A stretch of 64,000 nt of DNA. Source: Stylophora pistillata (lineage: Eukaryota). Where the stretch lies: the NCBI RefSeq assembly GCF_002571385.2, contig NW_019218308.1, positions 69,620-133,619 on the forward strand. Direction: 5' to 3'. A model generated the notes under the pieces. It saw only the letters and a program-made list of their open reading frames with translations, had not been told where the DNA came from and did not search any database. Shown here one piece after another: positions 1-64,000 of the stretch (within the stretch, counting starts at the first letter, position 1; every line of letters starts with the position of its first letter). Position numbers and translations under genes: made by a program.

Positions 1-282
1 TTCAAAATATATGAACTTCATATATTCATTGTATCTGATTTATCATCACGGGTTTATTACGAATCAACTTAACGGCCTGCTCCCAGTTGGCTTGTTAGCT
101 CAATTGGTAGAGCGCTGCACTAGTATCGCAGAGGTCAGTGGTTCGAATCCCGTACGGCCTGATTTTTTTCAGGTCTGATTTTCGCTATTGTATAAATAGC
201 GCTCTCTACTGCGAGGATCGTGCATCATACGTATCTAATACCGCAGTTCAAAATATATGAACTTCATATATACATTGTATCT
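1..282 (+). repeat. ~245-bp tRNA-Thr(AGT)-derived tandem repeat
   Basis: tRNA-like GGCTTGTTAGCTCAATTGGTAGAGCG...GGTTCGAATCC followed by a T-run; the unit restarts at 247. Confidence 0.8.
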
Positions 283-1630
283 AATCACATTTATGTTCGA
301 AGGAAATTTAATGTTCGAAAGAAATTTGACATATTTTAGTTCTGAACTCATTCAACGACGTCAATGACCTCAGGTCCTCTGTTAGTTTGTTCCACATGCT
401 TGCAGAAATGTATCTGAAGGAGTGGAGACCATAAGTGGTTGTATTGACATATGGGATAACAAGTTTCCTTGATCCTCGTAGCTCCCTGTCTAGCCCACTC
501 TTCAGGCAATTGGAAAATGCATGAAAAAATCCTGAACAAAACTTTAAACTAGGCTATGCTCTTCATTTAAAACGTCCGCTAATTTCAGAATCACTATTCC
601 CACAGTATTAGAGGTAATTTGTAAACACTTTTAGTAGACTGCTATTGGCATGGATTCTAGATAGAAGGATAGGATCGATAGGGGAATGAAAAGTGCAGTG
701 CTAAATTATGTCCGTTGTTTCTGTAATGTCGATTTTATTTTCCCTTTACACCTCCTGCTTTGTTTCATGTTTCCCGGCTGAACAACTTGGACGACTAAGT
801 CGAGCTTATGGGCAGAATTTCATCCTCTCCGCAGCCCCTCGAAGGAAGGGGGAGGGGGGCTTCCAACCCATGATCTTAAGATGTAATGAGAAATCAACAC
901 ACAAATTTAAATAACCGATAGAATATTTAATGTTGGAAACAGTCATTCAGTAACTTCTTAAATTAAACTACAGGCAATATGACTTTTTAACCCAATCTAA
1001 AATCCAGTGCAGTTATATTTACTAGATATATAGAGTTACAGTGGAACTTCCGTATCCTACTCGTAAAGAAAGTAATTGCTCATGATCACTTTAACTTCAC
1101 AACAAAAAAACATATTTTCTAATTCTGAAAGAATTGTTTTTGTACTATAAAAACTAAACAACCAATTACTTTCGCAAGTTCACGTAAAATGTGTTTATAA
1201 CGTAAAAAAGGTACAGCATTGAAATATCAAAGGACATTGTCCTTGCAGCTTGCAGGCCTAATAGCCCATTCTGCCGGAGCTTTTCACAGTTTTCATGGGT
1301 TAACGTGATGAGAAGTATTTACAAATAAACCCCAATTTATTTAATCATCGAGGCCCGAGCTAGGTAGCATTACGGCTATTGAAATCACATTTATTGATGA
1401 TATCAAATACCTTTTAGCGAAAATTAATTCTTTTTTTTGGGGGGGGGGAGGAGGAGAGAAAGGGGAAGAGGAGCTCAAATGTTTTGGAAAGTTAAATATC
1501 TCAGGCAAACTGTGGCTAATTTCTTTATTTTGTGATATAGGGAAGGCTTGAAACTCCTTCAGTAATCTTCATCGCAATAACAGCAACAACAGAAACTTCT
1601 CAAGCAACGTAAGCGCTTACAAAAGCCACA

Positions 1631-4600
1631 TTAGCATTTGCAAGGGCAAGGTAGGCATAAGCATGGGAAACACATCTTAAAGCAATCAAGGCATTTGCGC
1701 CACCGAGGTGTATTAAATACTTTATACATAATCCCACCATTATTGTCTGCAGCCACAAACCGCACCGAAAAATTTCCAATTAACCGGTGCGAGTCTCTCA
1801 GATTCGATATTTGATCTTCAGAAGGCTGCCATTCAACTAGTCGTTTTACAATGTGCCACTTTTTGTATGAAATCTCGCCATAAACCAAACGCGTCTCCAG
1901 GAGCACAGTGCCTGTCGGGTAATCCTGGCTCATAGCTGCAATATCAATATGTTTGCAAATGCAAGAGCTTAGTGGGCATTTGCAAGAGAAAGGTGGGCAT
2001 AAGCAAGGGAAACAATCCTTGAAGCAATCAAGGCATTTGCGCCACCAAGTTGTATTAAATACCCTATAATGAATCCCACCATTATTGCCTGTAGCCTCAA
2101 ACCGCACCGAAACATTTCCAATTAGCCGGTACGAGTCTCTTAGATTTGATACTTGAGTTTCAGAAGGCTGCCAATCATCTTGTCGTTTTACAATGTGCCG
2201 CTTTTGGTATGAAATCTCGCCGTTAACCAAACGCGTCTCCAGGAGCACAGTGCCTGCCGGGTAATCCTGACCCATGGCTGCAATATTAATATACAAAGGC
2301 ACGTCAATAACAACTGACAATTCAATAAGACAAAATTCCAGCTTCGATTTGTGGTATTTATGAGGGTGGAGAAAATTGCCAGGTCGAACTCATCTGCTAC
2401 GCAAGATTTTCCTAGATTTCTTTCGCTCCCTCTGCCTCTCTTATTTTTTGTATATTAATTTAAGGAGCAGTTCCTGTGTATGCTCCGGAGGGATGCTTTT
2501 ATCAGTCCAGATGCCGAAAAGAGCTCCTCGTTCGTGTCCCGGGACTGGTTTCTATGGATTGCGTACATCCATATCAAAGAAGACCTTTTCCTTTTCTCGG
2601 CGGAGTCTCCATCATGTCCTCCTTCACCACCAAACAAGAGCAAATTGGGTTGACTTATACAAAGTTTGGGATAATTTCTTAGTTTTTTAATTCATCTTTC
2701 GATAAATAATCCTGTACACGTTGTAATTAACCTAAATATAGTTCCATTCTCAATCGGAAAAGAGCGATTACAGCTCCGTAGTTAGATTGTTCTTGGGAAC
2801 GTGCATTGTCAACTCACCTGTCTCGTTCTTCACTGTTGACCCCTTCTCTTCTTTTTTTTCCTGTTGACGTCTCTCGACTGCAACCTCCGTCTGCTAAAAT
2901 AAAAGCAACCAGTCTCATATTATTTCCTCTAATACATAACCTCCAATATTTACCCTTAAATTGAGTTTTGTGACTCAAGAACCCGACCCCGTAAAGCTTG
3001 ATGAGATCGTATGATGGACGTCATCTTGCAAATAACAGTTCCCATCTACCCTCCTTAGTGGCCTCTTTACTGACATCTCTACTTCTCTTTTAGGCGAAGC
3101 TCTCTTGGATAGTCTACGTACCTTTCGATTTATTATTTTTAGGGTTTGTCATGATCAGTGCCTTATTTAATTTCCAGGCATTCTACTTTCGACCAAAACG
3201 TGTATATGAAAGCACACTCAGACCTTTTAGTCAAACCGTTGGGAAATGGGTAAATAGTTCAGTTTTACCAGTGTTTTAAGGTCATTTGGAACTAGTTCAG
3301 GGTCTGGTTTTAGGCTATTATCTTAGGTTGGCCTCAGTAATCGCCTACCTCAATAAAGGGTTTTTCTTGCTTTGCAATGTCTTTCGGCAGAAGCATTTCT
3401 CTGCTATCTCCAAGCGATATCTGAGGGTTGCATAATCAGTTTTTAGGTATATCAGGGAATTATATCTGGTAACCTCTGAGATTATAACACAAAACTCAGT
3501 GTCTCAGTTTTGGTAATACAGAACAATGTCTCATTATATGAGGAAATTCATATCATTTTCGTTACTCATACCATTCCTACAATCATCGTTCTCATCATCA
3601 TCATCATTATTTCATTAAGAAGCCTTGTCTGTAAGGGCGCTTTCTCGTTTTGACTATCACATTACAGACTTTATTTTGTCAAAACAAATATTTGCGAACG
3701 TAATTTGAAGTACATTTCTCGACTTGTTAGGTAAGGAAACGCTGCAAAATTAAATTCTCACCATCCGACTTGTAAACAAAGTCTAGCCTTTCATTGGTTT
3801 AAAAACGAGACTTAATCTCTTCCAAAACGAAAATATGATTTATTCTTAAATTATTATCGGTGAAGATCACTTAACTACGTCATACCTTACGATCGAGGGC
3901 TGAGGGCTCTTCAGTTTTAACCGGCACTGGTTCTTGATTTTGTTTTTGTTTGGCTTAGTATTAAAATTTCATCCCGTTTTTACTTGGATCAATGATTTTC
4001 TCTTTTCTTATGAGGCTGAAAAATTATTTTATTTATATAGAAAAACTCATTCATATTTTTCATACCTCCATCCTTGATAGTGGCTCTGATGTTAGCTCTA
4101 GTCGTTGCTCTGGTTGTGGCTTTGGTTTCGGTTGGTATTCAAACTTCTTTCCTGTTTTGCTTGGATCAAAGTAATGCAGCAATGCTTGCTCATGGATTTC
4201 CCTGTGTTTCTTGTTCCAGGAAAAGATGAAGCTCTGTCTTCCGTCTAGATATTCCTCCCCGAATTGCGAAGCCACTTTTCCCCGTGACCAACGCGAGATC
4301 ACAGATCTGTCTTTCTCGTCTGAATCTTTGTAGTTGTTGTCTTCACCGATGACTATCAAAACCTTACCTCCTTGGAAAACAAAATAAATGAATTGTCTTG
4401 AAAACAAGAAAATTGCACATGATTCAAATGAAAAACACCATTTTATCTATCGGAATGCGCAGTTCCCTCAAGCCTGATTTTAATGTCTTTATGATCAAAA
4501 TTAAGTATAATTTTATGTCAAAAAATGAGCAAAAAGTTCTCTCAGAAGCAAACCAAGATCGTTCGAAGATTAAGCCTAAATTAGTAAAATAAGTCAGTAA

Positions 4601-5715
4601 ATAAGTCCTCAAAATTTCACTAAAATCTCTGAATGAAAACTGCATATGATTTCAAAAACACCATCAAACTATCCGTAGTCTTTTTCTTACTGGCGCTGTA
4701 CCCTCCAACCTGATTTAGACGGCCTTCAGAACAAATAACCCATGATTCCCAGTATTCAATACCGGGAATTATCACCATAGTCTTTAATTGCGGATAGATT
4801 TATTTTAAAGACTTTTCAAGATTATGGGGTAAATTTAAAACGTCTGAGTTTACTTTCACAACCTTTATTTATGATCTTTGTTAAACCGAGTTTTCTCAGT
4901 GGAAGAACGCGTGCCTTTACAAATACCTATATATTTATTTTTTCGACTATTATTTTCAGACATCCAAGTTCCTTCCGAGAAACCGTGGATGATAAAATCA
5001 TGGTTTTGTTAAAGTGAAAGTCGAAGAGAGGCCGGAAGTAACTTCCGCTTTTGGTTAGTTACAACGTGGACACGAACTAAGTGTTTTTCACTAAAGCGAA
5101 AGTTGTTAATCCCCGGGAACTAGCTTTGAGAGTTAATCATACCAAAGGTTCGCGTCTCATCTTTCAAGAAAAGAGTAAATGTTGAAAACTCGACTACCTT
5201 GAAAGATACAGGCCTAGTTACGCTTGTATATGTTGTTCTCTTTGTGTTCCCCTATGAAAAAAATTACAAATCACAAATAACGGCATTTATCAGGGGTCTA
5301 AAGGATATTTAACGTTATCAGAGTTTATATCGTCATGAAAAGAAAAAAGTATGTCTTAATTGCTGCGAAAGGATGTGATGCCGAACCGTTATCAACTCGA
5401 CCATTTCGACTCACCAGTCGCTTCTTGTAACGCTCTGTAGATATTTGCATAACCAATTCCAGCGTTGTCTTCGTTGATTGAGAGCCGTGATTCATGGGCA
5501 TTGACAGCAAAAATAGCAAAATCCATTTGTAGTCCGGGAATAAGTGTCTCGCACATCTCTGACATTTCACGCAGCCGAAAATTGCGCTTGTCCACTGCAA
5601 ACCGCATCTTCGCATCGTTTTGCACAGTTAGTAGTAAGGATTCTATCGGATCTAAACTACAAGTATTATCGCAGTTAAAAAGATAGATGTTGGTCGGCTT
5701 TCCTTTCATATCCAT
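1631..5715 (-). CDS. Family gene 1: TIR-like domain + linker + 2x novel C-domain, each followed by a Cys-rich tail (~454 aa)
   Basis: Exons 5715-5415, 4370-4066, 2893-2818, 2313-1631 with GT-AG sites and consistent phases (1,0,1). Motifs are shared with 8 paralogs. The last exon has a 342-bp internal duplication. Confidence 0.8.
3886..3993 (-). pseudogene. Relic 3' end of another paralog's exon 2 inside intron 2 of gene 1
   Basis: Minus strand reads IDPSKNGMKF*Y*AKQKQNQEPVPVKTEEPSALDRK|GTATG, matching the family exon-2 end (DPSK.G.KF.Y) plus a donor site. Confidence 0.7.
5011..5103. promoter_or_regulatory. Intronic IRF-like + inverted ETS pair module (paralogous at 14434-14448 and 19823-19893)
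   Basis: AAAGTGAAAGT, palindrome CGGAAGTAACTTCCG, AAAGCGAAAGT. Confidence 0.5.
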
Positions 5716-6740
5716 AGCACTTTTCTTTGGAATAACTTCACCAATGAACAGGAAAGCAAACCTTTTTCGAACACAGCCGAACAAAGTATATTTGCTTGTC
5801 GTTCCCTGAATACGATTTCCCAGAATGTTGCGTTACCCTCATTTGTAGCCGAACCTCTTTGATGACGTCTACGGCAATAGCACGTAAACACTGTTTATTG
5901 TTTTGTACCTCGAATCCTAAACTGAAGCTAGTGTTTATGGATAAATATCGTAATTTCATTTTAACTACATTCAAATACTGAGTCTTGCAGCTGAAAAGGC
6001 AAAGGTGGAGAACAATTCAATTTTTCCTTTTTTTGCCTCAAACGACTTCATTAGCCTTCTCAAGAGCAAAACAACAGCACACTGAAGAATACAGATTTCA
6101 GTCAAATGTATCATGAAATATCTGACACAAGATCACCGACAATAAACGGTTATTAAACGCAAGCAGAGTATAGAAATTGCTATAATAAGGTTAACATTCT
6201 CTCACTCCTTTATCGGGAAGCATTCTCTCACTGTGGCGGAGCGGAGTCGGGTGGCGGGGGTGGGAGTAATTGGATGGTGTAAATGTTAAATATTTGGACC
6301 CCAGCTTTACTCTTAAACAGACTTTGACGCATTTCAACCGCTTAGAGATTGATCCATGCATACATAATCAAGATTTCACCAGAAATTTTTTGTGGCCATG
6401 TTTTTGACAAAAAAAATTTTTAAAGGGTGTCCGTATAGGTCATTACGATGACGTCACTTCGAAGACCCTATATTCCTGTAACTGCAACTGGAAATTGGCA
6501 CACACTTGCATTTGAATTTATCAATTATAAACAATATTTTATTCTTTCTAGGGACTAATTTTTTTTCTTTTTGAATTTGTTGTTCTTGATCAGCTATTGC
6601 AGTAGCCTTTTTCTTTAATAAGGGCCAGATTTGGTAAAGAAAACATTGGCTTTTATGTAACTGAAAACCATCGGGAGTTTGTTTCATCTAAAACAGTTCT
6701 AAAAGATCTGATCTCCAGAATGAACGCAATGAAGAGCTTC

Positions 6741-7210
6741 AGTGTTGAGGACCGGATGGTGTCTTTCCCGCTCCTATGACTCTTATTCCGAATGTTGAGG
6801 CCCGGATGGTGTTTTTCCCGCTCCTATGACTCTTATTCCGAGTGTTGAGGCCCGGATGGTGTTTTTCCCGCTCCTATGACTCTTATTCCGAGTGTTGAGG
6901 CCCGGATGGTGTCTTTCCTGCTCCTATGACTCTTATTCCGAGTGTTGAGTCCCGGATGGTATCTTTCCCGCTCCCATGACTCTTATTCCGAGTGTTGAGG
7001 CCCGGATGGTGTTTTTCCCGCTCCTATGACTCTTATTCCGAGTGTTGAGGCCCGGATGGTGTCTTTCCCGCTCCTATGACTCTTATTCCGAGTGTTGAGG
7101 CCCGGATGGTATCTATCCCGCTCCTATGACTCTTATTACGAGTGTTGAGGCCCGGATGGTGTCTTTCCCGCTGCTATGACTCTTATTCCGAGTGTTGAGG
7201 CCCGGATGGT
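6741..7210. repeat. 50-bp minisatellite, ~9.4 copies
   Basis: Unit AGTGTTGAGGCCCGGATGGTGTYTTTCCCGCTCCTATGACTCTTATTCCG with no spacers; ~1.7 further copies at 10131-10216. Confidence 0.95.
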
Positions 7211-7238
7211 NGAAAGGTAGCAAATTCTTCTCAATTAT

Positions 7239-7328
7239 TTTAAGACCCTGAGTGTTGGTCCGGCCGGGGCTCGAACCCTCGACCTCCCGCACAACAGTTC
7301 AGCGCTCTATCCATTGAGCTAACCGGGA
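7239..7328 (-). mobile_element. tRNA-derived SINE fragment
   Basis: Minus strand has A box TAGCTCAATGGATAGAGC and B box GGTTCGAGCC. Confidence 0.6.
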
Positions 7329-8566
7329 GGCGTAGGTAGATCATGTACGCGATCATAAACGTGAAACATGCCGTAATTACTATTGTGTACGATGCTTTGC
7401 AGTTTTGTCTGTCTTGCAGTTCTCTTCTTTGCGTCACTTGTATCCTAACCCCCTTCCTAACTGAAATAAACTTAAGTTCAAAAGGCATATATTCGATCAA
7501 ATAATCGTAGGTAGATCATATACTATATTCCTTAAAGAAAAGGTACATCTATGTAAACCACTATTGTAATGGAGCTTCCTAATAAAAGATTGTTGTTATT
7601 ATTATTATGATTATTATTACATCGAACTGTTTTTTTTTTTTCGGAGTTCTGACAGTGAATGATATTTGAATTATTTACTTATGTCTTTTTCCGAGAAACC
7701 ACACTTTTTTTTCTTCAACGTGACCCGTTCGCTGGATTTGTTTTTCGGCAGTTTGCGAATCTTCCATATATGAGTAATCAAGCTAAGTTACTAATTCAAG
7801 CTAATTCACCATGATTCCCATCATTGCTTTCTCCAAACCTAAACTTATCGTTGCAACGTCGAACTGGGAATATTTTAGAATCGATAGATCTATCTTAGCA
7901 AAGGCTCATAAAAGAAAAGCGTCGTTCGCCGACTTGGTATTTTGCTGTTCATACGAGATGTTTACGCAGGCGTCAAAATTGCGGTATGAACTAAGCTTAC
8001 TCATGCGTGCCGAATAAGTTATATTTGTTTTCATTTCGCTCCGCTGGCGAGTTGTGTGGCTCTAATAATATCACAGATTTGACCAATACCCCCGTTTTCC
8101 TTGATGAAAATTGCAATTCTTTAGCCTCAGTCAGAAATCAACTGAGTCCCGTGCAAATTGCAAATAGAAGTACTCATTAGCATCAACATTATACCCTGAG
8201 AATATGTACCTACCAGACGAATTTAATCGAATGTTTTGTATATTAACACATTTTCCGTCCCTTGCAAATGGTAGTTTTTCCTTATTATTAAGGATGTGCC
8301 TTCGACTGTTATATCATGACCACATCATTTCTTTTCCCCAGGATAAATCGATCAAATGACGAAAAAAAAAAAAAACAAGACCTTAAACTACTTCCGCTTT
8401 ATGGTGTGTGACAACGGCTCGAAAGAGAAAGAAACGTGTTTGTGCATATCATCTTCTACCAAACGAATTAATCTCACCTTCACACTTAATAACACGATAA
8501 AGGGTTTCTCTGTCTTTTACCTAGTTTTAATGCCATTAAAATAAAACAGATTTTTTAGCTAAAATG

Positions 8567-9650
8567 TATATATGAAGTTCATATATTTTGAACTGCGGTA
8601 TTAGATACGTATGATGCACGATCCTCGCAGTAGAGAGCGCTGTTTATGCAATAGCGAAAATCAGACCTGAAAAAAATCAGGCCTATACGGGATTCGAACC
8701 ACTGACCTCTGCGATACTAGGTGCAGCGCTCTACCAATTGAGCTAACAAGCCAACTGGGAACAGGCCGTTAAGTTGATTCTTAATAAACCCGTGATGATA
8801 AATCAGATACACTATGAAGTTCATATATTTTGAACTGCGGTATTAGATACGTATGATGCACGATCCTCGCAGTAGAGAGCGCTGTTTATGCAATAGCGAA
8901 AATCAGACCTGAAAAAAATCAGGCCTATACGGGATTCGAACCACTGACCTCTGCGATACTAGGTGCAGCGCTCTACCAATTGAGCTAACAAGCCAACTGG
9001 GAACAGGCCGTTAAGTTGATTCTTAATAAACCCGTGATGATAAATCAGATACACTATGAAGTTCATATATTTTGAACTGCGGTATTAGATACGTATGATG
9101 CACGATCCTCGCAGTAGAGAGCGCTATTTATGCAATAGCGAAAATCAGACCTGAAAAAAATCAGGCCTATACGGGATTCGAACCACTGACNNNNNNNNNN
9201 NNNNNNNNNNNNNNNNNNNNNNNNNNNNNNNNNNNNNNNNNNNNNNNNNNNNNNNNNNNNNNNNNNNNNNNNNNNNNNNNNNNNNNNNNNNNNNNNNNNN
9301 NNNNNNNNNNNNNNNNNNNNNNNNNNNNNNNNNNNNNNNNNNNNNNNNNNNNNNNNNNNNNNNNNNNNNNNNNNNNNNNNNNNNNNNNNNNNNNNNNNNN
9401 NNNNNNNNNNNNNNNNNNNNNNNNNNNNNNNNNNNNNNNNNNNNNNNNNNNNNNNNNNNNNNNNNNNNNNNNNNNNNNNNNNNNNNNNNNNNNNNNTCCC
9501 AGTTGGCTTGTTAGCTCAATTGGTAGAGCGCAGCACTAGTATCGCAGACGTCAGTGGTTCGAATCCCGTATAGGCCTGATTTTTTTCAGGTCTGATTTTC
9601 GCTATTGCATAAATAGCGCTCTCTACTGCGAGGATCGTGCATCATACGTA
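8567..9650. repeat. tRNA-derived repeat array, minus orientation 8567-9190 and plus orientation 9496-9650, spanning the N-gap
   Basis: 242-bp period in the left arm. Confidence 0.85.
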
Positions 9651-9670
9651 GATTTTTTAGCCTAACTTAC

Positions 9671-10265
9671 TTGTGGCCTCCAACAAAGCTCTGTAGATCT
9701 TCGCGTAGCCAATCCCTGCATTATCTTCGTTGATCGAGAGACGAGACTCGTGCGCATGTAGTGCGAAAATAGCATAATCCATCTGAGTTTGAGGAATTGT
9801 GTTTTCACAAAAATCAGCCATTTGTTGCAATCCAAAGTTGTACTTCCCAATCGCGAGGTTGAAGCCATGTTTCTTATTCATTTCCATCAGGAACGCCTCA
9901 ACCACCTCTAGCTTATAGGTGTTATCGCAATTGAAAAGACAAATAGTCTTCTTCGATTTATTCGCCATAATGGGAAAAAGTTCTGAACTATTTCTTCGCC
10001 AAAAGCTCAACTCTTAGTAATATGTGAGCGTCGTTTGTTTCAGGGTGGTGATTCTGCGAATAGCAGATTTCCGCGAAATGTTTATCGTGTGACGTTGTTT
10101 TTGATGTTTTGTCACGCAACGCAGTCTCAAATGGTGTTTTTCCCGCTCCTATGACTCTTATTCCGAGTGTTGAGGCCCGGATGGTGTCTTTCCCGCTCCT
10201 ATGACTCTTATTCCGAGAGAAAATGTCGTTATTATCTTCTCCTATGACTATCAACAACTTGTTGT
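9671..10265 (-). pseudogene. Family gene 2 fragment: complete exon 1 (9968-9671) plus a truncated exon 2 start (10265-~10215) in reversed order
   Basis: MANKSKKTICLFNCD...LLEAT|GTAAG is a full exon 1. AG|..NKLLIVIGEDNN lies upstream of it and runs into the 50-bp repeat. Adjacent to the N-gap. Confidence 0.65.
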
Positions 10266-10396
10266 CTGATAAACAATGGTTTAAAAGACATAAGAAACAA
10301 TACAATACAATGTTCTTTATTTTAAGAGGGTAAATACATGATTAACCCAGTAAAGAGTTTTCTAACACATGGCCCTCTGTAATACAGAACAACCCA

Positions 10397-11130
10397 CCCT
10401 ACCAATTGAGCTAACAAGCCAACTGGGAGCAGGCCGTTAAGTTGATTTGTAATAAACCCATGATGATAAATCAGATACAATGAATATATGAAGTTCATTT
10501 ATTTTGAACTGCGGTATTAAATACGTACAGTATGATGCACAATTCTTCGCAGTAGAAAGCACTATTTATGCAATAGCGAAAATCACACCTGAAAAAAATC
10601 AGGCCTGTACGGGATTCGAACTGCTGACTATACGTATTTAATACCGCAGTTCAAAATATATGAACTTCATATATTCATTGTATCTGATTTATCATCACGG
10701 GTTTATTACGAATCAACTTAACGGCCTGCTCCCAGTTGGCTTGTTAGCTCAATTGGTAGAGCGCTGCACTAGTATCGCAGAGGTCAGTGGTTCGAATCCC
10801 GTACAGGCCTGATTTTTTTCAGGTCTGATTTTCGCTATTGCATAAATAGCGCTCTCTACTGCGAGGATCGTGCATCATACGTATCTAATACCGCAGTTCA
10901 AAATATATGAACTTCATATATTCATTGTATCTGATTTATCATCACGGGTTTATTACGAATCAACTTAACGGCCTGCTCCCAGTTGGCTTGTTAGCTCAAT
11001 TGGTAGAGCGCTGCACTAGTATCGCAGAGGTCAGTGGTTCGAATCCCGTACAGGCCTGAAATTTTTTTCAGGTCTGATTTTCACTATTGCCCAAATAGTG
11101 CTTTACTGCGAAGGATCGTGCATATATACG
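10397..11130. repeat. tRNA-derived repeat array, inverted arms (minus then plus)
   Basis: Orientation switches at ~10630; 247-bp period on the plus arm. Confidence 0.85.
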
Positions 11131-12134
11131 AGTGATAGTAATGAACGGTTGCATGGATTGTAAATACAAGGATGGGATCGGTAGGGGAAAAGAAATCGTA
11201 ATGCTCAAATGTCCGTTTTTCAGGTGTAACGTCGATTTTTTATTTCCCTTTTAGACTTCTTACATTGTTTTATAGTTTCTGAACAACTTGGATAACATAG
11301 TCGAACTAATGGGCAAAGCTACCAACCCATGATCTTGAGAGGTAATGAGAACTTAACTTAGAAAAGAAATAATCGATAAAATATTTAATATTGAAGACAG
11401 TCATTCAGTATATTTTTTAAACAACAAACAACGATTCTTTATTCAATGTAAAATCCAATATAGATATATCAACTAGTAGTTACAGTTACTGTATAACTTC
11501 CGTGACTTATCCCATGAAGAAATCAACTGATTGCTGGTTTCGACTTCACAAAACAAAAGTCACTTTCTCTAATTCTAATTGAAGCGTTTGTGTACCATAA
11601 CAAATTCACAATAACTAGTTGCTCTCGCAACTACAAGTTAAAGTGCGCGTTTACAAAGTGGAAAAAAAATACCCTACAGCATTGAAGTCGTAAAACAAAA
11701 TATCGAAAAACAGGCAGTTTACAAGCTTTATGGCCAATTCTACAGGAGTTCATCACAGTTTCCATGGCATGATGCGATGAGGAGTATTACTTATCCTTGG
11801 ATGGGTTGCTAGACCATCCAAGACTGTTACCTGTAGCTGATTTATAAACCTGAAAGAAAAACTGCATGGATTCCCAATCCAGATTAGTAGGTATATCTGG
11901 TTTGTGCTCGCACGAATACCTTGTTGAACTATTCTACCAGTCAACCCCCATACAACTTAATAATTTCGAATGAAGTGAGTTACGAAGGTGGGAAGTAATT
12001 GACAAATCAGACTCTTTGCATATCTGACCTAATCTTCTCTAAGACTTCTCTAAGTTTAAGTCTTTTTGGTAGGTTAAGTTATCTAGCTAGGAGAAGAAAA
12101 CATTCATTTTTCTGTGTACTGTTCTTAATGTAGA

Positions 12135-15100
12135 CTAAAATTTTCCTGGGGTTCTTGGCAGTTCAACCCGCTGATCAGGCATTCTTGGTTGGTTATAAAC
12201 TAGAGTTAACCTCCAAATACCAAAAATGACAAGCCCGGCCACGCATAACAAAGTTATAGCGATCAATGATGATCTACAACTCCCCCCATCTTCCGGCGGA
12301 GCCCTAGAAACAGTGTACGTGACACCACCGGAACCAGTGGATATGAACTGCACATTAACTTCAACTTCTTTCCCCCATTCTCGGACTAGATCCTGCACAA
12401 TCTTTTCAGACGGCATCCAGGCTCGGTCCCAAGTCTTAACGTCACCGACCTCGAAAGAGATCCTCCCGTAGCGGAGCCGAGTATGTAGCAGAACTGTGCC
12501 CTCTGGGTAGTACGACGGGACTGAAATTTGATTAAATGAGACATGAATTGAATAAAATGACGTTTACTTTTGAGAGGAATTGGTTTACAAAAGGTCAGAA
12601 CAAGATGGAGGTTACCTGAATGTTAAAATACTTTCGTCTTAGTTCGGAAAACGTCGTAAAGATTCTAAAAGAGGGCGTGAGGCTAGGTTTTTCTCATGTT
12701 GGCCTCAATTATTAATAGAAAAGTATGTGAAAGCCCTGTGAGCCACTAATATAATGTTGCACACGCTTTTCAAATTATTTTTCATATACAATTATTGTGG
12801 GTAATGTCACATTTACGTGAAATTTCATCTAATAAAATAGTGTTAAAAACAGTGTGAATAGCGCGCTTCAATGTTATCATTTCAAACGCCTTTGTACACG
12901 GAGATTTACGCATAATTTGAAAGAAGTTTCGTCTTCAGCTGTTTCAAAAACGCAACTCTCTTAAATCTAAGACTGTCATAATTAATTAAATTTATTTTTT
13001 TTATACCTGGATACGGACCTGGTTCTTCCAAGTCAATTTTCGTGTCTCTCTTACCAGTGGTAAATGGCACTGAATCAGTGGCATTCTATGATAAAACGAG
13101 AACAACGTTTTGCTGACTCTGACCAAGACACTACAATTACAGATATCAGTTTTTGTTCATTAGATGTCATCAAACAATAAATTTAAGTCTCATCGAGTGT
13201 GTCTTGATGAAGGTTTTTGTGATGTGTGTTTCTTAAGTTAAAGTATACACGAATTTTGATTGGTTCCTACTTATGATTTGTTGGAGGACAGACGAACAGA
13301 TGAAGTCAAACAAATAGATTCCTTGTTGCCGTGGGTCTGTTCGGTTATATATTATGGACAACGTAAAAACGTGGTTATAATATAGACGACACACTCAGCT
13401 GTGCTTCGTGTGCCTCTTATTTGTTTTTGCAATCATCGGTTATTGACCTCAGCCGAGCAAACGCAATGCAGCATGGAATTCAAAAGTAAAATAGATCAAA
13501 GATGAAAGTTTCCATTACATATATCATTTGCGTCCTCTTTGGGATAACCCTTGATGCTTTTCAACGGCTGTGAATGGTGGATTTTCTTCCTGACTGTTTA
13601 ACATAGATGTTCTTTTTTCTTCTGAAGAATTATTTTATTGATACAGAAAAACTCATTCAAGTTTCTCATACCTCCATCCCTAATGGTGGCTTTGGTTGTG
13701 GCATTGGTTGTAGCTTTGGTTGTGGCTTTGGTTTCGGCTGGTATTCAAACTTCTTTCCTGTTTTGCTCGGATCGAAGTAATGCAGCAATGCTTGCTCATG
13801 GATTTCCCTGTGTTTCATGTTCCAGGAAAAGATGAAGCTCTGTCTTCCGTCAAGATATTCCTCCCCGAACTGCGAAGCCACTTTTCTCCGTGCCCAACGC
13901 GAGATCACATATCTGTCTTCCTCGTCTGAATCTTTGTAGTTGCTGTCTCCACCGATGACTATCAAAACCTTGCCTCCTTGGATAACAAAACGAATGAACT
14001 ATCTTGAAAGCCGTGTTGTGTGACTGGTGCTAATAAACTCACTGAATGCAAACTGCACCTAATTTTACTAAAAAACACACCTTTACATCTATTGAATATC
14101 TGCATCTGACTAACGCAATACCCTCAGCCTGAACCCTGATTTAAATGTCTTTACGATCAAAATAAAGTATAATTTTCTGTTAAAAAAAATAGGAAAAAAG
14201 ATTAACGAGGGATAATCGAAGATTCTTTAAAGAAACCTCGCTCCCTTTCACAGCCTTCTGTTACGATCTTTTCTATACCAAGTTTTCAGTGGAAGTAAAT
14301 TTTATTATCTCCGCGTAAGCCTGCCTTTACAATTGAGTTATTTTCAAGTATTATTTTCAGACATCAAAGTTCATTCCGAGAAACCGTGCATTACAAAATC
14401 ATGGTTTTATGAAATTAAAACTCGAAGAGAGGCCGGAAGTAACTTCCGCTTTTGGTTAGTTAGAACGTGGACACGAACCAAGTGTTTACCACGAAAGAGA
14501 GAGTTTTTAATACTGAGAAACTAACTTTGAAAGTCAGTCATACCAAAGGTTCGCATCTTGCCTTTCATAAAAAGAGTAAAAGATGAAAACTCGACTACCT
14601 TGAGAGATACAGACCTGGTCATGCTCGGATATATTGTTTCCTTTGTGTTCCTCATGGAGAATAATATGAATCACAAGTATAGGCATTATAAATGCCAAAC
14701 AGCCACAGTTCTCAGTCTCGATGTATCGTTTGTTTTATCAGGGGGCCTAAAGATATTTAAACTTATCCACACGAGTTTATATCGTCATACAAAGGAAAAA
14801 TTACATCTTTATCGCTCTGAAAAGATCTGATGCAAAACACTATCAACTTGATCGTTTCGACTCACCAGTCGCTTTCAGTAACGCTCTGTAGATCTTTGCG
14901 TAACCAATTCCAGCGTTGTCTTCGTTGATTGAGAGCCGTGATTCATGGGCATTGACAGCAAAAATAGCAAAATCCATTTGTAGTCCGGGAATAACTGTCT
15001 CGCACATTTGTGTCATTTCGTGCAGCCGAAAATTGCGCTTGCCTACAGCAAACCGCATCTTCGCATCTTTTTGCACAGTAAGAAACAAGGATTCTATCGG

Positions 15101-15166
15101 GTCCAAACTACAAGTATTATCGCAGTTAAAAAGATAGATGTTGATCAGTTTTCCTTTCATTTCCAT
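12135..15166 (-). CDS. Family gene 3: TIR-like domain + C-domain + single transmembrane helix (~356 aa)
   Basis: Exons 15166-14866, 13976-13672, 13085-13007 (alternative donor after 13055), 12520-12135; phases consistent. Hydrophobic segment LIAITLLCVAGLVIFGIW. Confidence 0.8.
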
Positions 15167-15779
15167 AGCAATTTTCTTTCAAATAATTTCACCAACGAAC
15201 AGGAAAGCAAACTTTTCTCGAAAACAGTCGAACAAAACCTATTTGCTTGTCGTTCGCGGAATACGATTTCCCAGAATATTGCGTTACCCCCACTTGTAAC
15301 CAAACCTTTTTGATGACGTGTACGGCAATGGCATGTAAACACTGTTTGTTTTTCTACCTCTCATCCCCAACTGAAACGAGTGGTTATAGATAAATATCGA
15401 TATTTCATTTTAAGTGCATTCAAATAAATGCAGCTGAAAAGGCAAGCGTGGCTAAAAATTCAATTACTGCTTTTTTCTTTTTTTTTTTTTTTCCATCAAA
15501 CGACTTTATAAGCCTTCTCGCGAGCACAACAAAACGCACACCGTGAAGATTACAGATTTCAGTCAAATGTATCGTAAAACGTCTGACACAAGATCACCGA
15601 CAAATTACGAAAGAGAGCAAGCTTACGACAGTTAAAATCTACGATTTTTTAAGATAAATAATCAAACAAATACATATATAACCTTTATTTAAAATGACTA
15701 AGAAACGGCTGCTATCTTGTCAATATTTCTTGCATGGACGAGGATGGTTATCAAACGAAAGCAGATCATAGAAAATGTC

Positions 15780-15890
15780 ATAACATCAGGTTAACATCAG
15801 GCTAACATCAGGCTAACATCAGGCTAGCATCAGGCTAACATCAGGCTAGCATCAGGCCAACATCAGGCTAACATCAGGCTAACACCAGGT
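15780..15890. repeat. 10-bp tandem repeat (TAACATCAGG/C)
   Basis: About 10 copies visible. Confidence 0.9.
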
Positions 15891-16762
15891 CCCTCTCATG
15901 ACGTCTGAGGTTCAGATGGTGTCTTTCCCGCTCCCCTATCGGGAAGCATTCACTTACAGGAGGGTCTCAATGGGGTGCTGGCTTTTACGGTTATCGGCTA
16001 AAATTTTGGCTCTTTTACGGCTATCGGTTAATTTTTTACAGTTACGGTTAACAAAAAAGTTAAAAATTAATTCCTTTGGTTCCAAAAGGTTAAATATTAA
16101 TAAACCTGTGTTTTTTTAATCTTTAAAGCAAAATAAAGGTGTTATGGTCATCTCAGGCTTAAATGAGTTATTCTTTTGAAAAAATTTAATAGTTGATAAA
16201 TCATACCACTTCTAACATTATTTTACGCATAGAATTGTGAACTACGAAAAAGGATTCAATACAAGGCCATACACAACTTAACTTACGTCATGCATTCTGG
16301 TGGCAAACAGGTCACCACTTGTAGGAGATGTGACCTGTTTGTCACATTTCCGTGACTCTTAGACTCACATTTCAAAGTGTCGGAGCCAAGCTGAGAAGCA
16401 CGGCTTTGAAGATCTTTGAATATGAGATTTTTCGATCTCATGCTCTTTGTTTTAAACTGATAGAAAAAAAGTTTAAGCTATTGCCAGGGAACTAACATTA
16501 ATTTTCTTTTGAGAGGGATGAAATTGAAACAGTATTTTACTCTTTCTAGAGACTAAATTTGTTTTTCTTTTTGAAATTGTTGCTCTTGGTAAGCTATTGC
16601 AGTAGTTTCTTCTTTAATAAGGGCCACCTTTGGTAAATGAAGCGTTGGTATTTATGTAACTGAAAACCGGCAGGAGTTTGTTTCATCTAAAACAGCTCTA
16701 GAATGAACGTAATGAAGAGCTTCAGTGTTGTGGAATTTGTTCGCTGGGGCCGATATTATGTA

Positions 16763-19700
16763 TTACGAAGAATGTTTGTTAGGATTAGGATTGATTTTTT
16801 TTGAAAGCCAGTCAAAAAAAAAATTTAAAATCGACAGTATGAAATACGAAATACAAACAAGGTAATTCCAGCCTAACTTCAAGAAGCCCAGGATACTCGT
16901 CAATAGGATAGCACGCAACCAAACACAAATACTCTGTGGTTGCACACAGTAAGAGATCCCTCCGTTAGCTTGAGCGACAAATGTAATATTCGCAAAAGGT
17001 CTAAATTTCCAATCGTTCGATAAGCAACGAACAGTTGCTTCCGACGGCTGCCAGCTGTGATCCCAGACCTTCACATATTCTTCCTCATAAGAGATTCGTC
17101 CAAAACGCATGACTGTTTCCAGCAGAACGGTACCTTCGAGAAAGTCCGGTCGGGAGTCTGGCCCTAAGATTAGATTAAAAACATCTGTAGATAAATAAAA
17201 ATAAACCTTGCTGAGGATTTCCGACTTGGATTGATGCTAAGGAGATGGGGTTAGGATTATGCAATAGAATTCGGGTACAGTAATAGCACTTAAGGCTTCA
17301 CTTGAAGCCGTATTTCCTGGGGATCGTGCTTAGAAATAGGGACTCAAGGCTAGCTTAGAACTTAGAGGTTGTGTTGGAGAACTTAACACTTAGGACCTCG
17401 TGTTTGGAGCTTAGAATGGTAGACTGGAAAGGAGGTGAAAGAGAGTTTTGTACCAGAGTATTTTGTCGTAACTTTGTATCATAAGACGTCCCGAATTAGA
17501 AACAGCAATAACAAATGGTGGTTAGCATTCAGTGTCATAAGCATGAATTATGGAAGGTATATTTTAACAATAGTTCAACATATAAAAAGAGAGTGGAATA
17601 TTTCTTAAAGCAGCTACTCTATGATATATTTCAAAAAATTGTTTCCGCTGGGTTTTTGGCGTTATCTTCAGTAATAATAGTTTATCAGTTATAGATATGC
17701 TTGCTTCTCATCACGGTGAGTAGAAAGTTAAACATACATTTCAGATAAATAGTCAATCTGAACTTAACCATTTTTCTAATAAGTTAGAGTGCCTCTTTAA
17801 TAAGGGTGCTGATCCTCTAAGAAATAGTTTTACTTCCAGAATTGGATTCCTGGAGCAAAATTGTGGACTCACTTTTTCCTTCTTTCTGACCAGTATGCCT
17901 TCTGCGGGTTCCTGGAGGAGGTTCTTTGTAATCATAAATATCACCCTAGAGGATAAATAACATTAACCTTCATCAAATTTGAATGAAGAAGGAAAAATAG
18001 TGGAATAAACAAAAGAATAATGAATAAGTGGAGCAAAGGATGAGTTGGATGAGCAAATATAGGAATACTGGCTGAACATGTTGTAGAGGGTCTAAATGCA
18101 TGTACTCAGTGTTTTAGCAAACCTATATACAATTGAACTCACATTGAATAGACACCAGTGAATTGACGTGATGCCTCATCAATTCACCAGTGAATTGATG
18201 TGTGTAATTCAATGCCTCATCCTGAATAGTCACCCAAGGAGTAGCTAGTTAAAACTTGCCCTCTTTGGTGCATGTCCCAAAGTTGTCGATTTCTAATTAC
18301 CTCAAAGTATTGAAATTTTGAAAATATGCAAATATCCAAAGAGCAATGAAGTATGCGGACTAGAATCAACGAGTAAAATAACATACGAATTTCGATCTCA
18401 TCGTTTTCCGGCAATGGTTACGTTCTTTTCTCAATATTAAAGTAGCGTTTTGAGCCATGTGCCTGAGGATTATAGATTAGCACAAATTAGTGCAAAAATA
18501 CACAAATTTTGATCAGTTCCTACAGAAGGACAGAAGAACAGAAGAAGTCAAACAATTAGAATCCTTTTGGCAACGTAGAAAATGTGGTACACTCAGCTGC
18601 GCCTCGTGTGCCTCTGTTTAGCAGTCATCGGTTATTGATCCCTGACCAAATGCATTGTAGCATGGGATACAATGGTAAAATAGATCCAAGTGAAAGAAAA
18701 ACTCATGGAAGTTTCTCATACCTCCATTCCTGATGGTGGTTCTGGGTTTAGCTTTGGTTGTGGCTTTACCTGTGGCTTTGGTTGTGGCTTTGGTTGTGGC
18801 TTTGGTTGTGGCTGGTATGCGAACTTCTCTCCTGTTTTGCTTGGATCAAAGTGATGCAGCAATGCTTGCGCGTGGATTTTCCTGTATTTCATGTCCCAGG
18901 AAAAGACAAAGCTCTGTCTTCCGTCAAGATATTCCTCCCCGAACTGCGAAGCCACTTTTCTCCGTGCCCAGCGCGAGATCACAGATCTGTCTTCCTCGTC
19001 TGAATCTTTGTAGTTGTTGTCTCCACTAATGACTATCAAAACCTTGCCTCCTTGGATAACAAAATAAATGAAATATGATGAAAACCGTTTAGTGTGACTA
19101 AAATCACGTAATTTTACTTAAAAACACACCATTATACCTATCAGATAATTACATCTGACTAACGCAATACCCTCAAACCTGATTTGAATGTCTTTACAAT
19201 CGAAAATAAAGTATAATTTTCTGTTAAAAAAATTATCAGTTTTAAACTGAGAAAAAGTTATCCCAGGGGCAGTCCTAGATTCTTCTAAGACTGACTGTTT
19301 TATGAAACTACAGATGGGAGACACTTCCCTCCCTCTCCAGCACACACATTGAGTAATTTAGCTAAATGGCTTTGTAAATAAGTCAGGGTGTGATTAAATC
19401 TCTGAATGAAAATTGCACAAGATTTGAAAAACACCATCAAGTCCGTGGTAAGTCTTTCTCTGATTGACGCTGTACCCTCAAGCCTGATTTAGATGGCCTT
19501 AGGAAAAATAACCAATGATTCCCAGAATAAAACAATGGAAATTATCTCCATAGCCTTAAAATTGTGGAGAGATACCTATTAAGGACTTTTCAAGATCATA
19601 AGAAAAATCTAAATGTCTGATTTTACTTTCACAGCCTTTACGTATGATCGTTGCTATACCGAGTTTTCTCAGTGGAAGAAATTTAATAATCTCCACGAAC

Positions 19701-20547
19701 ACATGCCTTTAGAAATGTCTATGTTTATATTTTCTATTATTATTTTCAGACATCCAAGTTCTTTCCGAGAAACTGTGAACTATAAAATCATGGTTTTGTG
19801 AGACTGAAAGTCGAAGAGAGGCCGGAAGTAACTTCCGCTTTTAGTTAGTTCTAACGTAGACACGAACTGATTGTTTTCCACGAAAGCGAAAGTTGTTAAT
19901 CTTGAGGAACTGGCTTTGAAAGTCATTCATACCATAGGTTCTCGTCTTTCCTCTCAAGAAAAGAGTTAATGTTGAAAGCTCAACTACCTTCAAAGATACA
20001 GATCTAGTTATGCTTGGATATATTGTTCCCTTTGTGTTCCTCACTTAGAAAAAAATACGATTCACAAGTATCGGCATTATAAATGCCACGCAGCCACAGT
20101 TCTCAGGTTCGTTGTAGAGTATCAGAGGTCTAAAGGATATTTAGCCTAATCAGAGTTTATATCGTCATTAAAAGGAAGAGGTATGTCTTAATCGCTCCCA
20201 AAGGATTTGAAGCCGAACTGTTATCAACTCGATCGTTTCGACTCACCAGTCGCTTTCAGTAACGCTCTGTAGATCTTTGCGTAACCAATTCCAGCGTTGT
20301 CTTCGTTGATTGAGAGCCGTGATTCGTGGGCATGGACAGCAAAAACGGCATAATCCATCTGCAGATCGGGAATAATTGTCTCGCACATCTCTGTCATGTC
20401 GTGCAGCTGAAAATTGCGCTTGCCTATAACAAACTGCATCTTCACGTCTTTTTGCACGGTTAGTAACAAGGATTCTATTGGATCCAAACTACAAGTATTA
20501 TCGCAGTTAAAAAGATAGATGTTGGTCGGATCTCCTTTCATTTCCAT
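16763..20547 (-). CDS. Family gene 4: TIR-like domain + (QPKP)n linker + C-domain + hydrophobic tail (~380 aa)
   Basis: Exons 20547-20247, 19050-18722, 17945-17834, 17163-16763; phases consistent. Confidence 0.8.
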
Positions 20548-23149
20548 GATATTTTCCCTTTCAAACATTTCAAATACGAACAAGAAAGCCAACCTGTCTT
20601 GAACACAGCCGAACAAAGTCCATTCGCTTGTCGTTCCGGGAAAATGAATTCTTAGAATATTGCGTTACCCAAAATTGTAACATAAACTTTTTGTTGACGC
20701 TTAAGCCAAAGGCATGTAAGCCCAAGTTTTAATATAATCCTTCGATGAAACCAGTAAAAAAAATACGAATAAATCTTACACATATGGTTCTATAAAATCC
20801 TTTCATCTCTGGATAAAGAAGCAGCTTAAACCCTTAAAACGACATTATTGAACGACAATCATGAACTTCATATATTCATTGTATCTGATTATTGGCTTTC
20901 TCGAAAACAAAGCTGCGGGTACCGGGTAGTTCTGAGATTACAGTCAAGTGTATCCTAAATCATCTTTGGCTACATCACTGTAAAATTCTGAAATGGAGAA
21001 AGCTCACTGCTTTGAACAGGTGCGAGTTGGTAAAAGGCAAAACTATTAATCATATTTCAGAACCTGAAGCAAGCAAGCCGTCGGCATCAGACCAAGTTCA
21101 GTTTGAAAAACTCTTTTTGTAAATTTTCCAAATATTTCATTACCTTAGGACGCCCATGTTGTTTTGTTTCCGGCATCAGTGAATGGCACATTACGAACTG
21201 GAACTTATAAATTTGCCAGCTGTTGCAGGAAAGATTCTCTTACGAAAAAAGGAAAAAGAAAGTGGCTTCACAAGCGCGACACAAATTCCTCGCCGTAGTC
21301 TTAACACAGAAGTTGTCCGTCTGCTTGTGCTTGCCTCTCTCTTTTACAAGTGTATGCTCAGGAGATCGGGGTGAGGGGGTGGTAGAAAGGGGGGGGGGAG
21401 TTGAGTGAAATTTTCGGGTTGCAGGAGGCATATTTATGAAGTTAAGAAGAAACAGTGTCATTCTTGTGCACGTCGATATATGGGTTGGTGCATATCCTTA
21501 CACAATAACGTTCCATATCTGAACAAAGGCTTCGCTTTCCGCCTTCGCAGAAAATGTACTGCCCTTTTTCACACCAAGAAAATATTCTCTCGATCATTTA
21601 AGTTTTCTTTCATCTGCCTAATGACAGTTTTTGAAAGGTAGCAATAGCCTTTTGAAAGTTTTTATCTGCACTCGTGAAAGTTACTTCAGAGATGAGCATA
21701 CTCTGTATAGCTCAGTATAAGTGGTTTGCAACCAATCTCTAGAGACACAGTCAACAATGGTGAAAGGAACAAATGCTGGTGGACGAACAATAGGAGGTAA
21801 TGAGATAGCTATTGTTTACGTCTACCAACATGGCGGCAATGCCGTAACGTGCAAACCACCTGTAGGAAGTAAACCCCTACCCTACGCACCCAAAAGAACA
21901 TCGAGGAGATGCTAGCATACGGATCTCGCCATTCAGCCGCTGTGTCCCCAAGATTAAGTGAACTACTCCACAATTTGAGTGAAGTAAAGATCTTTATTTT
22001 AATTTTTTTAGATTTTGAATCATGCTGTGAAACTCGAAAACAAAACTCACGCTAACGAAATGGAAATCCTGGGCTAGAACTTAGTAAAGAACACGTTATT
22101 TTAGGGGTATCGAATGGTCCCATTCAATTTACAAGTGCTCGCAAAATTTGGTCTTCGCTCGAATTGCTCGCAAAAATTACACGGGTGCTCGCTTGCTCGT
22201 GCTCGCAAAAATTTTTGCAGTTGCTCGCATGCTCGCATTCTCGGTAACATGTGCTCGATTGCTCAAAATTTCGTTAATCCCGCTTTGTAGTTATTTTTAT
22301 TCACATATAAACGATAAATCAGTTATGATATGGTTAAAACAAGACATCCCCACCTCCGGCTTCAGTCTTTCTTCAACAGTTCAGCCTGTAACTGTTTTGG
22401 AGGCGCCGTATGCTTTACCAGAAAAAACGCACGAAGCTGCATGACAAGGATTTCGTTTATTGATTTATTCTTTATCATATGTCTTTGTCACAGGCTTTCT
22501 GCTTAAGAGGGGTACAGTTTCGCAGTTCAAATATGTGATAGTTCATCTGTTCACTTGTTTCTTAGGCTATTAACAAGTACCCAAAAGATTTCCTTTCTGT
22601 TAATACTGGTTTTGCTTTTTCCCTCAGTAGATTCGCTTTCATAGCTTGAAGCTAGCCTTACAATGGTTGTTTCTTTTCCCGGGTATTTTATCCAATGACT
22701 TAAGCCTTCTTTCGCTTGAGCAAGTGAAAACGAGACTGTAACACGATCTATTTACCAGGAAATTCTGATAGGAAGTTTGACATAACGGGAGGTGACATAA
22801 TCTCCTGTGGAGACAACATTACTTGCGAACCTTTGTTGATCTAAATTCCCATTTATTTGAGCAAATTATCATGGTTTGTAGACATGATGGATTTTCTAGT
22901 GTGCAGTGAGAAATAAAACGGACGGAGTCATAATATTTTGAAACAGTGTACTCGGATCGCATTTTGTAGCGGTTCTTTCAACCTTGGAAGCTTCCTGGCC
23001 ACAAGTAATAATAACTATTAAAATCTGATGCCAAGCGGTGGCATATGAAACCCGATTAATGGTATCTATTAAAAGCAATAATGCATCAACCGTGTCATTA
23101 TTTACAAAGAATGAAATATAAAACAGATTAAGATAGAAAATACAACTAA

Positions 23150-23550
23150 CTATTAATGGCAGACAATGTTAAAAAGACATCTATTTACAAAAGTGGATTT
23201 AAAACGTGAAGTACGAACTCTAGGTAATATATAATCATGGCCCCTGCTGCGTAATTGCCTAGTACGTCTCGGCGGTAAAAGATCATCAAGTGCAGTGATA
23301 TTTGAAGTGATCTTGATCCATAGTTTGCTATCTCTGGTGGCTAAAATATCACAAATACTATATTTCTTCAAACAATATCCAGACTTAAAAGCCCTAGCAA
23401 ACAGTTTGTCTATTCTCTTAAGATATTTATCATAATAACAGCAACCCCACACCTCAATAGCGTATGTGAAGACTGAAATAATTAGGCTTTGGAAGAGCAG
23501 ATCTAATTGCTCCTTAGGGTAGCCATAAAATCTACAAACTCTTAATATAA
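23150..23550 (-). mobile_element. LINE 3' fragment (reverse transcriptase C-terminus)
   Basis: ...IEVWGCC...LRSRGHDYILPRVRTSRFKSTFVNRCLF is a typical non-LTR ORF2 end. Confidence 0.7.
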
Positions 23551-24047
23551 GACAAAATAAATAACAACCCTCGGTCGTTTGGGCTTTACCGGAAATTCTT
23601 TACTGAAATGTTGCTTTAATCATTTTGATTAACAATTAAAGGCCTAGCCAAACGAGGAGACATGTCTAGAAACTTAATGCCTCCATGTCGTGCGGAAGCA
23701 TGAAATGTAAGAATTCTTCTCGAAAGGCACCCGCGAAGGTAGAAAGTAATCTGGAGAAATACTANTATTACTAGTACTATTTGACCTTCACAGCTACNAC
23801 TAACTAGAGCTTGTCACATCTGTAAGGCTGTAATTGGTTAGATTCTAGAAGCCTCCAAATAAATAAAGCTTCATTGCGATGAATCTTTTTCAGTCGATCA
23901 GCAGGTGACCAGTTTGCCCATCCTCGAAACCGAAGCTCAAAATGCTCGTTAGACCGAATGTGACCTTATGTACATTTCATAAGAACTATAAAACCAAAAA
24001 GAACATACCATCCATTTTAGCGTCGGGTTAGAAAGAGATGGAAAACT

Positions 24048-26939
24048 TTAGATCGGGGGCTTTAAAGTTATCATACACGTCAATAGGATAGCACGCAACC
24101 AAACACAAATACTCTGGGGTAGCACACTGTAAGAGACCCCTCCGTTAGCTTGAGCGACAAATGAAATTTTCGCAAGAGGTCTAAACATCCAATCGTTCGA
24201 CATGCGGCGAACAATTGTTTCAGACGGCTTCCATCTGTGGTCCCAGACCTTCACGTCCTCGTCTTTATAAGAGATTCTTCCAAAACGCATGACCGTATCC
24301 AGCAGTACGGTACCTTCGAGAAATTCCGGTCGGGAATCGATAGGAACTGGCCTGAGCCCTAATTAGATTAAAACATAGATTTATAAAAAATAAAAACAAA
24401 TAACCTTTACTGGGTATTTCGGACTTGGCTTAATACTAAGAAGCTGGGGTTGGGAGAAAACAACATGGTGCTTGGAATTAGAATTTACTTCAATTTAGGA
24501 CTTCGGTTTTGGAGCTTAAAATGGGAGACTGTTGAGAAGGTGGAAAAGGGCTTTGAACCTTAGAATTTGGTTCTAAATTGATACCACGAGACGTATTAAA
24601 TTGGAAACTGCGATCAACAACGATGGCTGACATTGATGAGTGAACAATCACGAAACAGGCTTGTAGGATTGAAAACGTAGTCAACGTATTTTTCTACTCA
24701 ACATATGTTGTACTCTACTGTTATGTATCGAGCACAGTTACACGGAAAAATCGAAACGCAGAAAAGAAAAGGTGGAATATTATTTTAAGCAGCTACACTA
24801 TGATATTGAAAAAAAAAATAGTATTTCGGCTGGTTTCGTCTGGCTTTATTTTCAGTAATAATAATTTACTCTCGCCTATGCTTGCTTATAAATGAGAGTT
24901 TCAGTTTTACCTTCAGAAGTGGATTCCTGGAGCAAAATTGAGGACCCTCCTTTTCCTTCTTCTTGACCTGTCTGCCTTTTTTGGGTTGCTAGAAGAGGTT
25001 CTTTGTCATCATAAATATCGTCCTGCAGGATACAAAGAAAAAAAATTTCAACAAATTTGAATGAAAAGGATGAGGAATGAATACTAAGAGTAGAGGGAAC
25101 GAAAGAAAAATGAATAAGTAAAAGCGGCCACTTATGAATGAGACTACACAAATGAGATTGATTAACAAATACAGGCTAGGAATGCTGGCTGAACATGTTG
25201 TAGAGGTTGTGATATACCATTTAACTCAGTATTTTAGCATAACTATTTACAATTTTCTCACACTGAAATCAATTAAAGAGTAGACAACAGTGATGGAAAG
25301 CGACTAAGGAGTAGACGTGATGGCTCTATTATGTATGTGATTCAATGCCTCAATCTGAATATTTGATTTGTAAATAGCACAAAGTATGGAAATTTTGAAA
25401 ATTACCAAATATTCAGATAGGAATGGAATATGATCAATGAGTAAAATTACATACGAATACCGATCTCATGGAGTTCTGGCGATGGTTAACTCTCTTTCCT
25501 CAGTATTTAAGTAGCGTTTTGAACCACGTGCATGGTAGATTGTCGATTAGCACAAATCAATACGAAAATATTAATCACGAGTCGAACCTCGTCCGCAGAA
25601 TCGCTGACTGGTGGGAAAAAGTTCGTAGACGACGAGGGCTCTAGGATTGCTATCGCTGGCTCTTGTTTTGGCACATACTGGAACTTCAGTCCTTTCTTAC
25701 AAGGGTCGAGGTAATGCTCTAGTGCTTTTTCGTGGATCTCTCTGTGTCCCTTGTTCCAAGAAAAAATGAAGCTCTTTCTTCCATCGAGATACTCTGCCTT
25801 AAACTGTGTTTCCACTTTTCTTCGTGCCCAGCGAGAGATAACAACGCGGTCTTCTTCGTTTTCATCTTGGTATTCTTTATCGCTACCGATGACGATCAAT
25901 ACTTTATTTCCTTGTGGTAAAAGACACCCATCACACATAAGTGTTACACATTATATCTCTAAATAAATGATATTTAAAGTAGTTCGCCCTGATTCAAGGA
26001 CAGTTCGGGTTTTATATTTCCCATTGTCTTACAATGTACGTACTCACCCTCCTTCGCACCAAAACAACATTTGAAGAAACGCAGGCTTTGGATAAAGTAT
26101 GGAAGGTGGATCATCTGTAAATGACACTTTTCGGGCCACGTTACTTATTGATTTAGAAAAGTCGTCTTTAATTATCATTCATCTATCCATTTTTCAGTGA
26201 TAAGACAGTAATATTGATTTGACTTTCCCGGTAGAAAGGCTTGCAAGGTAAAGTGGAGGTGTTAACTATACGTATCAAGGTGAACTTTGATATCGCGACC
26301 CAGCGCGCACTTTCAGATCTCGAATAATGATAATTTTGCATTTTTCCTTTTGTTAACTTGCTGTAACACCAGTCTCGCCCATTTTGCTTAATTTTCCATT
26401 TACGCGCACAGACGCACACACATACACATATTAACCGAGAGCAGGACAAATCAGGAAAGAAATCGAAAACCGCATGCAGCTCATGGGAATACCAGATGGT
26501 TACGATAACTTTCTTTGAAACAGACCTCTCATACCATTTTCGATATCTCAATACGTTAGGTGTTCATTAGAAAAGAATAACGATACGAAATCACTGCACA
26601 AAAATACTGCAATTACTTGAACGTTACAGTCGACCTACCAGTCGCTTGTAGCAAAGTTCTGTAAATCTTCGCGTAGCCAATACCAGCGTTGTCTTCGTTG
26701 ATTGAGAGGCGAGATTCGTTTGCGTGGACAACAAAGACGGCATAATCCATCTGTAGCATTGGAATGGTCCTTTCACACACATCTTGCATTTCATGTAGGC
26801 GAAAATTTCGCTTATCGACCAATATTTTGATGTTAAGATTGTTTGCCACTTTGACCAACAAGGTTTCTACTGAGTCCAATTTATATGTTTTATCACAGTT
26901 AAAAAGGTGAAACTTCACTACCTTCACTGGACTCGCCAT
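24048..26939 (-). CDS. Family gene 5: TIR-like domain + C-domain with truncated tail (~348 aa)
   Basis: Exons 26939-26639, 25910-25588, 25022-24911, 24358-24048. Similarity to gene 4 stops abruptly after AILLT (~24078). Confidence 0.78.
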
Positions 26940-28185
26940 CTTTCTTCAGTACTATTAGAGTGCTTTCGGTGAATGCGTTTCGCTAGCCTGCCAAAAGACT
27001 TCGTTTACAGCAGTATGGCGACCATTTGGCTTTGTGTAAAGTCCATTCGTCTTTCTCGGAAATTCAATTCGTCACGCAATACTCTCACTCTTTTTAAAAT
27101 TTACTTCCGGTTTTTTTCAGAACCCAATAACTCGTATTTCAGTGTTGTTGAAATGATTTTCTGGTGGCTGGGACCTGAGAGTCAAATCTAGAAAGGGTCT
27201 GCGAAGTGTTCAGGTCCAAAAATATGTTTCAAAGTAATAATTTCTTTTGAACTTATTCCCAGAAATTACTATTCTACGAATGCATTGCTTCATTCAATGG
27301 TTTGTATTGAAAGCTTCGACGTCATGAGGCATCAAAATTATGGGTAATGCACTCATGTTTTCTAACGTAAAGAGCTTATTTTGAAAAGAGTACGACATGG
27401 ATGATTTCCACGTAAAGAAAGATTAATACCTTGACGACAATGAGCTCTGATAAGAACATATCTCAATTTCTTATGCCTTCTTAATCCCTCTAGTTGGTCA
27501 CCGCGGAAACTTTTTTCAAGCAGTGTATCCTCGTAGAGTTCATAATATCAAGCCATCCGCCAACGGATGGAATATTTGATAAATGATAATTGTTGGAATG
27601 AAGGGATCCCAATGCCGCAGGAACATGTACATGATCACTCGTTCATTATAACAATAAGAGAAGAAAAAAAAAAATAAAAAGCCGAAGTCGTAAGTTCCTG
27701 TTTAAATCTCAAATTATGCATAAACCCCTTTATTTAAAAGTTCACAGTTTAAATCGTTCCACCACAAGCGTCAAAAAGTAAAAAAACCTACCGGCTAAAA
27801 AATAACATCATATCTACACTTAAGATACTATACCTGCACTACACATTGATTCACCCTTCAGCCCTATCATGTTTTAATAGACAGTCATATTTACCTTATT
27901 TTAAGCGTCGAGCATTTAAAAAAACCTCATTTATATCATTATAACTTACTTTTTTCCCTTTGTATAACGACGTCTTTATGTATTCAGCAAAAACACAGCA
28001 GTTTGAAATTAAAAATATAACTTGTTACGATTAAAAATAAACTAACGTTACTGAAGATTATCCATTTTTACACAGTCGTTTATCTTTGAGTTGGAGGTAT
28101 TACAAGTTGTTATTCTATTCACTGTTATTCTTGACGTTGTTTATAATCGATTACTGAACAGGCTCACAGACACACAGAAACATAT

Positions 28186-31100
28186 CTATTTGTTACATGC
28201 ATTGCAACAACAATCGCAACGACAGTTGCAACAACAATCGCAACAACATGCCCTTGCACAATTGTAAATGGCTAACCAGCAAGACCAGAGCCGGTTATTA
28301 AAAACATTCGATCGATCTGAGGGCTCAAATCTTTTCCAAAATCTTCGTCTTTCTTTGGTAACGTGACAATTTACCCTACCAAATTCACTGACAATGAATT
28401 GCACTTTTGCATCACGGACCGATTTCCAATCTCGCTCCAAGACTTCTACGGTCTCTTCAGATGGCAGCCATATTTTTCCATAACGCATGTGTGTTTCAAC
28501 CAGCAAGGTTCCCTTCTGGTGGTCTACTGAAGCAGATACTGCGTCTGCGCCTAAGGTGGCTGCCAAAGGGTAAAAAGTATCATTTCATGAAATCAGTCGT
28601 GTGCGGTCGACCTTCAATAACACGGCTACCCTGGTAATAGAGGGAAGTGGTCGTTTCAGAGTGAAGGCTGTCATAGAGAAGGAAAGGTTCGGAAGGTGTA
28701 TCATTTGTTTTCTTTAAAGTGTTCAGTGTACAATAAAAATACAGGACATGATCAATAAATTTATTTAATCAGAAAGAAATTTCAGGGGAAACGCCCCCCA
28801 AAAAGCAAAACACGAGTAAAACTGATAGTGATAATACGTATAAATTTGCATTTAGTAATTGCAAAGATGTTATTCTCTTTTTCATAAAGTTTGTCTGCCG
28901 GGCCTGAGTGTTTGCACAAGTGAAGTTTTCTTGCATTTTACGGCACCAATGTCTAGCTACAAAGCCAACTAACTTTGAAGAAAGGTTACGTTCTCCAGCT
29001 AGAGCGCTTTTCACTTGCCACTGCGAAGAGATGGCTGTTGTAGTAGTGTTTAAATGAAAGGAAGGGTGTAGACTGTCTGCCGCGACAAATAATTGAGCCG
29101 CTGTATAGAAAAGTCCGTCACTGGATGGCTCGACTGCATCTACAGTGAGCTTGGGCTTACCAATGTTATAATAGCAGTGTGCAATTCCCCCCTATCTCAG
29201 TCAGGTCCTTCACCAAGACGAATTCATTTGTAAATTTCACTTTCGGAAATGGCGGGGTGGAAGAAAGGAATGGAAGATAATGCTGAAGGACATTGTTACT
29301 GGGATTGAAACATGAGGGAGGAATGTCGACGAAAGATCACGAACCGCGCTGTACATGGTTTTCGTAAAAGCCGTACTTAAGCTTGTCCAAATAAAACTCG
29401 ATAAAAGGAGTACATAAAATAAGTAATCATTGATTACCTCCATAACATTTTTGCCTCTCCTTTTTGATTGAGTCATTCTCAAGATCCAGCTCATCATTCT
29501 CCACGAACAAATCACAGGCGCCTATATTTATAACCTGTTTGGGGAAAATAATTTAACATTGACTACTTTAGAGATATGCTCTATTATATATTTTCTTGAA
29601 GAAATAACGATAACATTAATTATGCACTGAGTTTTCGTTGGCGAACTATGCTATTATCGTCTGTTTTTGTTCTAAACTACACAGCCCCTTTTTAAAAATT
29701 GATGTCATTTTTTTCACAGCCGCTACTTTGCGACGAGTAACATTCAACGTTATCCAAGAGGACCATTTTGCAGATTGCAAATGAGTAGAAAATTGTGCCT
29801 GACCATACCTCCTTTGAACTATCAGTGGTTTCAGGAGCAGCAGGTGTTGGTTTCGGCTCATACCGAAACTTCTCTCCTCTCTTATTAGGATTAAGGTAGT
29901 ACTCTAACGCCTCTTCATGAATTTCTCTGTGCTCTTTATTCCAAGAAAAAATGAAGCTCTCTCTTCCATCAAAATACTCCTCATCAAACTGAGACGCCAC
30001 CTTTCTTCGTACCCAGCGTGAGATAACAAACTGTTCTTTTTCATCTTCATCTTTATAATATTTATCTCCACCAATGATGATCAATACTTTATCTCCTTGA
30101 ATTAAAAGTCAGTGTTAGACAAATTACTTAGGGTTTTTCATATTTGTTAGGGCCTCACCTTGCACGTTCTTGCCCCTTTTGACTGAACCACATTAACAGA
30201 GCCCTTGGAAAGAAAGGTAGGCTTATTTAGTTTGAAAATACGGAAGGTGGATCATTTAGATTAAAAAATAATTGAGTCTGTCAATAAACTCGTTTATGAC
30301 TGTTTGACACGAGTGTCTGTAGTCTGACTGGAATAACTAGAATTTTTTAATAAATAATTTATTTCTTATAAAGCGGGTAAATGACGATGAAAGACTAAAG
30401 GGGGTTCTTTAAGGAAAATTACATGTCTCAACTGACCCGCGACGGAGTTCATTTGGGTCGAAGAAAGTTTTAGGTAAAGGGAAATTTAGGGAATATAACT
30501 TTATTCTCTCCAGAAATATAGGACATCACCGTCAGGCTTGCGAGGTAGAAATGTCACAACTAATCCGTGAAAGCGGAAGTGTTAAATATGCATATCAAGG
30601 TGAAATCTGATCTGAGCTTATGAATCTCTGACCTGCAATTTCAAATCTAGAAAAATGGTCATTTTGCACATTTTCTTATGTTCCACTTATTTCGCTCAAG
30701 TTTTTGTAAGAGCCAGATCTTAGAACAATTCGGCAATACTGAATCGTGAACCACGTCGCTTCAAGTAATACGTGCCAAACTATTTCGATCATTTACAGAA
30801 GAAAGAACTGAATCTCTGTAGTACAATGTATACTAGGCCAGCAGAATCAAATAAAAAACAAGTACATCCGGGAACTTTAAGGATAGAGAGCGAATGGGAA
30901 AGCGAGCGAGTCTATAGCTTTGTGTGCTAATATTAAAGCTCTTGCTTTGAAGCCTTTGCGGCTTCCTTTTGTAGTATACAACTCTATAATCCCTTAAATT
31001 ACTTTCGATATTTCAATGCAATAAGCGACCAAAAAAAAAGATAACAATGACAATACACATTCTCATCATTGCAATTATTTGACTTACCAGTCGCTTGCAG

Positions 31101-31388
31101 CAAAGCTTTGTAGATTTTCGCGTAGCCAATACCAGCGTTCTCTTCGTTGATGGAGAGACGAGATTCGTCTGCGTGGATAACGAAGATAGCATAATCCATT
31201 TGTTGCATGGGAATAGTCTTTCCACATACGTCCGACATTTCACGAAGGCCAAAGTAGCACTTATCAACCAATATTTTGAGGTTAAGTTTGTTTGCCACTT
31301 TTTGCAGCAAGGTTTCTACAGAGTCCAAGTTATACGTTTTATCACAGTTAAAGAGACTAAACTTCATCAACCTGACCGGGAACGTCAT
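28186..31388 (-). CDS. Family gene 6: TIR-like domain + shortened C-domain + cysteine string (~349 aa)
   Basis: Exons 31388-31088, 30095-29809, 29534-29438, 28550-28186. Ends ACCCDCCCNCRCDCCCNACNK. Confidence 0.8.
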
Positions 31389-32884
31389 TTCGATGCCTAC
31401 GTTTTGTTGTCTTGCTACAAAACTTGGTTTACTATTGAATGGCGTCCATTCGGTTTTGTCTAAAGTCCACTCGTCTTTCTCGGAAATTCAACTCGTCACG
31501 CGACACACTCGCTTTACTAGATATTTTAACACTTCCGGTTTTCTGAACTATGTTGGATTTCAGTGTTGCTCCTCTCTTTTCGTCTCTGTAAAAGCATCTG
31601 AATCGAGAAATGATTACTTGGTGGCCAGGGTCTGAGTGTTGTGTACCAAAACTATGCTTAATTATAAGGACCATTCGGTTCAAACGAAGTTCAAGTAAAT
31701 ATTTTTTCTGATATCTTCCAATTCCCGATTTCTGAGGTCGTCAAGACTGAGAAGCTTCAGAATGCATTAACATTTAGCTTATTATGGCACATGTTCTTTC
31801 GTGTAAGTAGTAGTGATACACTACAAAACTCACGTTATGGCTGATTTCCAGGTTAAAGAAAGTGAATTCTTCATCCTTTCTTCTTCCCTATGGCTTGCAT
31901 CCCCGTCGAGTTTATTAAACGAGCAAGATCACTCTAAAATCGAGGTATCCTTCAAACTGGCACTTTATTATCATAGCCCGGAAAAACATCATAGAGGCAG
32001 TATTCACACTGGCAGACTACTATTTCGTTACAACTAATTCGTTAATAATAAAGACCAAGATAGTCAACAAAAGATCAACTAACATAACCAACATAATGAA
32101 TAACAACGGAAGCGACCGAACTTGAAAACAAAAGCTGCTCAGTTCGACTACATGAATTGTCCCTTAAAGAAAACAAACGATTGTCCTCTTAAACTAATCG
32201 AAAGCACAACTTATTATCCAATTAATTATTAGGCAGGTTTACCACATTCATGCAGGAAATTCAAAAGTAGCGGACTACTCCCACAATCACATGCCAAAAG
32301 TGTACAAACACGTCGAAAGATGTATTACAAGATTACCTTCATGCATCGAAAAGTTAAAGATAAAGTTAACTTAGGTATCAATTAGCCTATCCTGGCTGAG
32401 CATATTTTGGTTGATTTCTGTGGCAAAAAAAAAAAACATTCGTGAGTAGATTGCCATTCCATCACGATTATCGCCCAGCATTTCGTTAAGTCTCCCTGAA
32501 AGTTTTCTGAAACTATTTTTACTCCTAGTTGGACTGATGTACTGAGCCGGAGTAAGGTGTCTTAGCTAAGAACACAACTCGATAACTGAAATAAACCTCG
32601 GGCCCGGACATGTCGATCCGGAGGCCAGTATACTAGCCATTTTTATCATCAAATCAACTGTTGCCTGAAAGCTATTGTGGTAAAGTAAAATGATCATCGT
32701 ATCTGAGAGGAGGATCATGAATTTCCAAGTAAAATTCTATACTCACATCAGTACAAACCTTGACTATATATCATAATTCCCCGAGATATAGGTCAAACGT
32801 AATCGTGATGACCTGTCAGTCATGATCTTAGAATGATAGGATAAATGCACATCGAATGTCGGCTAATCAGTATTTCTGCAAGAG

Positions 32885-35800
32885 TCAATATAATTTTCTC
32901 ATTGTTTGTAAAGCCCAGGTTACTGGTTGGCTAATTGTGGTTTTAAATCGCTCGACTTTCGTTGTAACCTCTTCTATAAACAACTCATACCACCCACAAA
33001 AATATCCAGAAAACTCAAACGTCGACATGCAAGTCCATAAGATCTGAAAAAAACGTATGTATAAACTGTAAGAAAATAACGAAGACAAGACATTCTGAGG
33101 TCGCACACTAGAAGATACCCCACCGTTGGCTGTAGCAACAAATCTAACGTTCGCAAGAGGTCTCAACATCCAATCGTTCGACAGGTGGCGAACCATTGTT
33201 TCAGACGGCTGCCATCTGCGATCCCAGACCTTCAAGTCTTCTTCTTCATAAGAGATTCTTCCAAAACACATGATCGTGTCCAGCAGAACGGTACCTTCGA
33301 GATAGCACGGTGAGGCATCGACAGGTCCTCGTCTTGTGAGCCCTAAAGTTTTTTCGAAAATAAAATTCGTTTGGGGCCTTTAATTTCTTTACAGTAAGCA
33401 CCATACTAAGACTTGTGACACGGGTTTCAGCAAACGTTTTCTTGTATTAGAACTACTTTTAGTAAGAGAAATTATTATAATTTTGATAAAGAGTTTATTC
33501 GTTAATCGGACGCCAATGCCAAATAACTATTCTTAGTGAGGATTAAATGAGAGGAAATCTTTAATTCTCTGAAGCATTTTCAAAGGGAGCAACCATCTCT
33601 CCTTATAAACTTTGATAACAGGAGTTCTTGAACCGTGGACCGATCCACTCAGACATAACTTTACCCACACAACTCGATTCCTTTGAACTCACCACTTTCC
33701 TGCCGAGGGCAGTATCTATCTTGAGGAGGTTCCTTGTCATCATCGATCCCCTACAGCGTCACAAAATGAATGAAGAGAACGGCGAATGAATTATAAAGAA
33801 AGAAATGAAAAATAAAAAAGAAGGAAGAGGACTAATGCAGAAGAAGGATACAAGGACGAATCAGTATGGAACGAAAACAAAAAACTGATTGACCATTTGA
33901 AAAACTAAACTAAGTGAAACCAAAACAAAAAAGGCAAAATTAAAACCAAAACAAAGGAAATAAATGTAGATTAAAGCAATAAAGTATCTGGGTATCAAAT
34001 TCGCCATTCATATGATTGTAATGAAAGGCAAGGAAGTAAGTCTGATGGTTCTACTATGTATGTGACTTTGGCCACAATACGTGCACCTCTTCATAGGAAG
34101 AATCGGCTGCAGAATTCCTCACTTCAAGTTATTTGATTTCTCTGCTAGATTTGACACATAAAATTTGCTCATCAAGGAAACAGCAAAACCCCCTGCTGCG
34201 ACAAAATGAATTTGCTTCTCGGCACTAAGTAAACAACTGGTTCTAGTATTCAATTAACAACTTTCTCTCACCAAGAGAAAAATCTTGCAGATTGCAAATG
34301 AGTAGAAAATAAGCATAGACCATACCCCCTTTGAACTATCAGTAGTTTCAGGAGCAGCAGGTGTTGGTTTTGGCTCATACTGAAACTTCTCTCCTCTCTT
34401 ACTAGGGTTGAGGTAGTGCTCCAAAGCCTCTTCATGGATTTCTCTGTGTCCTTCTTTCCAAGAAAAAATAAAACTTTTTCTTCCATCAAGATACTCCTCA
34501 TCAAACTGTGACGCCACTTTCCTTCGTGCCCAGCGTGAGATCACAACCTGTTCTTTTTCGTCTCCTCTGTAATTATCGTCGCCACCGATGACGATCAAGA
34601 CTTTGTCTCCTATAAGTACAGGACACGTAGTGTTACACATTACTTCCCTTACATTAAGGTGGAGGTGGCGTGGCCGGGTGGTTAGGGTGCTGGACTTGAA
34701 ATCCGGTGGCCCGGGTTCAAGTCCTCCATCCTGCCACTCAATGGATTTGTTCTCGGTTGCCCCTAGTTCAACTCTTCGGCTGCGCTTTGTAAATAGTTCA
34801 CTGGTCGCCTCCTGCCAGTGGGGATTTTTAAGTACTTAGTTAAAACTACATTGTGGCTGAAAAGCCCCTATGGGGGAGCCTCAATTAAGGTAAGTTATTA
34901 TTATTATATTATTAGAGACAGTTTAACCGAGAGTGACTTTTTATTGCTTGGTTGACAGGTTACACGCTCTACATCTCTCATCTAGCATATGTACCCCTTT
35001 CCACAGGATGACATCACCCCAACCCACAAAGAAGAAGAGACTGTAGGGGAAGAAGTAAGGAGGGAATTTAGAGTTACAAGGAAATGAATGGCCTAGAATA
35101 AATATTTCCGATTTATTATTTATGGTTTTTGATTATTTGTGAGCTGCCTGGAGTCCATGGGTATCTCCAGCATAAAACACATCATCATTTCTGAGCGATT
35201 TGACAAAGTTTTGACGTTTGTAGACGGGCGCGGTAGAGGAAGAGAGTTTCTTGTTTTTGAGAGCTTCAACCGAATGTCATATAGGCTATGAACAACCGAA
35301 ACCCTGAAAGAAGATTTAATTGTACAATTACGTCACTAATACATTTTGTTCCCAGTAAAAATCTCAATGAATCAGGGTTTGAAGATCTTTTTCCTTTTGT
35401 TTTAGTGATGCATATTCCTTAAGAGCTAAGATTCAAGAAAAGAAGTCTTTCACTTTATTTGAACACAAATTTTCCTGACAGATCAGCACGCCGAACGTTA
35501 AAATATTTCCTTCAGTTTCATTTTCTTTCTTTAAAAGTACAAAGTCCGGGGGCTTAAGGCAAAATGTGGATAGGTCGTAAGAATTATTATACTCATGACG
35601 GTAAAGAGTCAAATCTCAAATAATATCTAATCGAAACGGAAAGTGGTTATTTTTCGCTTTAACTCATTTTATTGTGGGCAGAAGAAAGTATTTAGGAAAG
35701 GAAAAACGAACATGACGGACGTTCTTCCACTGGGAATCATACGACAAGACAGGTGAGGGACTCGCAATGTATTATGGCACGTGGTGTCCTAGAAAGCGAA

Positions 35801-36535
35801 AGTTCTTACGCATCGCGATGGACTTTAATCTGAAAGTAAAGCATCTCGACCTAGGTTTTTTCCTGCTGTATAAAATAAAAACGGTTGTCATTCGGAGCAC
35901 CTCTAAGATGTTCAATTCACCTTAATGGGCCATGGATTTAGAATTTCTCTGCATTTGAATGTAAATGGTTTTCAAGAGTATTTTTAAATTAAGTACAGGT
36001 CATTGATCAGACATCAGAATTTTTGCATGGGTCATTTAGCATCACTATTATTATCAATAGCAGTAACGACGAATTCACTTTTATTCCTTTCTCCATTTCG
36101 CCAAAGCCAGCAGGATGTAACTTTTGCAAATAAACATTTGACAACATATGAATAATTCACCCCAAGAAAAAAGGCAATACATTGTCAGTGCACAAATATC
36201 AAGACAATCATTTCAATGTTTACAGTCGACCTACCAGTTGCTCGCAGCAAAGCTCTGTAGATCTTCGCGTAACCAATGCTAGCGTTGTCTTCGTTGATGG
36301 AGAGTCGTGACTCATGTGCATGGACTACAATGACGGCATAATCCATCTGTAGCTGAGGAATAATGTTTTCACACACATCCGACATTTCACGAAGGCGAAA
36401 ATTTCGCTTATCCACAAATATTTTGAGGTTAAGATTGCCTGCCATTTTAAGCAACAGGGTTTCCACTGAGTCCAACTCATAAGTTTCATCACAGTTAAAA
36501 AGATGGAACTTTATCAACCTTTCTGGGCTTGCCAT
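32885..36535 (-). CDS. Family gene 7: TIR-like domain + C-domain + aromatic/amphipathic tail (~366 aa)
   Basis: Exons 36535-36235, 34609-34326, 33750-33693, 33342-32885; phases consistent. Confidence 0.8.
34661..34895 (+). mobile_element. tRNA-derived SINE in intron 1 of gene 7
   Basis: A box TGGCCGGGTGG and B box GGTTCAAGTCC, with an (TTA)n tail. Confidence 0.7.
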
Positions 36536-37254
36536 GTTTCGACAATTCTTACTTTCAGGGAACCTTCAATGTATGCGTCTCCGTTCGCTGAGCTCAAAAC
36601 TTCGTTTACGAGCGAAAAGGTCTCAGTCAGTACAAAGTTCATTCGCCTTTCTCAGAACTTCAAACTGTCACGCAATAAATTTCTTCATCTCTTCGCTACT
36701 TCCGGTTTTTTCGTCTAACATCTCGTCCTTAATCACTCCTAATTTGGAACAACAGGAAGGGTCGAGAAATGATTTGATGCTAGCTAGGGCTTGTGTGCCT
36801 CAATGAAATATAATTATGTGTATCTCCGAGTCTATCAGAGCAAACCTATTGGCGGTATATAATGTTACTTATTGAGTTTCAATTCGCGAGTAGACGCTGC
36901 TGAGAAGACACTATCGTATATCTTCATTTGGTTTCTCTAGAAGGCTTTAGGTTCCAAATTTGAAGTGACTTTTGGTGATGATTACATTGAGAGACAAACG
37001 ATTATACTTCTTAGTTGGTACAGAGTGATCACCACGATGGATCACTGCAATGTTTCCAATTTTATTTGCAAAGGCTTTTTTTTCAGCCACGTGACAAAGT
37101 CAACATGGCAAGCTATTGTTTATGATTGGTGAAAATTGAACTCCTTTCTAAGAAATCGATCTGCAACGATCGATTCCATGATTCACAAAACGGTGGTAAA
37201 CATTAATTTCCTTATCACAAAACTCCCTCCTAAAGCACAAAGCAACTGGAGACA

Positions 37255-39545
37255 ATGGAGAGAGAATCGATGAAGGGCTACTTGTTCAACTGTGACAAAA
37301 CATGTGAACTAGAAAAAGTAGAAACACTTCTGATTGAAATGGAAGAGAAGCACAACATGAAGATCGATGTTGAAAAGTTATATTTTGGATTGAGAAGCAT
37401 GTCTGAAATTTGCGACACTAAGATTCCGCTGTTAGAAATGAGTTTTGCCGTTTTCGTGGTCCATGCAAATGAATCTCGTCTCTCGATCAACGAAGAAAAT
37501 GCTGGAATTGGTTACGCCAAGTTCTACAAAGCATTATTGAAAGCCACGGGTGAGTATTCCAAGGGCGGAAGCGTTTGAAAAGTCGTATTTTCATATGTAT
37601 ATCCGTTTCAGTGTTACACAGCAAACATAAAATAGTAAGTTGAGTCTGACTTTGCACTTTCTATTGAAGCATCAATGAAAGCTTTTTAAAGTCGGGTTTA
37701 CTGTATTATTTTACCATAATTCAACTACTTTCACTTTCGACACTGGGCTTCATCAAAGTCCTGCTGTTGCTGCCGCTGTCACTGTCGCTGCCGCTGTCGC
37801 TGCCGCTGTCGCTGCCGCTGTCGCTGCCGCTGTCGCTTCCGCTGCCGCTGCCGCTGCCGCTGTCGCTGTCGCTGTCACTGTCGCTGCCGCTGTCGCTGCC
37901 ACTGTCGCTGCCGCTGTCGCTGTCACTGTCGCTCCCGCTGTCGCTGTCACTGTCACTGTCGCTGCCGCTGCCGCTGTCGCTGTCGCTGTCACTGTCGCTG
38001 CCGCTGTCGCTGTCACTGTCGCTGCCGCTGTCATCGTCATTTTAAATATCATCGATGATATTTAACACCAGCATTGTTTTTATTACTAATATCTAGTTAC
38101 AATGGTTTTTTCGATTACTCAGGAGACAAAGTGTTGATAGTAATCGCAGGAGACACGAATTACTTAGATGAAAACGAAGAGGAACAGTCTTTGATCTCAC
38201 GCTGGGCACGAAGAAAAGTGGCCTCGCAGTTTGATGACGAGTATCTTGATGGAAGGAAAAGTTTTATTTTGTCTTGGAACAAAGAGCACCGAGCGATCCA
38301 CCAGCAGGCACTTCTACACTTCTTTGATCCAAACAAGAAAGGACAGAAGTTTCAATATCGACCAAAACCAAAGCTTACCCCTGAGCCCCAGGTCACCTCG
38401 TCAGCAGCCGCTCCAAGAGAGGATGATATGGTAGGGTGGTGCAAAACGCTATTCTTTTATTGCATTTCTGATGGTAAATTGAAGCAAGCTGGTCTTTCTC
38501 CCTTTCCCTATGCTTACAAGTTATCATTATTTCCAAGAAATATGAAGAATATCGCGTAGGAGTCAATGCTACATCATTTCCCTGAACAGGTTTTAGAAGA
38601 AGGCGATCTTGATCCACTTGTGGAGAATGATGAAGTGAATATCGAGAATGAAAGGCGAAACCGCTATGGAGGTCAGTAACTTATTATGCTATATCTTAGA
38701 AGCCAAAGTTATCACCTGATTCTTTTTGAACAAGCTAAATTGTAACAGTATTTAAGACCTTCCGTTGATGATTTTAGGGCTATGAGAAAAATGTTTAGTA
38801 GTTTTTTAAATCACGTATATTGTCTATGAAATATAATTATCATCATCTCTCTGCGATAAGAGAAAAGCGGCGGTTCCGGTCAGCGTGCATTATCAATTTC
38901 AACAAAATAAAATGTACTGCTATGCTTTTTTCGTGGTCAGTATTCTAGGCTTCCCTTCTACTTCTCCCTTTCCGCAGATGCTTTTCTAATTTTTTTTCTC
39001 GAAATCAATTTATAAATAAATTGGACAGCCCCACGCTGACTTATATAGAAAGCATATTTTGACTCGGACGAGCCACTGGTGAGTCTAAAAAAGCATAGCT
39101 TGATTACGGTCGAACCACCATCAACCGGTGGTGTCAACTGCACTCATTTTCATCACAGTTATTACTTTAATATCCAGCAATCTCCTCAGTCACTGCTCTA
39201 GTAAACTACCCAAAAGGAACCGTGCTGCTTAAGACGCGCCTGCGATATGGAGAAGTCTCTCTTGAAGGGAAAGATGTCGTGGAATGGCAGGAAGAGTGGC
39301 AGCCATCTGAAATGAATGCTCTGGACCTGGAAGAAAAGTGGAACTTGGTCCCTGATGCTGAGGTGCAGTTCACTGCCGATGGCGATGGCGGGGCCAGCTG
39401 CGTCGTAAAAATGAATCGTTGGCAAAAATTTAAGTATTATATGTGGAGTATCTTTAATTGCATGAAAACATGTATATGCGCAGTTGGGATGTTTGTATAC
39501 AGTCTCATCAGGTCTTGCTACCACTGGATTAGAGCTAAATTCTAA
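37255..39545 (+). CDS. Family gene 8: TIR-like domain + C-domain + hydrophobic Cys-containing tail (~350 aa)
   Basis: Exons 37255-37549, 38123-38430, 38590-38671, 39178-39545. Divergent from gene 7. Confidence 0.8.
37727..37738 (-). promoter_or_regulatory. ISRE/IRF consensus site in intron 1 of gene 8
   Basis: ACTTTCACTTTC is the reverse complement of GAAAGTGAAAGT. Confidence 0.5.
37764..38032. repeat. Compound (GCTGYC)n microsatellite in intron 1 of gene 8
   Basis: 6-bp period visible directly. Confidence 0.95.
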
Positions 39546-40544
39546 GGAGAAGTAACTCATGTAATCAATAAATGCAACTGAGCAACACCAGTTGATAATC
39601 AGGTCAGGCAAAAGGAAAACATTATGAAAGTGAGCGCACAGTCCAATATGCATGCAGGCATTTAATATCTAGCTATGACAGTAAGTTCAAGCCCCATAAA
39701 GATCTTCTGAGTTTTCAAACTTATTTATTCTTCAGATCCTGTAGCACGGATGGTAGTGAAATATTCTCAGGTGTAACAATACAAAGAAATTAAATTCAAG
39801 CATCGTAAAGTAGAAGTATTGTCACAGGGTGACGCTTTCAGCTTTTTAAAATCAGTTGCTAGTCTTTTCTGCACAGAATTCGCGGAACGTCCATACGAAC
39901 TTGATCTCGCCCCGACACGAACACGATAGAAGTGTAGGGGAAACATGAAACGAAGTCCAGTGTTTTCTCTCCTTCTTGAGTGCTATAGCCCCTTCCTGAG
40001 TGCTTTATAACGGAACAAAGTAGAGCCAAAGCTTCTTTTTTTGTCCTGTTAAACATCCAAATTTCTTAGCAAGTGTGTTTACTGATTATTTTCTAATCAG
40101 AGCGTTAGCTATTTTCTAATCAGAGCGTTTCTAATCAGAGCGTTAGCCCTTCGTCGGAAGGGCTAACGCTCGAAACGTTATGTAATCATTACGGTGGCCA
40201 ATTTACCATTTCAACTTTGTTGATATATCCAAATTATTTATTTTCTTATCAACCTAGGTGTAACGATTACAAGTTTATATGTCCTCCACGGATAACCTAA
40301 AATTCATGCACTGACATGCTGTGACTGAAAGAGAGAATGAATCCGATGGCTATGAAAACAACAAAGTATACTGATATTTACATATATAGACATACATATT
40401 GGTCACTGTATCTCCCAGCTCTTAAAGACCGTAACTATTCCGCTTCACATCTAGGTTGCCTGTACTTCAGTTGGTTTCCGAACTTTCGATTAACTAGTAA
40501 CTGAATCATGTTTTGGATTAGGAAAAATGTCTTCAGTGAAGGGT

Positions 40545-43038
40545 TTACGGAAAACTCTTAAACGGAATAAGCGGAGGTTGGTCGTCATTCTCCACTGGGA
40601 CTGGAGACCTGAGGCCATCAACTGCCGACTCTGAATTCCGTGCCTGCTTCTTACCGTTCTCTCTTTTAGTTTGCCGCACCCTGATCGACCGTTCACCGCA
40701 ATCCAATGCTTGTTCCAACATTTCCAAGACACGTTTCTTGTAAATGGGATCGAGATCTTGTCCTCGTGCTGGGTTGGCAATAAAGAACACTTTTTTCTTG
40801 TCACCACCGGTGACCTCAATAGCTTCACTTGTCAATTTCTCTCTCTCATCATCGGCGTTGGGCCTCTTTTGAATCTCGTCATCAAACGTTATGACAGTAA
40901 ATATTGTTATTACTGCAAAAGATGACGAAATAGTCATGTGACGAACAACGCTGAGCTTTAAATTCACTTAATCAGTGTGGCTCGTCAAACAGAGAGCCTC
41001 CTCACTTTCTTTTCTCTTAATAATCTCCACAAACCTCTGTGATAATGTTGGACATGACTATGTTATTTTTTTTTTACGTGCAGGCAGATTAGCCTTCTTG
41101 GCCTACTTCTGAATGAAAAATAATTTGTTTTAAACATGTTGTTGAAGTCGAAGGCTACATAGGAAAACATGTAAGAGACTGAAATTAGACTCGCCATAAA
41201 TGAAAAAGGTACATTTAAGGCCTATAATGCAGAAATTGGCATCACCAACAGTTACTATGCTGATTTGAAGTGGTTTGGAGTGAGGTTCCATATGAGAAAT
41301 AAGTCAGAAAGGAAAACCAAAGCATTGAGGGACGAGGGATATCTGCTTTCACCATATCCTTACTCAGAATGATTTAAAATAGGATCTACTCACTTGCTCT
41401 TTTCAGTTGCTCTTGAACAAACGTAATAATCTCCCTGTATTTTCCCTTCTCGAATCTGATGTCCACACCCTTTATTACCCAAAACACAACATGCATCTGA
41501 TCGACCAGCGGGCGTTTTTCTAATTTATAGGCAGCAGGACCAGCGGCTTCTGCCAATTGAGCGCTTTCGTGATCTCGCTTCAGTTCTTCTCCAGGTCGGT
41601 GAATGCCAAAAAGAATACGAAACAGCTCCCCTGCGTATATCAATGACAAATATAATTAACAAATGGTAAACACCACAGCGTACACTATTGAGTTATGGAT
41701 GCACGCGGGAGGTTGCTGAGCACGAAAGAAGTGTAAGAATCGCTCGAGGCGATAGCCGAGAGCGACTCTAGCTTCTTGAGTGCTTAGCAAACCTCCCAAG
41801 TGGATCCATAACTCAATAGTGTACGCTGTGGTGTTTACAATTTGTTTTATAACATAAAATTGATACACTGTAGCTTAAGAGTTCCCTTTTATTTAACAAA
41901 TCTTACGTGACCAGAAAAAACAAGCGCGCGCGAAAAAATAGTCTTTGCTTTTGTTCACGTCAGCAGCGTACACCCATGAGCCTATGGGGGACGATAAATT
42001 GACAAATCAGAGCGCGCGCATTACTTTGGTTATGTTATAATTTTAAGTAAACGTACTTTATTTCTGGATTTACATATTTCTATATCTGCCCTCTCATTTT
42101 AGATTATGTTGAGTCTCACTTTTCCTAGTTCCCACCCTTTGGTCTCCTTTCAAGCTAAAAACCCATTTTCTCTTTACATCTTTCGTAAATGGCGGGACTA
42201 ATTCCAACTCCAATAGTGAGGGCAAGAAAGCTGGCTTGCACGCACATGTGATAATAATAAAAACCCTTGCCATTTTGAAAGTGGTCTATAACACTACCAA
42301 GCAATTTCGGCTGAAAACAATAACATTTGTGTAGGTGATAAAAATTTTACCCCTTTACTGAAGCGACAAGCATGTTGAATAAAAATAATCATCATAGATA
42401 CGGGCTAAGATATTTGGATATAATGTCAAGCTGTTGTGCCTTTCACAAAATCCACTTTATATTCCCCTGAGATTCAAGTCAAGTCAAATTTATTGTACAT
42501 ATACACTTAGCTTTAGTAAGAACCAGCTAAGCTGCAGGTATAACACAGAAACTGAAGGTAAAAAGAACTAAGTTGAGATAATGCCATCTACAGTAACTAA
42601 GATGATGTAAGATTTAATTAAGAATTAAAACCACTAACATAGGAGTAGGTCATAATTTGAATATATCAACAAAAGTTTAAATGGTAAATTGGCCACCGTT
42701 ACGATTATAAAAGCTGACGTTTCGAGCATTAGCCGTTCGTCGGAGCGAATAGAGGAATTGTGGGTTGTGTGTGCTTTTAAAGGCAGAAAAAGAAGCTACT
42801 TGATTGGTGGGAACATGGCAACAAGAAAAACACGAATAAATTAGGTAGGTCACTCTTACGAGACGTATAAAAAACCACAACCGTTCGTTAAACTGGATGA
42901 AAAGTGCCTCTAGGCAATGGCCACAAGTTATTTCTCTAAATATTTTCAATTTATTTCTTTATTGTACGCAGGACCCATGTTAATAGCAGTTTTTATTAGT
43001 GAAATGGTCATCCAGCATAAATATTTATTATTATTATT

Positions 43039-43079
<41 letters not shown>

Positions 43080-44301
43080 TTCATATAATGAGGAAATCTA
43101 AAACTTATTGAAGATGAAGTATGACGATCATAACATGATTATACCAAGGCGGTGGAGTATCAAACAGTTTCTATTTGTTATCTCAGTATTTCACTTCTTT
43201 ATATTACTTAAAACTTCTATAAAATCGGTTTATCGTCTCCTTTACCCCTTTTCTCCTCGCGTTTAATTTTAGAGTTCAATATAACTTTTCTTATCTGATT
43301 ATTCCCATATCAATCTTCATTTCCGATCACTTCTCTCCTTCATCTACCCATATTACGCCCGCACCTAATGGACCTGAATATGGGCTTAATACGTGGTAGT
43401 ACCTTGTTTGTAATTTACAACTTGCAAGGTAACTTCTATAAGTATATACTGGTTTAAACAGTAGATAGCGTTAAAGGGACGTGTACTCTCTGGTTAGCTC
43501 TTAAACCCTGACTGTATCCTTCGCTATTCACCACCGGGCGACCCGTGCAGGATTTGCGCCCGGAAATATTATAATCGTTAAAGGAATTAATGAGTTAAAG
43601 TCATATTTTTGTGCCATATTATCTCACTGTTTTAGTTTATACTGAGAGACTTGTTCACCTCAGTGTCAGTGGCTTACCACTTTAGCCAATTCCACTTCGG
43701 TGAATAGCTGTTAAATATCCAGCGTGAGATTTCACTGAAATTGTAAGCACATGTTCAAGAGCCATCACGCAACGGCGAATATGAAATCTAAAAAAATCTC
43801 GCTAGCTCATTCCCTTCCGGTTTCACTTTAACCTGTGGACAATTTTCCGATTTTAATCGCGTTTATTTCACTAGACAGGATTGAATCAAACGACAAGAGT
43901 TTTTCATGAGCCCACGAGAATGTACAATTTACTATTCAGAGCATTTTAACAGGTAGTTGAAGTCAACAAAACCCACCTTCTTCTTTGATGTCCATTGCGA
44001 AAAATCCCCGTGTGTCGTAAAGCTTGACTGGGATTCCCGGAAGAACAAAACTTTCCAAAGCCTTCGTTCCATCCTTACCGGTATTTTGAATTATAGCTGG
44101 CTCTTCTTCAAGACTTAAAGCCTTGTGAATAGAGTTAATCAGAGCGGATTTTCCAGAGCCAAACATTCCAAAGAACACGATATTTAAAAAGCATCCTTCC
44201 ATTTCGCCCTCCAGAGCATCATGAAACGTCTGGTACTTGCCGATGTTGTATTCAAGAATTTCGGTTCGTAACGATGTAATTTCATCTCCTAGCACCTCCA
44301 T
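40545..44301 (-). CDS. IFI44-like P-loop GTPase, copy A (~309 aa, no TLDc domain visible)
   Basis: Exons 44301-43977, 41630-41394, 40912-40545. G1 GMFGSGKS and G3 DTRG, followed by IFI44-type ELFRILFG and DQMHVVFWVIKG segments; ITIFTVITFDD lies at the G4 position. Confidence 0.75.
41657..41847. mobile_element. Palindromic MITE in intron 1 of IFI44-like A
   Basis: Long inverted arms AACAAATGGTAAACACCACAGCGTACACTATTGAGTTATGGAT and its reverse complement; related copy at 63252-63405. Confidence 0.75.
42660..42790 (-). mobile_element. Penelope-like terminal remnant with a degenerate minimal hammerhead core
   Basis: Minus strand CGCTCCGACGAACGGCTAATGCTCGAAACGTCAG; related fragment at 40118-40235. 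Confidence 0.5.
43024..43082. repeat. (TTA)n(TCA)n microsatellite
   Basis: Visible directly. Confidence 0.95.
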
Positions 44302-44777
44302 AACTTATATCCAAGAAATAGGCAGATCCTAACCAAACCAGTGATTGTTACAGTTTTGTCTCAGAAGGCCTGATCCATGATACCGTAGCCACGACGCTTG
44401 ACGTCGGCTGACGTATCATGTGACAATTGCAGATTTCTGAGAAGACCCAATTTACGTTCAGAGTCATTCAGATAGCTGTTCCTTGAAACGTAACGAAGAG
44501 TCTTCATGAAACGGGATTTGGTATAGTGTTTTTATTTACACTCATAACTGTTGAAAGCAATTACCCTGTTTTGGAATCGATCTGTTATTAATCTAAGAAA
44601 TAATGGTGACTTGCGTGACTGAAGTTTATTCGCTCGCTGTTATGCAAATTATTCTCCGAAATTTTCGTAGTGACCAAACCCTCACGCAGTTACGAAACAG
44701 CGGAAGACCCGGAGCCGTAGAGACTGTAGATCATTGCCTCAAAAGCGTTTGCAAAAAGAACCAAATCACTAAGAAAG
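44302..44777. promoter_or_regulatory. Candidate bidirectional promoter between IFI44-like A and gene 9
   Basis: 476 bp between divergent ATGs. Clustered TGACGTC, TGACGTA and CATGTGAC motifs at 44399-44424. Confidence 0.5.
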
Positions 44778-47700
44778 ATGGGCAGTCGAAAATGTTTTTA
44801 TCTTTTCAACTGCGATAACACGTATAATTTGGATGTTGTTGAAGAATTGTTGAACGCCATTAAAGGGAAAACGACGGACATCGATATACAGACGAAGAAG
44901 GAATATTTTCGCCTTCACCAAATGTCTGAGTTGGCCAAGACTATTGATGAACAGACCAATAGTGGACAAAAAATGGATTATGCCATTTTTGCCATTAATG
45001 CACACGAATCTAGACTGTCGATTAACGAGGAGAACGCTGGAATTGGTTATGCAAGGATATACAGAGCTTTACTGATGGCAACGGGTGAGTGTTGAAATTA
45101 TGAATGATCGTCTATCATTAGGAATTCTCTTAAACAATCCAAGTGATTTTCAAGTCTCATCTAACACAAATGACACGAAACAAGAAAAACGCTACGACAT
45201 AAGTAAGATTTTTTTGGGACAAATAAGCAAGAGTGAGGAACGTTTCTGCTGTCATGGTATGTTGTTTACAAAGAAACAATGAAACAGTGCGTGACAGCTC
45301 GCGCTCAATTTAATACCAAGATGAAACTTCTCTCTGCTCAAGTCGGAGTTGTAGCTAACTTTTTATTTTATTTTTTATCGTAGTATTATTTTCTTTCTTT
45401 TTGTCTTTTGTTTCCTTTGGGAAGTGGACGGTGAGAGAAACGAATCAGAGTTACATTATTTGAAGGTGGAACAAAGCGCAAACTAACTCCGTACTCAAGG
45501 AATACAAGACAATTTAGAGGGAAAATGTAGCAGTCTGACACAAGTCACCCGTTAATTCTTTCCATGCGCCCTATCATTCTTGGCTTTATCCAAAAATTTA
45601 AACATAAGAAAACATCAACTCATTGTCTTATTAGAGCAATTTGAAGTTCATGTTTATTATCCATTCTACCAATTGCAATCGTCAACGAGAGGAGTGTTGC
45701 CGTCTATCTGTCGTTTGCGTCTGCTTTGTTTTATTTCTTTCTGTTTTTTGTTTTTTTATTTTTTTTTCCTGACGAATCATTTTTGTTCGATTCCTTGGTA
45801 TAGACCTCATTCATGATGGCGGGCACGATAATTACAATTCTCATGTGCATGCGGATTAGCCTTCTGGTCCTCACTTTTGAGTGAGAACTATGTTGTTTTT
45901 GCATGAATCTAGAATAATAACAGTAAGGCTCACCATTTATAATATGTGAGCCACTTGAAATTGTGGGTGGTTTGCTCATCACTGAGACCGGCATAAGAAG
46001 TATGATGAAATCCTCACCACCCGGCTGATCGTATTGTTTTTTTTCACATATGTTATGCCTCCAGATGAAAGAGTGATTGTTATTATTGGTGGGGATGACA
46101 ACTACAGAAATTCCACTGAGGAAGACGAATCCCTCCTATCGCGTTGGGTTCGGAGAAAAGTTTCTTCTCAGTTCAGAGAGGAATTCATGGATGGAACAAA
46201 GGGGTTTATTTTTTCTTGGGACAAGAAGCACAGGGAGATTCACGAGGAGGCGATACTGCATTTTCTTGATTCCAAGAAGAAGGGTGAAAAATTTGTATAT
46301 GAACAAAAACCTCATACAGAGCCCACGAAGTGTAAAACTGCAGTTCAGGCAGATGATCAAAAGAAGGTGCATCAACCATTTAATTCTAAATGCCTTATTG
46401 CCAATTCTTCCATCGGGCTGCTCTGAATTTCCTGGAAACTTATTGATACATTAAGTATTACAACCGTGTAACTCCCCTTAGTTGGCGTGCGCGCTGATTC
46501 TTATTATCCTACCTTAAGCTGAGTAATGCAATACCATTGTGAGATGAAGTAGCCAATCAACCATTTTTTGGGTCAACCTGTCGTACATGTAAGTGGTCAC
46601 CCTTTGCGTCTTTATTGCAAGCCTTTTTCGTGTCCATTGAACGCTCAAGCATTGAGCCATTATCTTCCCAAAGCATAAATTTCACAGTTATCACAAAGTG
46701 GAAGCTTAAAACACTTTTGGGTAAAATACAGTCATAAGGAGTTACTTTGGGATAAAATAAAAATAGCTGGTTTCTAGTTTTGAATCAATATTTTGTTCTG
46801 TTCTTGTGTCCTAGGAAATTGAACCACATGCAGAAAAAATCCAACAAGAAGAGAGTGAAACACCTGCAAAGCCTACATCTGCAAACTTTCAGGGAGAAAA
46901 GGATGCCGATGCAACAGACATAGCGGAGTCAAATGATTCTGGGGCAAAACCCAAGGAGAAGATTTGTACGTTAATCCCTTGAAATTGTTTGTGTATTGGT
47001 ATCTCTTCCCTATAAGTACAAGTACGTTTACAGAAAGAACTGTTCAATTGAGACTCTGCTGGTTATTTGCGAAGTAAAATTATTAATTGTTTCTCGTTCT
47101 TGGAAAGAATCCTAAATTTGGCGGTCTTGAGCTTCGTCTAGGGTAAAATGTCTAAAGTCTGAAAAATTTTAATATTACATTACATTAATTATTATATTAG
47201 TGCATAGTTTTGGTCGTAATGGTGTCTGGAAGACCACTGCCATTCTTTGAGAAAATGTGGGTAAACTTTGTCGCATTGATCGTTTTGTAGTAATATGCCA
47301 TGTATCATGGCTATGGAAAATGCTGGGTCGGATGTACATTTTGACCTTACCCAAAGTGTGAATGTCTTGCATTACTCATAACACTGACTTGAAAAAATTT
47401 ATTTCGGGCTCTTTCTAACCCGTGGTTTTACATTGACTTGTTCGTTTTCACAGCTTCTAAATCAGGGACGAAGTTAGTAGTCCTTGGTCGTTATCAGTCT
47501 GATTTATCTCTTTTGGAGAACCTGTTTGGTGACGATTTTTCAGGAAAGGTCTCATTCTTCAGCGGCCCTCCAGAAGGGCTGAAAGACGCTCTAAGATCCT
47601 ATCCAAGGTCCTGTTTCATTTTTGTGGATTGCAAAGCCTCTGTGGAAGAGTTTGCATCGTATTACGGGGACCTGTTAAATGATGCAAGAGATAAAGTTGG

Positions 47701-48485
47701 TAAGATTATATTTTTTTCTCGGGGGCACAAGGAAGTAGGACTCTGCAATTGCGTGGATGTAAAGTTTTCTTTTTTCTTTCTTTTTTTTCTTTTTTTTGCT
47801 GTTAAGCTCCCATCCAATTTTGGAACAACGCATATTATGTATGCGTAGATTATTGTTTTTGTTTTCCGCGTTTTCCTTCAAAATAGGCCAGTAAAACAGG
47901 AGAATTGATTTTAAAGACTGCCTTATAAGCTTCTTTGCATTTGTTTTTACAGTTATAGACTATTCTTACTATACCTTGCAGATCTTTTTTTTCTTTTTAG
48001 CGAAAAAAGTTGTCCTTATCATATGCGATGATAACCGTCAGACGGACGAAGACACTATTACAGCTAAGATTACTGAAATTCTCAAAGAAAAAGTTTGGGT
48101 CCTGTGGTGGAGAGAAAAGTTTCGCACGCAAGAGAAATTTTTAGGATGTAATGTGCCGTTTCACCGATCACAATCTCTTCCTAATGGTTCGCAAGAAAGA
48201 TATGCAGATCGTCACACACCATCAGAGCATATCGACAAGTCAAGACTAGTTATGAAGACCCGACTTCGGTATGGAAATATTTCATATCCCGATGTCGAAA
48301 GGCGTTCCGGACAATGGAGCCCTTCGAAAGAGATAGTGGACGGCTTATTAAAAGATTGGCATTCTGCTCCCAACGTAGAATTACTGATACATGAACATAG
48401 GAAAACTGGAAAAACACATTACCGGGTAGTTGTGAATGACAATTCTCAAAACAAATATATCGTACAGTTCTTTTACAGTTCTTAG
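44778..48485 (+). CDS. Family gene 9: TIR-like domain + second diverged alpha/beta domain + C-domain, no membrane tail (~496 aa)
   Basis: Exons 44778-45084, 46065-46366, 46815-46965, 47454-47699, 48001-48485; phases 1,0,1,1 consistent. Confidence 0.78.
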
Positions 48486-49399
48486 AAGAGCATCGCTGCA
48501 CTAAGGTCTAGCTGTCTTCCAGTTGAAAGAGAAAGTAAACCTACCCCTCCACCTTTTGATTGACTCTATTTAAGAACAGACACTTCAAAATGTTTACTTT
48601 CTAGCGCGCAAAAATGCGGTGTACACTTCAGACTAGCAGTGGAATTCGTTACTGACGTATAATGTATCCAGCGTCTTTTGTGACGAAAACGTCACTTTCA
48701 AAGGCGTTTTACTGGGAAAAGACTATGAGATGAGGAGTACTCTGATTGATTTCTATACATTCAAACCATTGAGTAAAAGTGTCATTTGTCGTTTTATACC
48801 TAAAGGCTTCAGTTTCGTCCCTTACATACCCTGAAAAGATGAAAAAAAGAGTGCTGTGTCCACAAGTATCGCGCATTTTAGAGGGTACCACGAGCACACC
48901 AGGATGTCAAAACTCCTGCCAATTTCGTCCTTTTGTTTCATTCGGAACGAATCTGCTCCGCGTGATGATAAAATTTACTCGCGGTACACTATTTTCCTTG
49001 AACCAAATTTGTTTCTATTGCCCTAACTTGAATTAGAGCTTTCTTGGAGTCCGTTAAAATTTACAGCAACAGCTTAAAACGCTTAACCTTGGCAAAAACT
49101 ATCTAATAAAGACTAAAATATCAGACAGCAAACGCGATTTCCATCGCCTCGTGGAGAAAATAGGCTATCAAGTCCTCATTGTCTAAACTTTTTCTCCCTA
49201 GGTATTATTTTTTCTATTTTTTTATATCCTCCATTTCAACAAATTAGAACCTAATGAATAATCTCAAGAAACATAAGAAGACGGAGAAGGGCATAATATA
49301 GCGGGATAATTAGATGCCCTTTATGTTAAATTACATTTTTTCATATCGTAAAAAGAAGCAATACAAACATAAGATACAAATATAAGAGAGGGACTAGGA

Positions 49400-50100
49400 A
49401 TAACACCTTAAACAAATACATAAAAATAATACATGGTCAGAGGAAGACATTAATCAGTATTGAGAAAGGTAATGTAAGAACAGTGCTCTTAAAAAAGTCT
49501 TTTTAGTGGGCTTCTCTCGTATAGACTTAAGAATACCATTCCAATAGTACCATCATATAACAAAATTTATTCTGAAGGGGCTAGGGTTCAGGTACTGCAA
49601 AGATGTAGTACTTCTAGAGGCATAATCATGGATCTCGGACACAAAAGACAATGCAAAATTAGAAGATTTTTTGTCTACAATATAATTGTAATATAGCTGA
49701 GAGGTACTTAATTCAATTATGTCCGGAAGCTTAATTAGGCCAAGGTCTTCATTATGGGGAATAACATGGTCACGAAGTGGTTCATTGTTGATGATTCTTA
49801 CAGCTCTGTTTTGTTGCTTTACCAACTGAGACGATGGAGCTTCGTAATTATTACCCCACAATATTCAGCCGTATGTTAAAAAAAGTATATACAATTGCAA
49901 AATATACACTTAAAAGAGATTGATTTGTTACATGTCATTTCAGTTTTGCGATGATGTTTAGTCTTTTGGTAATTTTACACCTAATATAATCAGTCTGGTT
50001 ATTTTTCTGTTTATTTTTCTGCCAGAACAGAAAACAATCGATAACTAATCCTAAATATTTAACAGTTTGAGATCGTGTTAAAGGTATTGATCTGCTAATT
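49400..50100 (-). mobile_element. Degraded LINE RT fragment
   Basis: WGNNY...QNRAVRII, plus VKYLGL and WNGIL..Y segments on the minus strand. Confidence 0.65.
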
Positions 50101-52007
50101 CAAGGGAGGGGAGGGAATATAAATTGTAATTATTTCTCTGTCATGATTGGAAAACCAACTTATATAAGCATAGCTATTCATAGATTGATGGTACTTCGAA
50201 ATTTCTTGGCTGGATCAGTATATCTAAATCTCTACCAACTGCTGTTAAAGATGTGTCTCCCTAGGTGAGAAAGTTATCACAGTTATTTGCAGCTCTTTGT
50301 TCCCATCCAAAGGAGAGCTATCGAGAATCGATGGAATCATTAAGTACTTCGTCGAGGAAACAAGAATGACGACACTGTTTTATTGAAAGGTGGCCGGGTA
50401 ACTTGCCTTTAGGTTCGTGTATTTTTTTCAGTTTTTGTTCCATTTTTATGGAACTTCATCTCCGTCCAAAAAAATGCCAAAAAAAAAAAATCAAAGGAGA
50501 CTGTAAATAAGTTGTGGATACATTACGTTTCATTGGGTTTTGAAGATAATTAAATACCCAGCTGACATATCATGGCAAAAAAGTCTTTCTTGCATTTTTC
50601 AAAGGAAGGTGGTGATCCTCTTAGATTCCTTAATACTCTAAATCCTTCATCTTGATGAGTTAATTCATTTACATAATCATCTGATTTAAGGTCACCAGCA
50701 GTATATTTGTTGCCTTTTGTTTTACACTTTCTTAGAGAGATACAGGCGCTATTTTGAATTTGTTTAATTTGTAACTTTTTAAATTTATAATTCTATTTCA
50801 ATTTAATTTAATTTAATTATTGATATCATCAAAAAAAGTTGATTTTTTTATTGTTACTGCATGAAAAAGTCTTGGACAGTATTTTATAAGTGCTTCTACT
50901 TTTTGTAATTGTTATTTCATTATAAAGATTAGAGTCAGAAGCACATCTCCGTCTGCTGGACGCACTGCGGCAATATAAGAGCACTTGCTACACATATTTG
51001 TCACAATTGAAGAGATTTGAGTGACAACGTTAATCACCTGCAGACCAAGCTGACACAAGTTTTTCCTCTGGGAAATGATATCTTTCCTCAGTCATCACTA
51101 ACCTTCACGAAGGAGATGTCAGAAAGTGCAACCGTAGCAACATGTTGTGAAAATGTTACAACCTTTGACTTGAACCTTAAAGCTTACTGTTATCAAGATA
51201 TTTTTCTTGTTAAAAAGATATGTAATAGGCGAACATTATTACATTACCTATCTGTAATTTGGCCTTATCCCCAATCACATAATGTTGACAAAAACCTGTC
51301 ATTGTGAAAGAGCTGCCATTTTACTGTGGTGATGTTTGTTAATTTCCGTCATTGATTTCTGTTGATGTGAGGCAAGCATGTGTTATCACTTTTCCACTGT
51401 GTCCATCAGCTGTTGATGTAATTGTTTTCTCGGGGAAGGTATGTCATTCTACAAGAATGAAAAGAAAGAAAATGTTAAGGTTATGGTTAAAACATTTTAT
51501 TGTAAGAATTTAGGAAAGCCTGTGAATTGTAGTAAGGTACCTGTCGATATGGAAAGAGCTTTCTATTGTTACAACAGAGTTCTTATAGGTCATGGAAAAC
51601 CTGGGCTGGGCAGTTGCATCTCTTGGTATTTTGGACTATAAATCATGATCTCTTTTTGGAGCAACAATCATTTTCACCTTACCGTCCTTGTTAATATAAA
51701 GCTTTCATTAGTGCAATAGTGTAAGTGCCCGCTGTAAAATAAATCAAATAGTGATAGCAATAATGACAATAGTAAGTTGTTAGTATTATGGTATTAAGAT
51801 ATCACAGTGATAATTATTATTAGTATAATTTCAGAGCTGAGCAAAGAGTTTCCAGCAATCTGATTGGTCGAGCGGTTCCTTATATGACGCTATATAAACC
51901 GCTCCACGCGGTTTATATAAAATGTTAAAATAAAATGTTAATAAATGTTACTAAAATGTTATGATTTTTAGAAATTTCTCTGTTTCTCAGCTCTGAAATT
52001 ATACCCA

Positions 52008-52112
52008 AACAATTATTCGCCTCAGGTTCGGTGAAAATTGTCGAATAATCCCCGAGACGAAGTCGAGGGGATTATTCGACGATTTTCACCGAACCTGAGG
52101 CGAATAATTGTT
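52008..52112. repeat. ~105-bp near-perfect hairpin repeat
   Basis: Arm AACAATTATTCGCCTCAGGTTCGGTGAAAATTGTCGAATAATCCC and its reverse complement. Confidence 0.85.
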
Positions 52113-52909
52113 AATTTTAAAAGCTTTATGACATCTTGTGATCTGCTTCTATGAACCAGTGGTTTATTATAATCAATTCTTATATATAATTATAACTACA
52201 TGTTGTGGAACAAAACATATATGCCATTTTACCTTCTTGCTTGTTGACTGTTTTTCTTTTAGTGTGCCCTGTTGCTATCTGGACCATTTTGGCACTCCAA
52301 AAGGTTATGGCCAAGAACGATAAAGGGAATCCCATCAAATTCTAAATGCACTTCCTTGGTTTCCTGAGCATCTTTCTAGTACCTGCGATACCTAATTGAA
52401 CCTCTTTTTGTTGTCTCTGTGTACTCTTTATATACTGTAGCATATGAATGGCCTATTCAGTAAGTAATAATGTAGGTTACAGAGGATCCCCAATAGGGTT
52501 CTTCAATCCCGCCATCCCGACCGGAATTTTCCTTCAATCCCGAGATCCCGACGGTTTCTACCGGCTAATCCCGATCCCAGTCATATTTTCTTAATTCCTT
52601 ACTTCAGCAAAGATGATTCTTGAAGTTCCGTTTCAGATTCCCTCACAGCAGACTCAAGCACTGACTATGAGTTGAATTAGCTGTATCTCTCTGCACTAAA
52701 ACGATGATCTAGTTCATTTGTTTTTCATGACTGGTTTTAAACGAGTTTGGTCAGTCAATGAGTTATTTTCATGATTTTTATAGCTGGTTTTTTTTTGTTT
52801 TCTTTTTTTCTGTTTTGCCCCTTTTGTTTGATAACACCCACCTTCCGGATCACTTCGATCCCTGAAAAAAGTGTCTCTCGGAGATGATAGCGATCAATGA
52901 AGACATTAA

Positions 52910-53452
52910 AGGAGAACTGAAGCCTAAAAGTGAACCATTCTTAAATTGCAGCTTATAGTTCAAAAAGCAATGGTCGAGGGTTTTTTTCAGTCTTTGGGCC
53001 CAACTTCGCCTCGGAAAAATAGTTTAAAGTGGTATTTTGGCCTCGTAGTACGGCGGCTCAGAAAATCGATGTCAGCGGTCATTTTAGCTCGCTTTTACGT
53101 CACTGGTGAGGAAGAAAGATAATAAACCCGTACTCTTCCTACAGAAATTTGGTTTGGTTATGGAGTTATCGAAGTTGCATGACTTGTAATGAGGACTAAC
53201 TACGAAAATGAAATAGTAACAGTTGTTTTTCTTAAGTTGGTTCCCCCACTGACGTCATAAACGAGCGCTGCTGACCTATTTTGAGCCGACGGTCATACCC
53301 CCCCAAAAGCGAGAAAAAGGCAACTTCAAATGGAATTTTCTCGTAAAAAACAAGAAGTGAACGAAAATGAATATCGACACTTTATCTTACTCCTCTAAAG
53401 CTAACTAGAAATGAATGCAAGCAATATACCAATTTTAGGCTTCAGTTCCTCT
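52910..53452. mobile_element. Kolobok-type MITE (TTAA target-site duplication)
   Basis: TTAA|AGGAGAACTGAAGCCTAAAA...TTTTAGGCTTCAGTTCCTCT|TTAA. Confidence 0.75.
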
Positions 53453-53696
53453 TTAAGGATACACATCACGACGCACCACGGCATCTTCACTGTTCACTAC
53501 ACCTATGGCAAGCCACCGTCAATCGCAACTCAGAAGACAGTTTGCTCATTCACAATTTTCAGCCATGGCAACGATCCTCTGGAAATTCCATAAAATCGAG
53601 TACATTTGTGCTCAACAGATACTGAAACATATATTCTTTTCGACCCCAGTTTAACAGTGCTACATGTTCCGGCCCAAAATGCCGTAATCGATCAAC

Positions 53697-53973
53697 GGTA
53701 ACCAAAGCGTACTATAAGAGGTTGAAATAAGAGCCTGTATGGATTTCAATCTCGAACGAAAACTATTTCTGTTTTCCTTTGAAAAGCTACGATAGAGTTC
53801 GAACCTCTCTAAGTGGTGTCCTCTTTATGTCGCCGAAACGCTTCTGTTAACCATTTGACCGATTTTGACGCGAATTAAAGAGTACGCGTCACTGTATTGT
53901 AGCTTTCAAAGGAAAAACAGAGATAGTTTGAATTTTAAATCCATACAAACTCTTATAGTACGCTTTGGTCACC
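53697..53973. mobile_element. MITE
   Basis: TIRs GGTAACCAAAGCGTACTATAAGAG / CTCTTATAGTACGCTTTGGTCACC. Confidence 0.75.
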
Positions 53974-55269
53974 TACGGCTAAATTTAATGCGAAATGTTT
54001 ATTTGATGATTGCTATCATCTAGGAGCTTCTTTAGCAATTCGCTACAATTAAACTATTATAATTCTGTTATTGAAGCGAACAGTTCTTCCGAAACGTTAA
54101 ACCGTTCCAAGCAAAAACGTTGCCTCGCGATCCAACGACGGAATTCCACCAAAATCATCGTCGGCCTTGTCGTTATTAGTTCTAAGACTATTGTCTTAAT
54201 GTCATGTCATTTTTCACTGTCGAAGTTCTCGCAATTCATTGTCTTCATTCGCAATGTAATAGTTCCAAAAGTCTAAATTAGTAGAGGCAACAAAACAGAA
54301 CTTACCTAACTGCTTCCCTTCTCCTTCCGCGGAAGTTGTGCCCGAAATTTCTCCTTACGAAGAAACGAATATCCGCTCTTCCCCTTCTCATAAAAGCTAC
54401 GCAGCTAATAACATCGACAATATCATTGTCGATGTTAACTGACATCGCTAGGGCGCGTTAAACTACGCAAACGATAACTTAGCTAGTCTCCCCCGCGTCG
54501 AATATCCCACGCGCACCGATCAGGATATGTATAAGCTTGATACTAGAAATATCACGGTCAACAAATAACAAAGATCACAAAGACATTGTCAAATTGGATT
54601 CTCATTACGGCCACGGTGTCCAAGGTTCACGAAAATAGACCACAGATCACCATAGGGGTCACAGGGCAGCGTGGTCATTGTTCGACTTTTTCTGAGCATT
54701 TCCGACGTTAATAAGATGAGCAAGATAAGGTGACAGCTTGATTTTCTTTGCATATTTCAGCCTCTGGAATTCCCGAATCTCGATTTCCCGACATTTCCCG
54801 ATTCCCGCCTGTTAACATCGCCAAATCCCGTGTCCCGGTCATAAATACAATCCCGAATCTCGTCCCCCTTCTCCTTCAAAATCTCGAGTCCCGGCCTTCA
54901 AATAAGCCAAATCCCGGCTCCCGAAAAACCTATTGGGGACCCTGTTTACATAGTAATCAGGAAATAACATTCAAACAGAGGAACAGTCATATGCATTTTG
55001 TACCACATACTCCCCTGAATTTTGTAGCAATTAAAATTGTGCTCAACCAGATAACTGCTTAGAAAACATATTTGTTGTGTTTGTGCACTGGGCACAATAA
55101 GGTGATGTCAATAAGGTGATGTCAATAAGGAATAATATGAACTGATTGCAAGTATGGTAACATGACATTGTTTCGACAGGTACTGATAAAAAGTGAACTA
55201 AAAAAAGTTTGGTGTACTATAGCTAAAAAGAGAGCGAAATGACTGTTGAAATTTAATCTGCCCCTACTT

Positions 55270-55610
55270 TTAAACTATGCTTTAGAATTCAGAGCAATAT
55301 TCCACATTGTAGAATCCCTGCTGACCGATGCGCCTTTTATTACCGTGGCTTGAAAATATGGAATAACTTAGACAAAGACCTTAGGGAAATATGACAAATA
55401 CTAAAGTTTAAAGAACTGATTTGTGACATGAACTGGGTTAGATGATGATCATTGTATGTAGTTATCATTTAGTTATCTTTGTAGATAGTTTTTTTATACA
55501 GTTTTTTTTATCAATTAGTGATCTAATCAATTTATTCATTTGTCTATTTAACTTTCTTTTTAATACTGATGCTGAGAAGCCCTTTTTGGGGATGCTCAAT
55601 AAAGTGTTTT
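55270..55610 (+). mobile_element. LINE 3' end abutting the GT4 pseudogene
   Basis: ..GLKIWNNLDKDLREI.. RT tail and AATAAA, followed by duplicated CTGTCGACTATAAATAGA. Confidence 0.55.
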
Positions 55611-56657
55611 CTGTCGACTATAAATAGACAAGGTGGCCTGTCGACTATAAATAGAGAGTTGGCGATACAATTGGCTAAACATCCCAATGTGTCAGTGACT
55701 TTCCTAGTACTAGAATGCACAGAAGACGACAAAAAAGCAAGTAGTAGTTGTAATGTGCGTATCGTTGAACCACAGGATCTGTGTGAGTACAGTCCAGTTG
55801 AACGGCTAAGTTTTCCTCTGAAAGATCTTCCCATAGATATTATCTTTGGCCATGGTGTAAAACTTGGTAAACAACCTCAAGTTATAAAGAAAAGCCACCA
55901 TTGTAAGTGGGTTCAAGTTGTGCATACTGCCCCTGAGGAACTTTCAGTGTTTAAAACGTACTCAAACTGCGACAATGCCATATCTAAGGGCGACAGAAAA
56001 CAGTGGTCTGAGATCAAACTGTGCCAGTTTACTGATTTAGTGGTGGCTGTTGGACCGAAGCTTTGGGAGTTTTACTCCCGTTACCTTAGCTCATCTGGAA
56101 AACATGTTTTCAATCTTACCCCAGCGATCTTTCCTGAATTATGCTCTGTAAAGCTTTCGATTGTTGAGGGTAAGAAGTTCAATGTTCTGTGGCTGCACCA
56201 TGTGGAATTGAGAAACAAGTGGCAGAGAAACTTGCTTGAGCATGGCTTAAGCAAGGTGCAACTGATTGTGAAATCTTTTGTTGAAAATCGGGAAGACCTG
56301 GCTACCCTGCTATCTATAGCAGATCTTGCTATCGTACTCTCGAGAGCAGAAGGATTGGTTTGACCGCCTTAGAAGCCCTATCTGCTGGTCTGCCTTTCCT
56401 TGTCAGCCGAAACAGTGGATTCGGTGAGGCTCTCTCGAGAAATCCTTCCTAATATCCCCTGGGTTGTAGATTCTGAGCAATCAGGAAAATGGGCTGAAGC
56501 TATCAAGAGTATTCAACAGAAGGGTCGCAAGGCAACAATTGCAGAATGTCAAACGATACGGGAATGCTATGGGGAAAAGTACGGCTGGAGGAGTCTATGC
56601 AGCGATCTTGTGGAGATAATGGTTAATCTAGCTAATGGCAAGCACTTGTCAGCATAA
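55569..56657 (+). pseudogene. GT4 (GT-B fold) glycosyltransferase domain, disrupted
   Basis: GGLSTINRELAIQLAKHP, HGVKLG and VVHTAPEEL are present. The GT4 signature EGFGLTALEALSAGLPFLVS is restored by correcting a 1-bp deletion near 56356. A further frameshift, an apparent internal deletion near 56190 and a 5' end disrupted by a LINE tail are also seen. Confidence 0.8.
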
Positions 56658-56947
56658 ATCCTGTGAGTTGTTCTTGTCAAGGTGTTACCGATGTTAGGTC
56701 TGGCTGCAAAACGAAGTGATGCCCTATGTTCCTAAACATTCCCTTCGTGCTGTATGGTAACTCGTTTAGGGAACTGACCGAAGTTGATGTTTTTCTCCAT
56801 GTGGTTCTACTAACGACCTACTTAGAAATAACATGAACGTTTGTCTCCAATTTAATCATTATATTTTTACAGCTTCAAGAGGCAAGATAGAGCCGTCGGT
56901 TACTGCTGATACTTCAGAAGGTTGGAACAAGGCCTCTATTGAAATAT

Positions 56948-57225
56948 TAGGTCTACTCTGGGACCTTAAGTTGCCTTAAGTCACCTTAAGTTGCCTAAAG
57001 TCGCCTTAAATCGCCTAAAGTCACAATGTTTTTTCTGTCAATTTTGCTGAAGTCGCCTTAAGTCGCCTTTTAACACTTCAGTAAAATAAAATCGCTTCAA
57101 GTCGCCTCAAAGCGCCTCAAATCGCCTAAAGTCGCAATGTTTTTACTGCCAATTTTGCTTAAGTCGCCTTAAATAGCCTAAAGTCCCCCAAAGTTACGGC
57201 TACTTAGGGACCCTGAGTAGGGCTA
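56948..57225. mobile_element. MITE with ATAT target-site duplication and internal 10-bp AAGTCGCCTT repeats
   Basis: ATAT|TAGGTCTACTCTGGGACCTTAAGT...ACTTAGGGACCCTGAGTAGGGCTA|ATAT. Confidence 0.8.
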
Positions 57226-58057
57226 ATATCGGAAAATAACGTAGAAGAACAACCAGACACTTCATCGAAAGTTCTGCACGGCCAAGAAATTATAGCAGCT
57301 GGCAATGAAAACTTTTTGAGAGTCACTGCAGGAAACTTTATCGAAATAATAGTGATAGATTCTTCGAAGCAGTGCAGGTAACCATAAACAGCGTATTTAA
57401 CTTTTAGCTCTTTCAGTTCTTATTTGTTTTGAAAAATCACTGCCAATCTCTTGGCACATGCGTGCAATCAGGGGCAAACTGACCTGTTGATACTGGCTAA
57501 AAGTCTCAGCTTTCTGAAAAGTCTGAGTCAGCTGTGTATTTCGACCCTAGCTAGCGTCTGGATACCTTGCCTAAGCTCACAAGACTGGATTGAAAAAATC
57601 TTTCAGGCTCATTCTAAACCATAGCTTATACATTAAACTGATAGGAGAGGCAGAGTCCATGAAATGTGAAACGTCAAATGATCAAAAGCAGGTGCGCCTT
57701 CTTAATTTAAGGTGCTGCAATAAACATCATCAAATTGCATCAACCCTTAATAGATTCTGTAGTAATTATCTTATCGGCTACTTTGCATTTCCTGGAAAAC
57801 TTATTGAGAAGAGCTAACTAGTGTTATCTACATTGATGTATCTCCCCCGAGGTAATGGGTTTGAAGATTATCATTACCCTTCTGCTAATACAAAAATATT
57901 ATACATTGAGTAACCTGTAGTGCAGGTAAGTGGTCACCGTTCAAGTCTCCTGTGCAAGCCTTTTTTGACACATCAGGCATAGATATTAAACTATTACTCT
58001 TCATAGGGTAAATTTCCACATTTATCAAAAAGGGTAGAGAACACTTTTGAGATACAA

Positions 58058-58184
58058 TGAAATATATGAAGTTCATATATTTTGTACTGCGGTATTAGAT
58101 ACATATGATGCACGATCCTCGCAGTAGATAGCGCTATTTAAGCAATAGCGAAAATCAGACCTGAAAAAAATCAGGCCTGTACGG
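58058..58184 (-). repeat. Partial tRNA-derived repeat unit
   Basis: Direct sequence match to the arrays. Confidence 0.8.
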
Positions 58185-58282
58185 AACACTTTTAGTCAAC
58201 CCACAGTAAAAATAGTCACTTTGGAATAAATAAAAACTGCTTCCCTCAGTCTTATCATACTTTTCCCTTTCTTTTGTCCTAG

Positions 58283-60220
58283 AAAATTCAAGTATATTTG
58301 GTAAAAATCCAACAGGAAGAGAGAGAAATGTTTGAAAAGTATACGGCTGAAAACTGTTGGTGGCAAAATGATGTGCCTACTTCCGGTCTTCAACAAGCTA
58401 CCAACGTAGACATATCTGAATGTCATGGTTCTGGCGCCAAACCCAAGGAGAAGATGGGCAAGTTAATCCGTCACAGTTTATTTCTTGACGAACTTTTGGA
58501 AGTAGTCGATGAGAAGTTGCTCCTCATTCAAGAATACAGCCATACATATATAATCATTATGTTACAGTATTACATTAGCGAATTATTTTGGTTGTAATAG
58601 TACCAATCTCTGAGCAAATGCGTAAAAACCGGTTAACACTAGTATTAAAGTTTTTAGAAAATGCTGGGTCAGGAATACATTCGACCTTACCCAAAATGCG
58701 AATAGTTATCCTACGCTCATTACACTGCATTAAAAATGTCTTTCAGGCTCTTTCTGACCCTTATGTTTACATTAAATTGATGGGAGCACGTTCGTTTACA
58801 ACATCAGAAGCTGTCTTCAATCATCTTATGGAGATGCAATTGATACGGACAGGACACCATCGAAATCTGGGACGAAGTCAGTTGTACATGGCCGGAATCA
58901 GACTGACTTATCTTTTTTTAAGAACCTGCTCAGTGATGAATTCTCTGGAAAAGTTGAAAATTTCTACCACAGCCCCCCGAAATTGCTGAAAGGAGCTCTA
59001 GACTCTGTTTCAAGCAATCCCATAAGATCCTACTTCATCTTTTTGAATGGGACGGCCGTCCAGGGAGAGTTGGCATCGGATTACAGGGACCGGCTACTAT
59101 AGGCAAGAGATAAAGTTGGTAAGAGTATCCTTCAGCTTGTAGTCAGTCCAAGTCTTCTTTTTTCTTCATTTGTCTGACATAATCCCTCTTCTCATAGACG
59201 CCAGTATACAAGAATTTTAAGTGTTCATACGGATTTTTTTAATAAAAATTCAATTGTTATCATTTTTGAAATGCAGCAAGATTTTTCGTGTGAACATGGC
59301 TGCATATAAAGCTTCCATCCAAAGGGGAATGTATTTTTTTATGCACAGATTTTTCTTTTTTTTAATTTTTGTCATGGTGTTACCTTTTTAATCGACGAGG
59401 AAAAGAGGGAATTTGGCATCATGCTGATGTATAACGCCTCCTTTTTCTCAGCTTTCTAATTGTTCTTAAAGGTTAGGTTGTTCTTAAATACTTTTGTTGT
59501 TGCAATCACAGAAAAAAGCCGTCACTGTCATCTGCTCTGATAATCGTCCGGTTGACAAAGATACTATTACAGCAAAGGTTACTAAAACACTCAGAGAAAA
59601 GGTCTGTATTATTTGGCGGAAGGAAAATGTTGTCCCTCTTGAGCATTTTTCGAGACAAATGGTGCCGTTCACCGATCACAGCCTCTTCCGGAGGTTTCGC
59701 AAAAAAAGATCATCCCGATCTTCACACGCCGCGAAAGCTTATGGACGAGTCAACACTAGTTTTGAAGACCTGATCTCGTTATGGTAGGATTTTATAATCC
59801 GAGGCAGAAAAGAGGTCTGGACAATGGGCCCCTTCTAAAGAGATAGTGGACAGCTTATTTAAAGAATGGCACTCTGCCCCCGACGTAGAATTAGTGATAT
59901 ATAGTGAAATAATAGTTTCTTTTTATATATATTTGTATACCCACAAAGTTAAATGTTAATTCTTAATTATTTAATTAATTATCTTGTATTTCTAAACCCA
60001 TTGTAGCCCAGTCCCTATCCACGCATGTAATTTTATATATTTATTAAATAATTGTAACCACATTGTAATTAAGATTTTCTGTGAAAATGTGAGAAAGAAA
60101 CTTATCTATCTATATATTTATCTATCTATAACACAGAAAACCTGGAGGAACACATTACCGGGTTGTTGTGAACGACAGTAGTCCTCCAAACAATTATATA
60201 TTGTACAGTTCGTTAACAAC
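58283..60220 (+). pseudogene. Decayed copy of gene 9 exons 3-5 (gene 10)
   Basis: 58283-58457 matches exon 3 (SGAKPKEK). ~58860-59118 matches exon 4 with an in-frame TAG at 59100. 59512-60220 matches exon 5 with frameshifts and an AT-rich insert at ~59903-60128. The 3' flank 60220-60650 matches 48500-48970. Confidence 0.8.
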
Positions 60221-61129
60221 ATTGCTGCACTAGGGTCCGGTTGTTTTCCAACTTACAGTGAAAGTAAACCTACCCCTCCGCCTCTGGATTAACTCTATTT
60301 GAGAACAGACACCTCAAAATGTGTACTTTCTAGGGAAAATGCAGTGTACAGTTCAGACCAGCAGTAGAATTGTTACTGACCTATAATCTGCATGTCGTAT
60401 CCAACATTTACTACGTCACTTTCAAAAGCGTGTGACCGGGGTAAGACCATGGGATGTAGAGAAGTCTGTTAATTTTTATCCAAATCATTAAATAAATATA
60501 AGGGCCATTTTTTCTACTCTCAGGCTTTAGTTTCATCTCATACATGGGTTCACAAAAAAATCGCGCATTTTGGAGGCTACTTCGAGCATGCTCAGATATC
60601 AAAATTCCTGCCACTTCCGTAATTTTGTTTCATTGGGAACGAGTCTGCTCCGGATAATGATGAGGGTTTTGAGCCTCTGATCTATAAACATAGGTAGAAT
60701 GAAGCTGTCAATTGAAGATCTTGAGCTGCGATATACCGATCTCCAATTAATGCCCTGACTCTACAATTGATAGTAACTCGAGATTCTGAGACAGACGTTT
60801 AGACATCAAATTACATGTACCATAACCTCAATGACCAAACGCATCTTCATAAATGCACTCCTTTTAATATTATACTACCACACAATATATATATATATAT
60901 AAAACAAACAAAGAATACATGCAAGAAGTTTTTGGAAAAATTACAATGTCACTCAAACAAGCTAGTGATGAGGCAAAATGAACAAACATAAAGGTCTATA
61001 CAAAGGTATACAATTTTCTTGAAAAGAGAGCTTTTACTACATTTGAGTCGACTTCCTATCAGGGCTAAATCATAGGTACTAAAGAATGTAAGACGTGCAC
61101 CTGATAATTCCCTCAGCTTTCAGATACCA

Positions 61130-61652
61130 TGAAATATAGGAAGTTCATATATTTTGAACTGCGATGTTAGATACATATGATGAACGATCCTCGCAGTAGA
61201 TAGCGCTATTTAAGCAATAGCGAAAATCAGACCTGACAAAAATCAGGCCTGTACGGGATTCGAACCACTGACCTAGAGAGCGCTGCACTGGTATCGCAGA
61301 GGTCAGTGGTTCGAATCCCGTACAGGCCTGATATTTTTCAGGTCTGATTTTCGCTATTGCTTAAATAGCGCTATCTACTGCGAGGATCGTGCATCATATG
61401 TATCTAACACCGCAGTTCAAAATATATGAACTTTATATATTTCATTGTATCTGATTTATCACTTTCACGGGTTTATTACGAATCAACTTAACGGCCTACT
61501 CCCAGTTGGCTTGTTAGCTCCATTGGTAGAGCGCTGCACTAGTATCGCAGAGGTCAGTGGTTCGAATCCCGTACAGGCCTGATTTTTTTCAGGTCTGATT
61601 TTCGCTATTGCTTAAATAGCGCTATCTATTGCGAGGATCGTGCATCATATGT
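61130..61652. repeat. tRNA-derived repeat array, inverted arms (minus then plus)
   Basis: Orientation switches at ~61275. Confidence 0.85.
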
Positions 61653-61775
61653 ATCCCTCAGCTTTATTCGTGATTTGAATTCTCTCTTACTTAATTCTAG
61701 ATATATTGTCTAAAGACAACAATTACATAAGAAAAGTTTATAGTTGATGAAGATCTCTCAATAATAACATTTGAC

Positions 61776-64000
61776 TTACGGCAAGCATTTGTATTTACGA
61801 TCAATTGGAGGTTCATCTTCGTGCTCCACTGGAGTTGGGTACTTAAGATTACTAGCTACACACTCTGAATGCCGCACTTGCTTCTTTGGACTCTCCCTTT
61901 TAGTTTGTCGCATCCTGATGGATCGCTCTCCGCACTTTAATGCTTTTTCCATCAGCTCCAAGACTCGCTCTTTATAAACTGGATCAAGATCTTTTCCCGG
62001 TAAAGGGTTGGCGATCATAAACACGTTTCTCATGTCACTACCAGTGACTTTAATAGCTGCTTCTTTCAATCGCTTCCTTTCCTCATCGGCGTTTGGATTC
62101 CTCTGGACTTCGTCGTCGAACGTTAAGACAGTTAAAATGGTGATTACTACAACAGAATGAAGAGAGATTTCAGATAATGCACATTAATGTCATTGATGTT
62201 AAAAGTGAATACCTATCCTGGTATAAGAGTCAGCTTAATATCCAGGCTGTTTTCTTCGAACCAGCCGGCCAAAAGGTCATTAATGACTCCGTAAGCCGGT
62301 CAGCCCGTCAAATTGGAAAGGTGTCAAGTAGTCAAGCAGGCATGCAGTCAGGCATTCCGTCCACCTGCCCGTAATTTGAATTATTCCCGTCAGTGAAAGC
62401 TTTTTTAGAAATAAGATATGATATCAACATTTAAAAGCGTCAGTTCCATACGGATTAAATATTTAGAATTTAATTATTTTTGACAGACTCTTTTGAGCGC
62501 TAACAAATGAGAAGACGTACGTCGTATACTACCTCTCTGTAAATGTCCTACTTACTGGTCTCCCGCAGTTGATCTTGAACATACTTGATGATCTCTCTGT
62601 ATTGACCCAATCCAAATCTGATGTCAATGGCTTTTATAACCCAAAGAACGACGTGCATTTGGTCGGTTATCGGAGGTTTTTCAAGCTTGTGGGCACCCTG
62701 GCCAGCGGCTTTTGCTTTTCGAGCGCTTTCCTCATCTCGTTTCAGGTCATCTCCTGGTCGCTCAATTCCATTTAGGATACGAAATAGTTCGCCTATATTT
62801 GTATCATATGTTTGCAATAAGTATGTAAAGGAGGGTACATCGTCGAGTACTTTTAAACATTCACCTTTCTATGATTATTTTTAACCCTGAACAGGAAATA
62901 ATGATTCAAAACCTTGACTGATTCATTCCAAAATTTATGAAGAATTCATTCCAAAATTTCTGAAAAGTTGCGGGAGGAAAGTTGTGAAAGATCTCTAAAA
63001 AGCGGTATGTATAAAAACCCTTTTGCAAGGTCAATTGAATATTAAAACCTCAAAGGAGTCAGAATATCTCAGAAAAGATTTAAAATGGACAGCAATTGTA
63101 AAAGAATCACCTTATAACATAAATCAAGTAAAGCGTGCGCTCTGTTTGGTCAATTCAGTGTCTACTATTTGCTTAAGGGTGTGCGCTGTTGACGTGAGCA
63201 AATGTTTCCAAGTAAGCAAACTTTGGCAAGAAATGCTTTTTATGTTATAAAACAAATGGTAAATACCACAGCCCACAATATACAGTAGTGGATGCACGCT
63301 GGAAGTTCTATTCAAGAAGCTGGAGTCGCTTGAAGCCTCGTGCTTAGCAACCTCCCGCGTGCACCCATAACTCAATAGTGTACGCTGTGATGTTCACCAT
63401 TTGTTAATTCTTTAACAAGCTGCCTGCAGGCATAAGGTGTGACCATTTACCTTGAAAATGGTCTCAACAAAACAATAATTTGTCTGAGACTGGTGGCAAC
63501 TGATTTAAATTTGTTCTGGAGCTTAAAAGCTATGTTTTCGTGCTGATCTAGCAACAAATAGGGAGCATTTTACACGTGAGATTTCTCACAACCACGTTGA
63601 ATCGTTTAACCTGCAATTCGGTAGTCATTATCAGGAGACTCGATTGCTCGCCGCCGACCTAGATCCGCACTCGAGTGGAGCCAACTTAAAAACTTTCTTA
63701 CTCAAGCTTTTATTTCCTCCGCAACCGAATTTACCTCGCTTCCTCCTCGTTTAGCTCACGCAAACATGTCTGTCACGCACTCCCAGTTATCTCAAATAAT
63801 GATTTCCACGCGAAAAAAAAGACATCGTGAAAACACCAACAGAACGCATGAAAACAGGGATGTGTAAATATACCAAACCTTTCCAATATCTAATACATCG
63901 AAATTCAGGATTAAAAAGGACCTACCCTCTTCTTTGAAATCCATCTCGAAAAATCCCCGTGTGTCGAAAAGCGTGATTTGTTTACCGGGAAGAACAAAGC
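61776..64000 (-). CDS. IFI44-like P-loop GTPase, copy B (5' end outside the window)
   Basis: Exons >64000-63926 (..LFDTRGFF..), 62792-62556, 62146-61776. Same intron positions and the same 237-bp exon 2 as copy A. Confidence 0.75.
63252..63405. mobile_element. Palindromic MITE in intron 1 of IFI44-like B
   Basis: Same family as 41657-41847. Confidence 0.7.

What the first reader, a model, noticed from the sequence alone, without database searches (positions are those of the whole stretch)
18440..18560. Gene 4 is a chimera with a visible junction in intron 2; 5' and 3' halves are shuffled across the array
To the right of ~18500, gene 4 intron 2 matches gene 3 (ATACAC.AATTTTGAT..GTTCCTAC, 13245). 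To the left it matches gene 5 intron 2 (AGTAGCGTTTTGA.CCA.GTGC...GATTAGCACAAAT, 25510). Genes 1, 3 and 4 share one exon 1-2 clade but have three different 3' halves. Genes 4, 5 and 7 share a last-exon type. Genes 6 and 7 share the exon 2 end but differ downstream, and gene 6 exon 3 resembles gene 8 exon 3. The conserved phase-0 intron 2 makes any combination in frame, giving combinatorial diversification.
Basis: seen in the sequence. Interest (0 to 1): 0.72.

Follow-up and report, generated by a model that had tools for sequence, protein, structure and literature searches.

The report
Duplication-born hybrid gene in coral array
A coral gene carries the front half of one neighbour and the back half of the other, joined inside an intron and spliced in frame, likely from one old tandem duplication, in an undescribed family predicted to be membrane-tethered, GTPase-shaped proteins without GTP-binding motifs whose halves were swapped at least three times in this array.

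Summary
The window is a Stylophora pistillata array. Gene 4 (minus strand, 16763-20547) switches parentage at 18498-18500 in intron 2: gene-3-like to the right, gene-5-like to the left. Blocks 13245-18500 and 18498-25570 are collinear copies about 0.15-0.27 substitutions per site apart. That is the layout of one anti-Lepore-type tandem duplication, but the parental introns share no detectable homology, only a 3-base overlap. Contigs of other samples span the junction, and RNA is spliced across it, so it is not an assembly chimera. Trees of the two halves disagree (AU p 4.5e-7 to 0.016). Genes 1 and 6 are also intron-2 hybrids, and a Pocillopora gene model is an intron-1 hybrid. 'Combinatorial diversification' is overstated. 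These are a few old events, nothing shows programmed or proven ongoing shuffling, and phase 0 is not special. The family has no Pfam match. It has a predicted small-GTPase-like fold lacking the G1/G4 motifs, a 70-residue domain without clear fold match, and a likely membrane anchor. Known mechanism, undescribed family.

The parts
18498..18500 (-). Junction in gene 4 intron 2; 3-base overlap (ATA on +) that fits both gene 3 (13245) and gene 5 (25568-25570)
   Evidence: spanned by contigs of other samples
20247..20547 (-). Gene 4 exon 1 (type A, gene-3 lineage); first half of the predicted GTPase-like domain
18722..19050 (-). Gene 4 exon 2 (type A); second half of the domain plus Pro/Gln/Lys repeat
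17946..18721 (-). Gene 4 intron 2, phase 0, 776 bases: about 224 bases gene-3-like, about 555 bases gene-5-like
17873..17945 (-). Gene 4 exon 3 (type B, gene-5 lineage), linker; donor as used in RNA
16763..17163 (-). Gene 4 exon 4 (type B): 70-residue C-domain and hydrophobic tail
13245..18500 (.). Duplication unit 1: gene 3 5' half, spacer, gene 4 3' half
18498..25570 (.). Duplication unit 2: gene 4 5' half, spacer with high-copy repeats, gene 5 3' half
12135..15166 (-). Gene 3 (A/A/A), donor of gene 4's 5' half; exons 14866-15166, 13672-13976, 13007 or 13019-13085, 12135-12520
   Evidence: LOC111341862
24048..26939 (-). Gene 5 (B/B/B), donor of gene 4's 3' half; exons 26639-26939, 25588-25910, 24911-25022, 24048-24358; its tail is short
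   Evidence: P0011, LOC111341860, 100%
1631..5715 (-). Gene 1 (A/A/D hybrid, junction in intron 2 at or left of 3994); C-domain present twice
   Evidence: (P0005, 100%)
9672..9968 (-). Gene 2: a lone type-D exon 1, followed downstream by repeats and a 306-N gap
28186..31388 (-). Gene 6 (B/B/E hybrid, junction in intron 2 between 29615 and 29753)
   Evidence: (P0243)
32885..36535 (-). Gene 7 (B/B/B)
37255..39545 (+). Gene 8 (E/E/E), nearest relative in the window of gene 6's 3' half
20231..20325 (-). 95 bases identical between gene 4 and gene 3 (14850-14944), likely a conversion tract

Best explanation
Gene 4 is a real, spliced hybrid with the promoter side and exons 1-2 of the gene-3 lineage and exons 3-4 of the gene-5 lineage, likely made by one old tandem duplication whose two breakpoints fell in intron 2 of the neighbouring genes. 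Shown: the order gene 5 > gene 4 > gene 3 in the direction of transcription, two collinear copies of the unit, an intact frame, splicing across the hybrid intron, and conflicting trees. Inferred: the event was a microhomology-mediated repair or replication template switch rather than a crossover in homologous sequence, because the parental introns are unrelated and overlap by only 3 bases; later gene conversion left identical tracts among genes 1, 3 and 4. Genes 1 and 6, and a Pocillopora model, likely arose from separate events of the same kind. Inferred function: exons 1-2 encode a domain predicted to have a small-GTPase-like fold without the P-loop or NKxD motif, so it would act as a nucleotide-free binding module. 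Exons 3-4 encode a flexible linker, a small fast-evolving domain and a membrane anchor. A swap at intron 2 would therefore give the B-type C-domain and anchor to an A-type N-domain under A-type regulation. I put a role as a membrane-tethered innate-immune adaptor at about 45%, from its neighbours and fusions only.
For: Eleven same-strand, collinear matches between 13245-18500 and 18498-25570, including a stretch of the upstream spacer (15554-15626 vs 20935-21007). Neutral divergence overlaps on the two sides. Gene 4/3: dS 0.17 (0.09-0.27), non-coding JC 0.14, 0.19, 0.26. Gene 4/5: dS 0.27 (0.13-0.48), non-coding JC 0.21, 0.26. The opposite pairings are at dS 1.3 or saturated. The junction is spanned by contigs in 3 of the 4 runs: X1 and X7 16907-18800 with 0 and 1 differences, X8 18442-18786; a low-depth piece of X12 (18310-18750) spans it too. 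X14 shows an allele with 8 differences in 391 bases. Intron 2 of gene 4 is spliced in 3 of 4 RNA runs (X21 2 reads, X24 4 reads, X14 contig; none in X17). AU tests reject gene 4 with type A in the C-domain (p 0.0155) and with type B in exon 1 (0.011) and exon 2 (0.0073). Both parental types exist whole in relatives: P0007 A/A/A; P0008 and P0247 (Pocillopora) B/B/B. Gene 4's 3' half is sister to gene 5 (93/93), and grouping it with Pocillopora P0004 is rejected (p 0.017). dN/dS is 0.42 and 0.48 on the two halves. N-domain model pLDDT mostly above 85; best structural matches are GTPases, Z 10.8, rmsd 3.4, 141 aligned; 0 of 37 aligned members have GxxxxGK[ST] or [NT]KxD. Of 62 proteins of 290-470 residues, 47 have a hydrophobic stretch, a Cys-rich end or a strict CaaX-like end.
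Against: No long reads, and no whole genome was held. X1 matches the window almost exactly and may be the same clone. Gene 4/3 divergence is higher in the 5' flank (p 0.27 +/- 0.055) than in intron 1 (0.16-0.20) and intron 2 (0.15), and three-way informative sites change partner along the gene, so the 5' half is itself a mosaic and a single clean event is a simplification. A gene 4 + P0004 exon 1 clade is not rejected (p 0.50). The lack of homology at the breakpoints could reflect later deletion. The fold call is middling: REC and TIR domains score Z 8.8-9.0, and Foldseek gave no clear family. No function was tested; the immune role rests on neighbours. The dS interval for the 3' half reaches down to dN (0.13), so constraint there is borderline.
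Confidence: 0.72

Rival explanations
1. One older hybrid: the ancestor of Stylophora and Pocillopora already had an A/B fusion, and later exchange moved the junction (intron 1 in Pocillopora P0004, intron 2 in gene 4).
For: P0004 has the same polarity, A in front and B behind. Gene 4's 5' flank is the most divergent part. Gene 4/3 exon 1 identity (86%) equals cross-genus identity (84-86%). A gene 4 + P0004 exon 1 clade is not rejected.
Against: Gene 4's 3' half is closer to gene 5 (75%) than to P0004 (65%), and grouping it with P0004 is rejected, p 0.017. Moving the junction into intron 2 would need an exchange ending in non-homologous sequence.
Confidence: 0.15
2. Classical unequal crossing-over (NAHR) between misaligned genes 3 and 5, or between repeats in their introns that have since eroded.
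For: The layout is exactly the anti-Lepore product. NAHR is the model proposed for coral tandem expansions (PMC12314368, passages).
Against: Gene 3 and gene 5 intron 2 share nothing above shuffles. The two genes were already far apart (dS 1.4), while everything copied in this event is still about 80% identical, so a homologous tract should still show.
Confidence: 0.08
3. An active, selected combinatorial system: halves are still being swapped among living colonies and the hybrids are kept by diversifying selection.
For: 3 of 7 complete genes are intron-2 hybrids; intron 2 is 43%, 29% and 13% of their intron length (post hoc product about 0.016). Several contigs from other samples look recombinant: an X8 contig joining 14158 to 19203, P0280 (gene 5 with gene 4's tail), P0251 (gene-1-like exon 1 on gene 3), P0031. 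Identical tracts of 95 and 94 bases exceed all 2000 permutations.
Against: The X8, P0280 and P0251 joins each sit at or next to a word of 30, 39 or 94 bases shared by the two paralogs, where short-read graphs misjoin. The RNA cross-joins (12 and 3 reads in X24) lie within the 95-base identical tract and cannot be assigned. dN/dS is under 1 in every pair tested. The permutation ignores exon constraint. The gene 4 junction is old and the same in every sample that covers it.
Confidence: 0.2
4. Assembly chimera.
For: The assembly has gaps and repeats nearby (306 N at 9191-9496).
Against: Both halves differ by about 20% from their donors. Contigs of other samples and studies cross the junction, one with a 2% divergent allele, and RNA is spliced across it.
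Confidence: 0.01

Closest known systems
Anti-Lepore HBB/HBD fusion genes (PMC4041002; abstract and outline read)
   Same: A hybrid between both intact parents, with its 5' part from the downstream gene and its 3' part from the upstream gene; fusions of one polarity arose repeatedly in separate lineages; conversion acts alongside.
   Different: The globin fusions come from unequal crossing-over between alignable genes and the parents are typically lost. Here the breakpoints are in unrelated intron sequence, both parents persist, and the swap exchanges whole domains.
Chimeric genes from tandem duplication in Drosophila yakuba (PMC5460883; abstract and outline read)
   Same: Tandem duplication with breakpoints inside genes shuffles exons and regulatory sequence.
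   Different: Those are duplications in a population sample; these are old events between paralogs of one family.
Hydractinia Alr family exon shuffling (10.1101/2022.03.04.482883; passages read)
   Same: A cnidarian gene cluster whose members show domain-level mosaics.
   Different: Alr genes encode extracellular Ig-domain allorecognition proteins. This family has no Ig domain or Pfam match and appears to be intracellular with a C-terminal anchor (inferred).
Class i pseudoGTPases such as p190RhoGAP pG1, CENP-M (PMC5593906; passages read)
   Same: GTPase-like fold with degraded G motifs (predicted here).
   Different: No sequence link; nucleotide binding untested; REC and TIR folds score only about 2 Z lower.
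Tandem arrays of coral genomes (PMC10236652, PMC12314368; passages read)
   Same: Pervasive tandem duplication of paralogs.
   Different: The passages seen treat whole-gene duplication and call gene conversion rare in corals. Here breakpoints inside genes made hybrids, and 94-95-base identical tracts suggest conversion.

Membership tests
Anti-Lepore-type fusion | Hybrid lies between both intact parental genes | tested here: met
   order gene 5, gene 4, gene 3
Anti-Lepore-type fusion | 5' part from the downstream parent, 3' part from the upstream parent, spacer duplicated | tested here: met
   only 73 bases of the spacer still align
Anti-Lepore-type fusion | Crossover inside homologous sequence | tested here: not met
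   gene 3 vs gene 5 intron 2 score 21, shuffle maximum 30; 3-base overlap
Functional chimeric gene | Open frame and transcript spliced across the junction | tested here: met
   367-residue frame; joints in X21, X24, X14
Functional chimeric gene | Purifying selection on both halves | tested here: inconclusive
   dN/dS 0.42 and 0.48; the 3' dS interval touches dN
Programmed or ongoing combinatorial diversification | New junctions among individuals or cells | tested here: inconclusive
   candidates checked against DNA join at shared words of 30 bases or more
PseudoGTPase (class i) | Small-GTPase fold | tested here: inconclusive
   best Z 10.8, rmsd 3.4, 141 aligned; nearly all top-50 rows are GTPases; REC 9.0, TIR 8.8
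PseudoGTPase (class i) | G1 and G4 motifs degraded | tested here: met
   0 of 37 with GxxxxGK[ST], 0 of 37 with [NT]KxD, 3 of 37 with DxxG in the window searched
PseudoGTPase (class i) | No nucleotide binding | not testable with these tools
   needs a binding assay
TIR domain | TIR fold or profile match | tested here: inconclusive
   RRS1 TIR Z 8.8, rmsd 3.7, 133 aligned; TIR-STING and SIGIRR TIR among weak Foldseek rows
IFI44-like GTPase (name recalled, from no call) | Intact P-loop | tested here: not met
   present in the neighbours at 43963-44304, absent from this family
IFI44-like GTPase (name recalled, from no call) | Common descent of the domain | tested here: inconclusive
   hhalign E 0.25 over 48 columns; a phase-1 intron falls in the same aligned column
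DUF4630 (PF15443) | Profile match | tested here: inconclusive
   ESM Atlas feature scores 0.88 and 0.85, family on 18% and 43% of cluster members; lead only

The most novel reading that the evidence does not exclude
An undescribed hexacoral family of membrane-tethered pseudoGTPase immune adaptors, derived from the neighbouring P-loop GTPases, that diversifies by repeatedly swapping its N-terminal module onto different C-domains and anchors, with new hybrids still segregating among colonies and a C-domain of a fold without a clear solved match.
Probability: 0.17. Interest if true: 0.75.

Novelty: new member of a known kind. Interest (0 to 1): 0.42.

Why it matters
The mechanism is textbook, but this is an unusually legible case: both parents, the duplicated unit, the junction base and the transcript are all visible. 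It shows that coral tandem arrays make new domain pairings and not only extra copies, and it hints at conversion where one coral genome paper calls it rare (PMC10236652, passages). It also puts an unnamed family of corals and anemones on the map, with a testable fold and natural swap constructs (genes 3, 4, 5) for asking which half sets location, partner and expression.

Tried and rejected
No whole genome was held, so the rest of the scaffold and other genes of the family could not be read as DNA. Pfam gave nothing for this family: exon-level pieces, the 39 members of A1 (best E 0.06), and no match for this domain in 25 further homologs, where the only hits were to fused or other parts. A profile search of PDB sequences gave one chance hit. 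A search with gene 5's 3' half returned only itself among 76 candidates. The C-domain model (pLDDT 88.7) had no Foldseek match at E 0.001 or better and best Z 4.8 among 48,161 chains, which shows neither a new fold nor a known one. The Atlas gave no usable hit for it. My first guess of a TIR domain lost to GTPase folds but is not excluded. I rejected the RNA joints gene 4 exon 1 > gene 3 exon 2 and the reverse as evidence of trans-splicing or a deletion allele, because they lie in the 95-base identical tract. I left as unresolved the X8 contig joining 14158 to 19203 (30 shared bases at the join, 31 with a poly-A variant seen in X14), P0280, P0251 and P0031. With the C-domain alone gene 6 could not be placed (p 0.43 and 0.46); the full 3' half placed it with gene 8. 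Rows dropped before the trees: 5 of 37 (partial or near-duplicate), and 2 more partial ones for the C-domain. The 3'-half tree used 13 chosen rows. Earlier findings of the scan: nothing in four look-ups. Literature: no paper held any of the locus ids or DUF4630, none held all of coral genome, tandem duplication, exon shuffling and immune, and searches listed nothing on this family by title or abstract start. No supplements were read, and gene lists there could hold these loci.

Full report
Setting. No genome was held. Homolog search identified the window as Stylophora pistillata: stored proteins P0005, P0011 and P0082 match my models of genes 1, 5 and 9 at 100%, and gene 3 is LOC111341862. The window holds seven complete four-exon paralogs (genes 1 and 3-8), a lone exon 1 (gene 2), a five-exon gene 9 and a decayed copy of gene 9's 3' part. 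Intron phases are 1, 0, 1 throughout. Gene 4 itself was not among the proteins returned.

Observation. Gene 4 intron 2 (17946-18721) is gene-3-like from 18498 rightwards (score 109, shuffle maximum 33) and gene-5-like from 18500 leftwards (183 vs 31). The two parental introns do not resemble each other (21 vs 30). Three bases fit both parents. The gene 5 breakpoint lies 17 bases from its exon 2 donor, so gene 4's intron is almost all of gene 5's intron plus the start of gene 3's.

Not an artefact. Contigs cross the junction in X1 and X7 (16907-18800; 0 and 1 differences), X8 (18442-18786) and X12 (18310-18750, low depth). An allele with 8 differences in 391 bases crosses it in X14. All three introns of gene 4 are spliced in X21 and X24, introns 2 and 3 in X14, and none in X17; RNA shows the intron 3 donor at 17872. 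These are short-read data; no long reads were on offer.

Anatomy of the event. Segments 13245-18500 and 18498-25570 align in eleven collinear same-strand pieces, from intron 2 through the 5' half, a remnant of spacer and the 3' half. In transcription order the array reads gene 5 (B/B/B), gene 4 (A/A/B), gene 3 (A/A/A), which is what a single duplication of 'B 3' half, spacer, A 5' half' produces. Divergence agrees on both sides: gene 4/3 dS 0.17 (0.09-0.27) and non-coding 0.14-0.26; gene 4/5 dS 0.27 (0.13-0.48) and non-coding 0.21-0.26. The crossed comparisons are at dS 1.3 or saturated. Because no homologous tract exists at the breakpoints, I infer microhomology-mediated repair or template switching rather than classical unequal crossing-over. 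Later exchange blurred the 5' halves: identical runs of 95 bases (genes 3/4) and 94 bases (genes 1/3) exceed 2000 permutations (which ignore exon constraint), and informative sites change partner along the gene.

Shuffling across the array. Trees used 32 rows for exons 1 and 2 and 30 for the C-domain, after dropping 5 and 7 of 37. They give stable types A, B, D and E. Gene 4 is A/A/B (rejections p 0.007-0.016). Gene 1 is A/A/D (C-domain with P0026 and P0042, 95/94; genes 1, 3, 4 and P0007 together rejected at 4.5e-7). Gene 6 is B/B/E (3' half with gene 8, 99/98; with B rejected at 0.0005), and a Logan protein, P0243, carries the same join. Whole parental types exist in relatives. Pocillopora verrucosa P0004 and P0246 are A/B/B, a hybrid in intron 1 (p 0.005 and 0.042). 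This rests on two versions of one RefSeq model; I saw no DNA, and tandem arrays are known to produce fused predictions (PMC10236652, passages). Gene 1's upstream region matches the gene 3/4 spacer, including sequence just 3' of gene 4 (6529-6751 vs 16527-16734). It may be a copy of that 5' unit dropped into a type-D gene whose exon 1 is gene 2; the 306-N gap leaves this open.

Frame is kept at any conserved intron, not only a phase-0 one. Three hybrids among seven genes, all in intron 2, is suggestive (post hoc about 0.016 by length) and fits selection for intact domains, but the events are old. Apparent fresh recombinants (an X8 contig, P0280, P0251, cross-gene RNA joints) all join at words of 30-95 bases shared by the paralogs and prove nothing either way. 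P0031 could not be checked against DNA.

The protein. Homologs are named from stony corals and sea anemones only among the named rows, and the family has no Pfam match. The model (mean pLDDT 80) has a 175-residue alpha/beta domain from exons 1-2, a disordered linker and a 70-residue domain. The first domain matches small and translational GTPases best (Z 10.8, rmsd 3.4, 141 aligned), ahead of REC (9.0) and TIR (8.8). None of 37 members has a P-loop or NKxD motif, which fits the definition of a pseudoGTPase (PMC5593906, passages). The neighbouring P-loop GTPases (IFI44-like by my recall) align weakly to the middle of the domain (E 0.25) and have a phase-1 intron in the same column; this is a lead only. 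The C-domain has no clear structural match. Of 62 near-full-length proteins, 47 end in a hydrophobic, Cys-rich or CaaX-like tail. Gene models in other corals fuse the N-domain to a GT4-conflict glycosyltransferase (P0027) or to the P-loop GTPase (P0029), and both kinds of gene lie in this window. IFI44 is among the antiviral-response genes of Nematostella (PMC13319465, passages). I therefore read the family as likely membrane-tethered binding adaptors, with an immune role at about 45%. A swap at intron 2 would pair one gene's regulation and N-domain with another's C-domain and anchor.

Comparison and verdict. It works like an anti-Lepore fusion (PMC4041002, abstract) and like duplication-born chimeras in Drosophila (PMC5460883, abstract), and domain mosaics are known in the cnidarian Alr cluster (10.1101/2022.03.04.482883, passages). 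It fails the homologous-crossover feature of the classical case. I found no paper naming these loci; supplements were not read. Verdict: real, well supported, a new member of a known kind, in a family worth naming. Interest 0.42; novel reading 17%, worth 0.75 if true.

Noticed in passing
window 24048-24073 (gene 5 end) vs 16763-16893 (gene 4 end): Gene 5 has a short tail, while gene 4 keeps a long hydrophobic tail like Pocillopora P0004 and Oculina P0012, so the hybrid likely preserves the ancestral type-B anchor that gene 5 lost.
   Followed up: partly
window 24113-24362 vs 33094-33346: Genes 5 and 7 are closer in exon 4 (dS 0.24, 0.10-0.42) than in exons 1-2 (dS 0.65, 0.47-0.93) with unrelated introns, possibly an exon 4 conversion.
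   Followed up: partly
window 1631-2292: Gene 1's last exon holds the C-domain and Cys-rich tail twice in tandem (1634-1950 vs 1976-2292, 88%), splice acceptor included.
   Followed up: no
window 9988-10341 (-): An exon-2-like start lies upstream of gene 2's exon 1 and is cut by an 87-base piece of the 50-base repeat that forms an array at 6741-7210.
   Followed up: no
window 44778-48485 (+) and 57776-60661 (+): Gene 9 has five exons with a second, degenerate alpha/beta module before the C-domain. A frameshifted copy of its 3' part begins inside intron 2, with no N-domain exons in front and a GT4-conflict gene upstream on the same strand.
   Followed up: partly
window 55527-56657 (+): GT4-conflict glycosyltransferase (Pfam E 2.6e-35), apparently frameshifted near 56360; an Oculina model fuses this domain to the family's N-domain.
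   Followed up: partly
window 40545-44304 (-) and 61776-64000 (-): Two paralogous P-loop GTPase genes, IFI44-like by recall, flank genes 9-10.
   Followed up: partly
window 13007/13019 and 17873/17834; gene 6 exon 4: Alternative in-phase splice sites vary the linker: two exon 3 donors in gene 3 are both used in RNA, gene 4 uses the upstream donor, and P0124 and P0243 use a longer gene 6 exon 4.
   Followed up: partly
P0031 vs gene 8 (37255-39545): A Logan protein joins the exon 1 of another Stylophora paralog (P0028, P0272) to gene 8's exons 2-4; real intron-1 hybrid or graph artefact.
   Followed up: no
window 37759-38033; 20860-23700: A six-base tandem repeat fills gene 8 intron 1. High-copy repeats, with a stretch that looks like a reverse-transcriptase end (recalled), fill the gene 4/5 spacer.
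   Followed up: no
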